In this document: positions 1 to 64,000 of the stretch, piece after piece
Layout: each line of letters opens with the position of its first letter
Position numbering within the stretch: the stretch's first letter is position 1
Assembly: GCA_963977445.1 (NCBI GenBank)
Contig: CAXBPH010000001.1
Location: 16,709 to 80,708 of the forward strand
From: an uncultured bacterium
GTDB taxonomy: Bacteria > Hydrogenedentota > Hydrogenedentia > Hydrogenedentales > JAEUWI01
Reading direction: 5' to 3'
Length of the DNA stretch: 64,000 nucleotides
Made by a program: the position numbers and the translations under genes
The notes under the pieces: generated by a model
The model's input: the letters and a program-made list of their open reading frames with translations, nothing else
What the model was told of the DNA's origin: nothing
The model's database searches: none

Positions 1-320
1 CGTAAAGAGCGCGTTTAAATATTGTACGTTCGCTGCCTTCCGAATTGTCTTGTATCCGGTAACATGGTTGGCGTTTGAACTAGAGCGACAGGGAAACCCG
101 TTCACGGAAAAGTAGCTGTTATCCTACATCGCCTCTAAAGGCGTGGAAAAGCTGTATTCAATATTCCCTGCCGGTAGAGCGCCGATATCTGCAAATTCAC
201 CTGTGCGCAATTCCTGTGAAAGAAAATGCCTCCATCATGTCCCCTGTGAAGCAGAGAGATGAATGTTGAGTTAGGAATTTTCGGCAAGCGTCTTCTATGC
301 AGCTTCACTTCGACACTCCT

Positions 321-806
321 CTATCCCTCGTCGTGTGGGCGGTACCTGCCATAAAACCTCCTCGCTGAAATCTCTGCTCCCTTACTCAACAGCAAACTGT
401 TTGCGAAATCAAGAGCCCTGTCTATACATCCCGAGACGGGAAGCACAGGAAGAAAAGCCAGCATACCAACGGAGATACCCAACACCATCCACATCTGGCC
501 AAGCCAGGTATCAAGTGTATAATCGGACCAGCCTCTGACGAAGCTCCCCACTCTATACGCGAAATAAATCCCAGCAGCGATGACCAAGAAATTGACCAAA
601 TTACAACAAATACCAATCACCTTCCTACATCGCTGGCAGCGGGAGTATTCATCAGCGGGCCAGAAGGTGGACACAAACCGTTCCCAGTAGCCCCGCCCCC
701 TCTTACTATAAATGAGGAGCAAAGCAAAGCCCCACCAGCCCAATGTTATAAACAATACGAAAGGAGGATTTCCAAGAATGCTGGGACCCTCCATCATTGC
801 ACCCAT
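321..806 (-). CDS. hypothetical small multi-pass membrane protein
   Basis: 161-aa ORF with 3-4 hydrophobic helices (FVLFITLGWWGFALLLIY, FLVIAAGIYFAY, WMVLGISVGMLAFLPVLPV). No recognisable family. Local composition differs from the rest of the window. Confidence 0.3.
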   Translation of the reverse strand: MGAMMEGPSILGNPPFVLFITLGWWGFALLLIYSKRGRGYWERFVSTFWPADEYSRCQRCRKVIGICCNLVNFLVIAAGIYFAYRVGSFVRGWSDYTLDTWLGQMWMVLGISVGMLAFLPVLPVSGCIDRALDFANSLLLSKGAEISARRFYGRYRPHDEG

Positions 807-1469
807 ACTCTAGAGTGCTTAGCACCCGTACCAGCCGAACGATCCAGATCGCACTCAACTATTGAAAACACCAAGATAAGCAAAACGCCCGACCCGAAAA
901 GCACAAGCAATCGACAACCCTCCCTCGTTCTGGCACGAGGACCGGTCCCCCCGCACGTATCCGCAAACGTAACATACATTCCTATTCAAAACAATAACCA
1001 ATACGCCATGCAAGCTTGCGTAAGTGAGCCGAGCGCCACGCTCCCCCATAGCCATTTGTGCATGCCCCAAAAAAATTGAACGTAACGTGAAGGCTAGAGT
1101 ACAAAATACTTTGGTCGACCTTCCCCCCGAGGCCCCCCTACCCTTCCTCCAACGAGTAACAAGCCTACCCCCCCCCTGCACGTTGCGCCCCGCTGCGGGG
1201 ACGCTCTTCCAGCGTATGGCATACCAAGCCCAGTTAGAGGCCCTTTCCCCTTGTTCTGTCACTCTACCGACCCGTCCAATCCCATTAAATTCGCCACGCC
1301 TTCGCCCCGGAAGCGCGCCAGTCGATAGCCCGGTGCGACCGACCCGGTAGAACGACGTCTCATCGCATTGAATCCACGGTAAGGCAATCCCCCGGAGGGC
1401 TGGGGGGCGACGTGCGTATTCACGACATGGGATGACGGAGGGATTCAACGGAACGGGTTCGGGGCTCAA

Positions 1470-4274
1470 TCAAGCCACGTTTTTTTTTGCGAGAGCCGTC
1501 TCGATGACGTCGAAGAGTTGGGCCACGTTGAAGGGCTTGCGGAGCACTTCACGGGCTCCGCTACCGCTGGCGGTACCTATTTCCAGATCAGAGGTGGGCC
1601 CGAGCAACAAAACCACGGCAAGGCTTGGTTTGCGCTTTTGAATCTCGTCTACCAGAGCGGTGGGGGTATTGACGCCGCGGACGGCACCGTCAAGGAGGAC
1701 AAGGTCAACGGGATTCGCAATAACTTCGGCGAGGGCTTCGAGGCCGTCGGCAGCGGTGCGGATCGAGTAGCCGCGATTGCGCAAGGCCTCGGCGAGTACG
1801 TCGCCCAGCGCGGGGTCGTTATCCACCAGTAGGATTCGATGTTCGCTCGATGGGGCGGCGCTGGGTGCCTGCACAGGAGCGGGGGCACTGACAGGGGCAC
1901 GCTCGGGCGGACGGATCTCAAAGTCCTGCGAACGTAGCGAATCGGGTGCCGACTGCTCAGCCCGAAGCATACGTCGGGCCGTGTCCGCTTTGATGGCAGC
2001 GACCACTTCGGGCGCAATGCCGGATGCACCCTCTTCTTCTTTTACCCGGGGTGAAAAGCTCGCTGTCTCGTCGATGGAGGAGCCTTTTGAAATCGCCTCT
2101 GGCTCGGCAGCCCCGGAACGGTCCGAGGCAATGGGCAGGGTCACGGTACAGGTTGTGCCTGAACCTTCCTGGCTGTGGAGCGTAATCGTGCCACGGTGGG
2201 CTTCCACGATGCCATGACAAACGGCGAGTCCCATACCCGTGCCTTCGTTGCCACTCTGGGTGGTGAAAAAGGGCTCGAATACTTTATCCATAATATCGGC
2301 AGCAATACCCTGACCCGTATCGATTATCTGCACAAGCACCGCGGTGCGGTCCTGATTGGGCCGCACGCGAATCGTGAGCTTGTCCCCCTGTCGGGCCATG
2401 GCGTTGACTGCGTTTTTCAGCAGATTCTGAAAGACCTGATCCAACTGCACCCGGTCCAGGGGAATCTGAGGTAAATCCTGGGCGTAATCTTCGACCAGTT
2501 GAATGCCTTCATCGGAAAACTTCTGGCGCACCCGGTCTACCGAGGTTTTTACGAGATAGCTGATGCGACTGGGCAGGAGTTGGGGAGGATTGGGACGAGC
2601 AAACTGGAGCAGGTCACGCAAGATTCCGCAGGCACGATTACTGTGCTCCACGATAGCCTGCAAGGCCTTCTGGTCTTCCGGCTCCTGGGTGTTGGCGAGC
2701 AGCATCTGGGCCTTGCCCGATATAACGGCCAGAGGATTGTTTATTTCGTGGGCCGCACCGGCCGCCATTTTACCGACACTGATGAGGCGCTCGGTCCGTC
2801 GATCGTGACGGTGGCTGAGCTCCTGTTTCCACACGGCTTCCGCCAGGGATTCTGCTTCGGCATGAACACCGCGCACGGCCTTGCAGCGGGCCAGCGCCGC
2901 ACCGGCACTCTTCACGAAATGCATCAAGTCGTTCAAAAAACTGTCGGAAAGGGTCGGACCACCGGCACCGCTCTGGAAAATAAGCTGTCCCACGCTCCGA
3001 TTGCCATCGAGAAGGGGCAGGGCCACAAAGCCATGGCGACGGATTACGTGTTTGTGTTCTTCCGCACCATCGGGGGCCCCTAGCGTCGCAATAAGTTCAT
3101 CAAGAGAGGAAGAGGAGTCTGAGGCATCATCGCCACCGCGCGTCACAACACTTTCGGGCTCTTCTGACTGGCTGCGCCAACGCAATACAACGGGACTTTC
3201 CGTCGTGTCGTCCGTCAGATAGCAGAGTCCCATAGGAATGGAAAAGGCCTTCCGAAGCCCGTCGACAAAGAGCGTCAATTGGGCAGCGGGCACGAGACCG
3301 GGCTGCATGCGCTCATGCAAGGTGCTCAGGGCCTCGTAATAATTGCGTTCAAACCGCAGGCGTGCCGTTTCCACCCGGGTGGTACCCACGCCGACAGCCT
3401 CCTGGAGCCTGCGTTTCGGGGTGGCTTCTGGCTGCGAATCTTTCAGACCATCGCGCACCATCTCCAGCACATCAACCCGCTCCAGCCCCAGACGCAAGTA
3501 ACGTTGCTCATCCAATGAGGCAACCCGTTCCTGGGGTGGAGAATCCAAGGTCTCGCCATGGGCAAGTATGTTCGCGAGAGAGATGATTTCTATCAACTCT
3601 ACCGGGTAGGGCGTATTGTCCAGCGTGCCTGGCGGGTGGTGGTGTAACCAGATGGCGAAGATCACCGAAGACGGCAGGCCCCACGCTTCAGAAAGCCACT
3701 TTCCGGCCACGGTATGATCGGCACCGAGTTCACGGCGCTCTGCTTCGAGGGCAAACAATCCCTGCTGGCGAACCAGCTCCAGGGCCCGGTTGTAACCACC
3801 CGGTGCGATGCGATCCAGGGCGGGCTTGCCAATGTCGTGTAATAGCCCCGCCACATAGGCCAAAGGCTGGTAGCGGCTTCGTATTTTGCGGGCGATGGTG
3901 TCGGCGTAGTGACCCACCGTAAGTGAATGTAGCCAGAAGGCCTTCAATTCGAGACCATGGCTTCGTGGGACGTCAAAAAGGGCAGGCAATACGCGATCGA
4001 AGGTAAGTTGGGCAACCCGTGCGAGGCCCAACGCCATCAATTGCTCGTCCAGCGGCGCGTCTTCGGCACAATCACATTCCGCAGCGGCTACCGTCTGGAA
4101 TTGGTGCACCAACCCATCGTCAAATTCGGCGATAGACACGAGCTCATCCCAGTGCACCGTCCCCGAATCAAGCGCGAGGAGAATTTCCCGCGCAATATGG
4201 GGCAGCACCGGCATTTGCTGCAACGAGCTTATACGTTGTTTTATATCTATCTTGATCATGTTCTTTTGCGCCAC
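1470..4274 (-). CDS. hybrid sensor histidine kinase with N-terminal HDOD domain, HisKA/HATPase_c core and C-terminal REC receiver
   Basis: N-terminus MPVLPHIAREILLAL...LLHDIGKPALD is HDOD-like. A GAF/PAS-like middle region follows. H-box AAGAAHEINNPLAVISG. HATPase_c G-boxes (IIDTGQGIAADIMDKVFEPFFTT, GTGMGLAVCHGIVEAH). C-terminal receiver ILLVDNDPALGDVLAEALRNRGYSIRTAADGLEALAEV...DLVLLDG. Confidence 0.8.
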   Translation of the reverse strand: MAQKNMIKIDIKQRISSLQQMPVLPHIAREILLALDSGTVHWDELVSIAEFDDGLVHQFQTVAAAECDCAEDAPLDEQLMALGLARVAQLTFDRVLPALFDVPRSHGLELKAFWLHSLTVGHYADTIARKIRSRYQPLAYVAGLLHDIGKPALDRIAPGGYNRALELVRQQGLFALEAERRELGADHTVAGKWLSEAWGLPSSVIFAIWLHHHPPGTLDNTPYPVELIEIISLANILAHGETLDSPPQERVASLDEQRYLRLGLERVDVLEMVRDGLKDSQPEATPKRRLQEAVGVGTTRVETARLRFERNYYEALSTLHERMQPGLVPAAQLTLFVDGLRKAFSIPMGLCYLTDDTTESPVVLRWRSQSEEPESVVTRGGDDASDSSSSLDELIATLGAPDGAEEHKHVIRRHGFVALPLLDGNRSVGQLIFQSGAGGPTLSDSFLNDLMHFVKSAGAALARCKAVRGVHAEAESLAEAVWKQELSHRHDRRTERLISVGKMAAGAAHEINNPLAVISGKAQMLLANTQEPEDQKALQAIVEHSNRACGILRDLLQFARPNPPQLLPSRISYLVKTSVDRVRQKFSDEGIQLVEDYAQDLPQIPLDRVQLDQVFQNLLKNAVNAMARQGDKLTIRVRPNQDRTAVLVQIIDTGQGIAADIMDKVFEPFFTTQSGNEGTGMGLAVCHGIVEAHRGTITLHSQEGSGTTCTVTLPIASDRSGAAEPEAISKGSSIDETASFSPRVKEEEGASGIAPEVVAAIKADTARRMLRAEQSAPDSLRSQDFEIRPPERAPVSAPAPVQAPSAAPSSEHRILLVDNDPALGDVLAEALRNRGYSIRTAADGLEALAEVIANPVDLVLLDGAVRGVNTPTALVDEIQKRKPSLAVVLLLGPTSDLEIGTASGSGAREVLRKPFNVAQLFDVIETALAKKNVA

Positions 4275-4542
4275 GACAAGTCGATAAGAAGGTAAAATGC
4301 ACGTCGAAATGGTTCCCGAGACACCATTATTACGGCTCTTCTTGCCTACTATATCATGTATGACAGATTATCGCCAACACAATATACACACCAAAAGCGT
4401 ACAAGAAGTTACATTCATGCCAGAAATTCTTACTTTTAGAATACCTCTGGCAAACCCACGGAGGCATCATAGCAATACACAGGCACCGGGTGTCAAATTT
4501 CTGCCATACGGCCCCGTCGCCCCAAAAAAGAAGGGAATCAGG

Positions 4543-5778
4543 TTACAGGGTGTTGACCATATCCGCGTAAACTTCGCGTGCGCCTTCGGCCAGCACCGGC
4601 ATAGCGCAGGACGCATATTGATCCAGTAGCACCCGGGTCTCCTCCTGATGACCACGTAGACTCCACACGATCCGGTTGTACATGGCTTCCTCGCGATCTT
4701 TAAACGCAATTTCGAGGAGTCGTCGGAGCACGTCAGTCTTCTTATACTTAACGGTAGACAGGCCAAAATAGACGGCGTTATAGCGCACCTCCCGATCCGT
4801 GTCTTCCGTCATCGCCAGTAAGAGATCGATGGCGGCTGGGTCCTGTTTCGGGGCGGCCCAGACCCATCGGGTGCCCACAATCCGCGCCACTTTTTTTCTC
4901 ACCTCCGGATCCTTATCCAGGCTGCACAAATAGAACGTAGAGATATGGGCTTCGTTCATGATGCGGGCAATATGGGCCTCTTCAATCAGGTTCAATACGG
5001 CCAGCCGCTCGGAGGAGTCGCCGGTACGAAGGGTCATCGTGAGAGCTTTCAGGCGCCCGCCATACCGTTCCTCCGCCGTCGCCAGTTCCTTTTCTGCCGC
5101 CCAGGCAAAGGCCTTGAGCTCCCGTCGGAGTATCTTTCGCACCACATCCGCTTTTTCACGAACAACGGGCTCAGGGTCTTGCGCATAGGGCGCGAGAAAA
5201 CGAATGGACGATTCCCGCTGCTCCCCCAGACCCCAGGCAACCCGACTCAAATCATTGGGGCCATCTATTTCCATGCAAATCTCTACCAGCGTCCGTAGGA
5301 TGGCGTCTGTCTTGGGTCGCACCACGGAAAGCCCGAAATAGAGGGCGGCACTTCGCGTACCGTAGGTGTCTGTTGCCGACGCCGTCCCCATTGACGCGTG
5401 ATACATGATTTCAATGGCTTCGGGGTCTTGGACCACCTTACCCCATATAAAGGTACTCCCCACCCAACGTAGCAGGGGCGTCCGGTCTCCCGGGAAGCGC
5501 CGCAAGCCCTGACGAACCAGGGCGAGTCCTTCGGGATTGGTCATGGCATCCAAGTCACCCTTTGACCATCGCTCATTCAGAATGAGGGCACCGGGCTGGC
5601 TATCGGGAAAGTAGGCGTCGAAATCCGGCCGTTGATAGACCCGCCCATCGCGCCACGAGAACGGTACCCCTTCGGTAGCACGCGCTTCGGCCGTCACCGA
5701 GGTTGGCTCGCTGGCAACGCTCGACAGGGAAAGGGCCCACAACACCAAACTCGACACCAACCGAAAACGCGTATCCAA
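4543..5778 (-). CDS. secreted HEAT/ARM-like repeat protein (hypothetical)
   Basis: N-terminal signal peptide MDTRFRLVSSLVLWALSLSSVASEP. Repeated DPEVRKKVARIVG / DREVRYNAVYFGL HEAT-like units. Confidence 0.45.
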   Translation of the reverse strand: MDTRFRLVSSLVLWALSLSSVASEPTSVTAEARATEGVPFSWRDGRVYQRPDFDAYFPDSQPGALILNERWSKGDLDAMTNPEGLALVRQGLRRFPGDRTPLLRWVGSTFIWGKVVQDPEAIEIMYHASMGTASATDTYGTRSAALYFGLSVVRPKTDAILRTLVEICMEIDGPNDLSRVAWGLGEQRESSIRFLAPYAQDPEPVVREKADVVRKILRRELKAFAWAAEKELATAEERYGGRLKALTMTLRTGDSSERLAVLNLIEEAHIARIMNEAHISTFYLCSLDKDPEVRKKVARIVGTRWVWAAPKQDPAAIDLLLAMTEDTDREVRYNAVYFGLSTVKYKKTDVLRRLLEIAFKDREEAMYNRIVWSLRGHQEETRVLLDQYASCAMPVLAEGAREVYADMVNTL

Positions 5779-5817
5779 GGCCTCGCTCCCATCAGGCCCG
5801 GCGCATTGTACCGCTAC

Positions 5818-6915
5818 TTATAACGCGATAGCCGCCACCAGGCCGGTCAACAGTTGTTCCACCAATCGCATACAGGGACTCAACAACAAACTGCACACAA
5901 ACCATGCAATCAAAAATCCCATACCACCTTCCATTCGAAGGGGAAAGCGGCTGGAAATCAACAGTATTTTCGCCATAAAGGAAACCATGAAGGCCATGGC
6001 AACCAAAATGCCCGCCGCAGGGCCGAAGGCGCCAAAATGTTCCGCACCCCAATTCACCATGGCGTTTATGGCGGCAAAAGTAACCCCAAGATAGGCGACA
6101 GAAATATAGTTTTGGCGGGAATCGTTTTCGTAGAGCAGCTCCATCAGCGCCAACGTGGCATAGAGTCCTATCCCTTGACCGAGGGCGCTCGCGACAAAAT
6201 TCATGGCCCAAAGGACCCAGTGCCAAACGGCAGGCAACGTCTGGGCCCGTTCCATATCTACGGCGAAGAGTTGTGCGATCCATTGATTCACGGGAAGTGC
6301 CGCAGCCACCAGGACGACCACGACACCAACGACTGCGAGTGTGATCAGGCCTTTTTTCTTTCGCCCACGCTCGGCATCTTCGTGGTCTCGGTTTACAGCG
6401 AGTTTTTTGGGGGGCTCGGGGCGATAGAAATCGCGGCGTTCCCCCACCGATGGCGGTGTATACCCCGGTGCCGCCTGGACCGCACACAGATGGCACAACA
6501 ATCCCTGGGGGCTGGCATTCTTGTCCCAATCCCCCCGAAAGGTCCGATGGCAGCGACTGCACTGCTCCAGCTCATCTTCCGCCGCCGCCTCACGAATCCC
6601 CCCGGTCCAATCGCGTGCGGCAACGGGAGCAGACGCAACTTCAGGAGGCCCCTCCGGCGTTGCGGAAGGCGATGGGCTCTCGAAGTCCCCAACCCCCGGA
6701 CTGAAATCAGATTCCATGGCACGGTCGTCGGCGAAGGCATCGGATGGAAGCTCCGGCACGAAGGCCTCCGCGAAGACAATCTTCTCTGCGGATACTTCGG
6801 CGGCAGGTAGAGGCCGTCCACAGGCGAGACACGAGCGCGCCTCGCCATAGGCGAATACTCCCAGGTCATTGCGTTGACCACATTCACATACGACCGATTG
6901 CCCCAAAACGTACAC
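5818..6915 (-). CDS. membrane protein with N-terminal double zinc-ribbon (hypothetical)
   Basis: N-terminal CECG...CLACG and CSRCH...CHLC cysteine pairs, an acidic/proline-rich linker, then ~6 C-terminal TM helices. The antisense ORF 5854..6810 was rejected. Confidence 0.45.
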   Translation of the reverse strand: MYVLGQSVVCECGQRNDLGVFAYGEARSCLACGRPLPAAEVSAEKIVFAEAFVPELPSDAFADDRAMESDFSPGVGDFESPSPSATPEGPPEVASAPVAARDWTGGIREAAAEDELEQCSRCHRTFRGDWDKNASPQGLLCHLCAVQAAPGYTPPSVGERRDFYRPEPPKKLAVNRDHEDAERGRKKKGLITLAVVGVVVVLVAAALPVNQWIAQLFAVDMERAQTLPAVWHWVLWAMNFVASALGQGIGLYATLALMELLYENDSRQNYISVAYLGVTFAAINAMVNWGAEHFGAFGPAAGILVAMAFMVSFMAKILLISSRFPLRMEGGMGFLIAWFVCSLLLSPCMRLVEQLLTGLVAAIAL

Positions 6916-7178
6916 CTCCTGAAATTCCGTTTATCCAGCCTGCCTTACATGCCGCCCGAGCCTATCCCCAATGTATCAGGAGCGTTGCTCTGGTATAACA
7001 ATACACCTCACCCCCCGGTGCGCTTCAAGCACAACCCAAACCGCTCAAGGTTGCGGATAGTGCCCCGTCCCATTGATTTTTGATTCCCCCGGGCGGTACG
7101 TTCTTGGTAGGACTTCGTTCGACAACCATTTCCACCAGAAATTCATCCTGAATACGATGAGACAAGGAGGACAAGAAA

Positions 7179-7364
7179 ATGCAAGATCACTACGATATAA
7201 GTTGCCCACATTGCTGGCAAACTTTTTCCATACCACTGGATCTTTCCGTACGGGGCCAAACCTTCATCTACGACTGCGAGATTTGCTGTAATCCCCTGGA
7301 AGTGGAATATGAGGCCGAAGGCGGGCAAATCGTTTTCTGTGAAGCCCGCTCACTGGAGCAGTGA
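7179..7364 (+). CDS. CPXCG-motif cysteine-rich small protein
   Basis: 61 aa with CPHCW...CEICC arrangement (MQDHYDISCPHCWQTF...YDCEICCNPLEVEYE), typical of the CPXCG small zinc-binding protein family. Confidence 0.55.
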   Translation: MQDHYDISCPHCWQTFSIPLDLSVRGQTFIYDCEICCNPLEVEYEAEGGQIVFCEARSLEQ

Positions 7365-7442
7365 CGCACAAAGTTGGGTCGATGTAGTGCTGACGACCCC
7401 GGCACGTCAGCTACGCTGCTCGGGTGCCGTTGTCATAGCACG

Positions 7443-9347
7443 TTACATATCCGAAAGGTTGCGCGGTAACCAGGCAGCACGAAGGGCATTCAACACCGCC
7501 AGCACATCGATGACTTCCTGGCAAACCGCGCCTTGAACGGGGGTCAAGTATCCCAAAGACGCCAGAATCATTCCGCCGATACTGAGAATCATCCCGCCAA
7601 CGGCACTTTCGATGGCGATTCTGCGCATCCGCCGACTGATATGAAGAAACTCATCCACCTTTTTCAATGAGTTGTCCATGATCACCACACCGGCCGCCTC
7701 GGCGGTCACATCACTCCCCTGGCCTATCGCCATCCCCACGGTGGCCGCCATCATGGCAGGGGCATCGTTAATACCATCGCCCACGTAGAGTGTCGGGGCC
7801 CGTTCGGTTTCCACCCGAACGATAGCCAGCTTTTCTTCGGGACTTTGCTGCGCGTAGATTTCTGTGATGCCCACCTCGCCAGCCAGGTAACGCACCTCCG
7901 ACTCGCGGTCTCCCGACACAATCATGAGTCGATTGAATTGATGATGGGGCCCCAGGTGCCTCATGAATGAATGGCTGTCGGCACGCGGCGCATCGCGAAA
8001 GCGATAGCAGGCGGCCACGCGGCCATCCAGCAGCACGACGCACTCCAAACCATCTCCCGTTGCTGGCAAGTTTTCAACACCCGATGCACCCATGGCCTCG
8101 AGCTTCTTCCGACTTGTAATACGAATCTCTCGCCCTTCAACCGTACCGCGAAGCCCCTCACCGGGATGCTCACTGACGGCCATGGCTTCGGGTATGGTCA
8201 TTCCGGCAGCATGGGCCGATTCGGTAATAGCCAAGGCCAGCGGGTGCCTGGAATAGCGCTCTAACCCGGCAACGAGCTGGAGAAGTTCCTGAGCATCTAC
8301 ACCTTCAACCGGAATTTGCTCGACAAGGGTTGGTGCGCCATAAGTCAGCGTACCCGTCTTGTCAAAAATAGCGGTGCGACAACGGGCAATTTGCTCAAGA
8401 GCTACCGGGCTCTTAACGATTATGGCCCGGCGCGCGCAAAGGGAAATCGAGCCAATTATGGCAACAGGTATACCGATCAGGAGGGGGCAGGGTGTCGCAA
8501 TCACAAGTACCGCCAGAAATCGTGTGGCTTCCCCGCTGAAGCCCCACGCGGCCAGGGCGATGGTTACCGCCAGGGGCGTGTAGAAGGCTCCGAGCTGGTC
8601 CCCGAGTCGGCGCATTTCGGGCCGGGTGGCTTCTGATTCCCGCATGACCGCCATGATTCGCGCATAGCGGGAATCGGCCACAATCTGGGTGGCCCGAATG
8701 GTAAGGGCGACTTCTCCATTGATAGCACCCGATATGACGACGGAGCCCTTCGTTTTCGTGCTGCTGAACGGCTCGCCGGTAAGATAGGATTCGTCCATGA
8801 CGCCATGGCCATCAAGCACTTCCCCATCGACGGGGCATATTTCGTGGGGGTAGACCACAACTTCGTCACCCACGGCAATCGCTTCGAGGGGCACATCTTC
8901 GAGCCCGCCCGCCGCCTGGCGACGGTGGGCCGTAACGGGCATGCGTCGGGCCAGGGCGGCCAACACGGAGGAAGCGCTTCGCAGGGCATAGGCTTCGAGG
9001 GCCTCCCCACCACTCAGCATCAAGACGATGATCGCACCGGCCAGATATTCGCCGAGCAGGATTGAGGTGACGATGGACAGTCCCCCCAGGAGGTCCGAGC
9101 CAAACTCACGGCGCAGGGCTTTTCGGGCCAGGTCGGCCACAAGAGGCACGCCACCCAGCAACAGACAAAGCCACAGGGGAGAATATGCGACGCGATCCGT
9201 AATACCAAACCCAAAGCGAATGACCAGATGGAGGCCGATCATGCCGACGGCAAGCAGAGTGATTAGAAGGGTCTGTTGCTTTCCCAATGATTTCAGGAGC
9301 CCGCCTCCCGTTCCCCCGCCGTCCACCTCTTCTGAATTTTGGTTCAT
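7443..9347 (-). CDS. heavy-metal-translocating P1B-type ATPase (no N-terminal metal-binding domain)
   Basis: DKTGTLT phosphorylation motif, CPC in TM6 ([13 protein letters not shown]), SRHPLA (HP motif), [11 protein letters not shown] hinge, TGEP actuator motif. 634 aa, so it lacks an HMA domain. TM8 ...LAVLNALR resembles Zn/Cd/Pb-type pumps, but the specificity is unresolved. Confidence 0.85.
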
Positions 9348-9615
9348 GTACTACCCGCTCCGGCAGAAATACGTGGAGCCTTTCTCGTAAAAGTCCATTC
9401 GCGTCGCACGGCCACTACCCGCATACGGAGCCGGACATTCTGACTATGCCGCGTCATTCACTATCATCCTAAACCCTTTGCGACAACAATGTAAACGAAA
9501 GGCCCGCGCTGCTACGAATTATTCCCCCCAAACACTACGGGCACTCGAAGACACTTCTCCGCCAACCCCAGGCAAACGTCTTGTTCGACAACCGGCTTAA
9601 GGCTATACTTCGTCC

Positions 9616-10488
9616 ATGCTCCACGCCTCCTTACGCCCAGAAGATTGCAGGGCCTGTACACGCGCCCTGTCATCGGGTCTACTCCAGGCTATCCATGCCG
9701 TTGTCCTACTCGCCATGGCCAGTCTCCTAATGCATTGGCCTGCCGAGGCTGAAGCTATAGAGGAGCTACCCCCGCACACTCCGGAAGTAGACGAGGCACC
9801 CGGCGACTGGTATTTCTTCATCGCCGCTGTCAATGTCTATCCCAAGCTCGAATCCGAACAGCTGATCAAGCAACTTTTCGAGCCGGTATTGCGCGGCCTG
9901 GCCCCGGGTCACGATGGGGTATACACCGTGAGCGACCTTCGTGACGACCATGGCCTCTGGCCCCCCCATATTGGCGTAGGAAAAAACCTGAATGACCACT
10001 GGTCGGTCTTCCTCGAAGCGGGCTACACGGCTGGAAAAGTGCGCACCAAGACCGATGACCGGAGCATAATTCTCGTCCCCCTCCACACCGACTTTGAAAT
10101 AATGCGAAGTGCTCTTTTTGCAGGTCTGGGCGTGGATTACTTCCCCTGGGGCATGCCCGAGCAACAAGACTACCAGGGACTCCGTGCCCGTCTCGCCGAA
10201 GTGCGGCCTTTTTTCGGAACACGACTCACGTGGACCCATGCCACCTTTCGCGCCAAGGCCAAGCTGGGCTTCCCGCCCACACCCAATTTCCTGAATATCG
10301 AAATCGCTGACGCCTGGACCCTCCCCAGCCTTACGACGGTGGTGGGTTTTGAGCTACCTCTCTCAAAGAATTCCGCACTTACGGTCAATGGCGCGTATAA
10401 CTATTTCTGGAAACAGGATTTCGATTTTGAAGGGTGGGCCTTGACCGTCCAGTGGAAACGTTTCTTTAAGGGCCCCCGATCTCGCTAA
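9616..10488 (+). CDS. hypothetical protein, possibly outer-membrane beta-barrel
   Basis: 290-aa ORF with a hydrophobic N-terminal segment and alternating aromatic/hydrophobic C-terminal strands (LTVNGAYNYFW, WALTVQWKRFF). No family recognised. Confidence 0.3.
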   Translation: MLHASLRPEDCRACTRALSSGLLQAIHAVVLLAMASLLMHWPAEAEAIEELPPHTPEVDEAPGDWYFFIAAVNVYPKLESEQLIKQLFEPVLRGLAPGHDGVYTVSDLRDDHGLWPPHIGVGKNLNDHWSVFLEAGYTAGKVRTKTDDRSIILVPLHTDFEIMRSALFAGLGVDYFPWGMPEQQDYQGLRARLAEVRPFFGTRLTWTHATFRAKAKLGFPPTPNFLNIEIADAWTLPSLTTVVGFELPLSKNSALTVNGAYNYFWKQDFDFEGWALTVQWKRFFKGPRSR

Positions 10489-10626
10489 TACGCCGCTAAC
10501 AGTGATATGAAATACTACGTCGGTTTGTTTCTACCGATGGTCGGTCGCAACGTGTCTTGAGGCGTGGCTCCTCGCGAGTAAGGCCTCGACGCATGATTTC
10601 GTCGAACATCAACAACAAGGTATGCC

Positions 10627-11316
10627 ATGGCCAACGAAAAAATCTTAATCGTAGAAGATGAAGCCGACATTACCGAATTGCTCCGCTACAATCTGAGCCG
10701 GGATGGCTATAATGTTGTCGAAGCAGCTACCGGTGAGGCTGCGCTGGATATTATTGAGCGCAATGCCCCCGACCTGGTCCTACTCGATTTGATGCTGCCC
10801 AAAATAAATGGACTGGAAGTATGCCGACGGGTACGTTCGAGTCAAGACAACAAGCACTTGCCCATCATAATGATCACGGCCAAGGGCGAGGAGGTCGACA
10901 TTGTTACGGGCCTGGAGTTGGGTGCCGACGACTATATGACGAAACCCTTCAGCCCCCGAGTCTTGTTGGCACGTGTTCGGGCCGTACTTCGACGCCATGA
11001 CACCGAAGTTCCCGGCGACGATGTTCAGATCCAAATCCACAACCTGACGATTCACCCGGGACGCCACGAAGTCACGGTGGATGGTGAACTGGTTTCCCTC
11101 ACCCGCACCGAATTCCAGGTGCTTCATTACCTCGCCCGACGGCCCGGCTGGGTCTTCACGCGCTACCAGATCGTCGATGCCGTCCATGGCGATGATTATA
11201 TTGTCACGGAGCGCAGTGTAGACGTGCAGATCGTTGGCCTCCGCAAAAAACTGGGCGCTGCTGGAAAATTCATTGAAACGGTCCGGGGCGTGGGCTATCG
11301 TTTTGGATCGGTGTAA
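10627..11316 (+). CDS. phoB: OmpR/PhoB-family response regulator (phosphate regulon PhoB-like)
   Basis: REC domain ILIVEDEADITELL...LDLMLP and winged-helix C-terminus (LTRTEFQVLHYLARRPGWVFTRYQI...GVGYRF). Sits immediately upstream of a PhoR-like kinase. Confidence 0.75.
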   Translation: MANEKILIVEDEADITELLRYNLSRDGYNVVEAATGEAALDIIERNAPDLVLLDLMLPKINGLEVCRRVRSSQDNKHLPIIMITAKGEEVDIVTGLELGADDYMTKPFSPRVLLARVRAVLRRHDTEVPGDDVQIQIHNLTIHPGRHEVTVDGELVSLTRTEFQVLHYLARRPGWVFTRYQIVDAVHGDDYIVTERSVDVQIVGLRKKLGAAGKFIETVRGVGYRFGSV

Positions 11317-11322
11317 TTCACC

Positions 11323-13098
11323 GTGGCACGAAAACGTTTTATATGGCAGATTTTTCCTGCCTTCCTCCTCATCACCCTGTTCTCCCTGCTCCTGGTGGCC
11401 TACTACGTGACGAAAACGGTAGAGGACCTCCACCTACGACACACCGAGTCCGATCTTATTTCCCGGGCCCGACTGCTCGCTCCACTTGCCTCTCAATATG
11501 ACCCAAACGGAGATATCAATGCCCTACGAGCCCGTTGCAAGGTCTTGGGGGAAGACTCCGCAACCCGGATTACCCTGATCTTGCGTGATGGGCGGGTCAT
11601 TGCCGATTCCCACGAATTGGCGGAACAAATGACCGACCACGCCAATCGCCCGGAAATCATAGAGGCCTACGAGGGCAAGGTCGGGAGCGTCGTTCGATTC
11701 AGTCACACCCTGAATACACGCATGATGTATGTCGCCATTCCGGCCTCCGCCAAAGCCGATAGCCTGATTGTTCGGGTAGCCATCCCGGTGACCGCCATCG
11801 GTGATACGTTGCACGTGGTCTATGCCCGCATGTTATTTATTGTGCTCGCCGTCACCACCCTCGCCGCCATGCTGAGCTGGTTTGTCTCCCGGCGCGTAAT
11901 GCAACCCCTCGCGGCCTTGAAGACGGGTGCCGAACGATTTGCCCAGGGCCAATTGGAACAGCCCCTGCCCATTCCGGAGTCCGAGGAATTCGCCCGGCTG
12001 ACCGAAGCCCTCAATCTAATGGCACGACAACTGGCGGACCATATTCAGTTCGTAGAACAACAACGAAATGAGCAGCAGGCCATCCTTTCCAGCATGGTTG
12101 AAAGCGTGGTGGCGGTCGATAGTAATTTGCGCATCATCACCGTTAACCAGGCGGCAATCTCCCTCCTGGGAGTGGACCCGGAAACCATCAAGGGGCGACC
12201 ACTCATCGAGGCCATTCGCAATACCGCCCTTCATGCCTTCGCGCAGGAGGTTCTCAAGAGCCAGGGCGTGGTGGAAACGGAATTCAGGTTTGGAACGAGT
12301 GAATCGATCCTTCTCAAAGCACAGGGCACCGTGCTCCGGGATTCGACCCATGGCTCGATGGGTGCCGTAGTCGTCTTAAACAATGTAACCCGACTTCACC
12401 AGCTGGAAGCCGTACGCCAGGACTTTGTCGCAAACGTATCCCACGAACTCAAGACACCTATCACCTCCATCAAGGGTTTTGTGGAGACCCTGCTAGACGA
12501 CCCCAATGCCCGCCCCGAAGATACGCGGCATTTCCTGCAAATCATCGAAAAGCAGGCCAATCGCCTGGATGCAATCATCGAAGACTTGCTGGCCCTGTCC
12601 CGTCTCGAAGACGATAATGGACATGCCTCGCTCGCGGTAGAGCCCACCCCACTGACCCCGATCATCGACGCAGCCGCCGAACTCTGTCAGCATCAGGCCG
12701 ACCTTCGTGGTGTCCGGATTCAGTTGGAATGTCCCGAGGGACTTCAGGTTGCCGCAAGCCCCGCCTTGTTGGAACAGGGACTGGTAAACCTCATAAACAA
12801 CGCTATCAAGTACAGCGAAGGCGGCCAGACCATAATCGTCCATGCCCATGCGCAGGATGGCGCCATTATTCTGGACGTCATCGACGAGGGCGTGGGTATT
12901 CCAGCCAATGAGCTCGAACGAATCTTTGAACGGTTCTACCGTGTCGACCGGGCCCGAAGTCGTGAATTAGGCGGCACCGGCCTGGGCCTGTCCATCGTAA
13001 AACACATTGCCCACGTTCATAAGGGAACGGTCTCCGTTTCCAGTACCCTCGGCGAAGGCAGCACCTTCAGCCTCTCCCTGCCCATTCGGTCAGAATAA
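11323..13098 (+). CDS. phoR: phosphate-regulon-type sensor histidine kinase (TM-HAMP-PAS-HisKA-HATPase_c)
   Basis: Two TM segments, HAMP, PAS (ILSSMVESVVAVDSNLRIITVN), H-box DFVANVSHELKTPITSIKGF (classic PhoR-type), HATPase_c (ELGGTGLGLSIVKHIAHVHKG). The start is 7 nt after the phoB stop. Confidence 0.75.
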   Translation: MARKRFIWQIFPAFLLITLFSLLLVAYYVTKTVEDLHLRHTESDLISRARLLAPLASQYDPNGDINALRARCKVLGEDSATRITLILRDGRVIADSHELAEQMTDHANRPEIIEAYEGKVGSVVRFSHTLNTRMMYVAIPASAKADSLIVRVAIPVTAIGDTLHVVYARMLFIVLAVTTLAAMLSWFVSRRVMQPLAALKTGAERFAQGQLEQPLPIPESEEFARLTEALNLMARQLADHIQFVEQQRNEQQAILSSMVESVVAVDSNLRIITVNQAAISLLGVDPETIKGRPLIEAIRNTALHAFAQEVLKSQGVVETEFRFGTSESILLKAQGTVLRDSTHGSMGAVVVLNNVTRLHQLEAVRQDFVANVSHELKTPITSIKGFVETLLDDPNARPEDTRHFLQIIEKQANRLDAIIEDLLALSRLEDDNGHASLAVEPTPLTPIIDAAAELCQHQADLRGVRIQLECPEGLQVAASPALLEQGLVNLINNAIKYSEGGQTIIVHAHAQDGAIILDVIDEGVGIPANELERIFERFYRVDRARSRELGGTGLGLSIVKHIAHVHKGTVSVSSTLGEGSTFSLSLPIRSE

Positions 13099-13713
13099 CG
13101 ACGTTTCGATACGCTGTGCCAAAGCGTCGCCCCCCAACGTTAAGGGGTGCCGAATCCCCACGTCAAACGCCCGTCAGGTAGCGCTTCTACGCCAATAATT
13201 TTTGTGTTGCCCCCCCTTCAATTTAGCAGACACCGAACTGGACGCGATAACACCCACAAACCAACGCAACACATCATTCAATGCTGCGGCAAGTCGTCAC
13301 CCAAAACACATTGCTTAGCAATGCATACCGCCACAAATCGTCCTATGTCATCCCGGAAAGTGGCCCAGACACGCTCTGTTTTTCCTGCCTTTTCTTCACA
13401 CACAAGATATATCGCCAGCTAATCATAGACTAATGGTCGATGGATACACTGTCACGTATTGCAGCGTCGGTGCATCGATGCTGTCTTGGGAAGAACACAG
13501 GTGTCGGCTGCACGCTAACAATCCCGGGTTGCGTAGCACCAATACCCTGAGACTTCCATGTCATTTAGTGCCTGGCCGTCGGTACGGAAATCCTTCCGGC
13601 TCCGGGCTAAAGCAGTCATCCAACGTTTGGCGGTGCCGACAGGGGTCGCATCGCCCCAAGTGATCAACGCTATCGAATTTATTCGGTGACATGTAAGTGA
13701 AGGAGAACTAAAA

Positions 13714-15168
13714 ATGTCGAAATGGCACAATTTGGGATGTGCCTGCTGTCTGACAGCAATTGCATTCTTCGGACTGACAACAACGGCTGGTGCACAAGAT
13801 GCGTCGCAGCGTGAAAAAGACTTGCTGATCCTCGTTGAAGCCCTCAAGGAGCGGGTCCAGGCCCTGGAAGACAAGACAGCTGCATCGGAAATGGCCGCCC
13901 CGGTTGAAGCAGGCCCCATTGTCGAACGGGTGGAAGCCCTGGAACAGGCAATTGACGAGAAGAAAGCCGGAAGCGACAACGACTTCCGGGTCTTCTGGAA
14001 GAGCGGACTCAATTTCGAGACCAACGACGGCACCACAAAACTGAAAATTGGTGGGCGCATTCACAATGACTGGTACTGGTTTGACCAGGACAGCAGCCTT
14101 CAGCGCATGGTTGACCTGGAAGACGGTACCGAGTTTCGACGTGGACGAGTCTATATTTCCGGCACCCTCTACGAAAACATCAAGTTCAAGTTTCAGTATG
14201 ACTTTGCTGACGGTGATGTGGACTTCAAAGATGTCTATATGGAGATTGCCAAGTTACCTGGTATCGGCAACCTGAGAATTGGTCATTTCAAAGAGCCCTT
14301 CAGCCTCGAAGAATTGACCAGTTCGAATGACGCGACCTTTATGGAACGTGCCCTGCCCAATATCTTCGCCCCGAGCCGCAACACCGGTATCATGGCCCAC
14401 AACGCCTTCCTCGGCGAGAAAAAACACGAACGCATGACGGCGGCCCTCGGTATCTTCCGCACCACAGACGACTATGGTAATGATGCGGATGATGGCGGCT
14501 ACAGCGTCACGGCCCGCGTAACCGGGTTGCCCTGGTATGAAGAAGACGGGCGAAAACTCGTCCACCTCGGTGCGGCCTACACCCACCGCAACCCCGATGG
14601 CGATGTACGATTGCGCCAGCGTCCGGAATCCCATGGTGCTGCACGTTTCGTGGACACGGGTGCCGTTGACACCGACGCCATCGATTCCTTCGTGTTGGAA
14701 GGAGCCCTCGTTCTCGGTGCGTTCTCCCTGCAGGGTGAATATTTCTTCAATGACTTCGATACCGAGTTTCTGGGCGACCACGACTTTGATGGTTATTATG
14801 TCCAGGCCAGTTACTTCCTCACCGGCGAACACCGTCCCTATAAGAATGCAGACGCCAAATTTGACCGCGTCGTTCCCAACAACAATTTCAAAGTTCACGG
14901 TGAAGAACGCGGTTGGGGTGCCTGGGAAGTGGCCCTGCGCTATTCCCACATCGACCTCGATGATGGCTACACCTCTTTCTGGGACCGGGCCTTCGGATAT
15001 AACGATCAGATCCGTGGTGGCGAAGAAGACAACATCACCATCGGTTTGAATTGGCACCTCAATCCCAACACGCGCATCATGTGGAACTACATCCACGCCG
15101 ACCTCGACAGCAACGTCTATGACGGCGATTTGAATATCTTCCAGACCCGATTCCAGGTGGCTTTCTAA
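13714..15168 (+). CDS. outer-membrane porin, phosphate-selective porin O/P (OprO/OprP) family
   Basis: Signal peptide MSKWHNLGCACCLTAIAFFGLTTTAGA, N-terminal coiled-coil, long beta-barrel body ending ...FQTRFQVAF (C-terminal Phe). Strong SD (aaggagaactaaaaATG). Located after phoBR. Confidence 0.6.
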   Translation: MSKWHNLGCACCLTAIAFFGLTTTAGAQDASQREKDLLILVEALKERVQALEDKTAASEMAAPVEAGPIVERVEALEQAIDEKKAGSDNDFRVFWKSGLNFETNDGTTKLKIGGRIHNDWYWFDQDSSLQRMVDLEDGTEFRRGRVYISGTLYENIKFKFQYDFADGDVDFKDVYMEIAKLPGIGNLRIGHFKEPFSLEELTSSNDATFMERALPNIFAPSRNTGIMAHNAFLGEKKHERMTAALGIFRTTDDYGNDADDGGYSVTARVTGLPWYEEDGRKLVHLGAAYTHRNPDGDVRLRQRPESHGAARFVDTGAVDTDAIDSFVLEGALVLGAFSLQGEYFFNDFDTEFLGDHDFDGYYVQASYFLTGEHRPYKNADAKFDRVVPNNNFKVHGEERGWGAWEVALRYSHIDLDDGYTSFWDRAFGYNDQIRGGEEDNITIGLNWHLNPNTRIMWNYIHADLDSNVYDGDLNIFQTRFQVAF

Positions 15169-15585
15169 GTCCACGCGGAACAGACCGCATTTCCCAGGAA
15201 CATAACGGAGTATCCGGTGCAGCACACGCTTCGTTGGATTGCCGCCCGTTTGGCAGCCGACTTGCATGCGAGTGTTGCCCCGCAGATGACGTCGAAAAAG
15301 ACCGGCCCTTCTTTTTCAGGGGCCAGGGGTCGGCGGAAAACTCGACAGCATCGGATCCGATACGCGCAGCAACTTTAAGACGTACTGGGCCGAGTCCATG
15401 GGTGAACGCCGCCTGAAGGTGTACATACAGATGAAAGGCAAGTGGGCCCACACGGCACCACCTGCCTTCATCTGTAGAACCGCACAACGGGACTCCATGT
15501 CTCATACGATGACGCTACCCTGAGGGAGATGAAATTCGAAAAGGGATACGAATTCAAGCCCCGGGCCATTGTCCCGCCTATCGCA

Positions 15586-15614
15586 TTGACTCTCTCCGGC
15601 CGGGGGGCGATAAT
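15586..15614 (+). promoter_or_regulatory. putative sigma70-type promoter (TTGACT-N17-GATAAT) upstream of the DUF1559 gene
   Basis: -35 TTGACT at 15586-15591, 17-nt spacer, -10 GATAAT at 15609-15614, about 60 nt upstream of the 15677 start. Confidence 0.4.
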
Positions 15615-15676
15615 ACGAAAGCGTCATTTCGGACGTCCAACGTATTATTTATAACCCATCGAGAGCATACACCTTC

Positions 15677-16642
15677 ATGAGAAGTAAGGGATTCACCCTC
15701 ATCGAGTTACTCGTCGTCATTGCGATCATCGGCGTCCTCGCCGCCATCCTGCTCCCTGCCCTGGCACGCGCCCGGGAGGCCGCACGGCGCGCCAGTTGCC
15801 AGGGAAACATGAAGCAGTTCGGCCTGGTTTTCAAAATGTACACCAACGAATCGAAGGGGGAGCACTTCCCACCACTCTCTCCCTACGGCAGCGTGCGGCC
15901 CGATTTGCGCTCCAGTCCCTTGTGGAGCTCCCCCCACGCCCGCACCATTTTCCCCGAATACCTGAGCGACTTGGGTGTGGCCGCGTGTCCCTCCGACAGT
16001 GGCGCCGACCCCGGCTGGGCCAGTGTGCTGCCGCGGGTGCCCAATGACGGGGGCAATTTCGAAAGTTGGAAGGCGGCCGCCGAAGCCGTGAATGACCGGG
16101 ACTCCGTCGACTACTTCATCAGCGGCGAACTCAGCCGCTCCTATATCTACAAGGGCTATGCCATTAAAAATATCCCCGAGTTTTACGGCTTTTGGGGGGC
16201 CAGCTCCATCAATGAAATCTCGGGCGATGTGGACATTTTGGGCGTGGGCACCGTACACCTGAAGAACTACGAGGACGACCTCAGCTTTGACTACAGCCCC
16301 TGGCCGCCCTGGGTCCCGAACGTGCCAGACGCTTCGGGCACCGCTGGCGGCGACACGATCCTACGCCTTCGCGAAGGCATCGAGCGATTCATGATTACCG
16401 ACATCAACAACGCGAGTGCGGGCGCCCAGGGTCAGAGCCTCATCCCCATCTTGTGGGACACCTTTGGAAGCAGCGAGTTTGGCGACAATGCCGTGGGTAC
16501 CGTTACCTTCAACCACCTCCCCGGCGGCTGCAACGTCCTCTACATGGACGGCCACGTGGAGTTCATCAAATACGGCGATAAATTCCCCATATCCGATGAC
16601 GACCAGGTGGTAAAAGAAAACAGCCACTATGGCTTGGGGTAG
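15677..16642 (+). CDS. DUF1559 domain protein with N-terminal prepilin-type cleavage/methylation signal (Planctomycete type)
   Basis: [47 protein letters not shown]... N-terminus and C-terminal ...[22 protein letters not shown], both hallmark motifs of the DUF1559 family. Confidence 0.8.
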
Positions 16643-16939
16643 ACGACCGCGAGAAAAGGCAGCCGGTCGCGCTGACCGCGCACAATTCCCATAGAGGCAG
16701 CCTGAGCTTATAAAGACGCGCTAACGTGGGTTGGGCTTCCAGCCTGACATGGCGTGTGGAAGAGTTTCCTGGGAGCGTCCAACTCCTGGCACGAGCACGA
16801 TGGGGTTACCCTGTGCTGATGCCAAGTCGGCCGAATGAATCGGGCTTCCTTCGAGATCTTGAGCGGCTGTCATCTCAGGCTGGAAGCCTAAGCCACGTTG
16901 GTTCACGGTCCCATTCAACGAGGCGATTCTTGTCCGCCC

Positions 16940-17923
16940 TTACGCCCCAGCGACTTCCAAGGGCTGCAAGCCCAATTTGTCGAACAACGCCTTGTCCCGA
17001 TCCACGCCGGGGTTGGCTGTTGTGAGAAGCTTTTCGCCCGCGAAGATAGAATTCGCGCCAGCAAGAAAACAGAGGGCCTGGGTTTCGTCCGTCATGGACG
17101 TGCGTCCTGCGCTGAGGCGGACCATGCTGGCGGGCATGGCAAGACGGGCCGTAGCAATCATGCGGACCATGACGATGGGGTCGACGGGCTCCTGCTTTTC
17201 GAGGGGCGTACCTTCTACGGCAACGAGGGCGTTGATGGGCACACTCTCGGGATGGGGATTGTGACCCGCAAGAACGGCCAACATGGCGATGCGATCTTTT
17301 ACCGTCTCCCCCATGCCCACGATACCGCCGGAACAGACGGTGACACCGGCATTGCGCACGTTTTGAATGGTCCGCAAGCGGTCATCATAGGTGCGGGTGG
17401 AGATAATTTTCTCGTAATATTCGGGGCCCGTGTCGAGATTGTGGTTGTAGGCGTCCAGACCGGCTTCGGCGAGGCGTTTGGCCTGGTCTTCGTTGACCAT
17501 ACCGAGCGTGCAGCAGGCTTCCATACCGAGGGCCTTTACACCGCGCACCATCTCCAACACCTGGTCAAACTGCTCGCCATCGCGCACTTCGCGCCAGGCC
17601 GCACCCATGCAAAAACGGGTAGAACCACTCTCTTTCGCTGATTTCGCCGCCGCAAGTGCTCCTTCCACATCGATAAGGGGTTCTTTTTCCAAATCGGTGT
17701 TGTAGTGAGCGCTCTGGGGACAATAGGAGCAATCCTCCGGACAGGCACCGGTCTTGATGCTCAACAACGTGCATTGCTGCACTTTGTTGGGATCGTGAAA
17801 CTGCCGGTGAACAGTCTGGGCCTGAAAAACCAACTCGGTGAGGGGCAGGTCATAGATAGCCTGCAATTCGGCTTCAGTCCAGTCGTGACGGAGGGCGTTT
17901 GCCCCTTCGAAAGTCGTATTCAT
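16940..17923 (-). CDS. bioB: biotin synthase (radical SAM)
   Basis: [11 protein letters not shown] radical-SAM cysteine triad, and ...[12 protein letters not shown]... (includes the conserved biotin-synthase block). Probable start MNTTFEG at 17923; the ORF extends to 17983. Confidence 0.9.
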
Positions 17924-18097
17924 TATAAATAACCGCTCCTCGGGAAAATGCTGTTTTGTACGTGAAGGCCATAAGGATAGCACGTTTCAGGGGCCTTGTG
18001 CCTCCTGTTGCCCATCACGGCATTGACTTTCACGCCCTGCCGATTCAGAGCTTTTCCCGGTGGGTATAGAATCTGTTAGGCTGACCACCAACGGCAC

Positions 18098-19666
18098 ATG
18101 ACCAGAAACAACAAAAGGATTGCTACCATGCCACGGCACCTGAACCGTCTTCCCCTATGTTGTCTGCTTTCCCTCTCTTTCGCGGCAACATCGGTTGCAG
18201 TCGCGGAGGAATCCGACGCGAACAAGGTCCTCCTCATCGTGCTCGATGGACTGCGGCCCGATTACGTCACCGAGGAGCGGATGCCCAATCTCTATGCCTG
18301 GGGCCGGGATGGCGTGGTATTTGAGAAACACCACGCCACCTTCCCCACGGTGACCCGTGTAAACTCCCCGTCCATCGCCACAGGCACCTACCCCAACCAG
18401 CATGGTATCGCCGACAACAGCGTGTATTTTCCGACCATCGAGCCAGACAAGACCCTCAGCACGGCAAGTCGTGGTGATTTACAGCGTATCGAAGCCGCAA
18501 CGGGCGGCCACCTCCTCACGGTCGAATCCATGGGCGAATATCTCGCGGGACAGGGCATGAAGCTGGGCGTATTCAGCTCGGGCTCTCATGGCTCGGCCTT
18601 CCTCCTAAACCACAAAGTCCCCAACGGTGCCATCATCAACACCGGCTTTATTCTGCCCGAGTCCCTCGCCGAAACCCTGGGTCCCCAACTCGGTGAAGAG
18701 CCGGCCGACGGCGCACCCAATACGGCACGCAACAATCGGGTAGTCGATGCTTACCTCGACTATGGCCTCAACGAACTCAAGGCCCCACTGACGATCATGT
18801 GGCTCAGTGACCCCGACCACACGGCCCACGAATATGGCATGGACAGCCCGGAAAACTACGCGGCGCTCCGCGGGGTGGACGACGCCCTCGGACGCATCGC
18901 CGCAACGCTCGAATCCCGGGGCCTCCTCGAATCCACCAATATCATGGTGACGTCTGACCACGGATTTTCCACCCACACCCTCGAAGAAGACCCCCGCCAG
19001 GTGTTGCATGATTTTGTTGCCACCCACCATCTGGCCCCGGAGGATATTATCGTAACCGGGGCGACCATCTACCTGCGGGAGGCCGCAAAGCCCCTTCTGG
19101 GTGAGCTGGTAGAGACGCTTCAGCGAACCCCATGGGTGGGCCCCCTCTTTACCAAGGCCAAGTCGCCGCAGAGCATCGAAGGCGTGGTGCCCGGCACCCT
19201 GTCGCTCGGTGTGATTCATGCCGATCACCCGGAGCGCGCTCCCGACATCGTTTTCTCGCCCAAGTGGACCGATGACAAGACCGGGCCCTTCAGCGGCACC
19301 GTTGCCACAAGCGGTGTTGCCGGTCATGGCAGTGCCAGTCCCTGGGACATACACAATGCCCTTATCGCCCGGGGCCCCGCTTTTGAACAGGGCATATTAA
19401 TCGGTACACCGACGCACAATACGGACCTGGCACCGACCGTCTGCCACCTGCTGGGTCTGGCCGTTCCCCCCACCCAGGTGGGTCGGGTTCTCTTCGAAGG
19501 CTTGCGTGAAGAGACGCCCCAACTGCCCGAGACCGTCACAACGCGTACCCTCCGCACCACACGGACCTTTGACGACGGCACCCAATACGTCATGGAAGTG
19601 GAGCTGAGCCGCTATCGAGGCATCGAATACCTCGACCAGGCGTCGGCCACAAAGATCGCCCCCTGA
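18098..19666 (+). CDS. secreted alkaline-phosphatase-superfamily enzyme, nucleotide pyrophosphatase/phosphodiesterase (NPP) type
   Basis: Signal peptide. LLIVLDGLRPDYV metal-site motif typical of type I phosphodiesterase/NPP. ...MVTSDHGF... block. Confidence 0.7.
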   Translation: MTRNNKRIATMPRHLNRLPLCCLLSLSFAATSVAVAEESDANKVLLIVLDGLRPDYVTEERMPNLYAWGRDGVVFEKHHATFPTVTRVNSPSIATGTYPNQHGIADNSVYFPTIEPDKTLSTASRGDLQRIEAATGGHLLTVESMGEYLAGQGMKLGVFSSGSHGSAFLLNHKVPNGAIINTGFILPESLAETLGPQLGEEPADGAPNTARNNRVVDAYLDYGLNELKAPLTIMWLSDPDHTAHEYGMDSPENYAALRGVDDALGRIAATLESRGLLESTNIMVTSDHGFSTHTLEEDPRQVLHDFVATHHLAPEDIIVTGATIYLREAAKPLLGELVETLQRTPWVGPLFTKAKSPQSIEGVVPGTLSLGVIHADHPERAPDIVFSPKWTDDKTGPFSGTVATSGVAGHGSASPWDIHNALIARGPAFEQGILIGTPTHNTDLAPTVCHLLGLAVPPTQVGRVLFEGLREETPQLPETVTTRTLRTTRTFDDGTQYVMEVELSRYRGIEYLDQASATKIAP

Positions 19667-20575
19667 CTATACGATGCCGCAACCTTTGGGCCGAATCATG
19701 CGCACGGGCCAGTCAAGCAGGGTAAAAGTGCCCGGAAGCTGACCGGCGGGGTCGCCATCGATCTGCATCAGGACGGGCTTGTCGCTGTCGGCGGGTTCCA
19801 GGAGCACGGTCTGGCCCTGGCAATAGGTAATCCAGGACGCATCGACAAAGTTTGGATTCCAGACCCGAAACACAAGCCAGAGCAGCCGCCCCCAACTCAG
19901 TTTGCGCATGATACAAACATCCAGTTGATGATCATTGATCACCGATTGGGGCGTTGCCGGAAAAACCCCAGCAGAGTAGCGACAGTTGCCTACGATTACA
20001 TACTCACCGTCTTCGGCTACAACCGCGCCATCCACCGTTACTCGAATATGCGGATAGTCATAGCCGAATACCACGCGGAGTGAGGGGCCCACCCACTTCA
20101 TGAGATTCGACTTGCGGCCACGTCCCGAATGCACCGCGTGGGCCACCGCCGCATCCAGGCCGGCGCCGGCACCGAGGAGAAATCGCTGCTCACCATGGAG
20201 CCCCACGTCCATGTCGATGTAGTTGCCCGCCACGATGGCATCGGCGACAGTAGCGACCTTGGAGCGCATACCCATTTCCCGGGCCACTACATTCGCCGTT
20301 CCCACCGGCAAAATCGCAAGGGCACAGGTAAATCTTTCGGGAAGCCCATTGAGCACCTCGTTCAAGGTGCCATCTCCCCCGACCACCACCACGACATCGG
20401 CGGTCGTCTGGCCTGCCTCAACGCGCCCGTCACCGGCCTTGGAGGTGCAGAACAGGGTGGTTTCGACACCCCGCAATATCAGGGCAGCTTCCAGGGCAAG
20501 TGCTTTTGCCTTCCCCTTACCACCACCGGCCACGGGATTGGCAATAATATGTGCATTACGTATTTCGACGTTCAT
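19667..20575 (-). CDS. diacylglycerol/lipid kinase (YegS/BmrU family)
   Basis: HIIANPVAGGGKGK...VVVVVGGDGTLNEVLNGL DAGK catalytic-domain motifs. The supplied ORF extends to 20947, but an internal ATG at 20575 (MNVEIRNAHII) gives the conserved N-terminus. Confidence 0.7.
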   Translation of the reverse strand: MNVEIRNAHIIANPVAGGGKGKAKALALEAALILRGVETTLFCTSKAGDGRVEAGQTTADVVVVVGGDGTLNEVLNGLPERFTCALAILPVGTANVVAREMGMRSKVATVADAIVAGNYIDMDVGLHGEQRFLLGAGAGLDAAVAHAVHSGRGRKSNLMKWVGPSLRVVFGYDYPHIRVTVDGAVVAEDGEYVIVGNCRYSAGVFPATPQSVINDHQLDVCIMRKLSWGRLLWLVFRVWNPNFVDASWITYCQGQTVLLEPADSDKPVLMQIDGDPAGQLPGTFTLLDWPVRMIRPKGCGIV

Positions 20576-20837
20576 ACAGTAGGATCTACTTTCTCGTGGT
20601 ATCAGACGGGATTGATCGCAGGTCGCGCGGTCGTCTCGCCGATGGACTTCCTGCACTTTCCTTGACCACATAGCGCCCCCATGGCATCGCAAAGGCAGTC
20701 TAACGAATATATTGGTGGAATTGCGAACCAAAGCACGACTGCCCCGAGGGTGTAGCACGCGCCCGCCCAATGCTTCGCTCACAAGCGCAGATAGGGTATG
20801 ATAGAGCCGAATCAAGGCACCTTCAGGATAGGAATGA

Positions 20838-23636
20838 ATGAATCTTCTCGGAAAATTCACCTTGGCCCTCCTCGCTTGCGGTCTGGCCCCGCTGCTGCTC
20901 GCCACGCTGTTTACCCACACCTTCACGAAGCGCGCCCTCGAAAACACCGGGCGTCAGGCGCAGGAAGCCCTCGAAACCAAGGCCAAGGATAATGTCACGT
21001 CGCTGGTCCGTGCGAAGAGTGAACATCTCGCCACCTTTGTTCGCGGCATTAACAATGAGACCCAAATCCTCAGCCGCACCGGTCGTCTCGGATTCCTCCT
21101 TGAGAGCAATACCTATTACACCTTCGGTAAAGACTCCGGGCTCGTGGAAGACCTTGAAGAAGGGCGGGCCCACTTAAAGGCACTCTACGACGAGAAACTG
21201 TTTTCACCAAATTTCCCCAGCACGGCCACGGTCAATACCTTGTATGCCCACATTGACAGCCTCGATGAAAACGCCATTGCCGCCCAGCTTCGCTATGTAT
21301 TCCCCCCCGAGCCCGGTGCCCCCCTGCGCCCCCCCCCGGGAAACGCCACCCCCTATGAAGACATCCACAGTCAGTTGGATATCTTCTGGCCTTCCGCCAT
21401 GGCCCACCTGGGCTACCGCGACGTGCTACTGGTCGATGGAGAGCGTGGGGATGTTGTCTATTCGGCCATAGGGGGTGTCGACTTTGGTGCCTCCTTTAAG
21501 GAAGGTCCCCTCGCCGACTCCATCGCCGCCAGGGCCTATCGGCGGGTATGGGAAAGCGGCAATGACCAACTCGTTTTCGAGGATGTCGCCCCCTATCTTC
21601 CCATGAAAAACGCGCCGGTTTTTGTCGTCGGCGCGCCCGTTCACATCCAGGGAAAACGCACCGGCGTTGCCCTGTTCATCCTGGGCCTCGATCGATTCGA
21701 TACCGTGCTGAATACGCGGGAACCCCTGGAGGGCGACAGCACCATGTACCTCGTGGGCCCGGACTATCGGCCCCGCTCCAGAATCGATTCGCTCATAAGC
21801 CACCCCGTAGATGCAGGCAAAGAAGTGGACCTCAGTCGACTCGACATCGAGCCCGCCCGCATCGTGTTTCATCTGGGCGAAATGGGGAGCGGTGTATACA
21901 CCGGCCCTTCCGGACAAGAGGCCCTCATCGCCTATGCCCCCATCGATGTGCTGGGCGTCACCTGGGCCCTCATCGCTCAGGTAGATACGGAAGTCGCCTT
22001 CAAGGCCGTCCGTGGCATGGAATCTTCTTCAAAATTTTTCATGAATCGCATCCTCTATATCGGCGACTTCATGGTCATCGCGGCCATTGTCATTTTGTGC
22101 TTTGTGGCAGACTATCTGGCCAAACCCATCGTTCGCCCCCTGCGCTCCACCGTCGCGATTCTAAAAAGAATGGTCCAGGGGGAAGACGCCCTCAATCAGC
22201 GGCTCGTCGTCCGCGGAAAAGACGAAGTCGCCGAGCTGGCCAGTGCGTTCAACCAGTTCATGAACAAGCTCCAACAACTCTACAGTTCCCTCGAAAATGA
22301 GATTAACAGCCGAAAAGCGGCCCAGGAAGAAGTGGAACGAAGCCAGCAGTATTACAAGGCACTAATTGAACATGCGCCCGACGTTATCGTCGTATTCGAT
22401 GATTCCAATCACCTGCTCTTTGTGAGTCCCTCCTTCGAACGAACCTTTGGATACACCACCAACGAAGCGCTGAACATTGACCTATCCCAATGGATACATC
22501 CCGACGACATGGAGGCCATCGCCAAAATCTCCCAGGAGGCACACGAAAACCCCGGTGCTCCCGTCCGTTCTGAATATCGCGTAAAACACAAAGATGGGCA
22601 TTGGGTTTACGTCGCCACCGTCGGCACCAACCACACGGAAGACACGTCGATTGCGGGTGTCGTGGTAAATATGCGCGATATCACCCGGCGCAAAGAGGCA
22701 GACCGTATCCTCCGCGAATATAGCGCCACCCTGGAGCGCGATGTGACGCAACGCACCATCGAATTGCAGCAAAACCGCGATGAACTCGCCCATACCCTGG
22801 AAGAACTGCGCAATGCCCAGGACCAATTGGTCCTCAACGAAAAAATGGCCTCGCTGGGGGCCCTTACCGCGGGCATCGCCCATGAAATTAAAAACCCCCT
22901 TAATTTCGTTACAAATTTTGCCGAGCTGACCGCCGAGCTTGCGGAAGAGCTCGCTACGGAAATGGAAGGCCCCTTGTCCCTGGTTGAGCCGGATGTTCGC
23001 GAAAACCTGCTCGACCTCCTGAAAGACATTCGTCTGAACAGCGAAAAAATAGAAGAACATGGAAAGCGGGCCGATAACATCGTAAAATCCATGCTGCTCC
23101 ATTCCCGGGGCAAAAAGGACGCACGACAACCCACCGACGTGAACGCCCTTCTGGAGGAATATGTGCAGCTTTCCTACCACGGCATGCGGGCGCTGGACAG
23201 CACCTTCAACATCGAACTCGACGTGAATCTGGCCCCTGAATTCCCCCTCCTCGATGTCGTCCCCCAGGATCTTGCCCGGGTGTTCCTGAACATCCTGAAC
23301 AACGGCTGCTATGCCGCAAACCAGCGCAAGAAAAAAGAGGACGGTGACTTTCAGCCCAAGCTGACCGTTTCCACAGAAATTGCGGGTGACCAGGCAATCA
23401 TCCGCATCAGAGATAACGGCGACGGCATGCCCCAGGAAACCCTTGAAAAAATATTCACGCCCTTCTTTACCACGAAACCGGCCGGAGCGGGCACGGGGCT
23501 GGGACTTTCCATCAGCTACGACATCGTGGTCCAGGAACATCACGGTGAACTCCACGTCGATTCGGAACCGGGGAGCCACACAGAGTTTCAGATTATGCTG
23601 CCCGTGCTGTCGACAAAGCAGGAGAAGAGTACATGA
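20838..23636 (+). CDS. sensor histidine kinase with large periplasmic (Cache-like) domain, HAMP, PAS, HisKA, HATPase_c
   Basis: N-terminal TM plus ~390-aa extracytoplasmic region. Second TM ILYIGDFMVIAAIVILCFVADYL. HAMP, coiled coil, PAS (YYKALIEHAPDVIVVFD). H-box MASLGALTAGIAHEIKNPLNFV. G-boxes IRDNGDGMPQETLEKIFTPFFTTK, GTGLGLSISYDIV. Confidence 0.8.
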   Translation: MNLLGKFTLALLACGLAPLLLATLFTHTFTKRALENTGRQAQEALETKAKDNVTSLVRAKSEHLATFVRGINNETQILSRTGRLGFLLESNTYYTFGKDSGLVEDLEEGRAHLKALYDEKLFSPNFPSTATVNTLYAHIDSLDENAIAAQLRYVFPPEPGAPLRPPPGNATPYEDIHSQLDIFWPSAMAHLGYRDVLLVDGERGDVVYSAIGGVDFGASFKEGPLADSIAARAYRRVWESGNDQLVFEDVAPYLPMKNAPVFVVGAPVHIQGKRTGVALFILGLDRFDTVLNTREPLEGDSTMYLVGPDYRPRSRIDSLISHPVDAGKEVDLSRLDIEPARIVFHLGEMGSGVYTGPSGQEALIAYAPIDVLGVTWALIAQVDTEVAFKAVRGMESSSKFFMNRILYIGDFMVIAAIVILCFVADYLAKPIVRPLRSTVAILKRMVQGEDALNQRLVVRGKDEVAELASAFNQFMNKLQQLYSSLENEINSRKAAQEEVERSQQYYKALIEHAPDVIVVFDDSNHLLFVSPSFERTFGYTTNEALNIDLSQWIHPDDMEAIAKISQEAHENPGAPVRSEYRVKHKDGHWVYVATVGTNHTEDTSIAGVVVNMRDITRRKEADRILREYSATLERDVTQRTIELQQNRDELAHTLEELRNAQDQLVLNEKMASLGALTAGIAHEIKNPLNFVTNFAELTAELAEELATEMEGPLSLVEPDVRENLLDLLKDIRLNSEKIEEHGKRADNIVKSMLLHSRGKKDARQPTDVNALLEEYVQLSYHGMRALDSTFNIELDVNLAPEFPLLDVVPQDLARVFLNILNNGCYAANQRKKKEDGDFQPKLTVSTEIAGDQAIIRIRDNGDGMPQETLEKIFTPFFTTKPAGAGTGLGLSISYDIVVQEHHGELHVDSEPGSHTEFQIMLPVLSTKQEKST

Positions 23637-24016
23637 TGCTAATCATGGTGGTAGACGACGAGACCGACATTCAACTCCTTTTTGAACAACAATTTCGTAA
23701 AGAGATCCGCAACGACGAGCTCAAATTTCATTTTGCCTTCAGCGGCGACGAGGCCCTGAAAACGCTCCAGGGTGAACTCGGAACCGACCTGGTATTAATC
23801 CTATCCGACGTGAATATGCCCGACATGAGTGGCCTCGACCTCCTTCGGTGTATCCGACAGGATCGCACCGACTTGCCGGTATTCATGATAACTGCGTATG
23901 ATGACGAAGGTACCTACCAGGAAGCGATGGAACGTGGTGCCAACGACTACATCGCAAAACCCATTGATTTTCACGCCCTGAAGCAGAAAATAATCGCCAT
24001 AAGGAATAGCGCGTGA
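23633..24016 (+). CDS. single-domain response regulator (CheY-like receiver)
   Basis: 127 aa, MVVDDETDIQLLF...LILSDVNMPDMSGLDLL... Overlaps the kinase stop by 4 nt (operonic). Confidence 0.8.
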   Translation: MMLIMVVDDETDIQLLFEQQFRKEIRNDELKFHFAFSGDEALKTLQGELGTDLVLILSDVNMPDMSGLDLLRCIRQDRTDLPVFMITAYDDEGTYQEAMERGANDYIAKPIDFHALKQKIIAIRNSA

Positions 24017-25203
24017 CCACCGCAACCCTTACACCCCTCCGCCTGCTGATTGTGGACGACGAGCCCGATCTGGAAACCCTCTTTCGTCAGAAATTTCGAA
24101 AGCAAATCAAACAGGGTGACTTCCACGTAAAATTCGCCTCCAACGGAAAAGAAGCCCTGGAGACAATCGACGCAAGCAACGAAATCGATATCATCCTCAC
24201 GGATATCAATATGCCGATCATGGACGGCCTCACCCTCCTCGCGCGACTTGCGGAACGGGACGAGCTCTTCAAGGCCGTCGTCATTTCCGCCTACGGCGAT
24301 ATGGACAACATTCGCACCGCCATGAATCGGGGGGCCTTCGACTTCATCACCAAGCCCATCGATTTCATCGATCTCGAAATCACGCTGGAGAAAACCGCAA
24401 CCGAAGTATTCAAGCTCAGGGCCGGCCAGGATGCGACCCGGCGGCTGGTTGAAGTGGACCATGAATTGGATGTGGCGGCACGCATCCAGGAATCTATCCT
24501 GCCCAAGACCTTCCCGCCCTTCCCCAATCGGTCCGAGTTGGAAATCTTTGCGGCCATGACCCCGGCAAAACAGGTTGGGGGTGATTTCTATGATTTTTTC
24601 TTCATCGACGACCACCACCTCGCCTTCGTAATCGGCGACGTCTCTGGGAAGGGCGTCCCCGCTGCCCTCTTCATGGCCGTCTGTCGCACCCTGATCAAAG
24701 CGACGGCGCTACACGAACACGCCCCGGACGAATGCCTGAATCACGTAAATCGCCTGCTCTATGCCGACAACGCTTCTGATTTGTTCGTCACCGTGTTCTA
24801 TGCCGTGCTCGATACGCGGACCGGCGAGGTTTCCTACAGCAATGCCGGCCACAACACCCCTTATTGGGTGCGCAACAATGGCACCGCACCGGAAGCGCTG
24901 CTGAATCAGGGGGGGCTCGTGCTCGGCGTCATGGAAAATGTCACCTACGTCCGAACTTCACTCCAGCTCGGCGTCGGTGAATGTTTATTCCTCTATACCG
25001 ACGGCGTCACCGAAGCCATGGATCAGGACAACGCCCTCTTCTGTGATGACCGCCTGATCGAACACCTCAATCAAGGCAGCGGAAGCTCACTGAAGGATAT
25101 GACCGCGTGTGTCGTAGAAGGACTGCACGCCTTCACAAGAAATCACCCCCAGCACGACGATATCACCATGCTGGCCGTTCGCTATAACGGCACGGAGACC
25201 TGA
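24013..25203 (+). CDS. response regulator fused to PP2C-type (SpoIIE/RsbU-like) serine phosphatase
   Basis: N-terminal REC (LLIVDDEPDLETLF...ILTDINMPIMDGL) plus C-terminal PP2C/SpoIIE domain (GGDFYDFFFIDDHHLAFVIGDVSGKGVPAALFMAV...LYTDGVTEA). 4-nt overlap with the upstream receiver. Confidence 0.8.
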   Translation: MTTATLTPLRLLIVDDEPDLETLFRQKFRKQIKQGDFHVKFASNGKEALETIDASNEIDIILTDINMPIMDGLTLLARLAERDELFKAVVISAYGDMDNIRTAMNRGAFDFITKPIDFIDLEITLEKTATEVFKLRAGQDATRRLVEVDHELDVAARIQESILPKTFPPFPNRSELEIFAAMTPAKQVGGDFYDFFFIDDHHLAFVIGDVSGKGVPAALFMAVCRTLIKATALHEHAPDECLNHVNRLLYADNASDLFVTVFYAVLDTRTGEVSYSNAGHNTPYWVRNNGTAPEALLNQGGLVLGVMENVTYVRTSLQLGVGECLFLYTDGVTEAMDQDNALFCDDRLIEHLNQGSGSSLKDMTACVVEGLHAFTRNHPQHDDITMLAVRYNGTET

Positions 25204-25217
25204 GTCCACAGCCCCGT

Positions 25218-26015
25218 TCAGGCGATAGCTTCCTGGGGAAAAGGCATTTGCCCAGGCGCCTTCGGGCGCATACCGCTCACAATGAGCCCGGGACGGCCAA
25301 CACTCTGGCCGCTCAACTGGACATTCTCGGGGTCGCGAAAACCACAACGTACCAGCCGGCGAACCTTGTCCGTCTGGTTTATGTAGCTGCCGTGGACCGT
25401 GAAGATGTTGAAGATCACAATATCCCCCCGTCGGGCAGGCACCGCCACCGTATCCTCAAGCCGATAGTCATCGGTCGAAAGATGGGGCGTGCAGGGGCCC
25501 TCGGGCGTTTCGGTGATATGGGGCAGGTAACCCGGCTTGTGGCTCCCCGCCAGAAATCGAATTTCGCCATTTTCGTGGCAGGTATCATCCAAATGAACCA
25601 ATACATCGATATAGCGGCCATCAGTATGTTCGTAAAAGGCGTTATCCTGGTGGAGAGGAAAGGGGTGGCCCGTTTCCGGGGGCTTCATGTGTAGTGTCGT
25701 GTGATGGAGCTCCACATTGGGGCCCAGTAAGTCGGACATGGCGCCCGTCAATCGGGGGCTCAACATGGCCCGGCTCCAGGCCTCGGAATAGAAGTGAAGG
25801 TCGTGCAGGTGCGTGAGCTTCGACTTTTCCGACGTAGCTGCGTCCATATAGGCATTCCGCCAGGGCCCCGTCCATCCCATGTCGGTCTGGGCCCAATCCG
25901 TCAACAGGGTTTCAAGCTGCCCGTCCATGGCACCGATCTCCTCGGCGGAGAACACCTGTGGGATATGAAGATACCCTTGTTCCTGGTAAAATTTGCACTG
26001 TGCTTCGGTCAACAT
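25218..26015 (-). CDS. phytanoyl-CoA dioxygenase (PhyH) family Fe(II)/2OG oxygenase
   Basis: MLTEAQCKFYQEQGYLHIPQVFSAEEI N-terminus and H..D...H triad context (HQDNAFYEH...TVHGS). The supplied ORF extends to 26099; an internal ATG at 26015 matches the family N-terminus. Confidence 0.65.
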   Translation of the reverse strand: MLTEAQCKFYQEQGYLHIPQVFSAEEIGAMDGQLETLLTDWAQTDMGWTGPWRNAYMDAATSEKSKLTHLHDLHFYSEAWSRAMLSPRLTGAMSDLLGPNVELHHTTLHMKPPETGHPFPLHQDNAFYEHTDGRYIDVLVHLDDTCHENGEIRFLAGSHKPGYLPHITETPEGPCTPHLSTDDYRLEDTVAVPARRGDIVIFNIFTVHGSYINQTDKVRRLVRCGFRDPENVQLSGQSVGRPGLIVSGMRPKAPGQMPFPQEAIA

Positions 26016-26187
26016 GGGCTCGTGTACTCCTGAATTCTTCCGACGATAGGGACTACAGATGTTTTTCGTTGGCCGGGCGCTACCACGGCAGCGGGGCAAA
26101 TATGCTATAGTATCGTTTCGCTCGTTCCGACTTAAAGAATACTATCACCATCAATCGGCAACTACAACGCCCGAAAAGGAACCTCTC

Positions 26188-26640
26188 ATGGCGGAATCCG
26201 TCCCACAGAATTACGACAACCATACCGTAATCCCGAAATCATTCCTGATAGTCGTCGTGCTTTTTCTGGCCGCTGCCATTCTGGCAACAGTTGGTCTGGT
26301 AAAAACGGGCACGGTTACAGGCACCTGCTGCATCGGGTCTGCGGTATTGATTCACGCACTTTCGGCCATCTTTGGCCTTTTTATCCTGCGAGGTTATGCC
26401 GTCAAACTCCAGGATCGCATCATCCGTACGGAAATGCGTCTCCGCCTGACGGCCATCCTTCCCGATGAACTGGCCCTGGCCGCCCAAAACCTCACTGTAA
26501 AGCAACTGATAGGCCTCCGTTTTGCCTCCGATGAAGAATTGCCCGATCTAACCCGGCAGGTTCTCGACGAGAAAATCGAAAAAGCGGATGCCATCAAAAA
26601 ACTTGTCAAAGACTGGCAAGCCGACAACGATCGCGTTTAA
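26188..26640 (+). CDS. hypothetical membrane protein (first gene of the glycan-export operon)
   Basis: MAESVPQNYDNHTV... preceded by aagga. Two TM helices, then an amphipathic C-terminal region. No family recognised. The ORF could extend to 26059. Confidence 0.4.
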   Translation: MAESVPQNYDNHTVIPKSFLIVVVLFLAAAILATVGLVKTGTVTGTCCIGSAVLIHALSAIFGLFILRGYAVKLQDRIIRTEMRLRLTAILPDELALAAQNLTVKQLIGLRFASDEELPDLTRQVLDEKIEKADAIKKLVKDWQADNDRV

Positions 26641-26654
26641 GAGAACTCCCTACC

Positions 26655-27674
26655 ATGCCCAATCAACCTGCCCGACGTAAACCAAAGCAATTTACCGGCG
26701 TTCCGGCCCACAAGCGTGATCTCGCGCTGGCAATAAAGTGGCACAACCTCATCGAATTTCAGGATGAGCGCGGCAAGCCCTTTCGACGCTTCTACAAATT
26801 GGAAACCCTGACCAGCGCCATCGAAAAGATGGTCAAGGAACAGGACCGCTTCCTCACGCCTGTACTCCAGCAGACCCTCGGTACCGGTAAACTGACCAGT
26901 ATGAATATCGAACTGGTCGGAGAAGACGCCCTTCGCTTCATCTTCCACGCACGCGCCTCCAACGCGCTGAAGAAGCGCGTAACTTTGCGCCTGGTCGTCG
27001 CCAAGAATGAAGAAGAAGCCACCCGGCGGGTTGCCACCGAGTTTAAACACCTCTCTGCACTGGCCGAGCGAATTCCCGAGCACATGACCGTGCCCTTGCG
27101 TTCGGGAGGGATTTTCATGCCCGACCGCTATCGCCGTAAAGAACACCATCGGGATATCCAGGCGTATATCACCACGGCCCCCAATGGCTATGAGCCCCTG
27201 GGCGTTCATCGCAACGAGCAGTTCATGTCCCTCGGCGCCGCCCCCCACACGTTTACCAAAAAAGAGACCGAAGCCCTTAAACAGGCTATGGTCACCGTCA
27301 TCGCCAGTGCTTTCAACCCCATCACCCGTGATGGATTGGACACGCACCAGATTGATGACACCACCTTTCAGGTATTCCGCCCCAGCCGGGGCCTTCCCAA
27401 GCTGAAGGTATTCAACTGCGTCCATATGCAGCCCCGTCTGACCCCGCCCCGTCTGCTGGGCTTTCTCCTGACCGATTGCTGGGAAAACCGGGGTGTACAG
27501 TGCCCCCTGGCTCCCGAAGATCCCAACGTGTTTTTTAAGGGTCTTGTCGACGCCGTGGGAAAAGATACCGCGAAGCAATGGGTCGCTCAGTTTGCGCCCC
27601 TGGCCGCCGCCGATAAGATTAAGGCACCCAAGGATGGCTACGTCGAGGAACTCGCGGAAGTCGCTGCCGGGTAA
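26655..27674 (+). CDS. hypothetical protein (339 aa, unknown family)
   Basis: Same-strand ORF 14 nt after the previous gene and 42 nt before Wzm. Balanced amino-acid composition, versus the Gly-rich antisense ORF 26637..27713. No recognisable motif. Confidence 0.4.
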   Translation: MPNQPARRKPKQFTGVPAHKRDLALAIKWHNLIEFQDERGKPFRRFYKLETLTSAIEKMVKEQDRFLTPVLQQTLGTGKLTSMNIELVGEDALRFIFHARASNALKKRVTLRLVVAKNEEEATRRVATEFKHLSALAERIPEHMTVPLRSGGIFMPDRYRRKEHHRDIQAYITTAPNGYEPLGVHRNEQFMSLGAAPHTFTKKETEALKQAMVTVIASAFNPITRDGLDTHQIDDTTFQVFRPSRGLPKLKVFNCVHMQPRLTPPRLLGFLLTDCWENRGVQCPLAPEDPNVFFKGLVDAVGKDTAKQWVAQFAPLAAADKIKAPKDGYVEELAEVAAG

Positions 27675-27716
27675 GGTTGCGTTGAAGCCCGTCCGCACGG
27701 GTGCTACCATCACGCC

Positions 27717-28583
27717 ATGGCAACTCTACGACATGCAGGTTGGGCCCACATGCCCCCCCTTCGGCTACTGGGTGATCTCATCGCATCCCGGGAACTGCTT
27801 CTCGATCTGGTGCGGAAAGATCTCCGGGTGCGCTATCGCTATGCCGCCCTCGGATTTCTCTGGGCCGTGCTGGAACCGCTCGCCTATATGGTGGTGCTCA
27901 CCTTCATTTTTGAGCGCATTCTCGCCCCGAAAACCGGGGCGACCATGTTTGGACCCGACATACCCTTTGCGGCGGGTCTTTTGTGCGGCCTGGTCTTCTG
28001 GCAGTTCACGACCCAGGCCATCAGTGCCGCCACGGCGTCCCTGCTGGACAATCAGCACCTCATAAAAAAGGTCGCTTTCACCCGGGAGGTCGTCCCGCTG
28101 GCAGCCATGGGCTATCCGCTCATTTCGCTATTCGTGGGCGTGACCGTGCTCATTCTGGTCCATCTCGTCCTCGGCGGGAGCCTGGGTCTGGCGGTGCTTT
28201 GGATGCTCCCCCTCTTTCTCCTGCAACTCGCCTTCACCGTAGGGGTAGGCCTCTTCACGGCCGCCCTCAATGTCCGCTTTCGCGATATAGGCTATATGGT
28301 CAGTGTGGCCCTCGTCCTCGGATTCTATGGGACCCCCGTATTTTATGATCTCGACTGGGTGCTCTCGGCGGCACAGAATGGCCATGTTCCCCACCTCGTC
28401 GTGCAGGCCTATCTGGCGAACCCCATGGCGGAGCTGTTGGAAGCCTATCGGCAGGCACTCCTCGAAGGTCGCCGTCCCGATGGATGGCTCTTTCTCTGGC
28501 CCATGATCGTGGCCACCATCGCACTACTGGTCGGTGTAATCACCTTCCGGCGCAGCGCCCCCACCCTGTCGGACTACCTCTGA
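27717..28583 (+). CDS. ABC-2 type polysaccharide/O-antigen export permease (Wzm/KpsM/TagG family)
   Basis: LRVRYRYAALGFLWAVLEPLAYMVVL signature of ABC-2 exporters. 6 TM helices. Confidence 0.8.
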   Translation: MATLRHAGWAHMPPLRLLGDLIASRELLLDLVRKDLRVRYRYAALGFLWAVLEPLAYMVVLTFIFERILAPKTGATMFGPDIPFAAGLLCGLVFWQFTTQAISAATASLLDNQHLIKKVAFTREVVPLAAMGYPLISLFVGVTVLILVHLVLGGSLGLAVLWMLPLFLLQLAFTVGVGLFTAALNVRFRDIGYMVSVALVLGFYGTPVFYDLDWVLSAAQNGHVPHLVVQAYLANPMAELLEAYRQALLEGRRPDGWLFLWPMIVATIALLVGVITFRRSAPTLSDYL

Positions 28584-30661
28584 TGGTGGTCATTGAAGCC
28601 AGCGATATCACCAAGACCTATCCCACCCAGGGTGGCAAGCGGGCCTTACTGGGCCGAGGCGGCATTGGAACGTTCTTTGCAACGAAAAAGGCGTCGGACG
28701 CGGCCCTCGCCCCCCTTTCCCTGACCGTCCATGCCGGGGAGGCCCTGGGTATAATCGGGCGCAACGGCTCCGGCAAAAGCACTTTACTCAAAATAATCGC
28801 CGGCGTCACCGCACCCACCAGCGGAACCCTCAACGTCAATGGACGGGTCGCCAGCCTCCTCGAATTGGGCGCGGGCTTCCACCCCATGTTGACGGGTCGG
28901 GAAAATGTCTATCTCAACGCAGGCCTACTCGGGATGCGCCATGCCCAGGTCGACGCCTGCTTTGATGACATCGTTGAATTTGCCGAGCTCGCCGAGGCCA
29001 TCGATCACACCGTGGACACCTACAGCAGCGGCATGTTTGTCCGCCTCGCTTTTTCCGTGGCCATCCATACCAATCCCGACGTCTTCCTCGTCGACGAAGT
29101 ACTGGCCGTGGGCGATGAGTCCTTCCAGCGAAAGTGCCGGGCCCGCATTCTGGCCCTGAAGGCCGCAGGCAAGACCATCCTCTTCGTTTCGCACGATCTG
29201 GGAAGCATTCAGGCCCTGTGTGATCGGGTGTTGCTGCTGGATCGGGGAACGGCCCTCTCCCGGGGCAACGCCCAGGACACCATCGATTTTTATCTCCGCC
29301 AGATTGGTGAAACGAAAGGTATCGGCCATCTGGTCCATAACGATACCGAGGCCATTTTCAATCATGGGCGTATCGCCCTTTTCCACCGTCAGCGAGAACT
29401 AACGGCCCCCCTGGGCATTAAAGTTCAGTTTTACAGCATGGGCACCTATCACGAGTCCACCGATGCCCTGTGGCATGTCTCAGAGACAGCCCCAACGACC
29501 CTCACAGGTTCCGGCACCTTCCCGCGACTCCCCGTTACGCTGCACATGACCTGCACGCTGGACGACACCGGTCTGGTCGTGACGGTTTCGTGGGAAAACA
29601 CCCAGGCCCTCAACCTGAGCTATGTGGCCCTCCAGGTGTTTGCGGTAAGCTCCTATGCGCAGTGGCATGCCGGAAGCCGAAGCGGTGCGTTCCCACCAAT
29701 CGGCCCGGAGAATCACCAATGGAGCACGGTTCTGACCCTTCCACCTTCGGAAGGCACCTGTGAACTGGCGGGAGATGGGGATTCCGACCTCCCCCCACTC
29801 TGTTTCTCCCTGGAGGGGGACACGTCGGGTGCCCGATTCCAACTGGACAACTCGGATTACATGGGGCAGGCCCGCATTATCCACCTGACCGAAGCCATAC
29901 CCACGGGTGCCAACCCCCTGCCACCAGAGAAACGGCACCTCGGGACCCTGACCATGGACCCCACCCAAGACCCCCAGGGACTGGAAAAACTTCGGACCCA
30001 GCGGCGCGACGCGCAACGGCTGGATCTCGCCAGCATCAGCGCAATACTCCATGATGGACAGGTACAGCTCCTTGGCGATGGCATCCCCTTGACCGACGGG
30101 CTCCATTGTCATCTTCAGCTTCGCACAGGCGATCTCTGGGTGCTGGGCCACGACTTCTCCTGGGCAGTGACAGCAAAACAAGACGACACCCTCACGGCCA
30201 CCGGACGGGTCCAGCGTATCCCCTGCGCCATCGCATGGACCGTAAGCGCCATCGCAGCAGACACGCTGGAGTTACAACTCGAATTAACGGCGGACCAGGA
30301 ATTGGAACTGACCGAATACAACCTGTCTCTCTGTCTGGCGACTGCCTATGACGAATGGGCCACCCCATCGGAATCGGGCCACTTCGGAAACGCGACAAAA
30401 ACAGGTCGTGGCTGGACTCATCTCAATAGCGCCTACACCGAGGGCACGTCCATTGTGGCCCAGGGAAAGGACGTACCCACACTAACCCTGACGGCCTCCG
30501 AGCATCTCGGAAACGCCTACCCCACGGCCATACGCACCGACACGGATCAGGATCTACGGGTACTCCAACTCCTGTGCAACCCGGGACAACAGCGGGCCTT
30601 CGCACTTGGGACAGGAGCCCATACGTTATTTCGCGCCACATTGCACGTTGGAAGCCAATAG
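28583..30661 (+). CDS. ABC transporter ATP-binding protein (Wzt/TagH-like) with ~440-aa C-terminal extension
   Basis: ATGA start/stop overlap with Wzm (ATG at 28583). Walker A GRNGSGKST, signature YSSGMFVRLAFS, Walker B VFLVDEVLAVGDE. The long C-terminal domain is unlike the ~150-aa Wzt carbohydrate-binding domain. The supplied ORF starts at 28484. Confidence 0.8.
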   Translation: MVVIEASDITKTYPTQGGKRALLGRGGIGTFFATKKASDAALAPLSLTVHAGEALGIIGRNGSGKSTLLKIIAGVTAPTSGTLNVNGRVASLLELGAGFHPMLTGRENVYLNAGLLGMRHAQVDACFDDIVEFAELAEAIDHTVDTYSSGMFVRLAFSVAIHTNPDVFLVDEVLAVGDESFQRKCRARILALKAAGKTILFVSHDLGSIQALCDRVLLLDRGTALSRGNAQDTIDFYLRQIGETKGIGHLVHNDTEAIFNHGRIALFHRQRELTAPLGIKVQFYSMGTYHESTDALWHVSETAPTTLTGSGTFPRLPVTLHMTCTLDDTGLVVTVSWENTQALNLSYVALQVFAVSSYAQWHAGSRSGAFPPIGPENHQWSTVLTLPPSEGTCELAGDGDSDLPPLCFSLEGDTSGARFQLDNSDYMGQARIIHLTEAIPTGANPLPPEKRHLGTLTMDPTQDPQGLEKLRTQRRDAQRLDLASISAILHDGQVQLLGDGIPLTDGLHCHLQLRTGDLWVLGHDFSWAVTAKQDDTLTATGRVQRIPCAIAWTVSAIAADTLELQLELTADQELELTEYNLSLCLATAYDEWATPSESGHFGNATKTGRGWTHLNSAYTEGTSIVAQGKDVPTLTLTASEHLGNAYPTAIRTDTDQDLRVLQLLCNPGQQRAFALGTGAHTLFRATLHVGSQ

Positions 30662-30666
30662 TTCCT

Positions 30667-31632
30667 ATGCCCCTTTCTCCCGCCACTATCGCCGTATCTA
30701 TTGTGATTCCCGCCTACAATCAGGCGACGCTCCTCGTGCGGCTGCTGGATTCCTTCCTTGCAATGGGCAATCAGCCGCTCTGGGAAGTCATCATCGTAGA
30801 TGATGCTTCAACCGATGATACCCAGTCGCAGGTGGCGGACTGGCTGGAAAATCACGGCGACGTGAATGGCCGCTACCTCCGCCAGGAACACAATCAAGGG
30901 CCCGGTGCCGCACGAAACCGCGGACTGGAGGTCGCCAAAGCCCCACTCGTGGCCTTCACCGACACCGATTGTGTCGTGAAACCCGGTTGGCTGGCCGCAC
31001 TGGTGGCACCCCTCGACGGAAACAATACGATTGTCGGTGTCGGCGGTGCGGTGGTCCCCTGGAATCCGGATAATCGCTTCGCCCGCTACAACACGGTGAA
31101 CAACACCCTCCAGCCAATCCACGCCCCCGACTATCCCATCCCCTACCTGGTCACGTGCAACTGCGTCTACCGTCGCAACGCGTTGCAGGCTGCAGGGGGA
31201 TTCCCCGACGACATCCCCCGACCCGGTGGTGAGGATGTGGCCGCGAGCATCGCCCTCTACAAGCAAGGCTATCGCTTCGCCTTCGCACCCGACGCCGTGG
31301 TCTGTCACGACTACCGCGACACCTGGCGAAGCTTCATGCGGACCTGGACGAACTATGGATTCGGTTGCGGCCTCGTGGCCCAGCGTATGCTCACCCCCGA
31401 GGAGCGCAACCCCGAGCTGGGCAAATGGGACGGTGACAACTACTGGGGCGTCCAGGCTGTCCGCCCGACCGTTACCGGGGTCCGGTCCCTGATAAAAGAC
31501 CTGCGATGGCATTGGGGCCGATGTCTTGGCCTCAAAACGGCCCCGAAGCGTATACCCGCGCTGATGTTGTTGCGCGTAATCGAAAGGCTGTGCTACTTTC
31601 GCGGCTGGAAACTAGCGCAACGGCAGACCTGA
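30667..31632 (+). CDS. glycosyltransferase family 2
   Basis: VSIVIPAYNQATLL...VIIVDDASTDDT...FTDTDCV (DXD) ... GGEDVA. Internal ATG at 30667 chosen; the ORF extends to 30574. Confidence 0.75.
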   Translation: MPLSPATIAVSIVIPAYNQATLLVRLLDSFLAMGNQPLWEVIIVDDASTDDTQSQVADWLENHGDVNGRYLRQEHNQGPGAARNRGLEVAKAPLVAFTDTDCVVKPGWLAALVAPLDGNNTIVGVGGAVVPWNPDNRFARYNTVNNTLQPIHAPDYPIPYLVTCNCVYRRNALQAAGGFPDDIPRPGGEDVAASIALYKQGYRFAFAPDAVVCHDYRDTWRSFMRTWTNYGFGCGLVAQRMLTPEERNPELGKWDGDNYWGVQAVRPTVTGVRSLIKDLRWHWGRCLGLKTAPKRIPALMLLRVIERLCYFRGWKLAQRQT

Positions 31633-31785
31633 GACGATAGGCGAAATAGTCCTGACCAAGGTCACGCAATTTTCGAACTTCCTACGTAACGCCTCCTGAA
31701 TAACCCAACCCTTTTCCCTTCCAAGCACGGACTGGGGTAGAATCATGCCCGATGTGCACCACAACCTAGCTTCAGGCCTGATCCT

Positions 31786-34134
31786 ATGACGAACACCCCA
31801 CCCATCAAAGCGCCCGCCCTCCGATCCGTTCGTGGATTGGTGCTGGCAGTCAATGAACATGGGGAGCGGACCGACCCGACCACAATCCGCCAGTGGCTCC
31901 GTCTTTCGACCGAAAAGTTCAAGGCCCGGAAGGTGGACCTCTATCTGCCCGAGGCGGATGAGCGCGCCCTGCTACCCTTGTTGGAAGAGGCCGCCCATCT
32001 GGGTCTCCGCCTTTCCTTGCGGTGCACCCCGGTCACCCCCCCGGCAATACTACCCACCCTCGCCGAAGCGGGGCTGTTGGACCTGGCACTCGACGTGAGT
32101 GAGTTGGACGCCCATGTGCTACGGGGCTGGATGGACCAGGCAACATTCGTCGGGCTACCCCTACGGCTCTTCATCACGGCAGAGGCCATCTCGGCGTCGC
32201 CAGACGATTCTTTGATGGACCTGCTTTCCGAAGCCGCGTCCGTACAGGTCTCCTTGGTGGATTCACTCACTGATGTCAGCACCACCGCCGCCCTGCCACC
32301 GGACACGATCGAACACATTATCTCCCTGATTCGGGGACTGAGAGACCGGGGTACCGAAATCCACTGCCTACAGATTCCCTATTGCCAGCTTCCCGAAGAC
32401 CTGTGGCCCACAGTCACCCAACATGCCCAGTGGCTAACCCACCACCAGTACTATCGGCCCGCCGCCCTGGAATTCGTACGAAAACTCAAGAGACTCACGC
32501 CCGCGCGCATGCGCCAGGCCGTAGAAATCGCTCTGGGCGAAGGGGCTTCCTTCCACAACCGTATCGACGATGCCGTGCTGCCCTGGGTGCTGGAGCATCC
32601 GTGGTATTTCTACTGGATTTGGTTCCTGCACAAGCTGACGCGCCGCCTGCCCCTGCGCCGCAAACAGCCCAGCCCTTTCCCAGAGGACCTCACCGAGTTA
32701 GAGGCCCTGGTAGAAGCACACCGCACCGAACAGCGAAAGAACTTGGGCCCGATTTGCGCCCAATGTCGATTTCATCCCATCTGCGACCACCACACGGAGC
32801 TCCTCAAGCAGCGCCTGCCGGGTCGAGCCATCGTAGCCCACCCGGGGGAGCCCCTGTATGACCCCCACGCCTTTCTGGACCCTGCCGTCACCTGGTATGA
32901 CCCTATAGACACCCAGCGGGTCCAGCAGTGGTCTCAGAGGGCCCATCGGGTCGAAGAAGCCCAACAACGTATCCAACGGGAACGACCTACCCGGGAAATT
33001 CCCGCAGAGAGCTATGAGATTCAGGATCACAAGACCCATCGTATGCCCGCCTCGGTACGCTGGTTCTCCTTTTCCACCGCCGAACTGCAGAGCACCGTAC
33101 TCGCCCGCCTGTCACCGCCATTCACAATAAGTGTCACCGTTGGGGGCGGAATGGCGGCGCTCATGGGCTTTGCCTTTGGTCGGCACGCCCGCCTCATGTG
33201 CCCCATGACCGCCTTCAGCCACAAACTGACCCTCCATGTCGACCGTGATGGTTACTACGTCCTCCTGCGGGACGGTGAGCCCGTGATGCCCACGGCATTT
33301 GAAGACGCCGATCTGGTTCCCGAGTATCTGGGCACCGTCGTGGAGCCCCGTATCGCCCTGACCAACATCGACGGGCAAATCGTCACCCAGACGGTGCTCC
33401 TTTGGGAGGAAAAACCCGCGACCACGCCCCCGCCGCCATGCAGGCACAGCGTGGTCATCGTTTGCACGAAGTATGCCCGTCGACTCCAGGCGGCCTTGCT
33501 GGCGCTGGCCCATCAAGAGGGACTGGAGGGCAAGGGACTCGAAGTCCTTGTCGGCTATGTACCCGGCATCGATGCGACCGACGACGTCTTGGACAGTCTG
33601 GCCGCCCAATGCCCCGAATTGACGATAATCCGCATGCCTTTTACCCCGCAGCACGACCGCGCAAAGGGCTTTATCATCAACGAATGTATCGATTTGGCCC
33701 GGGGAGCTTGGATTACCCTCCTGGATGCGGATATCATGCTGCCGCCCGATTATTTTGCACGACTGGATCGTGAACCCGAGGACACCCGATTTGTGGTACC
33801 GGATGGGCGTCATATGTTGTCCCCCGAAACGACCGCACGTGTGCTCCTGGGACTTTCCCATCCCTGGGCGGACTATGACGCCTTGCTCGAAAGTGACGGC
33901 GAATACCGTCACCACGAGTCGGAAGGAGTTCCCCCCGGCTTTTGCCAGAGTGTGCGACGCGCCGTGCTTGAAAAGATTCGATACCAGGAATTGGACCATT
34001 TTGAAGGGTCCGACTGGTGGTTCAGCGCCCAAGTCATAGAATGCTTCGGGAAAGAAACCCGACTGGAGGGCCTCCGCGTGCTCCATCTGGACCATGGTGG
34101 CAGCCAGTGGTATGGTACGGACAGGCACTATTAG
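31786..34134 (+). CDS. large hypothetical protein with C-terminal GT2-like (DxD) glycosyltransferase domain and N-terminal unknown domain
   Basis: C-terminal ~230 aa: SVVIVCTKYARRLQAALLAL...ITLLDADIMLPPDYF (GT-A fold-like). N-terminal ~500 aa without known motifs, except a CAQCRFHPICDHH cysteine cluster. Confidence 0.5.
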   Translation: MTNTPPIKAPALRSVRGLVLAVNEHGERTDPTTIRQWLRLSTEKFKARKVDLYLPEADERALLPLLEEAAHLGLRLSLRCTPVTPPAILPTLAEAGLLDLALDVSELDAHVLRGWMDQATFVGLPLRLFITAEAISASPDDSLMDLLSEAASVQVSLVDSLTDVSTTAALPPDTIEHIISLIRGLRDRGTEIHCLQIPYCQLPEDLWPTVTQHAQWLTHHQYYRPAALEFVRKLKRLTPARMRQAVEIALGEGASFHNRIDDAVLPWVLEHPWYFYWIWFLHKLTRRLPLRRKQPSPFPEDLTELEALVEAHRTEQRKNLGPICAQCRFHPICDHHTELLKQRLPGRAIVAHPGEPLYDPHAFLDPAVTWYDPIDTQRVQQWSQRAHRVEEAQQRIQRERPTREIPAESYEIQDHKTHRMPASVRWFSFSTAELQSTVLARLSPPFTISVTVGGGMAALMGFAFGRHARLMCPMTAFSHKLTLHVDRDGYYVLLRDGEPVMPTAFEDADLVPEYLGTVVEPRIALTNIDGQIVTQTVLLWEEKPATTPPPPCRHSVVIVCTKYARRLQAALLALAHQEGLEGKGLEVLVGYVPGIDATDDVLDSLAAQCPELTIIRMPFTPQHDRAKGFIINECIDLARGAWITLLDADIMLPPDYFARLDREPEDTRFVVPDGRHMLSPETTARVLLGLSHPWADYDALLESDGEYRHHESEGVPPGFCQSVRRAVLEKIRYQELDHFEGSDWWFSAQVIECFGKETRLEGLRVLHLDHGGSQWYGTDRHY

Positions 34135-34190
34135 AAATTGTACCGCTGGTTGGATTTTGTCCGCCAGTCTCATAACTCAAGGAATCACGA

Positions 34191-35447
34191 TTGCGTATCA
34201 GTCTGGTCGATTTACTCTTCTCCTGGCCCCCCAATGGCGGGGCCGATGTCGATCTGTATAATCTCGCAACGGGCCTGACCCGCGCCGGTCACGATGTACA
34301 GGTGGTCGTCGTAAACGACGCCAACTCCTGGGAGCGGGGCGCCATCCACAGCGGACATTTCTCCTTTTCTCTCCTGGGCGTGTCGGGTACGGGGCGCAAC
34401 TTCCATCGGAAGCGGCTGCCTGCCCGTATTCGCGAAGCAGTGGACATGTGGAACCCCGACGTGGTCTTTCTGGGCGATGGCTTCCTCATGAAACCCTACG
34501 TAGGGCTCGCCCTCGCAGACTATCCACTCGTCGTCCGTTACTATGCCTACGAAATGGCCTGTCTCCGCGATATACTCCAATTTAAGGACGGCGCGCCCTG
34601 TCCCAACCACTATCTAAAGACGCCTGGCGTCTGCCGCGCCTGTGCCTTTGAGCATCTCGGCCCGGAGATTAAGTCGGGGCGGCACCACGCGTGGACCCAG
34701 GAATACCTCGCCGCACAGGCCTATGACCCGGGCTATCGAAACGTCGCAGAGGAATTTCTCGGGCGCATTCACAGTGCCATCGTTTACAACGCGCGGATGG
34801 AGGAAAACCTGAAGCACCACTGCGCCGATGTGTATGTGGTGCCCGGCGGTGTGGACAGCCAACGATTCACCTTTGAACCACAGGCCCCAAAATCGCCCAA
34901 AGAATCCAAGCGCATCTTAATGGCGGGCCGGGCAGAAGATCCCATGAAGGGGCTTGATGTCCTCCTGGAAGCGGGCGAGCGCCTCTATCAACAGCGGCGG
35001 GACTTTATGATTCACGCCACCGTGCCCGAAGAAACGCCCATGCCCTCTTTCGCCCTGGCCATTGGATGGCAATCCCACACCTCCCTGGTTGAATACTACC
35101 GGCAGGCCGATATCTGCGTGGTGCCCAGCCGCTGGGAAGAACCCTTTGGCCTCGTCGCCCTGGAGGCCATGGCGACCGGACGTCCCGTATGTGCCAGTCG
35201 TGTAGGTGGCCTGCAGGACATCGTGGTTCACAAAGAAACGGGTTTTCTCTTCGATTCCGGTGATGCCGCCGAACTGGCCAAACAGCTGGACGTCCTGCTG
35301 GACAACCCCAATTTGCGTCAACGCATGGGCATCGCAGCCCACCGACGGGTCTATGCGGAATACCGTTGGCCCCACATCGTGGAAGAGTACTACATCCCCA
35401 TTCTGGAAGCGGCCTGCGAAAGCGGTACGCGGATGGTGGCTCCATGA
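34191..35447 (+). CDS. glycosyltransferase family 4 (GT-B, retaining)
   Basis: EPFGLVALEAMATGRPVCASRVGGLQDIV motif. TTG start with aagga RBS. Confidence 0.8.
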   Translation: MRISLVDLLFSWPPNGGADVDLYNLATGLTRAGHDVQVVVVNDANSWERGAIHSGHFSFSLLGVSGTGRNFHRKRLPARIREAVDMWNPDVVFLGDGFLMKPYVGLALADYPLVVRYYAYEMACLRDILQFKDGAPCPNHYLKTPGVCRACAFEHLGPEIKSGRHHAWTQEYLAAQAYDPGYRNVAEEFLGRIHSAIVYNARMEENLKHHCADVYVVPGGVDSQRFTFEPQAPKSPKESKRILMAGRAEDPMKGLDVLLEAGERLYQQRRDFMIHATVPEETPMPSFALAIGWQSHTSLVEYYRQADICVVPSRWEEPFGLVALEAMATGRPVCASRVGGLQDIVVHKETGFLFDSGDAAELAKQLDVLLDNPNLRQRMGIAAHRRVYAEYRWPHIVEEYYIPILEAACESGTRMVAP

Positions 35448-35890
35448 GCGCTCCCCGCATCTGTGCCTTCTACAGCCGAGGCCCCCACTACGTCCGCCTG
35501 CTTCGGTGCCTCCGGGAAAACTACCCCGATGCCACCCTGGTCGCGGCCATCCCCACCAGTTTTCCCTACCATGCCATTGAAGGGCTGGTGGACGAGACAC
35601 TGCGGCTGGACGACGGAACGAAACCCAAGCGTCTGGCGCAAAATTGGACTACCCTGGGTCAGATTCGTCGCGCGAAGTGCTCTCATCTGGTCATCATGTT
35701 CGACAGCCCCCGGCTCAACCTGCTCAGCGCACTCTCGGGCGCAAGCGTCCGGCGGTGTTTCACCGTCGATGGACGCTTCTACAAACTCAAGCAACCGTTG
35801 ATAACCGTATTCCTGAACTATTTGCGACAGCGGATGACGGGAATGTGGTATTACGCCCGGGCCGGGTGGGGCACCCGCAAATCGCAATAG
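35444..35890 (+). CDS. hypothetical protein (148 aa), translationally coupled to upstream GT4
   Basis: ATGA overlap at 35444-35447 (MSAPRICAFYS...). No family recognised. Confidence 0.35.
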   Translation: MSAPRICAFYSRGPHYVRLLRCLRENYPDATLVAAIPTSFPYHAIEGLVDETLRLDDGTKPKRLAQNWTTLGQIRRAKCSHLVIMFDSPRLNLLSALSGASVRRCFTVDGRFYKLKQPLITVFLNYLRQRMTGMWYYARAGWGTRKSQ

Positions 35891-35905
35891 AATCCCTGCG
35901 AAAGC

Positions 35906-36163
35906 TTAGCCCAGCTGCGCCATGGGAATGGCTTCGTCGATAAGCATGACCGGAATGTCTTCACGGATAATGTAGAGATAGGCACCATCCGCGCGAAGCA
36001 ATCCGCCTTCAATAGGCTGCTCAACATCTTCTTCGCCACGATTCTTCAGGGTCTTGGAGGCGATGGCTTCGTTAATACGATCAATCGTGGCCTGCTCCAC
36101 AAGGCTGACAGCCGTCTTATTTTCAGGACATACCAGTATCTTCAACAGTTCTTCGTCGACCAT
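35906..36163 (-). CDS. Trm112/UPF0434-family small protein
   Basis: MVDEELLKILVCPENKTAVSL...LLRADGAYLYIIREDIPVMLIDEAIP matches the Trm112p-like fold (LxILVCP...IP.ML). Internal ATG at 36163 chosen. Confidence 0.6.
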   Translation of the reverse strand: MVDEELLKILVCPENKTAVSLVEQATIDRINEAIASKTLKNRGEEDVEQPIEGGLLRADGAYLYIIREDIPVMLIDEAIPMAQLG

Positions 36164-36387
36164 CGGATGGATAGCTCCATAGTTACTCAAAGTGTCTCGA
36201 CCGCCGTAATTGCGGCCCATTTGCCCGGGTTTCACGTATCTGCAATACGGCACACACGGACCTTCGTCGCCAAAGGACGGGAGGGCACCATTGTACGTGA
36301 TTCTCCCCACAACACGCTACCTCCACGGCGCAGTTGACTCCCCGCCATCGGGCTTGTAGGCTAAAGTTCAAACGGAGATACAGACTC

Positions 36388-36771
36388 ATGTACAATTGCT
36401 TTAAGTGTGGTCGCTCATGGGAGAGCACCCTGCGGCAGCCTGCGGTCAAGGAAACCTGTGACGGGTGCGGCTCTTACCTGCATTGTTGCAGGAATTGCAC
36501 CCATCATCGTGCTGGGTACCCCAACGAATGCTACATTCCGGACACGGAGAAAGTAGCCAACAAGACGCTCACCAATTTCTGTGACGAGTTTGATTTTGTT
36601 TCCGCTGAAACCCTCGAATCGCGCAAACGGGGCAACAGGCAATCCGACCATTTATCGGAATCCTTGCTTGGTGAATCCAGCGAGCCAGAAAATCTGGAAT
36701 CTGATGTGAAGAATTGGCTGGTAACGTCCGATAAACTTGAGAAAGACTTTACGGACCTTTTCGAGGATTAA
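36388..36771 (+). CDS. cysteine-rich hypothetical protein (multiple CxxC, acidic C-terminus)
   Basis: MYNCFKCG...CDGCGSYLHCCRNCTHH...CYIP. Sits immediately upstream of the sigma-54 activator gene. Confidence 0.4.
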   Translation: MYNCFKCGRSWESTLRQPAVKETCDGCGSYLHCCRNCTHHRAGYPNECYIPDTEKVANKTLTNFCDEFDFVSAETLESRKRGNRQSDHLSESLLGESSEPENLESDVKNWLVTSDKLEKDFTDLFED

Positions 36772-36844
36772 TGCGCCTTGATAATCCGCAGATCTCGTGG
36801 TACTCTCCTGTAGGGTGATTAGTTGCTCATGAAGTGGAAAAGGT

Positions 36845-38224
36845 GTGAATATTAATAATAACGTAGTACATCGTATCCTCGTCGTAGACGACAAGGCCAA
36901 CATGCGTCAAATGTTGGAAGCTGCCTTCACAGAACGAGGCTATGCCGTGGATACGGCCGCCAATGGTCTGGAGGCCACGGAACTCATCAACACCCACACT
37001 TTTGATGTGGTAATTACCGATATGAATATGCCGGAAGCGTCCGGCATTGACGTCCTTCGGGCCGCCAAGGCGGTTTCCAGCGATACCGGGGTAATTATCG
37101 TCACCGCCTTTGGCACCATCGACACGGCCGTGGAGGCCATGCGTCTCGGTGCCTACGATTTCGTGACCAAACCCTTTCGTCTGGCCGATATGGAGCGCAA
37201 GGTAGCCCGTATCATTCGTGCCCGCAGTGGTGCCACCACGCCGCCCGCCCAGACGTGGATTCACCCTTCGGTCCAACATATGGTCGGCGCCAGTCACCAG
37301 ATTCGCCGATTGATGAAACTCATCATTAAAATCGCCCCCACCAACAGCTCCGTCCTCATTACCGGACCCAGCGGGGTGGGTAAGGAACTGGTTGCCCGAG
37401 CCATACATGAAGCCAGTTCCCGTCGGGACAGCCCCTTTGTGGCCCTGAACTGTGCCGCGCTGGCCTCCGGCGTCCTGGAAAGTGAACTTTTCGGACACGA
37501 AAAGGGTGCTTTTACCGGTGCCGATGTACAGCGTGTGGGGCGCTTCGAAAAAGCCCACACCGGGACACTCTTTCTCGACGAAGTGGGTGAAATCGACCCA
37601 CGCATACAGACCAAATTGCTTCGGGTGTTGCAAGAGGGAGAAGTCGAGCGGGTTGGCGGCGGCGATCCCATGAAAATTGACGTGCGCATTGTTGCGGCAA
37701 CCAATCGTGACCTTCGCGAAGCCATTTCCGAGGGCACCTTCCGGGAAGACTTTTACTATCGGCTCAACGTCTTCTCTCTGGAAGTAAGCGCGCTAAAAGA
37801 CCGACGGGACGACATTCCCGCCTTGGTTGATCACTTTCTTCGTAAATTCTCACTGGAGCTCGGCAAAGAGGTGCTTTCCATCGACGACGACGTCATTGGC
37901 ATCCTGCTGAACTATCCGTGGCCCGGTAACGTGCGTGAGTTAGAAAACACGATGGAACGTGCCGTGGTGCTGGCGGAAACCGATCATGTAACCCGCGAGG
38001 AATTGCCACCCCATATGTTGGAGAGTGCGGCCCTGGCGGCAGCATCCCCACAGGCACCTGCCCCACCCCAGGGCTCCCTGATTGAAAAAACGGACCGCTT
38101 GGAAAGTGACTTGATTCAAGGCGCGCTGGAACGCTTTCGTTGGAACAAGACCAAGGCAGCCGAACACCTGGGCCTGAAGAGAACCACGCTTCAATACAAA
38201 ATCAAGAAGTACGGTCTGGAGTAA
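36845..38224 (+). CDS. sigma-54-dependent response regulator (NtrC family: REC + AAA+ sigma54-interaction + Fis-type HTH)
   Basis: REC (ILVVDDKANMRQ...VITDMNMPEASG). Walker A GPSGVGKE, GAFTGA motif (ESELFGHEKGAFTGA), Walker B LFLDEVGE. C-terminal HTH (AAEHLGLKRTTLQYKIKKYGL). GTG start. Confidence 0.85.
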   Translation: MNINNNVVHRILVVDDKANMRQMLEAAFTERGYAVDTAANGLEATELINTHTFDVVITDMNMPEASGIDVLRAAKAVSSDTGVIIVTAFGTIDTAVEAMRLGAYDFVTKPFRLADMERKVARIIRARSGATTPPAQTWIHPSVQHMVGASHQIRRLMKLIIKIAPTNSSVLITGPSGVGKELVARAIHEASSRRDSPFVALNCAALASGVLESELFGHEKGAFTGADVQRVGRFEKAHTGTLFLDEVGEIDPRIQTKLLRVLQEGEVERVGGGDPMKIDVRIVAATNRDLREAISEGTFREDFYYRLNVFSLEVSALKDRRDDIPALVDHFLRKFSLELGKEVLSIDDDVIGILLNYPWPGNVRELENTMERAVVLAETDHVTREELPPHMLESAALAAASPQAPAPPQGSLIEKTDRLESDLIQGALERFRWNKTKAAEHLGLKRTTLQYKIKKYGLE

Positions 38225-38365
38225 CAGGCCGCGTGGTCGAGGGTCTGTCGGTGAGGTAAATTCGACGTTGCCGTACGGAGTGTCGTCCCCCACCCACTAC
38301 AGCTTCACCGGTCGCTCCTGAGAACCCAACGCCCAACGCCTGCACATTGGGCGGTCAGCATCCGC

Positions 38366-39172
38366 CTAAACGGAGGGTGCGTGATCGGCAGGCATTTCTG
38401 CCGCGCTGTATACCATGAACTCCGTCACGGCCGTGACCTGATTTTCAGGCAATTCGAGGGCCGTCGCCGCCAGGACAGGCTCCAGAACCGAAGAGAACAG
38501 CAATGCAAAGGGCGATTCCTGTGCAACCGCGGCCTCCAGACTGCCCAGCGGACCATCAGGCCCTTCCACGGCAAGCACGTCTCCCAGAGCCATCGTATTT
38601 TCAATGAAAGCGTTCCCTGAAGCTGCCGGACCAAAATCGGAGCCCGGTCGTACATTTGCAAGATACACAAACCTGCCCCGGCCAAGTATCGCGAGGGTCT
38701 CCTCCTGGTCGTAGGTCATTTTTGGGAAAAGCGTATCGGTTGCCGTAGGAGATCCATCGGAAGCTCCTGCCACCGTTTCGCCCGTTTGCTGGCTTTCGAT
38801 GATGCGCTTCAACGCGGTCAATTCCCTTTCGCAGGGAACATTCTCACTGGACTCAATATCATCGACCATCGAGCGCAGTCGATCGATCGCCTGAAGTAGC
38901 AGGGTTGTAACTTCAGAATCCAGAGGCAATTCGCCATCCCGAAGCATCATCAGTACGTTTTCCATACGATAACTTAAATTCTTCAGGGAATCATAAGCGA
39001 GGAAGCCCGCGCCACCTTTGATGCTATGAAGCACCCGGAACACCCGACTTATCACTTCAGGGGATACTTCTCCCTCCGCCATTCGCAGCAGATCCGGTTT
39101 TATAGCATCCAGATGCTCCCGACTCTCCGTTACGAAGTCGCTGACCAGACTTTTATCTAAAAAATCGCTCAT
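38366..39172 (-). CDS. HPt (histidine phosphotransfer) domain protein with uncharacterised C-terminal region
   Basis: N-terminal HPt motif VFRVLHSIKGGAGFLAYDSLKNLSYRMENVL, as in CheA P1 / Hpt domains. About 150 aa of C-terminus is unassigned. Confidence 0.55.
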   Translation of the reverse strand: MSDFLDKSLVSDFVTESREHLDAIKPDLLRMAEGEVSPEVISRVFRVLHSIKGGAGFLAYDSLKNLSYRMENVLMMLRDGELPLDSEVTTLLLQAIDRLRSMVDDIESSENVPCERELTALKRIIESQQTGETVAGASDGSPTATDTLFPKMTYDQEETLAILGRGRFVYLANVRPGSDFGPAASGNAFIENTMALGDVLAVEGPDGPLGSLEAAVAQESPFALLFSSVLEPVLAATALELPENQVTAVTEFMVYSAAEMPADHAPSV

Positions 39173-39498
39173 TACGTACACTCCTGCCCATGCTGGGCGG
39201 TATATACTCCGCCGTGAACCTCAGCATAAACCAGTCAACAAGATTTGGGCAAGGGAATTCGCCCAATAACATATAAATCACGCACCCAGCACCAAATAAC
39301 ATCAATTTTTCTTCTTTGCGGCTATCCCTATCCGAAAATTCCGTCCAACGTCACCGCAAATTAGTGTCCTACCCCGGTTTCAGCGCACCCTGGATCTATT
39401 GATGAACCTCCGCCTTTTGCTATCAAACGGTTAGCGAGAATGCAGGTGCATCCCTCCCGAGAATCCGTTACACTACTACCCTGTTCAAGCTGAAGAAC

Positions 39499-42400
39499 GT
39501 GGCCAGAGAAACAAGGCAGGGAATTATCACAATGAAAAATCACCGCAATCGATTTGTGTTGGGCATGACGGTCAGTACGCTGCTTTGCGGACTCTGGCAA
39601 CCGCAACTTGACGCCCAGCAAGAAAGCGCCGAGACCCTGGCGGGCATGGAAACCGCTCCCGGACTCGAAGTGACGCTCTTCGCATCTGAGGACCAACTGG
39701 TCAATCCAACGGCCATAGACATCGGTCCAGACGGACGGGTCTGGGTGACGGAGGCAGCCAACTACCGCCTCTTCAAACATCCCGTTGTCCAGGAAGGTGG
39801 TGATCGTGTCCGCGTCCTTGAAGATACGGATGGAGACGGCCGTTGCGATAAAGCGACCACGTTCTACCAGGATCCTTCGCTCCAGGCACCGCTGGGCATC
39901 GCTATCCTCGGCGACCGGGTCTATGTGTGCCAAAGCCCCGACCTCTTCTATCTCGAAGACCTCGACAAAGACGGTAAGGCCGACAAGAAAACCATCATCC
40001 TCACCGGCTTCGGGGGCGTTGATCATGACCACGCCATACATGGCATCATGGCGGGCCCCGATGGTCTTATTTACATGACCGTAGGCGATGGCGGCCTTGA
40101 CGTGACCGATAAATCGGGCCACCGCATCACGGCTGGCAAGGGCGCTGAGAATCCCGAGTTTGATGCGGCCACCGTGTTACGCACCGATCCTGAGGGCAAT
40201 CATCTGGAGATCCTGGCCGAGGGCATGCGCAACCCCTATGAGCCCACCATAAACTCCTTTGGCACCATATTTGGTTCGGACAATGACGACGATGGCAACG
40301 AACAGGTCCAGATTAATGACGTCATGGAAGGCGGACATTATGGGTACTGGCCCCGGCGCCAGGGCGACCGTCGCCTTGATGCGATCCATTGGAACAAAGA
40401 CCGCGCCGGCGTAATGCCCAATATGATTCGCACGGGATTTGGCTCGCCCACCGGCATCCTGTTTTACGAAGGCTCCCTCCTTCCGACGCGCCTGCAGAAC
40501 ACCTTGATTCATGCAGACGCGGGTCCGGGCGTCATTCGCTCCTACCGCGCCGTGGCCAATGGCGCAGGCTACAGTGGCGAAACAGAAATTATCCTCTCCG
40601 CGCCAAAAGACAAATGGTTTCGTCCCAGCGACGTCTGCGTAGCGCCTGATGGTTCCGTGCTTGTCGCAGACTGGTACGACCCGGGCGTCGGCGGTCACAA
40701 CATGGGTGACACAACCCGTGGCCGAATCTACCGCCTGGCACCGCCTGCAACGCCCTATACGATTCCCCCGCTGGAGTTAACGACAGACGAAGGCATTACC
40801 AACGCCCTGGCCTCCCCCAACCTGGCCCGCCGCTACCTGGCCTATACCGTCCTCACCGGAGACCTTAAGGGTGCCGAAGTGCCCCTGCTCCATAAGATTT
40901 ATCAAAGCAATGATCCGGTCCTCCGCGCACGGGCCCTCTGGCTCCTCGGACAGGAAAAAAACCACGGCTTGGAAACCCTCCTGGAAGCGGCCAAAGATGA
41001 TGCCCCGGCCTTCCGCGTTGAAGCCGTTCGCCTGTTGGCCGCCCGGGGTTCGGATGCGCTCTTCATGGCCGCTGGGTTGGTCGACGACCCCAACCCCATG
41101 GTCCGCCGCCAGGTGCTGGTAGAACTGCGCAACCTGCCGGATTCCTCCAAGCGAGACGCATGGCTTATCGCCCTGGCCCTGCAATATGACGGCCAGGATC
41201 GATTCTATCGGGAGGCAGTGGGTATCGCCTTCACCGGCCGGGAATCCTGGGGCTTTGAACAACTTCATGAGAAATTGGGTGGCCGCTGGGATGAACGCCT
41301 CTCCGGCCTGGCCCTCCAACTTCATCCCCCAGAGGCTATGGTGATCGCCGAGACCGCACTCAGCAACGCCAACCTTGGTGATACCCCCCGAAAATTGGCC
41401 ATGGACGTGCTCGACGCCATCGGCACCGAGGAAAGCGGCAAGCTTCTCGTCCAACTCATCGAAGCACCCGGCACCGAAGCCACCCTTTTCGAGCACGCCC
41501 TGCACCACCTTTCCCGGAATGGCGGCCAGGACTGGAGCAGCGTTACCGGCGGCGACGTCCTGGACGACGCCCTCGCGACCGCCTTGGATGACCCGGGACG
41601 CAGCAAGGCGGTGTGGTCCTTCCTTGCCGACACCCAACGACAGAGCTTCGTACCGGTATTGATTGCCCGTGCAAACCAGGAAACACTCACACTGGACAGT
41701 CGATTGGCCTCCCTGAGCGGCATCCGAGCGATTGCGCCCAAAGTAGGCCCCAAGGATGCCGACGGCATGGTAAAGGAGCTCGCACCCCTGCTGCAGGATA
41801 AAAATGAATTGTTGCGGAACGCGGTTCTCCAGACGATCCAGGATTTCCGTGGCAGCGCCAGCCGTTCCCTTCTACTGGACCTCGTTTTGGACATAGAACA
41901 GGATCTGACCCTGCGCGCGGACCTCGCCAAACACCTGGCGGGCACCCAGTCTGGCGCCATTGCGCTGCTGGATGCGGTGGAACAGGAAACATTGCCGGCT
42001 GACCTGCTGCCCGTGGTTTCGGAACAGATTCACAACAGCCCCTTCGAAGATGCCCGCATGATGGCGGAACAACTGCTTCCCCGAGACACCACCGCCGATG
42101 GTGCGGCCCTGCCCCCCATGGAGGAACTGATAACCATGGCGGGCGACGCGGAACGGGGCAAGATGGTCTTCTTCAGCGAAGATTTTGCCCAATGCTTCCG
42201 CTGCCACAGAATCGGAGAGGAAGGCAAAGAAGTGGGTCCCAATCTCACGGTGATTGGCCAGAAATTCGGCCGGGAAGGCATTCTGGAATCCATCCTCTTT
42301 CCGAGTGCAGCCATTTCCCACGAATATGAGGTTTGGATAGTGGAAACCGAGTGGGACGGCTTCCTCAGCGGCTTCATTGTGAGTGAGAACGACAAAGAAG

Positions 42401-42561
42401 TGAGACTGATGGATGCTACCGGCACCGTAAAAGATTTGAAGCGGTCTGATATCCTCGACACCCGGAAAAGTGCGACTTCACTCATGCCGACGGGACTGGC
42501 AGCGGCCATGTCGGCCCAGGATTTGAGCGATCTGGTAGCCTATCTGGCAACACTCAAATAG
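39499..42561 (+). CDS. PVC-type large secreted protein: membrane-bound-dehydrogenase-like beta-propeller + HEAT repeats + C-terminal CxxCH heme-binding domain
   Basis: Signal peptide. DIGPDGRVWVTE / VAPDGSVLVADWYDPGVGGH propeller blades. HEAT/PBS-lyase-like repeats. C-terminal CFRCHRIGEEGKEVGPNLT cytochrome-c motif (Pirellula/Verrucomicrobium-type heme-binding domain). Confidence 0.7.
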   Translation: MARETRQGIITMKNHRNRFVLGMTVSTLLCGLWQPQLDAQQESAETLAGMETAPGLEVTLFASEDQLVNPTAIDIGPDGRVWVTEAANYRLFKHPVVQEGGDRVRVLEDTDGDGRCDKATTFYQDPSLQAPLGIAILGDRVYVCQSPDLFYLEDLDKDGKADKKTIILTGFGGVDHDHAIHGIMAGPDGLIYMTVGDGGLDVTDKSGHRITAGKGAENPEFDAATVLRTDPEGNHLEILAEGMRNPYEPTINSFGTIFGSDNDDDGNEQVQINDVMEGGHYGYWPRRQGDRRLDAIHWNKDRAGVMPNMIRTGFGSPTGILFYEGSLLPTRLQNTLIHADAGPGVIRSYRAVANGAGYSGETEIILSAPKDKWFRPSDVCVAPDGSVLVADWYDPGVGGHNMGDTTRGRIYRLAPPATPYTIPPLELTTDEGITNALASPNLARRYLAYTVLTGDLKGAEVPLLHKIYQSNDPVLRARALWLLGQEKNHGLETLLEAAKDDAPAFRVEAVRLLAARGSDALFMAAGLVDDPNPMVRRQVLVELRNLPDSSKRDAWLIALALQYDGQDRFYREAVGIAFTGRESWGFEQLHEKLGGRWDERLSGLALQLHPPEAMVIAETALSNANLGDTPRKLAMDVLDAIGTEESGKLLVQLIEAPGTEATLFEHALHHLSRNGGQDWSSVTGGDVLDDALATALDDPGRSKAVWSFLADTQRQSFVPVLIARANQETLTLDSRLASLSGIRAIAPKVGPKDADGMVKELAPLLQDKNELLRNAVLQTIQDFRGSASRSLLLDLVLDIEQDLTLRADLAKHLAGTQSGAIALLDAVEQETLPADLLPVVSEQIHNSPFEDARMMAEQLLPRDTTADGAALPPMEELITMAGDAERGKMVFFSEDFAQCFRCHRIGEEGKEVGPNLTVIGQKFGREGILESILFPSAAISHEYEVWIVETEWDGFLSGFIVSENDKEVRLMDATGTVKDLKRSDILDTRKSATSLMPTGLAAAMSAQDLSDLVAYLATLK

Positions 42562-42584
42562 AAACTCTTTGAGATGATTTCATG

Positions 42585-42616
42585 AGCACGGGATAGCCAT
42601 TTATCCCGTGCTTTTT
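42585..42616 (+). terminator. rho-independent terminator after the 1020-aa gene
   Basis: agcacgggata-gccattt-tatcccgtgct followed by TTTT, 24 nt after the stop. Confidence 0.55.
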
Positions 42617-42776
42617 ACGTGAATCCCCCTACGCTTCGGCTTGCGCGGGGAAGTATGGGCCCAAAGTGACCTTTGCGTGATCTGCCCGGATCGGTGTACC
42701 ATGGAGTTAAGTTGTTAGCGGCTCAACGGTCAACGCGTATTTACCACGCGATGAAAGCAAAGGCGATCACTGAGGC

Positions 42777-43808
42777 ATGAATTCGAACTCAAAAACAAAA
42801 CCCGCCGAACCCTCCTCGCCCTCTCCCGAGCTATCTCCACCCAACGCGCCCGCCTCCGGTCCACCCGAGACGGTATTGGAAAGCAGTTTCGACGGATTTG
42901 ACGAAGCCCGCATTCTCAAAGACCTGGAAGCACAAAAAGGTGCAGAAGCTCCAGATCTAATCTCCGACCAACGCTCGGTTCGCCTGCGACCCGGTGTCGT
43001 AATTAACCGTAGATTTAAAATTCTCAAACAATTGGGGATGGGCGGTATGGGGGCCGTTTATCTGGTTAAAGATACCCACCTCCGGGAACGTCGGGCACTC
43101 AAGGTCATGCTGCCCCGACTCCTGTCCAACCCCCAGGCCCAGCGCCGATTCCTCATCGAGACCAAAGTTACCCAGCGACTTGCCCATGCAAATATCGTCC
43201 GGGTACACGACTTGGGCATGGATTTCGACTCGGGCATGCAATTCTTCACCATGGCCCTGGTTGAAGGGGAAACCCTCTACGACTTTTTAAAACGCAAGGG
43301 TGGCCAGCTCCCCATTGCTGACGTGCTGGACATCGCCCGCCAGATTTGCAGCGCCTTGTCCTACGCTCACCGAACCACCATTCACCGCGACCTGAAACCT
43401 CAGAATATTATGATTGGCGACGACGGCCACATCACCCTATTGGATTTTGGTCTGGCGAAGCTGTTGGATCAGAGTAACCCAGCGTTTTCCCGCATGGCCG
43501 TGGGCACCGTCCAGTACCAGGCACCCGAGCAGAAGTCCAATCCCCTGAATATCGACAAACGCGCCGATCTCTACGCACTGGGCGTTATCCTCTACCAATT
43601 GCTAACGGGTAAACTGCCTCTGGGACATTACACGCCTGCTTCACAACTCCAACGGGGCGTTCCGAGGCGCATGGATGCCATCATTCGATGCTGCCTCAAG
43701 AAACGTGGTGAACGGTATGCCAGCGCTGAAGCCCTCCAACACGATCTGAATACGGCCACCTACAGTGCCCTTCGGCGGTGGCTGCTTGGTTTCCGGTCAC
43801 CTCGATAG
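42777..43808 (+). CDS. Hanks-type serine/threonine protein kinase
   Basis: Catalytic loop HRDLKPQNIM, DFG (LLDFGLAK), APE (QYQAPE). N-terminal Pro/Ser-rich low-complexity segment. Confidence 0.85.
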   Translation: MNSNSKTKPAEPSSPSPELSPPNAPASGPPETVLESSFDGFDEARILKDLEAQKGAEAPDLISDQRSVRLRPGVVINRRFKILKQLGMGGMGAVYLVKDTHLRERRALKVMLPRLLSNPQAQRRFLIETKVTQRLAHANIVRVHDLGMDFDSGMQFFTMALVEGETLYDFLKRKGGQLPIADVLDIARQICSALSYAHRTTIHRDLKPQNIMIGDDGHITLLDFGLAKLLDQSNPAFSRMAVGTVQYQAPEQKSNPLNIDKRADLYALGVILYQLLTGKLPLGHYTPASQLQRGVPRRMDAIIRCCLKKRGERYASAEALQHDLNTATYSALRRWLLGFRSPR

Positions 43809-43991
43809 CCCCCACGGATTAGGTGGCTATCCCCGCACCCAAACGGACGCTTCGCTCAAAAAGGGTCGGATTAACTGACCACATCATTTTGGGCAGTCCC
43901 CCTGCGAAGAAATCACGGATGAAAAACTACCGGCTTTCTGTTAGAGTAAACCAAGCACAGTCAGAAAATCAGTACCGTACAGGGAGGGATT

Positions 43992-44336
43992 ATGCCAGGA
44001 TTGGAACACGCTTCGTGCATCTATCATCCGGGAAAAATAGCCGCTTCGAAATGCAAACAATGTGGAAAAACGACCTGCGCCCAGTGCACGGTCTCGGGCC
44101 CCACGGGAGCCTTTTGTTCTACCCCCTGCCGCACGGCGAATGAGGCACGGGTTATTCAAGCGGGTGACACCAGTGGTAGAGCACGATCCACATTCTTCGT
44201 AAGAATTCGCGGTATCTTCAGCAAACTCATCATTTTGCTTGTTATACTCCTCGCCGCCGCATGGGTCACCACCTTCATGTATATTCCCGGCCTCTCAGAA
44301 GTGATAAACACCCTGCGTGCCTCGCTGGGTATCTAG
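43992..44336 (+). CDS. zinc-ribbon (B-box-like) protein with C-terminal TM helix
   Basis: CIYHPGKIAASKCKQCGKTTCAQCTV...CSTPC, then hydrophobic IILLVILLAAAWVTTFMYIP. Confidence 0.4.
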   Translation: MPGLEHASCIYHPGKIAASKCKQCGKTTCAQCTVSGPTGAFCSTPCRTANEARVIQAGDTSGRARSTFFVRIRGIFSKLIILLVILLAAAWVTTFMYIPGLSEVINTLRASLGI

Positions 44337-44490
44337 GAGTCTGACTCCTGGAAGCCCCCGACTCCCAGGCATGCTATACAGCCATATTATCTATTCATAA
44401 GGTCGTTCCCATCGTCACATGGGAATGGCACGTGGTCAGTCGTTGTGTAGGCGCAATCTTGTGTTTCCACAACAAAGCAGGAGAGCAATC

Positions 44491-44928
44491 ATGGATTTAA
44501 GTGGACTGAAGTGGCCTTTTATCATCGTTGTAATCGTCGGCATTGGCTGGTTGGCCACCAGCGGCGGCGTAAACTGGATGTATGGAAAATACACCGCAGC
44601 CAGCCCGGGCGTTGACGCGCAGCAGGACTTACGCGATGAAGCTGGCCTGACGAGCCTGGCCGGATACACCTATATCCTTTGGAAATGGGAGACTACCATC
44701 CAGATAATTGAAGTAAGTATCGACCGCTATGGTGAAAATGGACCCAATTACTGGTACAATCTCGAACGACTCAGTAGCTGCTACGACCGCATTGGGCAGT
44801 ATCAGGTAAGCGTCGATATCTTGCGAGAGTTAATGGATGCAAACGCGCACGAGATCGATGAACGGGTGGGCAACTTCGACGCCCTCAATCTTCGGGCCGC
44901 AAAACTTATAGAGATGCACGAACTATAG
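44491..44928 (+). CDS. hypothetical membrane protein
   Basis: aggaga RBS 8 nt upstream of the ATG at 44491. One N-terminal TM helix (WPFIIVVIVGIGWLATSG). Unknown family. Confidence 0.35.
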   Translation: MDLSGLKWPFIIVVIVGIGWLATSGGVNWMYGKYTAASPGVDAQQDLRDEAGLTSLAGYTYILWKWETTIQIIEVSIDRYGENGPNYWYNLERLSSCYDRIGQYQVSVDILRELMDANAHEIDERVGNFDALNLRAAKLIEMHEL

Positions 44929-44930
44929 TG

Positions 44931-45677
44931 ATGAATAACAAAGACACCCTGATTGGTAGAATTCCCGTGTTGGAGTGCCTCCGCGCCAAGCGCCGGAAGG
45001 CACTTCAACTATTTATATTGGAGTCCGGTAACGGGCTGGAAGAGATCACTTCCGCAGCACGAAGTATACCCATCGAAAAGGTCTCGCGCCTGGAATTGGA
45101 TCGCATGACCGATGGGGCCAATCACCAGGGCGTGGTACTCCATGCCAATCCCCTGCCTGTCCGAACGTTGCCCGAATGGCTCGGCCGCCCGGTCGCTGCC
45201 GATGCGTTCATCGTCATTCTGGACTGTGTGGAAGACCCCCAGAATTTTGGGGCCATCGTGCGATCAGCGGCCGCCTGTGGTGCCGCAGCGGTGCTCTTTC
45301 CAAAGGATCGGAGTGCGCCCATCGGCCCGGCCACGGTAAAAAGTGCTGCCGGGGCGCTGGAACACATTGATATGATTCAGGTGCCCAATATTGCGCGGGC
45401 AGCGGCCGAACTCAAGAAACATGATTTCTGGTTGGCCGCGCTCATGCCCGAAGGACCGCAAGTACTTTGGGATGCTGATCTTAAGGGACGCATAGCCATC
45501 GTGGTGGGCAATGAAGGCAAAGGTATTCGTCCCCTCGTGGAGAAACAGTGCGACCTTGCCGTGCGTATACCGCTCACGGGCTCCATTACCAGCCTGAACG
45601 CGTCGGTAAGCACGGCTATTGCCCTGGCGGAATGCGTCAGACAGCGCCATAACGCCGCCACAGCGAAGCGCCCATAA
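44931..45677 (+). CDS. rlmB: 23S rRNA (guanosine-2'-O)-methyltransferase RlmB / SpoU-TrmH family
   Basis: VILDCVEDPQNFGAIVRSAAACGAAAVLF, VVGNEGKGIRP and IPLTGSITSLNASVSTAIAL SPOUT motifs. N-terminal RlmB-type substrate-binding domain. Confidence 0.75.
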   Translation: MNNKDTLIGRIPVLECLRAKRRKALQLFILESGNGLEEITSAARSIPIEKVSRLELDRMTDGANHQGVVLHANPLPVRTLPEWLGRPVAADAFIVILDCVEDPQNFGAIVRSAAACGAAAVLFPKDRSAPIGPATVKSAAGALEHIDMIQVPNIARAAAELKKHDFWLAALMPEGPQVLWDADLKGRIAIVVGNEGKGIRPLVEKQCDLAVRIPLTGSITSLNASVSTAIALAECVRQRHNAATAKRP

Positions 45678-45837
45678 CCCATTGTTATAGAACCCGTTAA
45701 CCGAAGATCACGGTGATGCGCTTCACCGTCGTCTTCCGGTTTCGGTAATGGGTGGGCCGGCTCTCTCCTGGAATCACATTTACCGATTCGCTCACGTCAC
45801 GGATTGTGTCCCCCGGGGTCGTCATCTTCCCCATTGG

Positions 45838-46089
45838 TCAATCGAGAACGGGGGGCGTATCCAAATCCCGTTCACGTAACTTTTTAGCATAATACGTCAC
45901 GATGCGTCGCAGCAGTTCATCACGCTTAATACCTTCAACCTCCGCCTTCCACCGCAAAAATGCGGCGGCGGACCGGGGCAACGTAACTGTCATCTTGACC
46001 ATATCCGATGGATTGGTATCCCCCAGATGTTGATCTTTCTTTTTACGCAGTCGCGCGGCCTGTTCGTTCTCCGTCATGTTTTCCTCCAC
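45838..46089 (-). CDS. ribbon-helix-helix (CopG/Arc-like) small DNA-binding protein
   Basis: MVKMTVTLPRSAAAFLRWKAEVEGIKRDELLRRIV beta-strand then two helices. 83 aa. Borders an AT-rich intergenic region. Confidence 0.45.
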   Translation of the reverse strand: MEENMTENEQAARLRKKKDQHLGDTNPSDMVKMTVTLPRSAAAFLRWKAEVEGIKRDELLRRIVTYYAKKLRERDLDTPPVLD

Positions 46090-46340
46090 GTATCTGCTCC
46101 TGATTGGAAGGGTACAAGTTCTACGCTAATCATATACCGTTGTTAACGCTTTTATAAAGACCACTATAACACGTAATTGTGCTAATCACGTAAAATGAAT
46201 TTCGTAATCGGGGTCAACTATTCCTATAATAGAGACTGGTCGGTTTGAATGACCTCACAATCGTGCGCAAATAAGGTAATAAATATGTTCCAAATTGCGC
46301 TACGAATTGTATCCAATCTACGCATTTCGGGAGAGTCGGG

Positions 46341-48032
46341 TTGAATATTCTGGGCATTGGTGGCTATTCGCACGATTCCGCAGCGGCACTGGTATGTGAC
46401 GGAAGAGTCGTTGCCGCCGTAGCCGAAGAACGTCTCTCCCGGGTGAAACATCAGGGCGGCATCCCCCACCGCGCCATCGCCTGGTGCCTGGAAGCGGGTG
46501 GAATAACGGCGGAAGAGGTGGACCATGTGGGCTGCTACATGCGCCCGGGCCTTCGCCTCGGAAAGCGCCTTCCCTACCGTGCATCGACCTTCTTCAAGCA
46601 TCCATTTTACGCTACAGCCTTTGCCGGGTATGAAATAATTCACAACGCCCAATACATCCAAGGTATGCGGAAGCTGACACCGCCCCATGGGAAGCTCCAC
46701 TATATGGAACACCATCCGGCCCACGCAGCCAGCGCTTTCTTATGCAGCCCCTTTGAGGAAGCCGCCCTCCTCTCCATCGATTATGTGGGCGAATGGGCCG
46801 TAACCTGGACCGGAGTGGGCCGTGGCGGCGCCATCACCCGCCTTCGCCAGACCAACTACCCCAACTCCCTCGGCGTCTTTTATTCCGCCCTCACCGACTA
46901 CCTCGGCTTTCTCCGTGCGTCGGATGAATACAAGGTGATGGGCCTGGCGTCCTACGGGGAACCGACCTACTATGACGATCTGAAAGAGGTCATTCGTCCC
47001 CAGGAGGACGGCTGGTATGCCATCGATCACCGATACACGGCGTGGCACTATCTTCCCGGTTCCCGTTGTGGTTATTTCAGCCAACGGTTTATTGACCGCT
47101 TCGGGCCGCCCCGAAAAAAAGACGAGCCCATCACCGAGCATCACCGCAATCTGGCGGCCTCGGCCCAGCGCCTTCTCGAAGACATCGTATTGAATCTGTG
47201 CCGCAGCCTTCACAAGGAAACCGGCCTGAAAAAGCTCTGTCTTGCTGGAGGCGTTGCCTTGAATTGCTCCATGAATGGGCGACTCAAACGGGAAGGCCCC
47301 TTTGAAGACATCTGGGTGCAACCCGCTTCGGGCGATGATGGCATCGCTATTGGAGCGGCACTCCAGCTCCACCACCAGTTCGGTGGTTCCCCCCGGAACT
47401 TTGTGATGGATCACGCTTTTCTGGGCCCCGAAGTTTCCAATGAAGAAATCGGCGATTTTCTGGACCTGACCAAGACCCCCTATCACCGCTCAGAAAACAT
47501 CGCCGAAGATACGGCGAAGTTACTGGCTGAGGGGAAAATTGTGGGTTGGTTTCAGGGCCCGATGGAGTTTGGCCCCCGTGCCTTGGGAAGTCGCAGTATT
47601 CTGGCCGACCCGACCCGACCCGACATGAAAGACCTCCTGAACAAACACGTCAAATTTCGGGAAGAATTTCGACCCTTTGCCCCGAGCGTCCTGGCGGAAC
47701 ACGCGAGCACCTATTTTGAAGGCTGTACCGATTCGCCCTTCATGCTCTTTGTCTATCCCGTGCGCGCCGAGAAACAGGCGGAAGTCCCGGCGGTCACCCA
47801 TATCGACGGCACCGCCCGGGTGCAGACGGTCACGGAAGCGGCCAATCCCCGTTACTATCAACTTATCAAGGCCTTTGCCGACCTCCGCGGAACGCCCATG
47901 CTGCTCAACACCAGTTTTAACGTGATGGGTGAGCCTATCGTGCACAGCCCGTCTGACGCGATCCGATGTTTTTATAGCACGGGCATGGATGCCCTGGCTA
48001 TTGGCGACTATCTCATTGTAAAGAATCCCTGA
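46341..48032 (+). CDS. carbamoyltransferase, NodU/CmcH/TobZ family
   Basis: N-terminal MNILGIGGYSHDSAAALVCDGRVVAAVAEERLSRVKH (ASKHA-like domain) and C-terminal YrdC-like domain. 563 aa, matching O-carbamoyltransferases. TTG start preceded by gggagag. Confidence 0.85.
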   Translation: MNILGIGGYSHDSAAALVCDGRVVAAVAEERLSRVKHQGGIPHRAIAWCLEAGGITAEEVDHVGCYMRPGLRLGKRLPYRASTFFKHPFYATAFAGYEIIHNAQYIQGMRKLTPPHGKLHYMEHHPAHAASAFLCSPFEEAALLSIDYVGEWAVTWTGVGRGGAITRLRQTNYPNSLGVFYSALTDYLGFLRASDEYKVMGLASYGEPTYYDDLKEVIRPQEDGWYAIDHRYTAWHYLPGSRCGYFSQRFIDRFGPPRKKDEPITEHHRNLAASAQRLLEDIVLNLCRSLHKETGLKKLCLAGGVALNCSMNGRLKREGPFEDIWVQPASGDDGIAIGAALQLHHQFGGSPRNFVMDHAFLGPEVSNEEIGDFLDLTKTPYHRSENIAEDTAKLLAEGKIVGWFQGPMEFGPRALGSRSILADPTRPDMKDLLNKHVKFREEFRPFAPSVLAEHASTYFEGCTDSPFMLFVYPVRAEKQAEVPAVTHIDGTARVQTVTEAANPRYYQLIKAFADLRGTPMLLNTSFNVMGEPIVHSPSDAIRCFYSTGMDALAIGDYLIVKNP

Positions 48033-48063
48033 ATCCAACCCAGGTATCGGACAGGCCAGTTAC

Positions 48064-49182
48064 ATGCGCATCCTCATTCCCACCGTGGACTACCCCCCCA
48101 TTGAAGGGGGCATCAGTACGGTTGCCCTGCAGGTGTCGCGCGTGCTGGCACGCCAGGGGCACGACGTCACGGTGGTCGCCCCTGCGTTTCCGGGTATGGA
48201 GGCCTTTGATGCGGCCGAGCCCGTCACCGTCGTGCGATTCCCCGGTTACGATCTGGGCTGGTTTCGCCTCCTCCCCCTCCTCAGGACGAGCTGGCCCCTT
48301 GTGGCAGATACAGACCTTATTCTGGCCATCAACGTGGCCTACGGGGGCATCCTGGGCCGTCTGGCCTATGCGCGACGGGGCACGCCCTACATCAATTTCG
48401 CCTACGCCTACGAATTCCTGAAGTTCGGAGGCAATCCCGTCGCCACAATGGCCCTGCGCTCGATCTATCGCAACGGCCTGCGCTGCATCGCCATCAGTCG
48501 CTTCACCCAGGAAAACCTGATTAATTTCGGTGTCCATGAATCCCATATTCGGATTGCCCTTCCGGGGGCCTCGCCCGCGACGGCAGTGCCGGAAATTACC
48601 GTAGCCCAAGCCCGTCACGAGCTTGATCTCCATGAGGGGCCCTTTGTCCTTGCCGTGGGACGCTTCATTCCACGAAAAGGGCACATACGCCTCGTGGAAG
48701 CCCTGCCCTATGTTCAGGAACGGGTCGGAGCCGTCCAACTGGTCATGGTGGGACGGGGACCGGAACGAGAACGGTGTGTGGAAAAGGCCCACGCTCTGGG
48801 TATTGAAGGCTCCGTGCGTTGTCCCGGCTACGTCGAGGAAGACATACTGCAAGCCCTCTATCAGGATTGCGCCTGCTTCGCCCTGCCCACCGGACAGGAT
48901 GACGATGGCCAGGTGGAAGGATTCGGCCTGGTTTTTACCGAGGCCCACGCCCATGGCAAGGCCGTCGTCGCCGGGCGTTCCGGGGGCGTCACCGATGCGG
49001 TGCTTCATGACCGAACGGGAATCGTCGTACCCTCGAAAGACGCCGACCGCCTCGTGGAAGCCTTGGCCGCTCTGCTCCAGGACCCCGACCACGCTGCTAC
49101 CCTCGGGAAGGCCGGATTGGATCGCGTGCGGGACACGTTGAACTGGGACCGATTTACGGAACAGGTTCTGGCCGATGACTGA
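48064..49182 (+). CDS. glycosyltransferase family 4
   Basis: EGFGLVFTEAHAHGKAVVAGRSGGVTDAV motif. GT-B fold. Confidence 0.8.
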   Translation: MRILIPTVDYPPIEGGISTVALQVSRVLARQGHDVTVVAPAFPGMEAFDAAEPVTVVRFPGYDLGWFRLLPLLRTSWPLVADTDLILAINVAYGGILGRLAYARRGTPYINFAYAYEFLKFGGNPVATMALRSIYRNGLRCIAISRFTQENLINFGVHESHIRIALPGASPATAVPEITVAQARHELDLHEGPFVLAVGRFIPRKGHIRLVEALPYVQERVGAVQLVMVGRGPERERCVEKAHALGIEGSVRCPGYVEEDILQALYQDCACFALPTGQDDDGQVEGFGLVFTEAHAHGKAVVAGRSGGVTDAVLHDRTGIVVPSKDADRLVEALAALLQDPDHAATLGKAGLDRVRDTLNWDRFTEQVLADD

Positions 49183-50350
49183 CCCGGAAAACCCCAGGCG
49201 AATCCGCGTCGCCCATATCATCACCCGCCTCTGTAAGGGTGGGGCCCAGGAGAACACCTTTCACACCGTACGTCTCGCCAATCGCGACCGCTTTGACGTG
49301 GATCTTATCAGCGGGCCCACCCGGGGTCGTGAAGGAAGTATCGAAGCCGCCATCGAGGCCGCCGGGATTCCTATACATCGCGAACCTGCTCTGGTGCGCG
49401 CACCCTTACCACCGTTGGACGTGCTGGCATTGCGTGGCCTTACCCGAAAGCTCAAGGCCGGCGACTACGATATTGTCCACACCCACACCTCCAAGGCCGG
49501 AATCCTCGGAAGGCTGGCCGCCGAGCGGGCGGGCATCCCGCACGTGGTCCACACGCCCCATGGCAATGTATTCCACGGCTACTTTAATGGCCCCCTTACC
49601 CGCCTTTTCGTCTGGATGGAACGCCATGCCGCACGGCGAACGGACCGCATCATCGAATTGACGGCCGGCGGTATTGAGGAGCATCTGGCCGAGGGCATCG
49701 GACAGCGTGACCAATACTGCGTCATCTTCAGTGGGATAGATACGACCCCCTATGCCGAAGCCCGTGCACTGCGGGAGCAGACCCGTGCCCAACTCGGTGC
49801 GGGCCCCGATGAAATATTGATTGGTGCCGTTGGGCGCCTTGAACCCGTCAAGGGTTTCACGTATTTTGTAGCCATGGCCCAACTACTCAAAGCGACGAAG
49901 AGCCCGTTGCGATTCTTCCTAGTCGGCGAAGGTGCACTCCGCCCCGCCCTCGAAGCCCAAGCGGCGGAGGCTGGTGTTACCATCGACTTTCTGGGGCTCC
50001 GCGACGACATCCCCAATCTCATGGCCGCCTTCGACATGCTGGTCGTTCCTTCCATCAATGAGGGCATGGGCCGGGTCATTCTTGAAGCGGGTGCCGCAGA
50101 AACGCCCGTCGTCGCGTCCCGGGTCGGTGGTATTCCTGATGTCGTCGATGAGGACGAAACGGGGATGCTCGTACCACCGCGCTCCCCGGAGGCGCTGGCC
50201 GAAGCCGTCACGTCACTCGTCGCCTCTCCCGAACGCCGCAAACTCATGGGTGCCACGGCCCACGCCAAGGTGGTCCCCCACTACAGTCTTACCCGAATGG
50301 TTCAACGGATTGAAACCGTCTATGAGGAATTATTAAATGCGAACACCTGA
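49175..50350 (+). CDS. glycosyltransferase family 4
   Basis: EGMGRVILEAGAAETPVVASRVGGIPDVV motif. 8-nt overlap with the upstream GT4 (ATGACTGA). Confidence 0.8.
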   Translation: MTDPENPRRIRVAHIITRLCKGGAQENTFHTVRLANRDRFDVDLISGPTRGREGSIEAAIEAAGIPIHREPALVRAPLPPLDVLALRGLTRKLKAGDYDIVHTHTSKAGILGRLAAERAGIPHVVHTPHGNVFHGYFNGPLTRLFVWMERHAARRTDRIIELTAGGIEEHLAEGIGQRDQYCVIFSGIDTTPYAEARALREQTRAQLGAGPDEILIGAVGRLEPVKGFTYFVAMAQLLKATKSPLRFFLVGEGALRPALEAQAAEAGVTIDFLGLRDDIPNLMAAFDMLVVPSINEGMGRVILEAGAAETPVVASRVGGIPDVVDEDETGMLVPPRSPEALAEAVTSLVASPERRKLMGATAHAKVVPHYSLTRMVQRIETVYEELLNANT

Positions 50351-51071
50351 GACCCCTGCCGATGAATTTCTGTCCAAACAGCGACTGCTGGTCATCTCCC
50401 CCCACGCGGACGACGAAAGCTTTGGCTGCGCAGGCACCATGGCCCGCATCAAGGATTTGGGCGGCGAAGTCTATGTCATCTGCTGCTCCGTGGGCACCTT
50501 GAAACACTATGACGGCAAAGAAGAGCTCGTCGACGGGAGTACCCGGGAAAAAGAATTTGAGTCGGTCATGGATTACCTCAAGGTGGACGACTATGAATAC
50601 CTCTATCGGGATGCGGAATCACACCTGCGACTGGACATGATTCCCCGTCGCGATCTCATCTCCAAGTTTGAGCGGGAGTCCCGCCTTTCCCTCGACAAAC
50701 TCCAGCCCACCATGCTGGCCATCCCCGTATCCTCGTACAACCAGGATCACGAGGCCGTATTCCGGGCGGCCTTCACTGCGGCACGGCCCGGTGTCCCCAA
50801 GGACAAACCGGTGCAGCCACTGGTGCTGGGATACAACAACACGTCCCTTTTCTGGAGCCTGGAGCATGAAAAAATTCACATGAACTTCTATGTCGACATA
50901 TCCGACTATCTCGAGAACAAATTACATGCCCTTAGTCTGCACAAGTCCCAGATGCGCGACCCCATTCACCATTCCAGCGTGCAGAATGTGGAGTATGCCG
51001 CCCGTCTCCGCGGCAGCGAGATTTCCGTTGCTGCCGCCGAAGGATTCATGCTCTTTCGACAGATACTGTAG
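50337..51071 (+). CDS. PIG-L / LmbE-family N-acetylglucosaminyl deacetylase
   Basis: LLVISPHADDESFGCAGT zinc-binding signature of the LmbE/PIG-L family. 14-nt overlap with the upstream GT4. Confidence 0.8.
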   Translation: MRTPETPADEFLSKQRLLVISPHADDESFGCAGTMARIKDLGGEVYVICCSVGTLKHYDGKEELVDGSTREKEFESVMDYLKVDDYEYLYRDAESHLRLDMIPRRDLISKFERESRLSLDKLQPTMLAIPVSSYNQDHEAVFRAAFTAARPGVPKDKPVQPLVLGYNNTSLFWSLEHEKIHMNFYVDISDYLENKLHALSLHKSQMRDPIHHSSVQNVEYAARLRGSEISVAAAEGFMLFRQIL

Positions 51072-51244
51072 GAAAACTTGCTCGGACTACTGGAAAGCCA
51101 GCCGTATCGGGCGTTATACTGGGAACACAGTCGCAACGATTAATTGGGCTGTTTTTCCAATTCTGAAAGCATAATGTTTACCACTCCGCTTGATAATGTA
51201 GCTACTACATTTAACAGCGATACATTTCACTACAGGAACCCACC

Positions 51245-52294
51245 ATGAGCGACCAGAAACTCGTAATCGGCATGCCAGCAGGCTCGCTGGCCGATCCCAA
51301 CCGCGGCGGCAACCTTATCGATCTGCTGAAGCACGCGGGTTTCCCCACCAGTGGCTACGAAAAAGGCGGCCCCACCACCTTCCCCATGAACAGCGTCCTC
51401 ATGGGATGGGATGGACGGCCCCAGGAATTCGGTGCCCAGTTGGCTATCGGTGAAATTGACGTCGCAATCGCGGGCGATGACTGGATCAAAGAGCGGGTCC
51501 TCGAATACAAGTATGAATACAACCAGGAAATCGAGCTGGAAAAAGTGCTCTCCCTGAACCGTGGCGGTGTCCGGTTGGTGATTATCAACAATCCGCTGGG
51601 CGACGACACGAGTTTCGACGAATGGCTGCGTCACATGCTGGTCGAAAAGCCGCTCATTACCATGGTTTCAGAGATGCCTTATCTGGCCCTTGACTGGTTC
51701 CACCGCAAGATCGCCGATTTGGGCTTCCAGGATTCCCACGGCGAATTCTCCGTGCAGAAGTTCAAGACCCCCCCAAAGATAAAGTCGGGCTTGGTTATTT
51801 ATGAAACCTGGGGCAAGACCGAAGCCAAGGTTCTGAAGGGCTCCGTAGATTTCGGCCTGGAAATCACCCAGACGGGCAGCGCCATCCGAAACTATGGTTT
51901 GGAGATGAGCGAAGAAGTCTTCACCTCCGAAACCGGCATCTGGGCGAATCCGAAGATCAAGGAAAACCCCGAGAAACTGGAATTGGCGCGCATGTTCCTG
52001 CTGAACCTGCAGGGCTCCATTTTTGCGGAAGACAAACTCCTCCTCTCTTTCAATGCCCGCAACAAGGATGTGGAAGAGGTCATTGCCTATCTCAGTGAGA
52101 ACGCCCTATTCGGCGATGAGCCCACCATGAGTCAGGGCACGAGCTTTACGCAGTTCACGGTACAGGTGGCTATCAAGAATAAGCGGATGGGCCTGGCACA
52201 CGTACGTTATGAACTCGCCAAGATGGGGGCCACCCACATCGAGACCATCCCCCTGGACTCGTGCATTACGGGCCTGGACGCCATCGACTTCTGA
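51245..52294 (+). CDS. hisG: ATP phosphoribosyltransferase (HisG)-like protein, long form with insertions
   Basis: Block-wise similarity to HisG: LVIGMPAGSLAD (cf. RIAMQKSGRLSD), EIDVAIAGDDWIKE (cf. VDLGIIGENVLEE), LVIYETWG...GSVDFGLEITQTGSAIRNYGL (cf. [30 protein letters not shown]). 349 aa versus about 300 typical. Confidence 0.5.
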   Translation: MSDQKLVIGMPAGSLADPNRGGNLIDLLKHAGFPTSGYEKGGPTTFPMNSVLMGWDGRPQEFGAQLAIGEIDVAIAGDDWIKERVLEYKYEYNQEIELEKVLSLNRGGVRLVIINNPLGDDTSFDEWLRHMLVEKPLITMVSEMPYLALDWFHRKIADLGFQDSHGEFSVQKFKTPPKIKSGLVIYETWGKTEAKVLKGSVDFGLEITQTGSAIRNYGLEMSEEVFTSETGIWANPKIKENPEKLELARMFLLNLQGSIFAEDKLLLSFNARNKDVEEVIAYLSENALFGDEPTMSQGTSFTQFTVQVAIKNKRMGLAHVRYELAKMGATHIETIPLDSCITGLDAIDF

Positions 52295-52313
52295 TTCAGA
52301 AACGACGCATTTT

Positions 52314-52350
52314 GCGGGACCATTCTTCGGAGTGGTCCCGCTTTCTTTTT
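52314..52350 (+). terminator. rho-independent terminator after the hisG-like gene
   Basis: gcgggaccat-tcttcggag-tggtcccgc followed by TTTCTTTTT, 20 nt after the stop. Confidence 0.7.
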
Positions 52351-53017
52351 GGTTCCAGGGCAATTAGTTGGGATGATTTATTCGATATTTCAAGTGCAGG
52401 AGGCAAAAGGATGGCTCGATAGGTTCTTGCGAATCATGTCGTCACGCAACTTTTTGCAGATAAAACGACAAACCATGGACGTGCCGCGCGATCTGGCACT
52501 CCTGTCGAAGATGCGCCGCAGGTGGATTCGTGCGAAGGGGCTGCGGGACGTCGTTGGGGTCTATGTAATTGTGGGAAGTCTTCAATAGGTCATTGGGAAT
52601 AGAGCATTTTGCTTGGCCGAACTTTGCGTTGCTAATCCTTGAAAATACTCGTATTTCCCGTGGCTTCGCGCCTTGATTTCGACCAAGAATTCTCGTTCTC
52701 GCCTTCACGCGCCTTTTGCAACGGGCTGCTAGCATATTTCGCCGATCACATGAAAATCAGAGGGGCGAGGTGCGGTGTGTCCATTCCAAGCGCACGAACC
52801 CTCGTACCGCGGGATCGCGCGGCACCTTTGGCGCTTGAAATCTCGAATCAATCATCCCAGCTACGTACGCATGAACTTTTCTTATTGCCCAAACATGCGA
52901 CTGGACCGCAAAAAGACAACGCGCCACAACGCCCCCTCCCACGGTCTTCCGGACACAAAAAGAGCCAGGAACAACCTGTGTTGCACCTGGCTCTGAAGTA
53001 GCGTCTGATTGAGTAAC

Positions 53018-54262
53018 TTATCCGGTGGCGAGACAGAGTCCGTCGTCACCGGGCGTTTCGTCGGGATCACAGAGGCGGTAGCCACCTTTGTTGTAAATCT
53101 GAATGGCCCGAAGCATTTCGGACAGGTCAAAGTGCCAGTCCTCGTTATAGTCGGCATTGTGGGGGGTGCAGGTTTCGGTGCCTTCGGCACTGGGAATGAA
53201 ACCATCTTCACCGGAGGGGTCGCAGCTGAATTCGCCCAGATTGTACAGCTGAATCATGCGCAAGAGTTCGCTGGAGCTAATCTTCATATCATCGTCATTG
53301 TCCCCCGCATGGCCCACGCGGTCACCGGTGCTGCCCGCGAGCTCGGAGCCCACCACATACTTTACGATGGGATCGGCCGTATCGGAACCCCAGTCGGTAC
53401 TGGGCACCAATTCCGGACTCGCTTCCAGGGAGAAGGAGACATCCAACTTTTTGCCGAGTGCCACGATAGCTTCGCCCGTGGCGGCATTTTTCATGAATCC
53501 CCGAAAGGGGGCCTTCATCTCTGCTTCGTGTCCATCTGCAGAAATTGCGATGGTCACGATGGAGTCGGGATAAACCGGACCCTTGTCCACCACCCAATAG
53601 ATGGCCTCTCCTGTAGGAATGATGATTTCCTGACCGAAGGTCGCCGGATCAAAACCGGGAGGGGTATCGTAGTAAACCCATTGGGTATAGCAATCGTAGT
53701 TACCGGGAACCAGGTTCACCACGCCCATGGACTGTTCCACCTGGGATTGGAGGAAGGCGGGGTCGCCAGAATTTTCAAGACAACCGTGGAGCAGGAAGTG
53801 GCCCGTATTGAATTCGCCGTCGTAAAACTCCACCTCCATATTCATATCATAGCCCGGCGTCGTGGGATAGTAGCCCCCCTCGTGAAGGGGATAGCCGGTT
53901 TCATCATCTTCATCCATATCAATGGTGATAATGATGTAGAAGCGACCGGCTTTGCCATCGACACCTAAATTGGAAGTACGACCAATCTGACCCCGGGAGC
54001 GGAAGTACCCGTAGAGGTTATCTTCATCGTGACTGAATTTATATTCGATCAAGTCCACATCGGGATGGTCGACATAGGCGGGCACATCGGTGGCACCCTT
54101 GTGATCCGTGTCATGCTGATCATCCGCCGGATCCGTATAAGAGGGAATGCCCGCCCAGTCACCAAAATTGCCGTCGATTACAATCGGACGTATTGGTGCT
54201 GCGTTTACGGTTGACACCATCAGGACAACACAACCCACATAAATCAATACTTTGTATTTCAC
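53018..54262 (-). CDS. secreted protein with N-terminal conserved domain (shared with the next gene) and two C-terminal dockerin/EF-hand-like repeats
   Basis: Signal peptide MKYKVLIYVGCVVLMVSTVNAA (GTG at 54262; the ORF extends to 54307). Conserved IDGNFGDWAGIPSYTDPADDQHDTD...YVDHPDVDL block. C-terminal repeats GDNDDDMKISSSELLRMIQLYNLG and DYNEDWHFDLSEMLRAIQIYNKG. Confidence 0.5.
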   Translation of the reverse strand: MKYKVLIYVGCVVLMVSTVNAAPIRPIVIDGNFGDWAGIPSYTDPADDQHDTDHKGATDVPAYVDHPDVDLIEYKFSHDEDNLYGYFRSRGQIGRTSNLGVDGKAGRFYIIITIDMDEDDETGYPLHEGGYYPTTPGYDMNMEVEFYDGEFNTGHFLLHGCLENSGDPAFLQSQVEQSMGVVNLVPGNYDCYTQWVYYDTPPGFDPATFGQEIIIPTGEAIYWVVDKGPVYPDSIVTIAISADGHEAEMKAPFRGFMKNAATGEAIVALGKKLDVSFSLEASPELVPSTDWGSDTADPIVKYVVGSELAGSTGDRVGHAGDNDDDMKISSSELLRMIQLYNLGEFSCDPSGEDGFIPSAEGTETCTPHNADYNEDWHFDLSEMLRAIQIYNKGGYRLCDPDETPGDDGLCLATG

Positions 54263-54369
54263 AATAGCACTCCAAAAACTTCGGCAAAGATTGCCGATTT
54301 TTATCAACTACACTTTTACGTACATCCGCCCCACATTGCTATGATACCTGCTATGGACGGAAAAGAAAA

Positions 54370-55383
54370 CTATTTTATGGACTGGCGCCGAGCAAAAGCG
54401 AGAGAACTCAGAATACCACCAATTATTAGAAAAACGCCCGCAAACCCAATCGCGTAGGGACCGAGGGGCAACGGTGTCGTGGCATCTTTGTTGCCAAGGA
54501 CATACCCGTTAATCGGGTCGGCCGTGTCAGACGCCCATTGGGCACCCACCGCCAACTCACCACTCGCTTCAAGGGAAAAAGAAACATCTATCGTATCGCC
54601 CAGCTCAATGATGGGGCGGCCGCCTGGGCCATCTTTCATAAATCCCCGAAAGGGCGCTTTCATTTCCGCTTCGTGACCGTCGGCGGAAAGAAATATTTCT
54701 ACGATCGAGTCGGGGTATACCGGACCTTTATCCACCACCCAGTAAATCGCTTCTCCCGTGGGAATTATGATTTCGTTGGCATAACCTGGCGGGGTGTCAT
54801 ACCACACCCACTGGGTATAGCAATCATAGTTGCCCGGAACCAGCGTCACATAACCCTGCGACTGCTCGGCTTCCGAAGCCATAAAGGTGGTCGCATCGAG
54901 GCAGCCATGGAGCAGATAGTGCCCTGTGTTAAAGGTACCATCGAAATATTCCACTTCCATGTTCAAGTCATAGCCGGTCGTGGTGGGGAAATAGCCCCCC
55001 TCGTGTAGCGGATAGCCCGTGCTATCGTCATTGTCCATATCAATCGTAATGATGACGTAGTACCGGCCCCCCGTACCTGCACCGGAATTTAACGTACGTC
55101 CGATTACGCCCCGTGATTTGAAATAACCGTAAAAATTGTCTTCGTCATGGGTAAACTTAAATTCAACCAGATCAACATCCTCGTGGTCCACATAGGCGGG
55201 CACGTCGGTTGCCATGGTCTGATCCGTATCATGCTGGTCGTCCACCGGATCCGTGTAGGACGGCACTTCCGCCCAGTCATCGAAATTCCCATCCATGGAA
55301 ATGCGATAAATGGGTTCGGCATGGCCCGCGAAGGATAGGGTGAACAAAACCATCCCAACAAGTCCACGGCGTAGTGTCGACAT
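54370..55383 (-). CDS. secreted paralog of the preceding gene with C-terminal TM/Arg-rich (PEP-CTERM-like) anchor
   Basis: Signal peptide. MDGNFDDWAEVPSYTDPVDDQHDTD...YVDHEDVDL block, estimated >50% identical to the 53018 gene over ~280 aa. C-terminus PLPLGPYAIGFAGVFLIIGGILSSLAFARRQSIK. Confidence 0.5.
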   Translation of the reverse strand: MSTLRRGLVGMVLFTLSFAGHAEPIYRISMDGNFDDWAEVPSYTDPVDDQHDTDQTMATDVPAYVDHEDVDLVEFKFTHDEDNFYGYFKSRGVIGRTLNSGAGTGGRYYVIITIDMDNDDSTGYPLHEGGYFPTTTGYDLNMEVEYFDGTFNTGHYLLHGCLDATTFMASEAEQSQGYVTLVPGNYDCYTQWVWYDTPPGYANEIIIPTGEAIYWVVDKGPVYPDSIVEIFLSADGHEAEMKAPFRGFMKDGPGGRPIIELGDTIDVSFSLEASGELAVGAQWASDTADPINGYVLGNKDATTPLPLGPYAIGFAGVFLIIGGILSSLAFARRQSIK

Positions 55384-55550
55384 AGCGAATTGCTCCAGAT
55401 GCCCCTACGTTCAGTTTCAATGATCGTGTGCTGTCGAAACTGACAGACAAGAATCCCCAAGCGCCCAGCATACAGTAATCCGCTTCGGAATAAAAATCCC
55501 CTCAGCCCCCTGGCGGTGGAGAATTGCCGATAATTTCATGAACCAAAGGC

Positions 55551-57422
55551 CTATTCCAAGGCAAATATCCCCGAGGCAGGGAAGTGGGCTCCCGTCGCCC
55601 AACCGGGGCGCCAGGTAATCAAAGATACACCAAGGCGGGCATCGGAAGGGTCGTAGTCGTTGATACCGATATTAAATTGGATATGGTCCGTTTCTGCTCC
55701 GGAAATACGTTTCAACGCCGCCAGCGGTATGGAAAACTCGTAGGTAATTCGTTCCGCTGACGCATCGAATGCGGATATACAGTCTAACTCGGCAGAAAGG
55801 TGCTTGGAGCCATTCCGCTCATAGCCCGCCCGTTCCTCGGGGCTGAGGTCGGGACCTTCAACGATAGCCACAACGGATTCCTCGGTCATCGGTGTCTTTT
55901 CGGGATCCTCCCCCGCTGCGCGTGCGTAAACCACGGCGAAGTCCTGCCACAATTTCACCCCACCCCCGTCGACCACGTCATCGTCGACTTCCATGGCCAC
56001 AAAGAGGGTTGTGTCGTCATGGGCGAGGCCAAAGCGGAATGTGGCATCCTCCATGCCCTTCCAAGCAAGTTCGTTGGTATAAATCTGGCCCGGCTGCTTC
56101 ATTTCGAAAGGCAGCACGCCCCAATCGTCCAATTTCCCATCGACGGCAATACCTTCTATCCTGGGTACGTGGTGAAGTCCGTCGGCAAAAAGTCGGTGGA
56201 CATCGTTGAACTGGATGGGCTCGGCATTAAAGGTGTCGTAGATACCGGTCCAATGGAGGGCGATGGGCTGGATCTGGTCCACGAAAAGCGCCGGCTCAGC
56301 GGCCACGGATATACGCTTGGTCACGGCGCTGTCTGGCGGCACAATAAAACTAATACTACTGGGCGATACACGAAGTGATGCATCGGCCTCTACGAAGCCC
56401 TTGAATCGGAGGGGCTTGTCCCAGGGATTGGTCACAGAAATGTCCCAGGAGGCCGTGGCAAAGGTATCGCCTTCGATAACGACGGGGGACGACTGGACCA
56501 CACGACCACTGCGAAAGGCGCTCAATTCTTCCATCAGCGCCGTGGTTCGAAAATCGACGGGCTGAATGCCGTCCAGCGCGAGGGAAGCCATCTTGGGGCC
56601 CTCGTCTCGGGCGGTAACCCACATCACATGGTCGAACTCGCCGTAGGCCTCACCCCGAAGCCGGGAGCCGCCCCCGCTCGTTCCCAACGTGACATACTGG
56701 ATGTTGCCGCGCTCCTCGAAGGAGTAATTGTGGACATGGCCAGCAAAGAAGGTGTGCTGGCGCCCGGCGAAGAGGGGCTCGGCCCGCTTCCATTCGTCTT
56801 CGTGGGATAGCCAGAAGGGCTTATGCTGAATAACGTACGTCCAGCGCACATCGGTGTGGGCGTCCAGCACGCCCTTGGCCCACTGGAGCTGTTCCTCGCT
56901 GTAACCCGTGCCCCTATTCTCTCCGTCGTTCGTATCAAGAATGAGAAAGAGAACATCCTGATAAAGAAAATAGTAATAGGAAGGCCCCACCCGTTCCAGG
57001 TAGACATCGTGCCAAAGCTGCCGTCCCACATCGTGGTTACCGGGTGCAAAGAAGAAGGGCACCGTGAGGGGTTCCAGGTAGGTCATGAACTCGTCCCACT
57101 GGACGTTTAATTCCTCTTTGGTATCTACATAGCCTTCTATCAGGTCGCCCACGCTGATGATAAAGGCGGGCTGGAGCAGATCGGCTTTTTCCATGGCCTC
57201 GCGGAAGATGCCGGGACGGGGCGTACCCGTGTTGTCGGACACCACCACGAATTGGAAGTCCTTGGGAGCAAATCGGGGTTTGTCGCTGGTCCAGGGCTTC
57301 TTATCACCGACGATAGTGTGCTCGATAAGCGGGGCATGGTCGTCGTCATGATCCCCACCGGGGTGGGCGACGGCCAATCGGGCAAGTGAGGAAATGAGCA
57401 AGAGTATCGTTAACGAGCGCAT
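55551..57422 (-). CDS. secreted calcineurin-like metallophosphoesterase (purple-acid-phosphatase-like) with C-terminal extension
   Basis: Signal peptide. Metallophosphoesterase motifs FVVVSDNTG (GD), GNHD (FAPGNHDVG), GHVHNY. ~300-aa C-terminal beta-rich region. Confidence 0.7.
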   Translation of the reverse strand: MRSLTILLLISSLARLAVAHPGGDHDDDHAPLIEHTIVGDKKPWTSDKPRFAPKDFQFVVVSDNTGTPRPGIFREAMEKADLLQPAFIISVGDLIEGYVDTKEELNVQWDEFMTYLEPLTVPFFFAPGNHDVGRQLWHDVYLERVGPSYYYFLYQDVLFLILDTNDGENRGTGYSEEQLQWAKGVLDAHTDVRWTYVIQHKPFWLSHEDEWKRAEPLFAGRQHTFFAGHVHNYSFEERGNIQYVTLGTSGGGSRLRGEAYGEFDHVMWVTARDEGPKMASLALDGIQPVDFRTTALMEELSAFRSGRVVQSSPVVIEGDTFATASWDISVTNPWDKPLRFKGFVEADASLRVSPSSISFIVPPDSAVTKRISVAAEPALFVDQIQPIALHWTGIYDTFNAEPIQFNDVHRLFADGLHHVPRIEGIAVDGKLDDWGVLPFEMKQPGQIYTNELAWKGMEDATFRFGLAHDDTTLFVAMEVDDDVVDGGGVKLWQDFAVVYARAAGEDPEKTPMTEESVVAIVEGPDLSPEERAGYERNGSKHLSAELDCISAFDASAERITYEFSIPLAALKRISGAETDHIQFNIGINDYDPSDARLGVSLITWRPGWATGAHFPASGIFALE

Positions 57423-57522
57423 GGGCTATCAAACTTTCCAGGTTAATACCTACCGGAACTGAACTTGGGTTGCAACAGGTCGATGATGACCTGCTCCAGC
57501 CCATTAATGCAAGAAGATGGTA

Positions 57523-58484
57523 TCAGACACCTGCGCCGTAGACAGCGTTCAACTTCGGCACCGGAAATTCGTCCGACGGAAATTTTACAAACTTCACATG
57601 ACCGTCCAGATAGAGCACATTGGAACCACCGGGGATGTGGTTGAAACGCTGGGTCCCGGAGGGGGCACTCGGCTGGGCCGCTTCGATGTGGTCCCACATG
57701 AGCGCAATCAAGCTCTGTGCTTTCGCCGATCCAGCCGCATTGTTTACCGTGATGAGAAAACGCTCGGTGCCCTCGCGAAGACGGGAAATCTTGTCGCCGC
57801 CATTGTTGCCCTGGGCCACATAGGTCCCGGCAGCTTCGCCCAGTTCCGCCGCAGACGCGTCGATATAGGGCTGAATCATTCCCCGCGCTGCCGCAGCATT
57901 TACGCCAGGGATCAATCCACCCAGATCGATATACCCGTCGAGAAGGGCCTGCTGCTCTGCAGGTCCACCACCAATGGCACCGGGGACCTGTACCGCAATG
58001 ACCATCGTGCCAAAGACATCAACTATCTCCACCAGGTAACCATAGTAGAGGTAACTGCGCTTGTCACCAAACTCCTCGGGATCAAGCTTTCCGAAATTCG
58101 GACTGATTATATCCTGGGTTCACCATTGGCCATCGGGCAGTCACTAAAAAGCTCTGCGGCACCACGGGCCGTGGATGGGCAAAAGTACAGATTCAGGTCG
58201 GTGAGGTATTCGGGATAGACGGCGCTACCGTCCACCATGGCGACCGGTCCGACTTTCGTGAGATCGTCCAGCTTCGACTCATCGCCCATGGGGGGATAGT
58301 TTTCGCCCGCCGATTCATTGGCATACATTTTGTAGACCAAGGCCCATTGCTTGAGATTGTTCTGGCAACTCGCGCGGCGCGCCGCTTCCCGGGCACGGGC
58401 CAAGGCAGGCAGGAGTATGGCCGCCAGTAGGCTAATGATAGCAATAACAACGAGAAGTTCGATGAGAGTGAAGCCTTTGTTCAT
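57523..58484 (-). pseudogene. DUF1559 / prepilin-signal protein gene interrupted by a frameshift (two ORF pieces)
   Basis: ORF 58107..58484 encodes [46 protein letters not shown] (aaggag RBS). ORF 57523..58032 encodes the family C-terminus ...FNHIPGGSNVLYLDGHVKFVKF. The pieces are in different frames with a ~75-nt gap. Paralog of 15677..16642. Confidence 0.55.
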
Positions 58485-58820
58485 GGTAAAACTCCTTATG
58501 CTATGTTTGCTGATAACAGCAGGTACTGCCGGTAGAACGGACATCGAAGCAACGCCCGATCAGCGCACAGCGTACCGGAGTCCCGTTTCACACGCATATG
58601 TTCCGTGTTAGAATCCGATTGCCGGGAACGACGCAGGCAGTAGCACAATTCGCATCTGATGCAGCTCCGCAAATCACCATGACTCCATTCGCCATGCGGA
58701 ACCGGGCGTCACTCCCCTCTTGAATGGCATCGGGCGTTGTGTTCCAATGATGGGCGGTGCACGTGACGGTCTGTTGTGATACCACGCCGAAAGTCTCGCG
58801 CCCCAGGAGTGTAATTTATC

Positions 58821-61800
58821 GTGAGAGAGACTGTTATGCATCCCATCCCATACATTTCCCTGCTGATCGGGGTCGTTTCCCTAGTTCAGGCGCCCGCCGT
58901 GTCCGCCACCGAGGTTGATTTCCAGCAGGACATTCTCCCCCTGATGGCAGACCGGTGCTTTGCCTGCCATGGTCCCGATGGCAATCAACGCAAGGGCGAC
59001 CTGCGGCTTGATGTGGAATCCGCTGCAAAAAAGGAAGTCATCGTATCGGGAGAACCCGAAAACAGCGAGCTCATTCGGCGCATTCTCACCACGGATCCCG
59101 ACGACCATATGCCCCCACCGGAATCGGAGAAGGAAAGTCTCACCCCGGAACAAATCGAGTTGTTTCGCGCATGGATACAACAAGGCGCGACCTGGGAAGG
59201 TCACTGGGCCTATACGACGCCCTCCCTCCCCGATACGCCCGCCGTCGTAACCCAACAGTGGGCTCGGACCCTTGTCGACCCCTTTATCCTGGCGCGTCTG
59301 GAGGAGAAGGGCCTGTCTCCTTCGCCCGAGGCGGACCGGGAAACCCTCATCCGACGTCTCACCCTGGATCTAACGGGGCTGCCACCCACCCTGGACGCCA
59401 TCGACCGCTTTGTCTTGGACAACAGCGACGATGCCTATGAGAACCTCGTTGACGGCCTGCTGAATACCCCTGCCTATGGGGAGCACATGGCCCGGATGTG
59501 GCTCGATGTGGCCCGCTATGCCGACACCAATGGCTACCAGAATGATTTCCACCGGGTCATGTGGCCCTGGCGCGACTGGGTCGTTGGTGCCTTCAACGAC
59601 AATATGCCCTATGACCAGTTCGTCGTTGAACAGCTTGCCGGTGACCTCCTCCCCAACGCAACAGAATCCCAGCGCATCGCCACGGGGTTCAACCGCAATA
59701 ACAAGAGCGTCACCGAGGGCGGCTCCATTGAAGAAGAATGGCTCGTGGAAAACCTCGTGGACCGGGTGGAGACCACGTCGCTGGCCTTTCTCGGTCTGAC
59801 CATGGGGTGTGCGCGCTGTCACGATCACAAGTATGACCCCATCACCCAGAAAGATTTCTATCAATTCTACGCGTTCTTCAATAGCACCGAGGACAATGGC
59901 TTTTATCAGGAAACCCGGGGCAATACGGGGCCACAGGTCTTCGTGCCCGATTTTAAACAGCAGCAGGAACTGACCCGGCTGGACCAGGCCATTAATCGGG
60001 CCCAGGCCGAATACAACGAGGCCCGCGCGGCCCAGGGTGGTGAGTTTGACGGCTGGCTGAACGCGCTCCGAGAGGTCAAACCCGCGGAGAACGCACCCCA
60101 TCCCGTCTACGAGGCGGCCCTGGCGGGAACGCTGCCCACCCAGGAAGCACCACCGGCCAACACGCCGGTCTGGAAAGCGGGCCTCCTCGGGCAAGCCCTC
60201 GCGCTGGACGGTACGGCAACCTCGACCATCGATTTGGGTCAGGGCGTCACCTTTGATCGGGAAAAGCCCTTTACCGCACTCCTGTGGGTCCGGCCCACGT
60301 CAGCGGGTGCCCTCTACAGCAAGATGGATGAAGCGCAGGACTTCCGTGGCGTGGATCTGCTCCTTTCCGGCAACGGCGCAATCGAGGCTCATGTCGTCAG
60401 CGCATGGGATTCGGATGCCTTCAAGATTCAGGCAGAGAACGCCGTCACCATGGGCGTATGGAATTTTGTAGGCCTCACCTATGACGGCTCCAGTAAAGCG
60501 TCCGGCATGAAAGTCTATGTCAATGGCATGGAAGTCCCCGTGAAGGTCTTGAACGACGCCCTGAGCGGCCCCATCGACACGGCCCAACCCCTCCGCGTGG
60601 GCCAACGCACGTCTAGCACCTATCTCAACGGGGAAGTCGCTGGCCTTCAGTTTTTTGACCAGGCCCTGCCGCTGGACGTGGTGACCCAATTCCAGGACGT
60701 CTCCCTGGCATCCGCCTTGACGACGGATATTGGCGAGGATCAGATGAAGGCCCTTCAGGGGTTTCATAATCTCCAAATCACCAAGCTCCTTCGTCCCCAG
60801 CAGGAAGCCCTCGACGCGACAAACAAGGCCCGCAATGAGTATGCGAAAAACATCCCCAGTGTCATGGTGATGGAAGAGCGGGAAACGCCCCGGCCGACTT
60901 ATCTCCTCAAGCGGGGTGCCTATGACGCGCCCGACACCAGTGAAGAACTCCATCCGAACACACCCGGCTTCCTGCCTGCCCTGGCCGACGGCGTCCCCCA
61001 CAATCGTCTGGGCCTGGCCCAATGGCTCATTTCACCGGAAAATCCACTCACAGCACGGGTCGCGATAAACCGATTCTGGCAAATGCTCTTTGGCCGTGGT
61101 CTCGTGAAGACTTCCGAAGATTTTGGCGTTCAGGGAAGCCCCCCGACCCACCCCAAGTTGCTCGATGCCCTGTCCCTTCACTTTGAGGAAACCGGTTGGG
61201 ACGTGAAAGGACTGTTGAAGGATCTGGTCATGAGCGCCACCTACCGTCAATCGAGTGCCCTGAATCAGACCTTGCTGGCCCAGGACCCGGACAACCAGTT
61301 TTATGCCCGGGCACCCCGTTATCGCCTCTCTGCAGAGATGATTCGGGACAACGCTCTGGCCGTCAGTGGCTTACTGGCGAAGGAACTCGGCGGACCACCG
61401 GCCATGCCCTATCAACCGGGGGGACTGTGGGAAGAACTCGCGGGCGGTGCCAGCCAAGGCCCCTATGTGCAGGGAACGGGTGATGATCTCTATCGCAGAA
61501 GCCTCTATACCCATCGCAAGCGAACCGTGCCCCACCCCACGTTGACGACCTTTGACGCCCCGAGCTTTGAGTATTGCCTCGCACGCCGGGGACGCACCAA
61601 CACCCCCTTGCAGGCGCTGGCGCTCTTGAATGACACCACCTATGTGGAAGCAGCCCGCCATCTGGCCCAGCGGATGGTGACCGAAGTAGACGGCGACGCC
61701 CGTGCCCGTCTGGCCTATGGCTTTCGCCTGGCAACGGGACGTAACCCCACGGAATCGGAATTGAATTCCCTGCAACTCGGCTATGACCGCTATGAAGAGA

Positions 61801-61949
61801 AATATGCCAGCGACCCAGAGGCCAGCCAGGCCTTGGTGAGCAATGGCGAATCTCCCGTTCCCGGGGACATCCCCGCAGCGACCCTGGCGGCCTATACACC
61901 CGTCGCAGGCGTTCTGCTCAACCTCGACGAAACCTTGACGCGGGAATAG
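58821..61949 (+). CDS. Planctomycete cytochrome-c domain protein (PSCyt1 + PSCyt2/DUF1549 + PSD1/DUF1553)
   Basis: Signal peptide. CFACHG heme-binding motif near the N-terminus. 1042 aa with the DUF1549...DUF1553 layout, followed by a DUF1501 gene as is typical. Confidence 0.8.
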   Translation: MRETVMHPIPYISLLIGVVSLVQAPAVSATEVDFQQDILPLMADRCFACHGPDGNQRKGDLRLDVESAAKKEVIVSGEPENSELIRRILTTDPDDHMPPPESEKESLTPEQIELFRAWIQQGATWEGHWAYTTPSLPDTPAVVTQQWARTLVDPFILARLEEKGLSPSPEADRETLIRRLTLDLTGLPPTLDAIDRFVLDNSDDAYENLVDGLLNTPAYGEHMARMWLDVARYADTNGYQNDFHRVMWPWRDWVVGAFNDNMPYDQFVVEQLAGDLLPNATESQRIATGFNRNNKSVTEGGSIEEEWLVENLVDRVETTSLAFLGLTMGCARCHDHKYDPITQKDFYQFYAFFNSTEDNGFYQETRGNTGPQVFVPDFKQQQELTRLDQAINRAQAEYNEARAAQGGEFDGWLNALREVKPAENAPHPVYEAALAGTLPTQEAPPANTPVWKAGLLGQALALDGTATSTIDLGQGVTFDREKPFTALLWVRPTSAGALYSKMDEAQDFRGVDLLLSGNGAIEAHVVSAWDSDAFKIQAENAVTMGVWNFVGLTYDGSSKASGMKVYVNGMEVPVKVLNDALSGPIDTAQPLRVGQRTSSTYLNGEVAGLQFFDQALPLDVVTQFQDVSLASALTTDIGEDQMKALQGFHNLQITKLLRPQQEALDATNKARNEYAKNIPSVMVMEERETPRPTYLLKRGAYDAPDTSEELHPNTPGFLPALADGVPHNRLGLAQWLISPENPLTARVAINRFWQMLFGRGLVKTSEDFGVQGSPPTHPKLLDALSLHFEETGWDVKGLLKDLVMSATYRQSSALNQTLLAQDPDNQFYARAPRYRLSAEMIRDNALAVSGLLAKELGGPPAMPYQPGGLWEELAGGASQGPYVQGTGDDLYRRSLYTHRKRTVPHPTLTTFDAPSFEYCLARRGRTNTPLQALALLNDTTYVEAARHLAQRMVTEVDGDARARLAYGFRLATGRNPTESELNSLQLGYDRYEEKYASDPEASQALVSNGESPVPGDIPAATLAAYTPVAGVLLNLDETLTRE

Positions 61950-62016
61950 AAAACGGTGACGTATGAATTACAGAATCCTTTCACGGAAATTCGAAGCCGG
62001 TACAACGGGATTAAAC

Positions 62017-62121
62017 GGGTGCCACCCTTACAGACACGAGGTACGAGTGGCTTTAAGGGTGTATCCCAACCCAACACCCTTAAACTCCCCCGCTGCGCTC
62101 CTCCGTGTAAGGGTGGCACCC
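62017..62121. repeat. nested perfect inverted repeat (16-bp outer stem, 11-bp inner stem) in PSCyt-DUF1501 intergenic region
   Basis: Outer arms GGGTGCCACCCTTACA (62017-62032) and TGTAAGGGTGGCACCC (62106-62121). Inner hairpin TTTAAGGGTGT (62052-62062) / ACACCCTTAAA (62074-62084) with an 11-nt loop. No U-tract. Confidence 0.6.
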
Positions 62122-62217
62122 ACAATACTTCGTGCTATGTATCGCCGTAACGTTGCTATTGACCCGACAACTCCGTTTGAGACGAAACCTCAATAAAATA
62201 ACTACCGGAACTACACT

Positions 62218-63666
62218 ATGGACGCGCTAAAATTTGCCCAACATATTAACCGCCGCGACTTCCTCCAACGTGCCGGATGCAGCCTCGGTGCCGCCGCGCT
62301 CGGCCTCCTCGGCGCCGGCACCGCAACAGCATCGACGGAAGAAGATATTCGTAAAGTAGCCAACCACTTCGCTCCCCGGGCCAAGCGGGTTATTTACCTC
62401 TTTCAGTCCGGCGCACCCACCCAACTCGAAACCTTCGACTATAAGCCGGGACTGAAAGACCTTGATACCACCGAGCTGCCCGACAGCATCCGCATGGGAC
62501 AACGGCTAACCGGCATGACCTCGGGCCAGGCGAATTTTCCCGTGACGGCGTCCCGTTTCGGCTTTTCGCAATATGGCCAAAGCGGCATGTGGCTCAGCGA
62601 ATTACTTCCCCATACCGCGGGCATCGCCGACGACATCTGCGTCATCCGCTCCATGCACACCGAAGCCATTAACCATGACCCGGCCATCACCTTCTGCCAG
62701 ACGGGCTCCCAACTTGCGGGCAAACCCAGCATGGGCGCCTGGGTGGCCTATGGCCTCGGCAGCAGCAACGAAAACCTACCTACCTTCACCGTGCTGATAT
62801 CCCGGGGCACGGGACGCCTCGCCACCCAGCCCCTTTATGACCGTCTCTGGGGCAGCGGTGCCCTCCCCGGACGTTACCAGGGCATAAAACTTCGTGCCGG
62901 TGAAGAACCCGTGCTCTACCTGGCCAACCCGGCAGGATGCGACACCAACATTCGCCGCCAGATGCTTGACCAGCTCAACGACCTCAACGAACAGAAGTAC
63001 AACGCGGTGCAGGACCCCGAAATTCGCACCCGTATCGAACAATACGAGTTGGCCTTCCGCATGCAGTCCGCCGTGCCCGATCTCACCGACATCAGCGACG
63101 AACCGGAACACATCCTGGAAATGTATGGCCCCGACGTGCGCAAACCGGGCACCTACGCCCGCAACTGCCTCCTCGCCCGCCGCATGGCCGAGCGGGACGT
63201 CCGCTTCGTACAGCTTTATCACATGGGCTGGGATCACCACGACAACCTGCCCGACCACCTCACCAAGCAATGCCGCGACACGGATCAACCTTCGGCGGCG
63301 CTGGTGGCCGACTTGAAACAACGCGGCATGCTCGACGACACCCTCGTCATCTGGGGCGGCGAATTTGGCCGCACCGTCTACAGCCAGGGAAAAGTCACCG
63401 ACACCACCTATGGCCGGGATCACCACCCCCGCTGCTTCTCCCTCTGGATGGCCGGCGGCGGCATCAAGCCCGGCATCGTCCACGGCGAGACCGACGATTT
63501 CAGCTACAACATCGTGAAGGACCCGGTCCACGTAAATGACTTGCACGCCACCATCCTCGATTGCCTCGGCCTCGACCACGAACGCCTCTCCGTCCCCTTC
63601 CAGGGTCTGGACGTCCGCCTCTCCGGCGTGGAGGAACACCACCCGGTGAAAGCCATATTGGCGTAG
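62218..63666 (+). CDS. DUF1501 (sulfatase-like) protein with twin-arginine signal
   Basis: Tat motif [23 protein letters not shown]. 482 aa. The DUF1501 family is canonically paired with DUF1549/DUF1553 proteins. Confidence 0.8.
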
Positions 63667-64000
63667 GATCGGGGAAGAAGGCCGTAATAATTGGGAGCGC
63701 AGGCGGTCGCCGGAACTGTCCCACGAACCTCTTGTGCATGGAGGTATTGCGTCCAGTATCGGGTTGACTCCGTGCGCCCCGATGAGGTGCCCAGCACCGT
63801 CGCGATTTGTCCCAAGGAACTATGGACATAGGAGAGCTGCAATGTACTCAAACCCTCTTCTCATTGAGCACATTGCAGCCTTGGCCCTAGCGGTATCTGA
63901 TGGTGTTAGCACCACTCCCTGCCCCCGGTTGTGCTTTTGTAGTGGAAGCAAAGCTACAAAATAAAGGTGCCATCGCTCATGACTTTCCCCGTTTTAAAGT

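Follow-up and report, generated by a model that had tools for sequence, protein, structure and literature searches.

The cluster at positions 26188-35890 on the + strand of the window (the whole 64,000-nt stretch of DNA analyzed, from an uncultured bacterium) is a sugar-polymer assembly and export locus that follows the familiar ABC-transporter plan and carries four lineage-restricted, uncharacterized parts. It probably represents a Hydrogenedentota-specific version of the Wzm/Wzt ABC-transporter-dependent pathway for a lipid-linked cell-surface glycan, and is best read as a glycan pathway in which the recognition and capping parts are peculiar to the lineage. The original prediction of a non-canonical surface-glycan export system was borne out as far as an ABC-transporter-dependent cluster with non-standard components is concerned; the substrate class is one that we infer. 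None of the uncharacterized proteins was assigned to a common LPS housekeeping family.

Layout of the cluster and its host

ORF calls yielded an uninterrupted run of + strand ORFs over 26188-35890, as had been predicted, which is bordered on the left by PhyH (minus strand, 25218-26006) and on the right by a 134-aa ORF (minus strand, 35906-36310). The run comprises eight genes and not the ten initially announced, and the list that accompanied that count also named eight:

26188..26640, + strand: gene 1, DUF6526 membrane protein, 150 aa (PF20136)
26655..27674, + strand: gene 2, soluble protein with predicted protein-kinase-like fold, 339 aa (undescribed family)
27717..28583 (alternative start 27750), + strand: gene 3, Wzm, ABC-2 type permease (PF01061)
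28583..30661, + strand: gene 4, Wzt, 692 aa (ABC_tran, TagH/Wzt-type NCBIfam matches)
30667..31632, + strand: gene 5, soluble GT2 (GT-A), 321 aa (PF00535)
31633..31785, + strand: intergenic gap of 153 nt, longer than any other here, containing a -10-like motif
31786..34134, + strand: gene 6, four-part protein, 782 aa (radical-SAM/SPASM-like, helical, beta-sandwich, GT2)
34191..35447, + strand: gene 7, GT4 (GT-B), 418 aa, TTG start at 34191 (PF00534, PF13692)
35444..35890, + strand: gene 8, 148 aa, ATGA overlap with the GT4 stop

The distances between successive genes were 14, 42, -1, 5, 153, 56 and -4 nt, and the expected range of 0-150 nt was essentially right. Two junctions overlap, Wzm/Wzt by 1 nt and GT4/gene 8 by 4 nt. 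Both had been described as ATGA overlaps, which is accurate for GT4/gene 8 (35444-35447), whereas the Wzm/Wzt junction reads CTC-TGA-TG, where stop and start share a single base (TGATG) and the ATG of Wzt lies at 28583.

The eight genes may be co-transcribed. An internal promoter for genes 6-8 may lie in the 153-nt gap, as judged from the -10-like 'GGGTAGAATCA' (TAGAAT), which is also present in L013, the closest relative; across all relatives the gap 5' of gene 6 spans 124-234 nt. This motif was not called in a consensus promoter scan, and scanning for promoters and terminators gave counts at or below the shuffled expectation and nothing informative within the cluster. Rfam matched no family over 24-38 kb, including the 153-nt gap.

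The host belongs to the Hydrogenedentota and not, as first proposed, to the Planctomycetota. A phosphate-selective porin is encoded within the window, which is consistent with a diderm envelope with a surface glycan.

The exporter, the glycosyltransferases and the lineage-restricted proteins

Pfam and NCBIfam agreed on the predicted families of Wzm, Wzt, GT2 and GT4, for Wzt with respect to its nucleotide-binding domain. Wzm contains multiple hydrophobic segments and matched PF01061 (ABC2_membrane) above the cut-off (E 3e-13), while the NCBIfam models for galactan Wzm and KpsM matched below their cut-offs. The start of Wzm might be at 27750 rather than at 27717; the public gene call has 277 aa, and in alignments the homologs set in only at residue 15-20.

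The nucleotide-binding domain of Wzt comprises about residues 1-240 (ABC_tran, E 4e-20), and TagH and Wzt-type NCBIfam matches cover residues 20-240. It is followed by a C-terminal extension of 450 aa, which the original prediction did not flag and which is arguably the most unusual single feature of the locus. The extension consists of two homologous domains of ~210 aa in tandem and is an internal duplication, since hhalign aligned its two halves over 163 columns with a probability of 97.4% (E 1.1e-11). It was found in only 14 clusters; in 13 of these it is joined to ABC_tran, and the remaining one is a fragment of 351 aa without a Pfam match; the two clusters with a taxon name are both from Hydrogenedentes. 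No PDB or Pfam match was obtained for the extension, nor any sequence similarity to solved Wzt carbohydrate-binding domains, which usually comprise ~150 aa. By analogy with Wzt proteins of known function, it would serve in substrate recognition.

The statement that the first two genes have no recognizable family holds for gene 2, which belongs to no Pfam family, and fails for gene 1. The latter matched PF20136 (DUF6526) with an E-value of 2.1e-35 and 122.3 bits (cut-off 23.7) over profile positions 3-145 of 145. Hydropathy indicated two N-terminal hydrophobic segments in gene 1, at about residues 11-44 and 43-72, and the C-terminus is charged and helical. No papers on DUF6526 were found in a literature search. 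All close relatives have gene 1 directly 5' of gene 2, and it is absent beside distant gene-2 homologs; like gene 2, it may have a role in the glycan pathway.

Few sequences belong to the gene 2 family (129 clusters out of 1.84 billion representatives), and Pfam matched none of 69 members of the wider family. A confident structural model of gene 2 displays a bilobal protein-kinase-like fold with a Lys/Glu pair. Its best structural matches include the small-molecule kinases APH, MTR kinase and NahK, with a Foldseek TM of only about 0.33; compared to these as well as to atypical Rio and Bud32, identity was 8-14% with no match at the sequence level. In the model K117 is positioned at the end of strand 108-116 and E129 within helix 121-139. 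Position 117 is occupied by K or R in all 69 members and E129 is kept in 55 of 69, and by their placement the two would fit the ATP-anchoring beta3 Lys and alphaC Glu of kinases. Canonical kinase catalytic-loop and DFG motifs are not present in the family alignment. Where members of the kinase-like superfamily carry the metal-binding DFG Asp, this family has A/G/N-Cys-Arg and no family-wide conserved acidic residue, and the Asp/Asn pattern of the catalytic loop is replaced by D229-x4-D/E234 and N254-C-x-H257 in the clade of gene 2 and by GD...R in the wider family, the 'GD237' of which is TT in the clade of gene 2. Sequence and profile searches of gene 2 against solved structures returned nothing significant, and a match to tubulin acetyltransferase (E 0.04) was treated as noise.

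Gene 5 matched PF00535 (E 2.7e-35) and gene 7 matched PF00534 (E 6e-31) and PF13692 (E 4e-26). Gene 5 has no hydrophobic segment, and hydropathy revealed no transmembrane segment in gene 7 or in the GT2 domain of gene 6. A defence-system reading of gene 7 was rejected, as the 'GT4-conflict' Pfam match was weaker than those of generic GT4 models. The GT4 co-occurs with genes 6 and 8 in L010, L013 and L016-L018, and is present in two copies in L011. Gene 8 had no Pfam or NCBIfam match and is kept beside GT4 even in the distant L011, where identity is 40%; a function coupled to this GT4 may be envisaged. When the gene 8 profile was compared with the PDB, the second-best and sole glycan-related match was heptosyltransferase II WaaF (N-domain), a weak lead that at E 0.27 falls short of significance.

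The 782-aa product of gene 6 had been described as a fused GT. Its GT2 part is indeed present, and the fusion can be specified as a GT2 preceded by a beta-sandwich and by a radical-SAM/SPASM-like domain devoid of the cluster-binding motif. A partial TIM barrel of radical-SAM type that lacks CX3CX2C takes up residues 16-195; it is followed by a helical region (residues 204-400) associated with a SPASM-like Cys motif (C200, C324, C327, C333; CX2CX5C-type), a beta-sandwich (residues 403-541) and a GT-A (GT2) domain with D647-x-D649 (residues 554-770), the C-terminal GT2 being supported by Pfam and NCBIfam. CX3CX2C, which in radical-SAM enzymes binds the SAM-cleaving [4Fe-4S] cluster, was found in the barrel region of none of 51 aligned members, and one match at residue 319 is coincidental. 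Sequence and profile searches of the N-domain against solved structures gave nothing significant. It is homologous (E 1e-15) to authentic SPASM-class radical-SAM enzymes that carry CNQRCYFC and are encoded beside gene-6 homologs. Such a partner was found neither in the window nor in the close-relative loci. With the 'pseudo-SAM/SPASM' model TIGR04347 only the partner enzyme scored, at 61-63 bits against a cut-off of 525.

These similarities bear on the idea that the locus glycosylates and exports a peptide, a RiPP-like product or a small-molecule cofactor, with Wzm/Wzt as a generic ABC-2 exporter. The best NCBIfam match of gene 5 is the mycofactocin glycosyltransferase MftF, the N-domain of gene 6 resembles the peptide-modifying SPASM enzyme PqqE, the radical-SAM partner scores with HxsC, PqqE and MftC-type maturases, and SunS-type peptide S-glycosyltransferases are among the structural matches of the GT-A domain. 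However, the MftF match covers the GT2 core region alone and at 170 bits is far under its cut-off of 280, the partner scores equally with the sugar- or cofactor-modifying BlsE and AhbD, and no precursor peptide gene was found among the eight ORFs (the screen took in ORFs of 80 aa and above). Moreover, the nucleotide-binding domain of Wzt is of the TagH/Wzt polymer-exporter type, and three GTs with an ABC-2 exporter are a classical polymer arrangement. We consider a non-polysaccharide substrate very improbable.

Conservation of the cluster and the place of genes 1 and 2

At least four further genomes (L013, L016, L017 and L018) carry genes 1-8 in this arrangement, with protein identities of 51-85%, and in L010 the six genes from Wzm through gene 8 are found in order at a contig end. 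Since this order is kept in relatives and subsets stay together in rearranged distant loci, the grouping of the eight genes is more than chance. The cluster is also modular, as genes 1-5 were found without genes 6-8 in two genomes. Among the distant loci, which link these genes independently, L024 and L025 encode Wzm, the tandem-domain Wzt (only 42% identical), a radical-SAM gene and a gene-6 homolog, and L011 a gene-8 homolog and two GT4 genes, followed in divergent orientation by a radical-SAM gene and a gene-6 homolog. The deepest-conserved linkage is that of Wzm-Wzt with the 782-aa family and not with genes 1-2.

This distribution raises the question whether genes 1-2 are outside the glycan pathway and merely neighbours by recent ancestry, in which case the unit would start at Wzm and gene 2 would be a salvage or signalling kinase that phosphorylates a free sugar or small molecule, or a pseudokinase. 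Genes 1-2 are tied to Wzm/Wzt within one clade only, in which the unrelated flanking genes (HK, RR, RR-PP2C and PhyH) are syntenic as well, and they are missing from the distant Wzm-Wzt-radical-SAM-gene-6 loci of the L024/L025 type. In L020, L021 and L023 the genes that come after a distant gene-2 homolog encode beta-helix/GH141-like proteins and GH106 or GH95 hydrolases, in L008 and L019 the homolog stands alone, and small-molecule kinases are among the best structural matches of gene 2. The ~750-aa ORFs 3' of distant gene-2 homologs were considered as gene-6 relatives and turned out to be the beta-helix/GH141-like proteins. On the other hand, spacing on the common strand is tight, with 14 nt separating genes 1 and 2 and 42-75 nt from gene 2 to Wzm, and all contexts of gene 2 are carbohydrate-related and thereby compatible with a glycan-directed role. 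In addition, the gene-2 homolog of L007 (37%) lies directly 5' of two gene-6 paralogs, the adjacent gene-6 homolog being 36% identical, and 3' of a PMT_2/TPR protein, which is an independent link to glycosylation genes. Exclusion of genes 1-2 from the pathway is a possibility that we regard as rather doubtful.

Proposed pathway and comparison with known systems

In the favoured glycan pathway, three soluble or peripheral glycosyltransferases, namely the GT2 that gene 5 encodes, the GT2 domain within gene 6 and the GT4, would build the glycan at the cytoplasmic face of the inner membrane, and export by Wzm/Wzt would follow assembly. In known systems the C-terminal domain of Wzt recognizes a chain-terminal cap and a kinase-fold terminator is used (PMC9445017, PMC3482155). 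The tandem extension is most likely the counterpart of the carbohydrate-binding domain, which would read a cap or terminal residue and gate export, and gene 2, in a role analogous to that of the kinase terminator WbdD, is the best candidate for an enzyme or adaptor that makes or reads this chain feature. In gene 6 the domain without a cluster motif probably binds substrate or docks a partner for the GT2 domain, and would descend from a genuine radical-SAM enzyme modifying sugars or glycans that is still encoded beside it in other Hydrogenedentota. Genes 6-8 would constitute an accessory module gained or lost by the core genes 1-5.

Neither a ligase nor an outer-membrane export component is present within the cluster, and no initiating polyprenyl-phosphate sugar-phosphate transferase of the WecA/WbaP type was detected among the eight genes and 20 other ORFs of the window. 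In known Wzm/Wzt systems the initiating transferase is often encoded elsewhere. As the cluster contains none of these three components, a lipid-linked polysaccharide is assumed as substrate. Further points that speak against the favoured pathway are the Wzt extension, which by its sequence appears unlike solved carbohydrate-binding domains, the lack of canonical kinase residues in gene 2, the linkage of genes 1-2 to Wzm/Wzt in a single clade, the position of distant gene-2 homologs beside glycoside hydrolases or unrelated genes, and the gap before gene 6. A literature search yielded nothing specific on Hydrogenedentota glycan clusters.

The locus could also be an ordinary O-antigen or exopolysaccharide ABC cluster in which the uncharacterized parts are divergent forms of standard components (terminator, carbohydrate-binding domain, accessory GT domains) and which holds no new chemistry. 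Wzm, GT2, GT4 and the nucleotide-binding domain of Wzt are all generic, a kinase-fold terminator alongside the C-terminal domain of Wzt is known, and O-antigen clusters are notoriously variable. We nevertheless judge this unlikely: the Wzt extension has three times the normal length of such a domain, is internally duplicated, has no sequence match to solved domains and is confined to 14 clusters, gene 2 is outside every Pfam family and lacks canonical kinase motifs, and a fusion of a radical-SAM-derived domain with GT2, together with an authentic radical-SAM partner in relatives, is undescribed as an O-antigen module in the family libraries searched. The most far-reaching version of the favoured pathway, in which a new duplicated Wzt recognition domain reads a chain feature made by gene 2 as a new atypical kinase-fold enzyme, and in which the glycan contains, ancestrally or in sister lineages, a radical-SAM-modified sugar introduced by the partner of the pseudo-radical-SAM-GT2 fusion, is put forward tentatively, with the balance of probability against it.

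The phylum Hydrogenedentota is widespread but uncultured, with a cell envelope that has hardly been studied, and the locus offers four rare families to test: a kinase-fold family outside Pfam, a duplicated Wzt domain, a small protein coupled to GT4 and a cluster-less radical-SAM/SPASM-GT2 fusion that has an authentic radical-SAM partner in relatives. Should the Wzt extension and gene 2 be a recognition/capping pair, this would extend what is known of how ABC transporters choose completed polysaccharides, with a new class of Wzt recognition domain and, within the kinase-like superfamily, a new glycan-directed branch. Unusual sugar chemistry is suggested by the radical-SAM link, and the pair of radical-SAM and pseudo-radical-SAM glycosyltransferase would be the first in an O-antigen-type pathway. 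If the Wzt extension and gene 2 do not form a recognition/capping pair, the surface-glycan locus would be lineage-specific yet conventional.

Among characterized exporters, TagGH and the mycobacterial galactan Wzm/Wzt gave the best NCBIfam matches (TagH 179, galactan Wzt 153 and Wzm 70 bits), far under the equivalog cut-offs of 538, 400 and 380, respectively, and unlike in these systems the envelope here is probably diderm, given the porin. The N-terminus of gene 6 shares the partial TIM barrel and the CX2CX5C-type Cys motif with PqqE, AhbD, HxsC and BlsE, and differs from radical SAM/SPASM enzymes by the missing CX3CX2C in the barrel and the fusion to a beta-sandwich and GT2. Like E. coli O9a WbdD/Wzt and Aquifex aeolicus WzmWzt, the cluster has overlapping genes for an ABC-2 permease and a Wzt-type ATPase, a C-terminal extension of Wzt, cytoplasmic GT-A and GT-B enzymes and a kinase-fold protein (PMC9445017, PMC3482155). 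It differs from them in the Wzt extension, a tandem repeat instead of one domain, in gene 2, which in contrast to WbdD has no methyltransferase domain, C-terminal coiled-coil ruler or canonical catalytic and DFG motifs, and in the missing initiating transferase, and it has in addition the DUF6526 membrane protein and the radical-SAM-derived GT2 fusion.

Gene layout and standard components of the cluster

By ORF listing and direct reading, eight consecutive plus-strand genes were found at 26188-35890, bordered by minus-strand genes on both sides (a PhyH gene, 25218-26006, and a 134-aa ORF, 35906-36310). The ten genes announced in the title of the original prediction are therefore wrong, and its own list also names eight.

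Genes of the cluster
26188-26640, plus strand, gene 1 (DUF6526), 150 aa
26655-27674, plus strand, gene 2, 339 aa
27717-28583, plus strand, gene 3 (Wzm), 288 aa
28583-30661, plus strand, gene 4 (Wzt), 692 aa
30667-31632, plus strand, gene 5 (GT2), 321 aa
31786-34134, plus strand, gene 6, 782 aa
34191-35447, plus strand, gene 7 (GT4), 418 aa, TTG start
35444-35890, plus strand, gene 8, 148 aa

The intergenic gaps from gene 1 to gene 8 are, in order, 14, 42, -1, 5, 153, 56 and -4 nt; public gene calls start Wzm at the next ATG (27750) instead of 27717. Two junctions had been described as ATGA overlaps. This is true of GT4/gene 8, but at Wzm/Wzt the sequence is CTC TGA TGG: the stop shares one base with the Wzt ATG at 28583 (TGATG), so this overlap is not ATGA. 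A 358-aa minus-strand ORF (26637-27713) lies antisense to all of gene 2 and is longer than it. This ORF is probably an artefact of composition; it is the plus-strand gene 2 protein that has conserved homologs and a fold predicted with confidence.

Pfam and NCBIfam confirmed the families previously assigned to Wzm (ABC2_membrane), Wzt (a Wzt/TagH-type nucleotide-binding domain, residues 20-240), gene 5 (GT2), gene 7 (GT4) and the 782-aa fusion protein (GT2 domain, residues 555-731). The top NCBIfam match of gene 5 was MftF, far under its cut-off (170 versus 280 bits). Gene 1, said to have no recognisable family, belongs over its full length to Pfam DUF6526 (E 2e-35), and two hydrophobic segments lie at its N-terminus; a literature search found no mention of DUF6526. 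For gene 8, Pfam and NCBIfam searches yielded no family. Its coupling to GT4 is constant, also in the distant locus L011 (40% identity), and its family profile matched the heptosyltransferase II N-domain as second-best and sole glycan-related PDB entry (E 0.27), which may serve as a lead only.

Extended Wzt and the gene 6 fusion

Residues 241-692 of Wzt matched nothing in Pfam or PDB. When an alignment of nine orthologs was split in two, both halves of this extension proved homologous (hhalign 97.4%, E 1.1e-11, 163 columns); the extension is therefore a ~210-aa domain duplicated in tandem. Only 14 protein clusters carry the extension: 13 of them, 574-709 aa long, include ABC_tran, and the fourteenth, a fragment of 351 aa, has no match in Pfam. 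Two are taxon-named, both Hydrogenedentes.

The gene 6 family comprises ~100 clusters of full-length architecture, all named ones being Hydrogenedentota. Its AF2 model (pLDDT 85) is divided into four parts.

Parts of the gene 6 model
residues 16-195, beta/alpha partial barrel
residues 204-400, helical
residues 403-541, beta-sandwich
residues 554-770, GT-A domain

A CX3CX2C motif was present in the barrel of none of 51 family members, C200 and C324-x2-C327-x5-C333 were conserved in 43-44 of the 51, in what reads as a SPASM-like pattern, and the GT2 DXD motif (D647, D649) is invariant. In three loci of other genomes (L011, L024, L025) an authentic radical-SAM gene adjoins the gene 6 homolog. Matches in NCBIfam and PDB place its product (415-446 aa, CNQRCYFC) in the SPASM class, with all NCBIfam scores far under cut-offs. 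Because this partner matches the gene 6 family HMM (E 1e-15) over profile positions 100-381, the Cys motif included, the N-terminus of gene 6 is its degenerate paralog. No authentic radical-SAM enzyme was found in the window or in close-relative loci.

The partners (L011 8716-9963; L024 12108-13442; L025 12159-13499) form a conserved unnamed family of 57-66% mutual identity, always beside 782-aa homologs and, in L024 and L025, directly after the tandem-domain Wzt. A further Hydrogenedentota MAG (L012, 7644-12343) carries two gene 6 paralogs in tandem (785 and 780 aa), with no Wzm/Wzt within 10 kb and a PhyH gene ~4.6 kb away.

Gene 2, a kinase-fold protein

That gene 2 lacks a recognisable family was borne out, as no sequence match in Pfam, NCBIfam or PDB was obtained even by family profile; Pfam matches were found for 0 of 69 family members. 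The family is rare, with 21 clusters in a set of 5.8 billion proteins and, in a second search, 129 representatives out of 1.84 billion. An AF2 model built with 21 homologs was confident (pLDDT 87.3, pTM 0.81), and Foldseek returned kinase-fold proteins only, kinases as well as pseudokinases (E 2e-4, TM only ~0.33). K117 at the end of strand 108-116 is K or R in all 69 members, and E129 in the next helix is present in 55 of 69, which fits a beta3-Lys/alphaC-Glu pair. The C-lobe motifs are non-canonical: the DFG-equivalent position is A/G/N-Cys-Arg, and the 'GD...R' following an alphaE-like helix in the wider family is TT in the clade of the window, which conserves D229-x4-D/E234 and N254-C-x-H257 instead. 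Gene 2 is therefore termed a kinase-fold protein of uncertain activity, and not a kinase.

Apart from L007, distant gene 2 homologs either stand alone or have beta-helix/GH141-like proteins and GH106 or GH95 hydrolases downstream of them; the pairing of this family with glycan-degrading genes is recurrent. In L020 (10991-13363), L021 (10875-13187) and L023 (3487-5697) the homolog is followed by a right-handed beta-helix protein of ~740-790 aa that contains a GH141-insertion-like segment, and in two of these loci (L021, L023) the next protein is GH106-like.

Conservation of the cluster and comparison with O-antigen export

Proteins identical to those of the cluster are encoded on a 95.5-kb TARA Oceans scaffold. 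The close homologs that carry a taxon name, and 10 of the 11 genome loci including the 7.9-Mb chromosome OW818658.1, all belong to Candidatus Hydrogenedentota or Hydrogenedentales MAGs; Planctomycetota, as had been guessed, is not supported. This guess is probably explained by a PSCyt1/PSCyt2/PSD1 (DUF1549/DUF1553) protein (58821-61949) and a protein whose N-terminus has a prepilin-type motif (15677-16642), hallmarks usually tied to Planctomycetota. The sole other label is a contig binned as Nitrospiraceae (L019, JAACEL010000233.1; gene 2 homolog, 36% identity), which may reflect mis-binning or horizontal transfer.

The order of genes 1-8 is kept in four loci (L013, L016, L017, L018; protein identity 51-85%) and from Wzm through gene 8 in the contig-end locus L010 (identity within this range), while L001 and L005 hold genes 1-5 only, followed by unrelated genes. 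Since unrelated flanking genes are also conserved (upstream a histidine kinase, a response regulator, RR-PP2C and PhyH; downstream a sigma-54 activator), close-clade synteny alone is weak evidence of function, and rearranged distant loci are stronger. Wzm, tandem-domain Wzt, the radical-SAM gene and gene 6 occur together in L024 and L025; L011 holds gene 8 and two GT4 genes, divergent from the radical-SAM gene and gene 6; and in L007 a gene 2 homolog lies directly upstream of two gene 6 paralogs, adjoining a PMT_2/TPR protein. Thus the links Wzt(tandem)-gene 6 and gene 6-gene 7-gene 8 are robust, gene 2-gene 6 has one independent confirmation, and the link of gene 1 is clade-limited.

Three signalling genes with stop/start overlaps (ATGA at 23633, GTGA at 24013) occupy 20838-25203, upstream of the cluster. 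The 932-aa product is a sensor histidine kinase, the 127-aa one a response regulator of a single domain, and the 396-aa one a response regulator joined to a PP2C/SpoIIE phosphatase domain. This trio, also upstream in L001, L002, L003 and L005, could regulate the cluster or be merely syntenic. The PhyH-family Fe(II)/2-oxoglutarate dioxygenase gene (25218-26006, minus strand), divergent from gene 1, keeps its position in all close relatives. A second carbohydrate-related group lies at 46341-51071.

Second carbohydrate-related gene group
46341-48032, NodU/CmcH-type carbamoyltransferase
48013-49257, minus strand, 414-aa ORF, no family
49175-50350, GT4
50337-51071, PIG-L family deacetylase

In ABC-transporter-dependent O-antigen systems, a lipid-linked chain is built by cytoplasmic glycosyltransferases. 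The chain is then capped by a terminator, in E. coli O9a the WbdD kinase and methyltransferase (PMC3482155). The cap is recognised by the Wzt C-terminal domain, which gates export (PMC9445017). The cluster fits this plan, from which we infer that genes 5, 6 and 7 would build the glycan and Wzm/Wzt would export it, with the duplicated Wzt extension as putative recognition module and gene 2 as candidate capping enzyme or adaptor. Against these roles count the lack of an initiating transferase in the cluster, a Wzt extension that is not demonstrably a carbohydrate-binding domain, and a gene 2 protein that has neither the WbdD architecture nor canonical catalytic motifs. A porin encoded outside the cluster but within the window points to a diderm envelope. 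Taken together, this is a real, conserved and modular glycan cluster with four lineage-restricted, uncharacterised families, in which the Wzt extension, the atypical kinase-fold family and the pseudo-radical-SAM-GT2 fusion offer concrete, testable targets, and nothing found in it contradicts the standard paradigm.

What the first reader, a model, noticed from the sequence alone, without database searches (positions are those of the whole stretch)
31786..34134. 782-aa protein fusing an unknown ~500-aa N-terminal domain to a GT-A (DxD) glycosyltransferase-like C-terminus
The C-terminal ~230 aa have GT2-like features (VVIVCTKYARR..., LLDADIMLPPDYF). The N-terminal two thirds match nothing I recognise, but contain a CAQCRFHPICDHH cysteine/histidine cluster and alpha/beta-barrel-like periodicity reminiscent of degenerate radical-SAM/SPASM or TIM-barrel modifying enzymes. 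A fused sugar-modifying plus glycosyl-transfer enzyme inside an export operon could be a bifunctional tailoring enzyme.
Basis: inference. Interest (0 to 1): 0.5.

Follow-up and report, generated by a model that had tools for sequence, protein, structure and literature searches.

The report
Glycosyltransferase fused to dead radical-SAM domain
This gene encodes a sugar-transferring enzyme of a glycan-export operon whose unknown front two-thirds is an inactivated copy of a neighbouring radical-SAM enzyme plus a lectin-like sugar-binding fold, an undescribed architecture found almost only in the uncultured phylum Hydrogenedentota.

Summary
The 782-aa ORF (31786-34134, +) is real and conserved at full length in about 100 protein clusters and 139 genomic stretches, nearly all Hydrogenedentota MAGs. 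It has three modules, not two.

1. Residues 1-400 are a radical-SAM-fold beta/alpha barrel, paralogous to a genuine radical-SAM enzyme encoded directly upstream in the sister clade (hhalign 98.4%, E 6e-15). A 19-aa deletion has removed the CxxxCxxC loop and the GGE SAM motif is lost. Four auxiliary cysteines (C200, C324, C327, C333) remain and are kept or lost together.
3. Residues ~550-782 are a GT2 domain, with DxD invariant in 90/90 copies.

The gene sits in a Wzm/Wzt ABC-exporter operon with GT2 and GT4 genes.

A second radical activity does not, because the cluster ligands are absent.

Most likely this is a single-activity glycosyltransferase whose pseudoenzyme and lectin-like modules bind the acceptor glycan. 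That mechanism is inferred, not shown. It is a new variant of a known kind, of moderate interest.

The parts
31786..32985 (+). Module 1 (aa 1-400): pseudo-radical-SAM domain. It is a beta/alpha barrel (strands at aa 16-20, 49-53, 75-80, 100-104, 126-131, 152-156, 191-195) followed by a helical region. It carries four Cys (C200, C324, C327, C333). It has no CxxxCxxC and no GGE motif.
32992..33420 (+). Module 2 (aa ~403-545): concanavalin/CBM-type beta-sandwich. It is the most conserved non-GT part, with invariant W426, GGG453-455, H479 and VLLRD492-496.
33436..34134 (+). Module 3 (aa ~551-782): GT2-family (GT-A type) glycosyltransferase domain. It has D596/T598/D600, DxD at D647-D649, candidate catalytic base E740/D743, and H767/H770.
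   Evidence: Pfam PF00535 at 32-35 bits against a cutoff of 23.3, full model length. The best PDB profile hit is the GT2 6yv7 at E 6e-5. DxD is present in 90/90 copies and the HxxH pair in 89/90.
27717..28583 (+). Wzm-type ABC-2 permease of the same operon.
   Evidence: Pfam ABC2_membrane and NCBIfam galactan Wzm/RfbD at 2.4e-19. It recurs next to homologues.
28583..30661 (+). Wzt-type ABC ATPase with an uncharacterised C-terminal extension of about 450 aa. The likely start is ATG 28583, overlapping the Wzm stop.
   Evidence: NCBIfam TagH/Wzt matches at 1e-45 to 1e-52. The extension has no Pfam, NCBIfam or PDB hit. It is conserved in 26 loci.
30667..31632 (+). Upstream GT2 glycosyltransferase (MftF-like). 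It occupies the slot that a genuine radical-SAM gene holds in the sister clade.
   Evidence: Pfam PF00535 at 3e-35 and NCBIfam MftF at 2.8e-50, below that model's cutoff.
34191..35447 (+). Downstream GT4 glycosyltransferase.
   Evidence: Pfam Glycos_transf_1 at 6e-31. A GT4 lies directly downstream in 22 of 81 copies that have enough flank to judge.
35444..35890 (+). Conserved 148-aa ORF of unknown function, translationally coupled (ATGA) to the GT4 stop.
   Evidence: It is conserved in 20 loci. It has no family hit.
26655..27674 (+). Conserved 339-aa protein of unknown function at the head of the operon.
   Evidence: No Pfam, NCBIfam or PDB hit. It lies upstream of Wzm in 14 loci.

Best explanation
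The gene encodes a soluble or peripheral cytoplasmic glycosyltransferase with one catalytic activity. It belongs to a Hydrogenedentota-specific glycan pathway that depends on a Wzm/Wzt ABC exporter. The C-terminal GT2 domain transfers a sugar from a nucleotide-sugar donor using the invariant DxD (metal and diphosphate binding) and probably E740 or D743 as the base. The N-terminal 400 residues are a pseudoenzyme. They arose by duplication of the radical-SAM gene that still lies directly upstream in the sister clade. They then lost the CxxxCxxC loop through a 19-aa deletion and lost the GGE SAM motif, and became fused to a beta-sandwich plus GT. The module kept the barrel and a four-Cys, twitch-like auxiliary metal site (Fe-S or Zn) that is probably structural. 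Together with the lectin/CBM-like beta-sandwich, it most likely serves as an acceptor-recognition module that holds the lipid-linked glycan for the GT domain. Shown here: the ORF, the family, the three folds, the homology to genuine radical-SAM enzymes, the loss of the cluster motif, the intact GT motifs and the operon context. Inferred: the acceptor-binding role, the nature of the metal, and the identity of the glycan and donor.
Against: No experiment exists and no ligand has been identified. Foldseek against the PDB returns only generic TIM barrels at TM about 0.3, with no radical-SAM enzyme in the 50 hits listed, so fold evidence alone does not single out radical SAM. About half of the copies have neighbours my query set did not recognise, and only 11 of 31 copies with 7 kb on both sides show Wzm/Wzt nearby at the threshold used, so the export link is recurrent rather than universal. 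Invariant charged residues in the barrel (K49, D51, R79, D99, R127) and the unusually high conservation of the beta-sandwich (62%) could point to more than passive binding. No initiating phosphoglycosyltransferase was found among the window ORFs I scanned.
Confidence: 0.55

Rival explanations
1. It is a true bifunctional enzyme. After losing radical chemistry, the barrel acquired or kept a non-radical catalytic or cofactor-binding activity on the sugar or glycan (for example epimerase, dehydratase, phosphotransfer or hydrolase-type chemistry), and the GT domain then uses or extends the product. This is essentially the first reader's idea without the radical step.
Against: It matches no catalytic family in Pfam or NCBIfam even at E <= 10. 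Mean conservation of the module is only 40%, well below the beta-sandwich. Several invariant charges lie mid-strand or at the N-terminal ends of strands in the model, which fits structural salt bridges as well as an active site.
Confidence: 0.15
2. The pseudo-radical-SAM module is a docking or regulatory partner for its catalytically active paralogue. It forms an enzyme-pseudoenzyme pair that couples radical modification of a sugar or glycan to the next glycosyl transfer.
For: The genuine radical-SAM gene lies directly upstream in 18 of 85 copies and in the window's sister clade. The two are specific paralogues, since the control radical-SAM type gives only 10% probability. The active family is large and very conserved.
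Against: The window and its clade have no such radical-SAM gene next to the target, and none within the 64-kb window by tblastn, yet the module is fully conserved there. Tandem-paralogue loci also lack it.
Confidence: 0.12
3. It is a peptide or protein glycosyltransferase (glycocin/RiPP-like). The former radical-SAM domain retains peptide-substrate binding, and the ABC-2 transporter exports the modified peptide.
For: Some homologous loci carry several SPASM/twitch radical-SAM maturase-like genes and small ORFs next to the gene (L002). There is a very weak PDB profile hit to the S-glycosyltransferase SunS at E 0.48.
Against: The transporter is of the Wzt/TagH/RfbE polysaccharide type (1e-45 to 1e-52). 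Extra GT2 and GT4 genes flank the target. No precursor-like ORF is conserved, and the 14-codon uORF upstream is not conserved. The middle domain is lectin/CBM-like rather than a peptide-recognition element. SPASM-type neighbours lie directly upstream in only 2 of 85 copies.
Confidence: 0.06

Closest known systems
GT2-family inverting glycosyltransferases of ABC-transporter-dependent glycan pathways (Pfam PF00535; structural examples in the PDB hits include 6yv7 PcManGT, PglI 9jma and 5tze)
   Same: The Pfam GT2 match is above the gathering score. The DxD motif is invariant. The gene lies in an operon with Wzm/Wzt and other GTs. There is no membrane span, which fits a peripheral cytoplasmic enzyme.
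   Different: It is very divergent: the best PDB profile hit is E 6e-5 over about 80 residues, and no non-family protein reached E <= 1e-3 in the word-indexed search. It also carries about 550 N-terminal residues covered by no described domain family.
Radical-SAM enzymes with SPASM/twitch auxiliary-cluster domains (PF04055 with PF13186; for example PqqE, anSME, SuiB, BlsE), and specifically the uncharacterised ~420-aa Hydrogenedentota radical-SAM family encoded directly upstream of many homologues
   Different: It has no CxxxCxxC (removed by deletion), no GGE motif, and no Pfam Radical_SAM or SPASM score. It has four Cys rather than the seven of SPASM. It is fused to a beta-sandwich and a GT. 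About 5 of the ~90 genomic copies (6 of the 34 aligned representatives) have lost the Cys quartet altogether.
NCBIfam TIGR04347 'pseudo-SAM/SPASM protein' (Halobacteria), the curated precedent for a radical-SAM relative described as 'pseudo'
   Same: The concept is the same: a radical-SAM/SPASM-related protein regarded as non-canonical.
   Different: The target does not match TIGR04347 in the NCBIfam scan. It comes from a different phylum, has a different architecture (a GT fusion), and derives from a different parent radical-SAM family. What TIGR04347 proteins lack is recalled only from the model's name and was not tested here.
Cytoplasmic carbohydrate-binding beta-sandwich of O-antigen Wzt ATPases (E. 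coli O9a type), recalled from established knowledge rather than retrieved here
   Same: It is a jelly-roll beta-sandwich acting on the cytoplasmic side of an ABC-dependent glycan pathway, and presumably reads the glycan.
   Different: Here the sandwich sits in the glycosyltransferase, not in Wzt. The window's own Wzt extension is unrelated to it (hhalign 0.5%). Sugar binding has not been demonstrated.
P0196 / P0230: GT4-like domain fused to a radical-SAM-like module without the cluster motif
   Same: It is a second case of a glycosyltransferase fused to a module related to the same radical-SAM lineage. It lacks CxxxCxxC while keeping GLPFC and Cx2Cx5CD.
   Different: The GT class differs (GT-B GT4 rather than GT-A GT2), the domain order is reversed (GT first), the cluster loop is substituted rather than deleted, and there is no beta-sandwich. 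It therefore looks like an independent event.

Membership tests
GT2 glycosyltransferases (Pfam PF00535, GT-A type) | Score at or above the Pfam gathering threshold over the domain | tested here: met
   32.0 bits for the whole protein and 34.9 bits for the isolated C-terminus, against a cutoff of 23.3, covering model positions 1-167 of 168.
GT2 glycosyltransferases (Pfam PF00535, GT-A type) | DxD metal/nucleotide-sugar binding motif | tested here: met
   D647-A-D649 in the window protein, and D-[A/S/G]-D in 90 of 90 full-length copies.
GT2 glycosyltransferases (Pfam PF00535, GT-A type) | GT-A Rossmann-like fold in a structural model | not tested
The only indirect support is sequence-profile hits to solved GT2 structures (6yv7 at E 6e-5).
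GT2 glycosyltransferases (Pfam PF00535, GT-A type) | Glycosyl-transfer activity with inversion of configuration | not testable with these tools
   This needs biochemistry.
Radical SAM superfamily (PF04055) | CxxxCxxC motif binding the SAM-cleaving [4Fe-4S] cluster | tested here: not met
   All three Cys columns are gaps in 26 of 26 family sequences, within a 19-aa deletion relative to 20 genuine radical-SAM neighbours.
Radical SAM superfamily (PF04055) | GGE-type SAM-binding motif after beta-2 | tested here: not met
   DIQGGEP in the paralogue aligns to KVDLYLPE in the target, and that stretch is not conserved in the family.
Radical SAM superfamily (PF04055) | Partial or full (beta/alpha) barrel fold | tested here: met
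Radical SAM superfamily (PF04055) | Sequence homology to bona fide members, or a Pfam score | tested here: inconclusive
   Homology holds by profile-profile comparison (98.4%, E 6.4e-15), and the weak tail of the exhaustive search is made of Radical_SAM proteins. However, PF04055 gives no hit even at E <= 10. It is therefore a homologue but not a functional member.
SPASM / twitch auxiliary-cluster domain (PF13186) | Seven-Cys CX9-15GX4C...CX2CX5CX3C...C pattern (SPASM), or a single auxiliary cluster with a full Cys set (twitch) | tested here: inconclusive
   Only C200 plus C324-x2-C327-x5-C333 are present, which amounts to one four-Cys site. PF13186 gives no hit. The pattern is twitch-like, but the metal is unknown and six of 34 members lack all four Cys.
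Carbohydrate-binding module / concanavalin-like lectin | Beta-sandwich jelly-roll fold | tested here: met
Carbohydrate-binding module / concanavalin-like lectin | Sequence membership in a described CBM or lectin family, and demonstrated sugar binding | tested here: not met
   There is no Pfam or NCBIfam hit at E <= 10, and identity to structural neighbours is 5-13%. Sugar binding cannot be tested with these tools.
ABC-transporter-dependent (Wzm/Wzt) glycan assembly locus | Wzm permease and Wzt ATPase encoded together with glycosyltransferases | tested here: met
   Window genes 27717-28583, 28583-30661, 30667-31632, the target and 34191-35447. The arrangement recurs in related loci.
ABC-transporter-dependent (Wzm/Wzt) glycan assembly locus | Polyprenyl-phosphate-linked acceptor and an initiating phosphoglycosyltransferase | tested here: inconclusive
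   None of the window ORFs I scanned is a PGT. Initiating enzymes are often encoded elsewhere, and not every ORF was scanned.

The most novel reading that the evidence does not exclude
The cluster-less radical-SAM module still holds an auxiliary [4Fe-4S] cluster on its four cysteines and acts as a redox or oxygen sensor, or as the obligate partner of its active radical-SAM paralogue. In that case the synthesis of a phylum-specific surface glycan would be gated by, or mechanically coupled to, radical chemistry. That would make it an enzyme-pseudoenzyme system within the radical-SAM superfamily, built into a glycosyltransferase.
Probability: 0.12. Interest if true: 0.7.

Novelty: new variant of a known kind. 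Interest (0 to 1): 0.45.

Why it matters
Radical-SAM enzymes are among the largest enzyme superfamilies, but well-documented dead members that evolution has reused as non-catalytic modules are rare. This case is unusually clear. The active parent gene still sits next door in a sister clade. The lesion is a clean deletion of the cluster loop. The auxiliary cysteines are kept or lost as a set. The dead copy is welded to a lectin-like fold and a glycosyltransferase, and the arrangement is conserved across a whole uncultured phylum. It gives about 550 residues of previously uncovered sequence a domain assignment, in at least 100 protein clusters that sources label only 'GT2' or 'hypothetical'. It defines a recurring Hydrogenedentota envelope-glycan locus with three further unknown conserved proteins. 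An independent GT4 fusion suggests that glycosyltransferases repeatedly recruit this barrel. Practical impact is modest until the glycan and the module's ligand are identified.

Tried and rejected
- **Family and PDB sequence searches on the N-terminus:** Pfam and NCBIfam on residues 1-550 and on sub-pieces, at E <= 10, gave nothing. A PDB sequence search with the single protein gave nothing. With the family profile, only weak GT2 hits appeared.
- **Foldseek against the PDB for the N-domain:** it returned only generic TIM barrels with low TM-scores, so it does not corroborate the specific radical-SAM assignment.
- **AFDB50 fold search:** the library was unavailable.
- **Beta-sandwich versus the Wzt extension:** I tested whether the Wzt C-terminal extension is related to the target's beta-sandwich. 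It is not (probability 0.5%).
- **SPASM/twitch neighbours as parents:** I tested whether the SPASM/twitch radical-SAM genes of L002 are the parents of the N-domain. They are not (probability 10%).
- **Leader peptide or regulatory uORF:** a 14-codon uORF ends in an ATGA overlap with the start codon, but it is not conserved in close relatives.
- **RNA and promoter elements:** Rfam found no RNA family across the operon. The sigma-70 scan found no consensus promoter in the upstream gap.
- **Anti-phage defence:** the PADLOC scan gave no hit for the target.
- **Literature:** three full-text searches found no description of this architecture or of radical-SAM enzymes in Wzm/Wzt pathways.
- **Public names:** the exact protein and its closest relative carry no name in public sources.
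- **Model coordinates:** they are not exposed, so Cys-Cys distances and pocket geometry could not be measured.
- **A miscount, corrected:** my first synteny count used ORF-open coordinates and undercounted adjacent genes. It was redone.
Full report
**Observation.** The ORF at 31786-34134 (+) exists and encodes 782 aa. Pfam Glycos_transf_2 matches residues 555-731 over the full length of the model, at 32-35 bits against a gathering score of 23.3. Residues 1-550 match nothing in Pfam or NCBIfam even at E <= 10, and nothing in the PDB by sequence. The protein is a real, conserved gene. There are 103 clusters at 90% identity, almost all 770-820 aa, covering 98-100% of the query down to 30% identity. 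Every name given by a source is Candidatus Hydrogenedentes or Hydrogenedentota. In one genome per species (185,579 species), 139 stretches encode a relative. The best 80 are overwhelmingly Hydrogenedentota MAGs, although a number are labelled 'uncultured Nitrospirales/Nitrospiraceae' and single ones Omnitrophota, FCB group or Rhodothermaeota. I did not verify those labels.

**Anatomy.** An alignment of 34 diverse members splits the protein into four stretches:
- a region with periodically spaced invariant charged residues (R16, K49, D51, R79, D99, R127, D159);
- a helical region with the Cys cluster;
- an exceptionally conserved beta-rich block (GGG453-455, H479, VLLRD492-496);
- the GT domain (D596/T598/D600, D647/D649, E735, D743, H767, H770).

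Domain-sliced alignments gave confident AlphaFold2 models.

- BioB, TigE, anSME, SuiB and BlsE.

**The decisive evidence is sequence homology found through gene context.**
- In a homologous locus (L001), a 415-aa Pfam Radical_SAM protein with a canonical CxxxCxxC is encoded 38 nt upstream.
- The N-domain profile aligns to it with 96.9% probability and E 2e-10 over 322 columns.
- Against an alignment of 20 such neighbours, the result is 98.4% probability and E 6.4e-15 over 330 columns.
- As a control, a SPASM/twitch-type radical-SAM protein from another locus gives only 10%.

The joint alignment shows what changed and what was kept:
- RGV-LWLGQTCNQRCYFCYFINR- in the enzyme corresponds to RGL-(19-residue gap)-V in the target.
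- DIQGGEP corresponds to KVDLYLPE.
- A 12-residue segment after LVSLHG is missing.
- AGLRDFLV, FPFRIN, VNFIAFNPF, GIETNVRYLPLCMAEE, YNFQQLTYDTHEW and C-x2-C-x5-C-D-G all have clear counterparts.

Column statistics show that the three cluster cysteines are gaps in 26 of 26 family sequences. The four auxiliary cysteines (L001 positions 238, 358, 361 and 367) align with C200, C324, C327 and C333. R16, G17, D51, D99, R127, P198 and D375 are conserved in both families. W37, K49 and R79 are invariant only in the target family. The four Cys are all-or-none: 28 of 34 representatives have all four and six have none. That is the signature of one metal site which is dispensable in some lineages.

An exhaustive HMMER search of 1.84 billion representatives with the N-domain profile finds just 152 proteins. 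The 75 at E <= 1e-30 are this architecture or fragments of it. The sampled weak tail consists of Pfam Radical_SAM proteins. Two outliers, P0196 and P0230, fuse a GT4 domain to a related module that also lacks CxxxCxxC, there by substitution (RGVLWLGDQADARW), while keeping GLPFC and Cx2Cx5CD. This looks like an independent second fusion of the same kind.

**Context.** In the window the gene is part of a co-directional set:
- an unknown 339-aa protein (26655-27674);
- Wzm (27717-28583);
- Wzt, whose ATG at 28583 overlaps the Wzm stop, and which has a 450-aa C-terminal extension with no known domain;
- a GT2 (30667-31632), followed by a 153-nt gap;
- the target;
- a GT4 (34191-35447);
- an ATGA-coupled 148-aa ORF (35444-35890).

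I ran tblastn with these proteins over 84 fetched loci. This gave recurring configurations:
- the window type (six loci, all in the window's clade or its nearest neighbour);
- a type in which a genuine radical-SAM gene of the L001 family lies directly upstream of the target, seen in 18 of 85 copies with enough flank and often preceded by Wzm-Wzt;
- tandem pairs of the 780-aa protein (14 loci).

A GT4 lies directly downstream in 22 of 81 copies. Pfam-annotated contexts confirm the arrangements unknown-ABC2-ABC(691 aa)-target and unknown-ABC2-ABC(691 aa)-radical SAM-target, and also a paralogue pair. About half of the copies have neighbours that my queries did not recognise, so the associations are recurrent, not universal. 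Clustering of 90 full-length copies puts the window's clade next to the clade with the radical-SAM gene upstream. In the same set, DxD is present in 90 of 90 copies, H767/H770 in 89 of 90, and the Cys quartet is lost in about five. The active radical-SAM family is large (1153 hits at E <= 1e-10), highly conserved and carries only generic names. The target has no transmembrane segment (maximum 19-residue hydropathy 1.6, inside the beta-sandwich).

**Interpretation.** The only module with intact, universally conserved catalytic motifs of a known enzyme class is the GT2 domain, so glycosyl transfer is the enzyme's activity. The N-terminal module is a homologue of radical-SAM enzymes that cannot be one, because it lacks the three cluster cysteines and the SAM-amino-binding motif. 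It therefore fails the defining tests for functional membership while passing those for common ancestry.

The most economical history is a duplication of the adjacent radical-SAM gene, loss of the cluster loop, and fusion to a beta-sandwich plus GT. Pseudoenzymes often keep their parent's ligand-binding scaffold, the middle module has a sugar-binding fold, and the operon builds and exports a glycan. From these three points I infer that the two non-catalytic modules recognise and position the acceptor glycan, possibly the species that the radical-SAM enzyme or the neighbouring GTs produce, for the GT domain.

This step is inference. The invariant W37, K49 and R79 and the very high conservation of the beta-sandwich leave room for a second, non-radical activity or for a partner or regulatory role with the active paralogue. 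The window's clade lacks an adjacent radical-SAM gene, and there is none within the 64-kb window. That argues against an obligate adjacent partnership but cannot exclude a distant gene. A peptide-glycosylation role is unlikely. The transporter is of the Wzt/TagH type, other GTs flank the gene, and no conserved precursor ORF was found.

**Comparison with known systems and novelty.** It works like a peripheral GT2 of an ABC-transporter-dependent glycan pathway and is a member of Pfam GT2. It is not a functional radical-SAM or SPASM member, and it does not match the curated 'pseudo-SAM/SPASM' model TIGR04347. Three literature searches found no description of this architecture. Public sources label family members 'glycosyltransferase family 2 protein' or 'hypothetical protein', and the exact protein carries no name. 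I rate it a new variant of a known kind: a known enzyme class with an undescribed pseudoenzyme plus lectin-like accessory architecture, restricted to one candidate phylum. Interest is moderate at 0.45. It is a clean, testable example of a radical-SAM pseudoenzyme and it annotates about 550 residues of dark sequence, but it overturns no current understanding, and the function of the accessory modules remains inferred.

Noticed in passing
window 28583-30661 (aa ~245-692 of Wzt): The Wzt ATPase carries a C-terminal extension of about 450 aa with no Pfam, NCBIfam or PDB sequence hit. It is conserved next to the target in at least 26 related loci. It is unrelated to the target's beta-sandwich (hhalign 0.5%). 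By analogy it could be a novel glycan-recognition domain.
   Followed up: partly
window 26655-27674: A 339-aa protein at the head of the operon has no hit in any library or in the PDB. It is conserved upstream of Wzm in 14 loci. Unknown proteins of similar size occupy the same slot in L085 and L087.
   Followed up: partly
window 35444-35890: A 148-aa ORF has its ATG overlapping the GT4 stop (ATGA). It is conserved downstream of or beside the GT4 in 20 loci and matches no family.
   Followed up: partly
proteins P0196 (1174 aa) and P0230 (899 aa), from the representative search: These show a second, apparently independent fusion of a glycosyltransferase (GT4-like) with a radical-SAM-like module. 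It lacks CxxxCxxC by substitution (RGVLWLGDQADARW) but keeps GLPFC and Cx2Cx5CD. P0196 has a further C-terminal region that I did not identify.
   Followed up: partly
L004 7644-12343; L086 5286-10355; also L029, L032, L033, L035, L038, L040, L044, L046, L053, L054, L061, L062, L066: Fourteen loci carry tandem paralogue pairs of the 780-aa protein. The upstream and downstream copies fall in different sequence clusters, which suggests an old duplication, perhaps two sequential transferases.
   Followed up: partly
window 25218-26099 (-): A PhyH-family Fe(II)/2-oxoglutarate oxygenase is encoded divergently from the operon. It appears only in window-type loci and in L004. Those loci lack the adjacent radical-SAM gene, so an oxygen-dependent enzyme may replace an oxygen-sensitive one. 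This is pure speculation.
   Followed up: no
window ~31735-31745; L008 and L005 upstream of the homologous start: A conserved GGTAGAATCA element lies about 40-55 nt upstream of the start codon in the window and its two closest relatives. It could be a -10 box for an internal promoter. The simple sigma-70 scan reported no full consensus there, and there is no Rfam hit.
   Followed up: partly
window 31743-31787: A 14-codon uORF (MPDVHHNLASGLIL) has its stop overlapping the target's ATG. It is not conserved in relatives and is probably chance.
   Followed up: yes
window 46341-51071: A second glycan-related cluster contains a NodU/CmcH-type carbamoyltransferase, two GT4 glycosyltransferases and a PIG-L family deacetylase.
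   Followed up: no
window 39499-42561, 58821-61949, 62218-63666, 15677-16642: Genes typical of the PVC group and related phyla are present: a PVC-type heme-binding CxxCH protein, PSCyt1/DUF1549/DUF1553, DUF1501, and a DUF1559 protein with an N-terminal methylation motif. They fit the environmental-MAG origin of the window.
   Followed up: no
L002 5916-9913: Three adjacent SPASM/twitch radical-SAM genes lie upstream of a member that lacks the Cys quartet (P0101). A GT4 and three small ORFs follow it. This context differs from the window's.
   Followed up: partly

Follow-up and report, generated by a model that had tools for sequence, protein, structure and literature searches.

A phylum-wide carbamoyltransferase, glycosyltransferase, and PIG-L deacetylase cassette in Hydrogenedentota with a possible role in envelope-glycan tailoring

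The LPS-core operon wapO-wapH-mig14-dnpA of Pseudomonas aeruginosa (PA5005-PA5002), located beside PA5001, encodes a carbamoyltransferase (CT), a family-4 glycosyltransferase (GT4), Mig-14, and a PIG-L protein (PMC8005017, PMC13552734, PMC10579960). WapO carbamoylates heptose using carbamoyl phosphate from CarB, WaaG adds GalNAc, and DnpA is a proposed de-N-acetylase (PMC8005017, PMC13552734, PMC10579960), termed membrane-localised in a cited paper title. Related chemistry occurs on membrane lipids. In the GpgS/GpgD/GpgF system for GlcN-phosphatidylglycerol of P. aeruginosa and in HexSDF of Clostridioides difficile, a GT4 places GlcNAc on the lipid and a cytoplasmic deacetylase exposes the amine (PMC12713373). 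Mycothiol (MshA/MshB) and bacillithiol (BshA/BshB) synthesis likewise use a GT4 GlcNAc transferase followed by a PIG-L/LmbE deacetylase. The original prediction for the locus described here took a GT4 and deacetylase pair to define three known routes only, which is too narrow given the further cases of wapO-wapH-mig14-dnpA, GpgS/GpgD, and hexSDF (PMC12713373).

The window analysed is a 64,000-nucleotide stretch of DNA containing four genes for a CT, two GT4s, and a PIG-L protein (Table 1). An ORF check reproduced exactly the predicted same-strand coordinates with overlaps of 8 nt (GT4a/GT4b) and 14 nt (GT4b/PIG-L), and Pfam matches bear out all four family assignments. CT and GT4a are separated by 31 nt. 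A GGGAGAG motif upstream of the CT supports its TTG start and public records call the same gene. None of the four proteins has a hydrophobic segment. The GT4s are acidic, with pI values of 5.7 and 6.4, and the cassette proteins are predicted to be cytoplasmic and soluble.

Table 1. Genes of the four-gene cassette, with positions in the window.
Gene	Predicted product	Position	Strand	Length	Start
CT	Carbamoyltransferase, TobZ/NodU/CmcH type	46341-48032	+	563 aa	TTG
GT4a	Family-4 retaining GT-B glycosyltransferase	48064-49182	+	372 aa	
GT4b	Family-4 glycosyltransferase	49175-50350	+	391 aa	
PIG-L	PIG-L/LmbE-family zinc de-N-acetylase	50337-51071	+	244 aa	

Judged by families and gene order, in which the likeness consists, the closest known parallel is the Pseudomonas wapO-wapH-mig14-dnpA operon, which the original prediction overlooked. 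In both, CT, GT4, and PIG-L genes are neighbours on one strand. However, the Pseudomonas genes sit within a waa cluster of ~17 genes together with GT9 heptosyltransferases, heptose kinases, and Mig-14, whereas the cassette stands alone and lacks Mig-14. The cassette PIG-L is also predicted to be soluble, in contrast to the membrane localisation ascribed to DnpA in the title noted above. The Gpg system differs in that GpgD belongs to the COG3233 deacetylase family and its operon carries a flippase gene, while the cassette has a PIG-L enzyme and no membrane protein. GlcN-phosphatidylglycerol synthesis of the GpgS type was rejected, with GT4a and GT4b scoring 48.4 and 69.9 bits against a cut-off of 480 for NF053787.

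The CT has the two-domain architecture required of TobZ/NodU/CmcH carbamoyltransferases, an N-terminal Kae1-like domain followed by a C-terminal YrdC-like domain. Carbam_trans_N (230.7 bits, residues 3–341) and Carbam_trans_C (254.5 bits, residues 392–561) both match over the full profile length. The protein aligns end to end with the solved O-carbamoyltransferases NovN (E 1e-101), GdmN (1e-99), and TobZ (2e-92), at 313–344 bits, and retains the conserved blocks HDSAAAL, HHPAHA, DEYKVMGLA, GGVALN, DDG, RPFAPSV, and NTSFN. It is not a NodU nodulation equivalog (NF041651, 185.7 bits; cut-off 1000). Orthologues are 61–86% identical (median 67%). A scan of a genome collection gave only CT paralogues at 42–48% identity, and such widespread bacterial CTs are closer to it than the antibiotic-tailoring enzymes are.

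Both GT4 proteins carry Glyco_transf_4 and Glycos_transf_1 halves above the Pfam gathering cut-offs. Among solved structures, GT4a comes closest to PimB' (7e-22) and an SPS-like protein. It shows the lowest conservation of the four proteins (42–74% identity, median 51%) and is the putative transferase of a second sugar. In GT4b, of which orthologues have a median identity of 61%, alignments with GlgM and MshA show intact GT4 donor-binding and EX7E-type motifs. Its NCBIfam scores all fall under the cut-offs, at 178 bits for stp2, 116 for MshA (cut-off 462.5), and 100 for BshA (cut-off 273.7), and it matches GlgM at 92 bits. Tyr110 and Thr134, which we take to be acceptor-site residues of MshA, are not conserved in the GT4b alignment. 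The GT4b and PIG-L genes overlap in 8/8 loci with gene calls, suggesting translational coupling, and GT4b is a candidate HexNAc transferase that would produce the substrate of the deacetylase.

PIG-L matches PF02585 with 61 bits (cut-off 28.2) and shows the highest conservation of the four, its orthologues being 69–97% identical (median 73%). His23, Asp25, and Asp26 (PH23ADD26E) together with His138 do not vary among 17 orthologues and 13 sequences of the sister clade, and they align with the motifs of PH0499. These residues presumably serve as the metal-binding and catalytic H-x-D-D and distal His, roles that we assign from knowledge of MshB and Dac. The canonical HPDH motif is not found; its first His is replaced throughout the subfamily by an invariant Asn135 (S-Y-N-Q-D-H). 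An AF2 model (pTM 0.80) matched all the solved LmbE-fold enzymes at TM 0.57–0.65 (ranks 1–42) with no preference, including Dac, BC1534, Orf2*, TT1542, BshB, and MshB. The closest solved relative is the archaeal diacetylchitobiose deacetylase Dac (PH0499; PDB 3WE7 and others; E 3e-14, TM 0.63), but it is only 23–26% identical and is catabolic, and other LmbE-fold enzymes match PIG-L nearly as well. Named deacetylase families score far lower than their cut-offs: MshB 21.5 against 224 bits, BshB1 42.9 against 182.5, and BshB2 49.9 against 195. The nearest sister clade shares 56–62% identity and the same motifs. This 'SYNQDH' group is a distinct, uncharacterised PIG-L branch with recurrent linkage to LPS genes across several lineages.

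The four genes were predicted to form a conserved unit, and this was confirmed among loci in which PIG-L is at least 69% identical. Upstream of the orthologous PIG-L gene, GT4b is found immediately adjacent in 35/36 loci, GT4a in 25/28, and the CT in 19/20, a linkage far above chance. Two loci, L170 and L113, lack the CT in the cassette, which indicates that carbamoylation is dispensable, and one related locus tolerates an IS200 insertion between the GT genes. The flanks differ among genomes and hold housekeeping or variable genes (RlmB, HisG-like, Lon, OM-barrel, and PMT_2), hence the cassette is a self-contained, vertically inherited module rather than a patchy biosynthetic island. Median identities of the neighbouring HisG-like protein and RlmB are 64% and 57%, respectively. 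The cassette proteins therefore evolve as slowly as, or slower than, their housekeeping neighbours, which fits a core cell component.

The host had been thought to belong to Planctomycetota, but the evidence places it in Hydrogenedentota. Source-named close homologues of the CT, of PIG-L, and of the HisG-like neighbour all come from Hydrogenedentes/-ota MAGs except two, labelled 'Nitrospiraceae bacterium' and 'bacterium', and nine genes are syntenic with GCA_019637335.1. Nine Planctomycetota loci contain CT paralogues at only 44–46% identity, with no PIG-L nearby. An outer-membrane porin encoded in the window indicates that the cell is a diderm.

No LPS genes lie within 10 kb in the window or in most related loci, and neither the window nor most loci carry inner-core genes (GT9, kinases, WaaL). 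In four Hydrogenedentota loci (L119, L120, L123, L131) a GT9 gene (100 bits) is found ~1.5 kb downstream of the cassette. Sister-clade PIG-L genes occur in the orders GT9-p493-PIG-L (L146, L148, L149, L163; L146 also has a Wzy_C O-antigen ligase), LptE-PIG-L (L165, L160), PIG-L-WbqC(-DegT) (L150, L161, L164), and PIG-L-GFO/IDH/MocA-GT4-AsnB-GT4 (L155). In L161 an entire divergent cassette is flanked by a CE4 deacetylase and WbqC. More distantly, a Sinorhizobium PIG-L relative (32%), with an initiating sugar transferase on one side and DegT on the other, and a CT relative from Burkholderia RPE67 (43%) lie in O-antigen- and GT9-containing clusters. The original prediction had named an ordinary O-antigen cluster as the setting that would count against it. 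In Hydrogenedentota the cassette lies outside such clusters, but its nearest relatives elsewhere occupy LPS or polysaccharide clusters.

From these families and contexts, the cassette can be read as a self-contained operon of soluble cytoplasmic enzymes. Working on the inner side of the cytoplasmic membrane, these would extend and decorate a lipid-anchored glycan of the envelope, for which the LPS core is the most probable candidate; we give this reading about an even chance. GT4b would use a UDP-sugar donor to place an alpha-linked N-acetylhexosamine (GlcNAc or GalNAc) on the acceptor, PIG-L would strip the N-acetyl group to leave a cationic amino sugar, and GT4a would add a further hexose. 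Finally, the YrdC-like domain of the CT would convert carbamoyl phosphate and ATP to carbamoyl-AMP, from which the Kae1-like domain would carbamoylate a hydroxyl of a sugar. The donors, the step order, the acceptor, and the product are those we infer. LPS-core-like tailoring is favoured by the occurrence of the same families in the Pseudomonas LPS-core operon, by the LPS neighbours of the sister clade, and by the GT9 gene near four Hydrogenedentota loci. Against it stand the scarcity of LPS genes near most loci, the acidic GT4s and lack of hydrophobic segments, the small soluble acceptors of the best characterised GT4b relatives (GlgM, MshA, and BshA), the two loci without a CT, and the presence of CT relatives of similar distance in small-molecule clusters (Ralstonia). 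We know of no LPS structure for Hydrogenedentota.

The predicted solubility and acidity of all four proteins and the acceptors of those GT4b relatives would suit a soluble cytoplasmic glycoside with a mycothiol- or bacillithiol-like start. This reading, at the heart of the original prediction, is possible, if doubtful. GT4b would place GlcNAc on a small acceptor, PIG-L would act next, GT4a and the CT would follow, and further steps such as amine ligation would be encoded elsewhere. The overlapping GT4b and PIG-L genes resemble MshA/MshB and BshA/BshB, the module carries no flippase, ligase, or membrane genes, most loci have no recurrent envelope neighbour, and phylum-wide conservation would be expected of a major metabolite. 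However, although the best named NCBIfam matches of GT4b and PIG-L are the mycothiol and bacillithiol families, they score 2- to 10-fold under the equivalog cut-offs, the presumed MshA acceptor residues are not conserved, and beyond the clade the nearest PIG-L relatives recur beside LPS or polysaccharide genes rather than metabolite genes. The cassette also differs from both pathways in its extra GT4 and CT and in having NQDH in place of HPDH. A Cys ligase and 2-deoxystreptamine genes had been reported absent nearby, and inspection of flanks and recurrent neighbours upheld this: the flanks show no recurring ligase-like gene and no BshC. Both known pathways were rejected on these grounds. It is somewhat unlikely that the product is an undescribed, phylum-wide, carbamoylated GlcN-containing di- or trisaccharide-like metabolite with a role akin to the mycothiol and bacillithiol precursors, and we are aware of no low-molecular-weight glycoside of this kind that is carbamoylated. 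In a variant of the small-glycoside reading, PIG-L may free an amine on which the CT swaps N-acetyl for N-carbamoyl, giving a ureido sugar.

The strong conservation of PIG-L, which is still 56–62% identical in lineages with different neighbours, would suit a common small substrate. The enzyme might then act earlier, on a nucleotide sugar or undecaprenyl-linked HexNAc, with the GT4s transferring the amino sugar into a surface polysaccharide or O-antigen. In sister lineages it adjoins GFO/IDH/MocA and DegT, which are nucleotide-sugar enzymes; this and the position of the Sinorhizobium relative are consistent with an early role. Nevertheless, such a role is unlikely, as the solved or characterised PIG-L matches found are glycoside or aglycone deacetylases with none acting on a nucleotide sugar, and the recurrent-neighbour check turned up neither nucleotide-sugar enzymes nor an initiating transferase, a flippase, or a polymerase alongside the Hydrogenedentota cassettes. 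The conserved GT4b/PIG-L overlap fits a hand-over of product to substrate instead. The families of the cassette also equal the glycosylation and tailoring core of kanamycin and tobramycin (KanM1-KanN-KanM2-TobZ), the CT aligns well with TobZ, GdmN, and NovN, and some of its 43% relatives belong to small-molecule clusters, as in Ralstonia. The resemblance in families and the lack of 2-deoxystreptamine genes, both part of the original prediction, stand, but an aminoglycoside-like or other secondary-metabolite core is highly improbable. The window flanks (10 kb) and the recurrent neighbours include no genes for 2-deoxystreptamine, aminotransferases, dehydrogenases, resistance, or export, the GC content of the cassette is like that of the rest of the window, and the CT is nearer to widespread bacterial enzymes. 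Whereas the kanamycin and tobramycin genes form an actinomycete biosynthetic island with aminosugar supply, the cassette is a phylum-wide core module without such genes, inherited vertically amid housekeeping genes.

Envelope-glycan tailoring, the preferred reading, concerns a widespread and, to our knowledge, essentially uncultured phylum for which we know of no experimental data on envelope chemistry. The cassette opens no new class of system. Nonetheless, a module conserved at a housekeeping level predicts that a core glycan of Hydrogenedentota, most likely the LPS, bears a free hexosamine as well as a carbamoyl group. The substrate of the 'SYNQDH' PIG-L might in turn illuminate the role of PIG-L enzymes like DnpA in LPS cores.

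The cassette comprises, in order on the forward strand, genes for a TobZ/NodU/CmcH-type carbamoyltransferase (CT), two GT4 glycosyltransferases (GT4a and GT4b), and an LmbE-type zinc de-N-acetylase (PIG-L). Among the window ORFs, a 31-nt gap separates CT from GT4a, followed by overlaps of 8 nt and 14 nt. The original prediction gave these four ORFs with coordinates and overlaps that match the ORF calls exactly, and Pfam agrees with its family assignments, all four proteins exceeding the curated cut-offs. Identical gene calls are found in the public record of the contig, which is a 95.5-kb metagenome scaffold from TARA Oceans. The TTG start of CT is preceded by GGGAGAG and results in a family-typical N-terminus (MNILGIGGYSHDS). 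Cassette GC content (0.55–0.62) is similar to that of the remainder of the window.

Features of the cassette and its surroundings (window positions; L082, L083 and L133 are related loci)
Feature	Position	Strand	Description
ABC-2 permease	27717-28583		Glycan cluster 26637-35447
Long ABC ATPase	28484-30661		Glycan cluster 26637-35447
GT2 genes, two	30574-31632 and 31786-34134		Glycan cluster 26637-35447
GT4	34191-35447		Glycan cluster 26637-35447
p114, p146/169, RlmB	43992-45677	+	Directly upstream of cassette in 6-7 related loci
79-aa ribbon-helix-helix-like ORF	45838-46077	-	Divergent from CT; conserved in L082 (92%), L083 (87%), L133 (71%)
CT	46341-48032	+	563 aa, TTG start; Pfam Carbam_trans_N + Carbam_trans_C
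GT4a	48064-49182	+	372 aa; Pfam Glyco_transf_4 + Glycos_transf_1
GT4b	49175-50350	+	391 aa; Pfam Glyco_transf_4 + Glycos_transf_1
PIG-L	50337-51071	+	244 aa; Pfam PIG-L
HisG-like protein	51245-52294	+	349 aa; Pfam HisG above cut-off, both NCBIfam below

CT aligns over its full length with the solved O-carbamoyltransferases NovN, GdmN, and TobZ (E 1e-101 to 2e-92) and retains every motif block of these enzymes, but is not identified as NodU, scoring 185.7 bits against an equivalog cut-off of 1000. GT4b has intact GT4 donor-binding motifs and its nearest characterised proteins are GlgM, MshA, and BshA, while GT4a is closest to PimB', an SPS-like protein, and PimA. All NCBIfam equivalogs score far under their cut-offs for both GT4 proteins, which are acidic, and none of the four cassette proteins contains a hydrophobic segment. 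PIG-L carries the H-x-D-D motif and the distal His, with an invariant Asn at the position of the first His of HPDH. Its AF2 model (pLDDT 75, pTM 0.80) matches all LmbE-fold enzymes about equally (TM 0.57–0.65, ranks 1–42) with none preferred, and deduction of a substrate from the fold was dropped. The MshA acceptor-site residues, which provide only a weak check, are not conserved in the alignment and do not point to an acceptor. Weak Pfam 'GT4-conflict' matches had prompted a defence-system reading, which was rejected as PADLOC returned zero matches for the cassette.

Orthologous loci were collected from public assemblies (L082–L086, L170, L171) and by a metagenome scan using PIG-L alignment (L088–L141), with co-conservation counted only where the contig extends far enough. 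GT4b lies directly upstream of PIG-L in 35/36 loci, and among orthologous PIG-L loci GT4a is kept in 25 of 28 and CT in 19 of 20, bearing out the conserved four-gene unit that had been predicted. The GT4b/PIG-L pair forms the core of the cassette, as the two genes overlap in all eight loci with gene calls and are the only ones retained in the reduced cassettes of L113 and L098. CT is missing from L170, which retains GT4a-GT4b-PIG-L. At the CT position of L092 (5925-7679) lies a carbamoyltransferase only ~41% identical to window CT, alongside a PIG-L of 78% and a GT4b of 68%, so the tailoring enzyme has either diverged fast or been replaced. Carbamoylation by CT thus behaves like a dispensable decorating step. 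An additional 106-aa ORF is present in L084, and an IS200/IS605-type Y1 transposase sits between GT4a and GT4b (L086 13005-13460, L087 7312-7767; 1.4-Mb Hydrogenedentota contig), splitting the L086/L087 cassette with all of its genes still present. Median identities to the window proteins are 73% for PIG-L, 67% for CT, 61% for GT4b, and 51% for GT4a, compared to 64% for the HisG-like protein and 57% for RlmB. The cassette is a vertically inherited module with housekeeping-level conservation, neither mobile nor a patchy island.

This inheritance belongs to Hydrogenedentota, which NCBI assigns to the FCB group, and not to Planctomycetota, where the original prediction had placed the host. Named close homologues of CT (66–74%), PIG-L (78–86%), and the HisG-like protein (64–77%) come almost entirely from Candidatus Hydrogenedentes/Hydrogenedentota MAGs, the exceptions being one labelled 'Nitrospiraceae bacterium' (CT and HisG-like matches) and another labelled only 'bacterium'. 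Synteny with the Hydrogenedentes MAG GCA_019637335.1 covers nine consecutive genes (a kinase, p114, p146, RlmB, the 79-aa ORF, and the four cassette genes). The matches listed from a genome-collection scan by CT alignment are 42–48% paralogues from many phyla, and the cassette is absent around them, including one in Hydrogenedentota and nine in Planctomycetota; the latter are CT paralogues of only 44–46% with no PIG-L nearby. The locus L085 (GCA_011682535.1), labelled Nitrospiraceae bacterium, carries a Hydrogenedentota-type cassette and HisG-like gene at 68–70% identity, and an error in the binning or naming of the MAG or contig is probable. Elsewhere in the window are a PVC-type heme-binding CxxCH protein, PSCyt1/PSCyt2/PSD1, DUF1501, and DUF1559/N-methyl proteins (39499-42561, 58821-61949, 62218-63666, 15677-16642). 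Such families are usually regarded as planctomycete markers and probably misled the first reading.

Clustering of flanking ORFs from 37 loci yielded no recurrent neighbours beyond the HisG-like protein, RlmB, and two small upstream ORFs; other flanks are variable (Lon protease, an AlgE-like barrel, PMT_2, heme genes, and others). The HisG-like gene occurs throughout Hydrogenedentota, often immediately 3' of the cassette and within 1 kb downstream in 25 of 43 loci. The sole strong terminator-like site (52314-52341) follows it, with none between PIG-L and the HisG-like gene. As a candidate fifth operon member it was rejected, since this gene and the cassette occupy separate contigs in GCA_019637335.1 and are not linked in L169 either, and it is therefore treated as a housekeeping neighbour. 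The protein, a divergent one, has a PRPP-loop-like motif (EITQTGSAI) and its homologues are named 'hypothetical protein' by NCBI; a PDB sequence search gave no match at E ≤ 0.01, although many HisG structures are solved. Proximity of RlmB, ThiI, and a tRNA methyltransferase to some loci raised an RNA-modification link, which found no support past inherited synteny. The 79-aa ORF has neither a Pfam nor a PADLOC match and could be a local regulator or orphan antitoxin. No family was assigned to p114 or p146/169, p114 showing a weak B-box zinc-finger match and one hydrophobic segment. An ABC-transporter-type glycan cluster ~11 kb upstream of the cassette resembles a Wzm/Wzt O-antigen-type export system.

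Only 48 of 1.84 billion cluster representatives match PIG-L at E ≤ 1e-30, and identities are continuous (55, 49, 47, 45 ... 35%), so that no sharp family boundary could be drawn. A sister clade of 56–62% identity shares all motifs and mostly lacks the cassette. Its gene orders include GT9-p493-PIG-L (L146, L148, L149, L163), LptE-PIG-L-ThiI (L165, L160), PIG-L-WbqC(-DegT) (L150, L161, L164), and PIG-L-GFO-GT4-AsnB-GT4 (L155). L146 additionally has a Wzy_C O-antigen ligase, two GT2 genes, and a methyltransferase, and in L161 an entire divergent cassette (CT 60%, PIG-L 59%) lies between a CE4 deacetylase and WbqC. The ~493-aa protein, always found between the GT9 heptosyltransferase and PIG-L (L146 4322-5803; L148, L149, L163), has a signal-peptide-like N-terminal hydrophobic segment and no Pfam family. 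The order PIG-L-GFO/IDH/MocA oxidoreductase-B12-binding radical SAM (L142, L147, L152), continuing in L152 with genes for a methyltransferase and a UbiA-like membrane protein, represents an uncharacterised cluster distinct in type from the LPS-related contexts. Four Hydrogenedentota loci (L119, L120, L123, and L131) have a GT9 gene (Pfam 100 bits) ~1.5 kb downstream of their cassettes. More distantly, a polysaccharide cluster of Sinorhizobium contains a 32% PIG-L relative flanked by an initiating sugar transferase and DegT, and a 43% CT relative accompanies GT2, GT4, and GT9 genes in a Burkholderia RPE67 operon. Both point the same way as the LPS-type contexts of the sister clade; a similarly distant Ralstonia CT, within a small-molecule-like cluster, is contrary.

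The closest published parallel, missed by the original prediction, is the P. aeruginosa LPS-core locus PA5005-PA5001, which like the cassette contains a carbamoyltransferase, a GT4, and a PIG-L protein. Its products are WapO (carbamoyltransferase), WapH (GT4), Mig-14, DnpA (PIG-L), and one more GT. Carbamoylation of core heptose is ascribed to WapO acting with CarB, the GT4 WaaG transfers GalNAc, and DnpA is a proposed, unproven de-N-acetylase acting before alanylation (PMC8005017, PMC13552734, PMC10579960). GpgS/GpgD and HexSDF are other routes in which a GT4 is followed by a deacetylase, as proposed for GT4b/PIG-L. Going by family knowledge and intact motifs, all readings of the cassette share a predicted four-step enzymology. 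GT4b would transfer a HexNAc, which PIG-L, whose gene overlaps that of GT4b, would de-N-acetylate; GT4a would then add a second sugar and CT would transfer a carbamoyl group via carbamoyl-AMP.

The readings differ in the acceptor. About an even chance is given to an envelope glycan with a lipid anchor, most probably the LPS core. In its favour are the Pseudomonas precedent, the LPS-type gene settings of the nearest outside relatives, the GT9 genes linked to the cassette in some members of the phylum, and that no additional flippase or polymerase genes are required to extend the LPS core. The soluble, acidic nature of the cassette proteins, the nature of the GT4b relatives, and the lack of envelope genes in most flanks would instead fit a soluble MSH/BSH-like glycoside, a serious rival that is held to be about half as likely. 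Action of PIG-L on a nucleotide-linked or undecaprenyl-linked sugar is less probable still, and an aminoglycoside-like pathway is very improbable. The novel pathway put forward by the original prediction is not supported as such. The cassette is an uncharacterised example of known GT4/PIG-L/carbamoyltransferase glycan-tailoring operons, and it stands out chiefly through its conservation across the phylum and as the marker of a PIG-L subfamily associated with LPS.

Follow-up and report, generated by a model that had tools for sequence, protein, structure and literature searches.

The window analysed here is a 64-kb stretch of DNA from a marine uncultured Hydrogenedentota bacterium. It carries two adjacent genes on the minus strand, A and B, which encode paralogous, putatively secreted proteins. 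The features of the gene pair are the following:

53018..54262, minus: gene A (ORF list; start GTG 54262, stop 53018-53020), encoding a 414-aa secreted protein made up of a putative signal peptide, a DOMON/CBM9-like core and a dockerin-like double EF-loop module
54200..54262, minus: putative signal peptide of A, (V/M)KYKVLIYVGCVVLMVSTVNA, assigned by eye, with predicted cleavage before APIRP
53348..54199, minus: core of A, 284 aa, APIRPIVIDGNF...PIVKYVVG, a DOMON/CBM9-type beta-sandwich of an unnamed family
53027..53323, minus: C-terminal module of A, about 95-99 aa, two repeats with four Cys in all
53267..53302, minus: EF-hand-type loop 1 of the module, DNDDDMKISSSE, conservation taken over 56 module instances
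53117..53152, minus: EF-hand-type loop 2 of the module, DYNEDWHFDLSE, conservation likewise over 56 instances
54281..54297, minus: hairpin followed by a T-run, between the stop of B and the start of A (consensus scan)
54370..55383, minus: gene B (ORF list), encoding a 337-aa paralog of A in which a putative signal peptide and the shared core are followed by a membrane helix at the C-terminus
55318..55383, minus: putative signal peptide of B, MSTLRRGLVGMVLFTLSFAGHA, also assigned by eye
54487..55317, minus: core of B, 277 aa, from the alignment with A; included in family alignment A2
54457..54474, minus: Pro motif PLPLGP of B, directly preceding the helix
54373..54456, minus: hydrophobic helix YAIGFAGVFLIIGGILSSLAF (54394-54456) and basic end ARRQSIK (54373-54393) of B

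The original prediction had described two neighbouring minus-strand paralogs with long identical blocks and different C-termini. Both ORFs indeed lie where it had placed them, and all the blocks it quoted occur in A as well as in B. The pairwise alignment it had proposed as a check was carried out with BLASTP and gave 207/302 identical residues in the shared part (69%, E 1e-149). The alignment stops exactly at '...SDTADPI.GYV.G'. A and B are unlike only in their C-terminal tails, where A has two loop repeats and B a hydrophobic helix with RRQSIK.

Start sites and age of the gene pair

The start of A is most likely GTG 54262 rather than TTG 54307 of the longest ORF, because a GGAG is located 7 nt upstream of the GTG, the hairpin and T-run fall inside the putative 5' extension of the TTG version, and the protein has 414 aa both in a 100% identical database entry (P0001) and in the gene call on the source Tara scaffold. 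B has 337 aa in the source-scaffold gene call and is identical to a Tara protein (P0030). The putative signal peptide of A comprises a basic n-region, a hydrophobic h-region and a VNA-A site, and homologs of A have equivalent N-termini. The hairpin between the genes is a possible terminator or attenuator; terminator-like sites in the region are not above chance (5 versus 3.9 in shuffles), so this assignment carries little weight.

The B-then-A tandem was also found in four further Hydrogenedentota loci (L001, L002, L003 and L006). In a core-domain tree, A joins A-type and B joins B-type proteins in separate groups, and the mean core identity is 75% within A-type or B-type and 67% between types. 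The tandem in four loci and the tree show that the duplication is neither accidental nor an assembly artefact; A and B go back to an old tandem duplication. No functional gene recurs beside family members across 79 loci, and the neighbours indicate no pathway. A HisG-like neighbour gene is kept only among close relatives. A neighbouring metallophosphoesterase, which has a CBM9-like domain, is not conserved in any way across loci. Homology between this domain and the A/B core was considered and rejected (hhalign 4.6%), only the first-strand motif 'VDGxxDDW' being aligned.

The shared core has the fold of the CBM9/DOMON superfamily

The core is absent from the Pfam and NCBIfam models, as had been expected of a shared domain that was not recognised in the first reading. 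The AF2 model of the core (pLDDT 85.9, pTM 0.81) has the beta-sandwich fold of the CBM9/DOMON superfamily, to which the core is assigned by fold only. None of the 91 family members matched CBM9_1, DOMON or EB_dh at E ≤ 1, and the core-family profile had no match among PDB sequences. Weak NCBIfam Firmicu-CTERM matches (E ~0.04) span only the first-strand motif and are uninformative on sorting. The family is distributed over Hydrogenedentota, Planctomycetota and Verrucomicrobiota, and one member is encoded by a cultured bacterium, Lacipirellula limnantheis I41 (NZ_CP036339, locus L030).

Across these three phyla 54 columns of the family alignment are invariant, and they are rich in D/E/H/Y/W/G. 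Conservation peaks in TGYPLHEGGYYPTTPGYD, a loop modelled with low pLDDT, as active-site lids often are, and nearly all members lack any other domain of notable size. All this would suit an enzyme, perhaps a novel fold variant with polysaccharide-directed or esterase activity, which the tails would position. We consider such an enzyme unlikely, however, since every significant structural neighbour is a non-catalytic beta-sandwich and no catalytic family matches the core. Among the members examined, no catalytic domain is fused to the core; the fusions seen involve spacer, anchoring or binding modules (TSP3, BACON, Flg_new_2, EF-hand, dockerin and PEP-CTERM). Such very high conservation as the core shows is not common among CBMs and might point to catalysis.

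CBM9 modules possess a sugar-stacking Trp pair. The core is 15% identical to CBM9 of Thermotoga maritima Xyn10A (PDB 1i82) and CBM74 of Ruminococcus bromii Sas6 (PDB 7uwu) and, unlike these, it is not linked to a glycoside hydrolase in any member examined. The Sas6 CBM74 binds starch, has Ca sites and is itself a CBM9-like module of increased size (bioRxiv 10.1101/2022.11.20.514607). By analogy with these modules, the core of A and B would bind a ligand, most likely a glycan, assisted by Ca2+ or acidic loops.

The same superfamily offers a different role. The core could bind heme b and act as a DOMON redox domain, comparable to the gamma subunit of ethylbenzene dehydrogenase or that of nitrite oxidoreductase, with a part in electron transfer in the periplasm or at the surface. 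Identity to heme-binding DOMON domains is only 7-8% (EbdC, 2ivf_C; NxrC, 7b04_C; the cytochrome domain of cellobiose dehydrogenase), and the core differs from them in lacking an EB_dh or DOMON HMM match and redox partners in its neighbourhood. A redox role is given little probability. A third possibility is suggested by the His/Asp-rich invariant blocks of the core (DDQHDTD, HDEDN): A and B might be metal-capture exoproteins analogous to ZepA, a cyanobacterial PEP-CTERM exoprotein of zinc acquisition that also occurs in the PVC group (PMC10957091). Sister proteins of A and B do carry PEP-CTERM, and the PVC-type distribution is alike. But the zinc motif H-X2-9-H-[FY]-H (PMC10957091) is absent from A and B, Zur-regulated or metal-transport genes were not found beside them, and ZepA is described as an Ig-like plus a novel domain in contrast to the 280-aa CBM9-like sandwich. 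With motif and architecture both different, the analogy is very improbable and was rejected.

The C-terminal tails of the family

The putative ligand-binding head is combined with a variety of tails. In the 91 family members the position after the core is taken by TSP3 (11), a true dockerin (8), PEP-CTERM (7), EF-hand (6), IPTL-CTERM (2) or nothing. One conserved N-terminal domain with alternative C-terminal localisation modules is therefore a family-wide pattern. A helix-type tripartite layout is present in 36/120 members, with the motifs VPEP, IPTL-like or [LMV]P[LMV]. A sister protein with a true dockerin at the tail position (P0089; 29.1 bits, gathering score 22.9) served as positive control. 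The notion of one head in two anchoring contexts is thus supported in part: it gains from the swapped modules but loses the PEP-CTERM identity of the one context, and the window contains no exosortase.

The C-terminus of B reads 'PLPLGP-YAIGFAGVFLIIGGILSSLAF-ARRQSIK'. The helix has a hydropathy of 2.25 over 17 residues and is followed by 3 R/K. With PEP-CTERM (layout as described in PMC10957091, Fig. 5 legend) and IPTL-CTERM the tail shares its place at the extreme C-terminus, a Pro-containing motif, a helix of ~21 residues and a basic cluster; a hydrophobic helix with a basic cluster at the very end, one of the traits of PEP-CTERM, is present in B. Here the predicted likeness ends. Instead of VPEP, B has PLPLGP; it has no PEP motif and no match to PEP-CTERM (PF07589, TIGR02595) or IPTL-CTERM (PF18203) at E ≤ 10. 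The VPEP tail of sister protein P0119, in contrast, passes Pfam PEP-CTERM (23.0 versus 20.7). B-type orthologs have an [LMVFA]-P-[LMVA] motif before the helix and planctomycete-type members VPEP, and genuine PEP-CTERM/IPTL-CTERM signals stand in sister proteins where B has its helix tail. The search for an exosortase in the 64-kb window was negative: the membrane ORFs match no exosortase model, and any one ORF has at most ~5 predicted TM segments. Among 302 ORFs (window and Hydrogenedentota loci) the B-type tail was found on family members only and on no unrelated protein, which gives no hint of a sorting system with many substrates. The B tail may be a sorting signal particular to this lineage, or no more than a stop-transfer anchor.

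The tail of A ends in the repeats 'DNDDDMKISSSELLRMIQLYN' and 'DYNEDWHFDLSEMLRAIQIYN'. The repeat unit consists of H-x-A-D, a 12-residue EF-hand loop, a predicted helix (ELLRxIQxYN), a short hairpin and a Cys. Conservation of the loops is high over the 56 instances (loop 1: D1 56/56, N/D3 49/56, D/N5 55/56, E12 56/56; loop 2: D1 56/56, D/N5 54/56, W6 56/56, E12 56/56). In both loops position 8 is hydrophobic (I/V/F/L) and position 6 is not Gly. Judged by these residues, the module conforms to the EF-hand loop pattern (ligands at 1, 3, 5 and Glu12, hydrophobic 8) and may bind Ca2+. The four conserved Cys probably form two disulfides.

The tail had been called dockerin-like, and this is borne out in part by the duplicated canonical EF-hand loop plus helix, two tandem loop-helix (F-hand) segments being a trait of dockerins. 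Dockerins were also top-ranked for the module in two structure searches, with weak scores. Dockerin_1 (PF00404), however, matched neither the A tail at E ≤ 10 nor whole A at E ≤ 1, and EF-hand_6 gave 16.1 bits, below its gathering score of 25 (E 0.0094); the module in other carriers gives like sub-threshold EF-hand matches. Compared to type I dockerin (PF00404; hhalign 4%), loop position 12 is Glu, as in EF-hands, and not Asp, and the repeat period is ~50 instead of ~35 residues. Two conserved Cys and a hairpin are additional in each repeat, and the module is further set apart by its HxAD lead-in and by the Trp that never varies at position 6 of loop 2. Two outcomes together had been named as speaking against the prediction, tails that fail the HMM thresholds and a core from a well-known glycoside hydrolase or lectin family. 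The first was obtained; for the second, the core could be placed by fold only, in the CBM9/DOMON superfamily.

The A module is absent from domain libraries and matches 2,934 protein clusters in an exhaustive profile search. In the best 149 of these 2,934 carriers it is situated at the extreme C-terminus (118), directly after the signal peptide (15) or internally (16), with up to 4 copies per protein. The cargo is diverse and secreted (peptidase, LRR, beta-helix, Ig-like), and 8/8 named carriers sampled are from Hydrogenedentota. The module is autonomous and promiscuous. A terminal position in most of these carriers, on very diverse cargo and with all named carriers in one phylum, could also be expected if the module served secretion or sorting in the manner of the T9SS C-terminal domain, as a tag recognised, and perhaps cleaved off, in the course of export. 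The N-terminal, internal and multi-copy occurrences do not fit a C-terminal export tag, and the module is probably a folded Ca-loop domain of dockerin-like topology. We regard such a tag as quite unlikely.

Location of the head and possible surface display

We slightly favour the explanation that A and B are exported tandem duplicates with a ligand-binding CBM9/DOMON head, whose location is set by the tails. Both proteins would be exported, with the ~280-aa beta-sandwich as their only large globular part, and the tails would decide where this head sits. B would be held at the membrane by its C-terminal helix with the basic end, possibly after processing. A would be freed from the membrane and bear the double EF-hand loop/helix module with the four conserved Cys. 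Like dockerins, this module might dock secreted Hydrogenedentota proteins to a shared surface partner in a Ca2+-dependent manner.

More tentatively, the double EF-hand module could be a new dockerin class of a phylum-wide surface display system, in which a cohesin-like or glycan receptor binds a large secretome in the presence of Ca2+. The tethered secretome would then include peptidases, LRR proteins, beta-helix proteins and CBM9-like binders, and A and B would represent the docked and the membrane-tethered form of the same binding head. As a docking device, the module would help to predict which proteins the phylum displays on its surface and to find the receptor, and would extend the dockerin principle far beyond the Firmicutes cellulosome.

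To our knowledge, little is established about the cell surface of the Hydrogenedentota, because the phylum is uncultured and little studied. In the literature that could be searched, by sequence motif and for surface systems of the phylum, neither the A module nor the core family was found described. The gene pair exposes two unmodelled building blocks, a conserved CBM9/DOMON-type head that Hydrogenedentota have in common with Planctomycetota and Verrucomicrobiota, and a promiscuous Ca-loop module by which many secreted proteins are marked. Family models are merited for both core and module, whose carriers are now annotated "hypothetical".

Two adjacent paralogs and their shared core

The original prediction of two adjacent minus-strand ORFs at 53018..55383 was confirmed, and the shared identical blocks that it quoted were all found in both proteins, A and B.

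53018..54307, minus strand: gene A, longest ORF, 429 aa
54370..55383, minus strand: gene B, ORF, 337 aa
54281..54297, minus strand: hairpin with a 7-bp stem followed by a T-run, between the B stop and the GTG start of A

Pairwise alignment by BLASTP gave 207/302 identities (69%, E 1e-149). It begins around the signal-peptide cleavage site and reaches as far as '...SDTADPI.GYV.G'; beyond this point the C-termini diverge. The true start of A is almost certainly the GTG at 54262, giving 414 aa, because a GGAG lies 7 nt upstream, the hairpin and T-run fall inside the alternative 5' extension, a database protein 100% identical to A (P0001) has 414 aa, and gene prediction on the source scaffold likewise gave 414 aa. 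The hairpin could keep transcription of the two paralogs apart or attenuate it. Hairpin and T-run sites in the A/B region were not enriched compared to shuffles.

Neither A nor B matched a Pfam or NCBIfam family. The shared core (~280 aa, DOMON/CBM9-type) matched no Pfam model in 91 family members even at E <= 1, and the family profile had no match among PDB sequences. A word-index search retrieved 654 family proteins at E <= 1e-3. Scanning one genome per species revealed 79 loci with family members in Hydrogenedentota, Planctomycetota, Verrucomicrobiota and a few MAGs labelled otherwise; the cultured planctomycete Lacipirellula limnantheis I41 is among these species. The alignment of 91 core sequences contains 54 invariant columns, rich in D, E, H, Y, W and G.

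Structural neighbours of the core, with the score of each match
Ethylbenzene dehydrogenase gamma subunit (EbdC): 12.2
BACUNI_03838, putative carbohydrate-binding protein: 10.8
NxrC: 10.8
Sas6 (its CBM74): 10.7
CBM9 of T. maritima Xyn10A: 10.5
Glucodextranase: 8.3

The core represents a new family, so far unmodelled, inside a known fold superfamily. Its most conserved stretch, TGYPLHEGGYYPTTPGYD, is the part of the structure model with the lowest confidence (pLDDT 54-64), which fits a ligand- or metal-dependent loop. Since the family members examined carry no fused catalytic domain and gene neighbours are not conserved from phylum to phylum, we infer that the core is a binding head, glycan being the most likely ligand. 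That the core binds heme, or is itself catalytic, are both kept as rival readings.

The C-terminal module of A

53027..53323, minus strand: C-terminal module of A, 99 aa, two ~50-residue repeats

Each repeat comprises H-x-A-D, a 12-residue loop, a helix 'ELLRxIQxYN', a short hairpin and a Cys. In an alignment of 56 module sequences, loop position 1 is Asp and position 12 is Glu in 56/56 for both repeats. At position 5, D/N occurs in 55/56 and 54/56 (two repeats), at position 3 of loop 1 N/D occurs in 49/56, and position 8 takes hydrophobic residues. Of the four Cys, two are invariant and the other two are found in 37/56. The predicted loops follow the canonical EF-hand ligand pattern. The module matched neither Pfam dockerin nor any NCBIfam model and remained below threshold for EF-hand_6 (16.1 vs 25 bits). 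Compared with true dockerins of sister proteins, the profile-profile probability was 4%, with an alignment confined to the 20-residue loop.

When 1.84 billion cluster representatives were searched exhaustively by HMMER, the A-tail profile matched 2,934 proteins at E <= 1e-3 (2,317 at E <= 1e-10). Among the best 149 of the 2,934 carriers the module lies at the extreme C-terminus in 118, directly behind the signal peptide in 15 and internally in 16, with 1 to 4 copies per protein. The cargo includes bacterial Ig-like and HYR arrays, beta-helix/DUF1565, LRR, Flg_new_2 and EF-hand arrays, as well as a PqaA-family protein, an M4 peptidase and a SUMF1-family enzyme. All carriers with a source name (8/8) are Candidatus Hydrogenedentes/-ota; two of them represent one genome, because they have a common locus-tag prefix. 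Within the window and the 79 family loci, the module is limited to A-type genes.

Within one candidate phylum the A tail is widespread; it is a new variation on Ca-loop docking modules. A broad cargo range and a chiefly C-terminal but flexible position are also seen in dockerins and other anchors; a strictly C-terminal export tag matches this pattern less well. The A module may mediate Ca2+-dependent docking. Three to four A-type modules were seen in the Hydrogenedentota proteins P0122/P0277 (2552 aa, HPO16463.1) and P0123 (356 aa), the latter containing little else. Such multi-copy proteins could be adaptors of a docking network. The findings on A and B upset no current concept, and the promiscuous A-type module is a concrete, testable lead on surface-protein organisation in an uncultured phylum.

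The tail of B and C-terminal swapping in the family

B ends in PLPLGP, a 21-residue hydrophobic helix and ARRQSIK. From these terminal features, B is certainly built for membrane tethering. The layout is the same tripartite one as in PEP-CTERM (PMC10957091), but the B tail matched no PEP-CTERM, IPTL-CTERM or other sorting-signal model at E <= 10. As a control, the tail of sister protein P0119, which has VPEP, passed Pfam PEP-CTERM (23.0 vs 20.7 bits). No exosortase-like ORF was found within the 64-kb window, to which this search was confined. Among 302 ORFs of the window and Hydrogenedentota loci, B-type tails occurred on family members and on no unrelated proteins. The B tail is a PEP-CTERM-like anchor lying outside that family; it may be a sorting signal that has diverged, or simply an anchor, and processing of B is possible.

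A helix and basic cluster end 36/120 family proteins, nearly all with a Pro motif right before the helix: VPEP in planctomycete-type members, an IPTL-like 'LPxxxxWGL' in some members and [LMVFA]-P-[LMVA] in B-type orthologs. The homologs outside the window cited for 'LPxxxxWGL' with helix and basic cluster are P0053, P0060, P0081 and P0117. In 91 members, Pfam detected TSP3 repeats (11), dockerin (8), PEP-CTERM (7), EF-hand (6), IPTL-CTERM (2) and Flg_new_2 (2) at the C-terminus, and many members are short, without a tail. Given the 'LPxxxxWGL' tails and the two IPTL-CTERM matches, the family therefore uses, in addition to the B-type tail that no model recognises, at least two exosortase-type signals that are recognised. 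Tail types track clades of the core tree, and the C-terminus is the swapping site of the family. The proposal of one module deployed in differing surface contexts was thus borne out in its shared head and C-terminal swapping; the specific labels, dockerin for A and PEP-CTERM for B, were not.

Age of the pair and neighbouring genes

The window is part of a 95.5-kb Tara Oceans metagenome scaffold (TARA_SAMEA4398387_METAG-scaffold_496). The closest genomes are Candidatus Hydrogenedentota MAGs (82% protein identity). At four Hydrogenedentota loci (L001, L002, L003, L006) a B-type copy is followed by an A-type copy ~300 bp on, and on several contigs in the database both types are represented, by one protein each. 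In a neighbour-joining core tree, A and B of the window group with A-type and B-type proteins, respectively, and mean core identity is 75% inside each type vs 67% across types. Together, tandem order, tree, identities and shared contigs argue that the duplication and the tail difference are older than the divergence of these species.

46341..48032, plus strand: carbamoyltransferase
49175..50350, plus strand: GT4 glycosyltransferase
50337..51071, plus strand: PIG-L family deacetylase, overlapping the GT4 gene
51245..52294, plus strand: HisG-like gene, 349-aa protein, weak Pfam HisG match (59 bits)
55551..57422, minus strand: secreted metallophosphoesterase, 623 aa, upstream of B on the same strand
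57523..58478, minus strand: DUF1559/HX9DG-type pseudopilin gene, split over two reading frames
58821..63666, plus strand: planctomycete-type PSCyt1/PSCyt2/PSD1 protein (Laminin_G_3 insert), then a DUF1501 protein

The HisG-like gene is the sole conserved neighbour of the pair in related Hydrogenedentota loci, flanking it in L001, L002, L004, L006 and L008 (77-88% identity). No functional tie to A/B was found for the HisG-like, PIG-L, GT4, carbamoyltransferase or metallophosphoesterase genes. The GT4 and PIG-L pairing presumably resembles thiol-cofactor (BshA/BshB-like) or glycan-modification cassettes. The metallophosphoesterase, not conserved beside the pair at other loci, has a weak, sub-threshold CBM9_1-like C-terminal domain starting with 'IAVDGKLDDW', which makes it the third exported protein in a row to carry a domain of DOMON/CBM9 type. 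Homology of this domain to the A/B core was rejected, as only the first-strand motif is related (hhalign). In the pseudopilin gene a stop ends the N-terminal part, and the C-terminal part ('...LYLDGHVKFVKF') forms the ORF 57523..58032; the split reflects either a frameshifted pseudogene or an error of the assembly. Planctomycetota typically have the PSCyt1/PSCyt2/PSD1 and DUF1501 gene pair, which sits here on a Hydrogenedentota-like scaffold.
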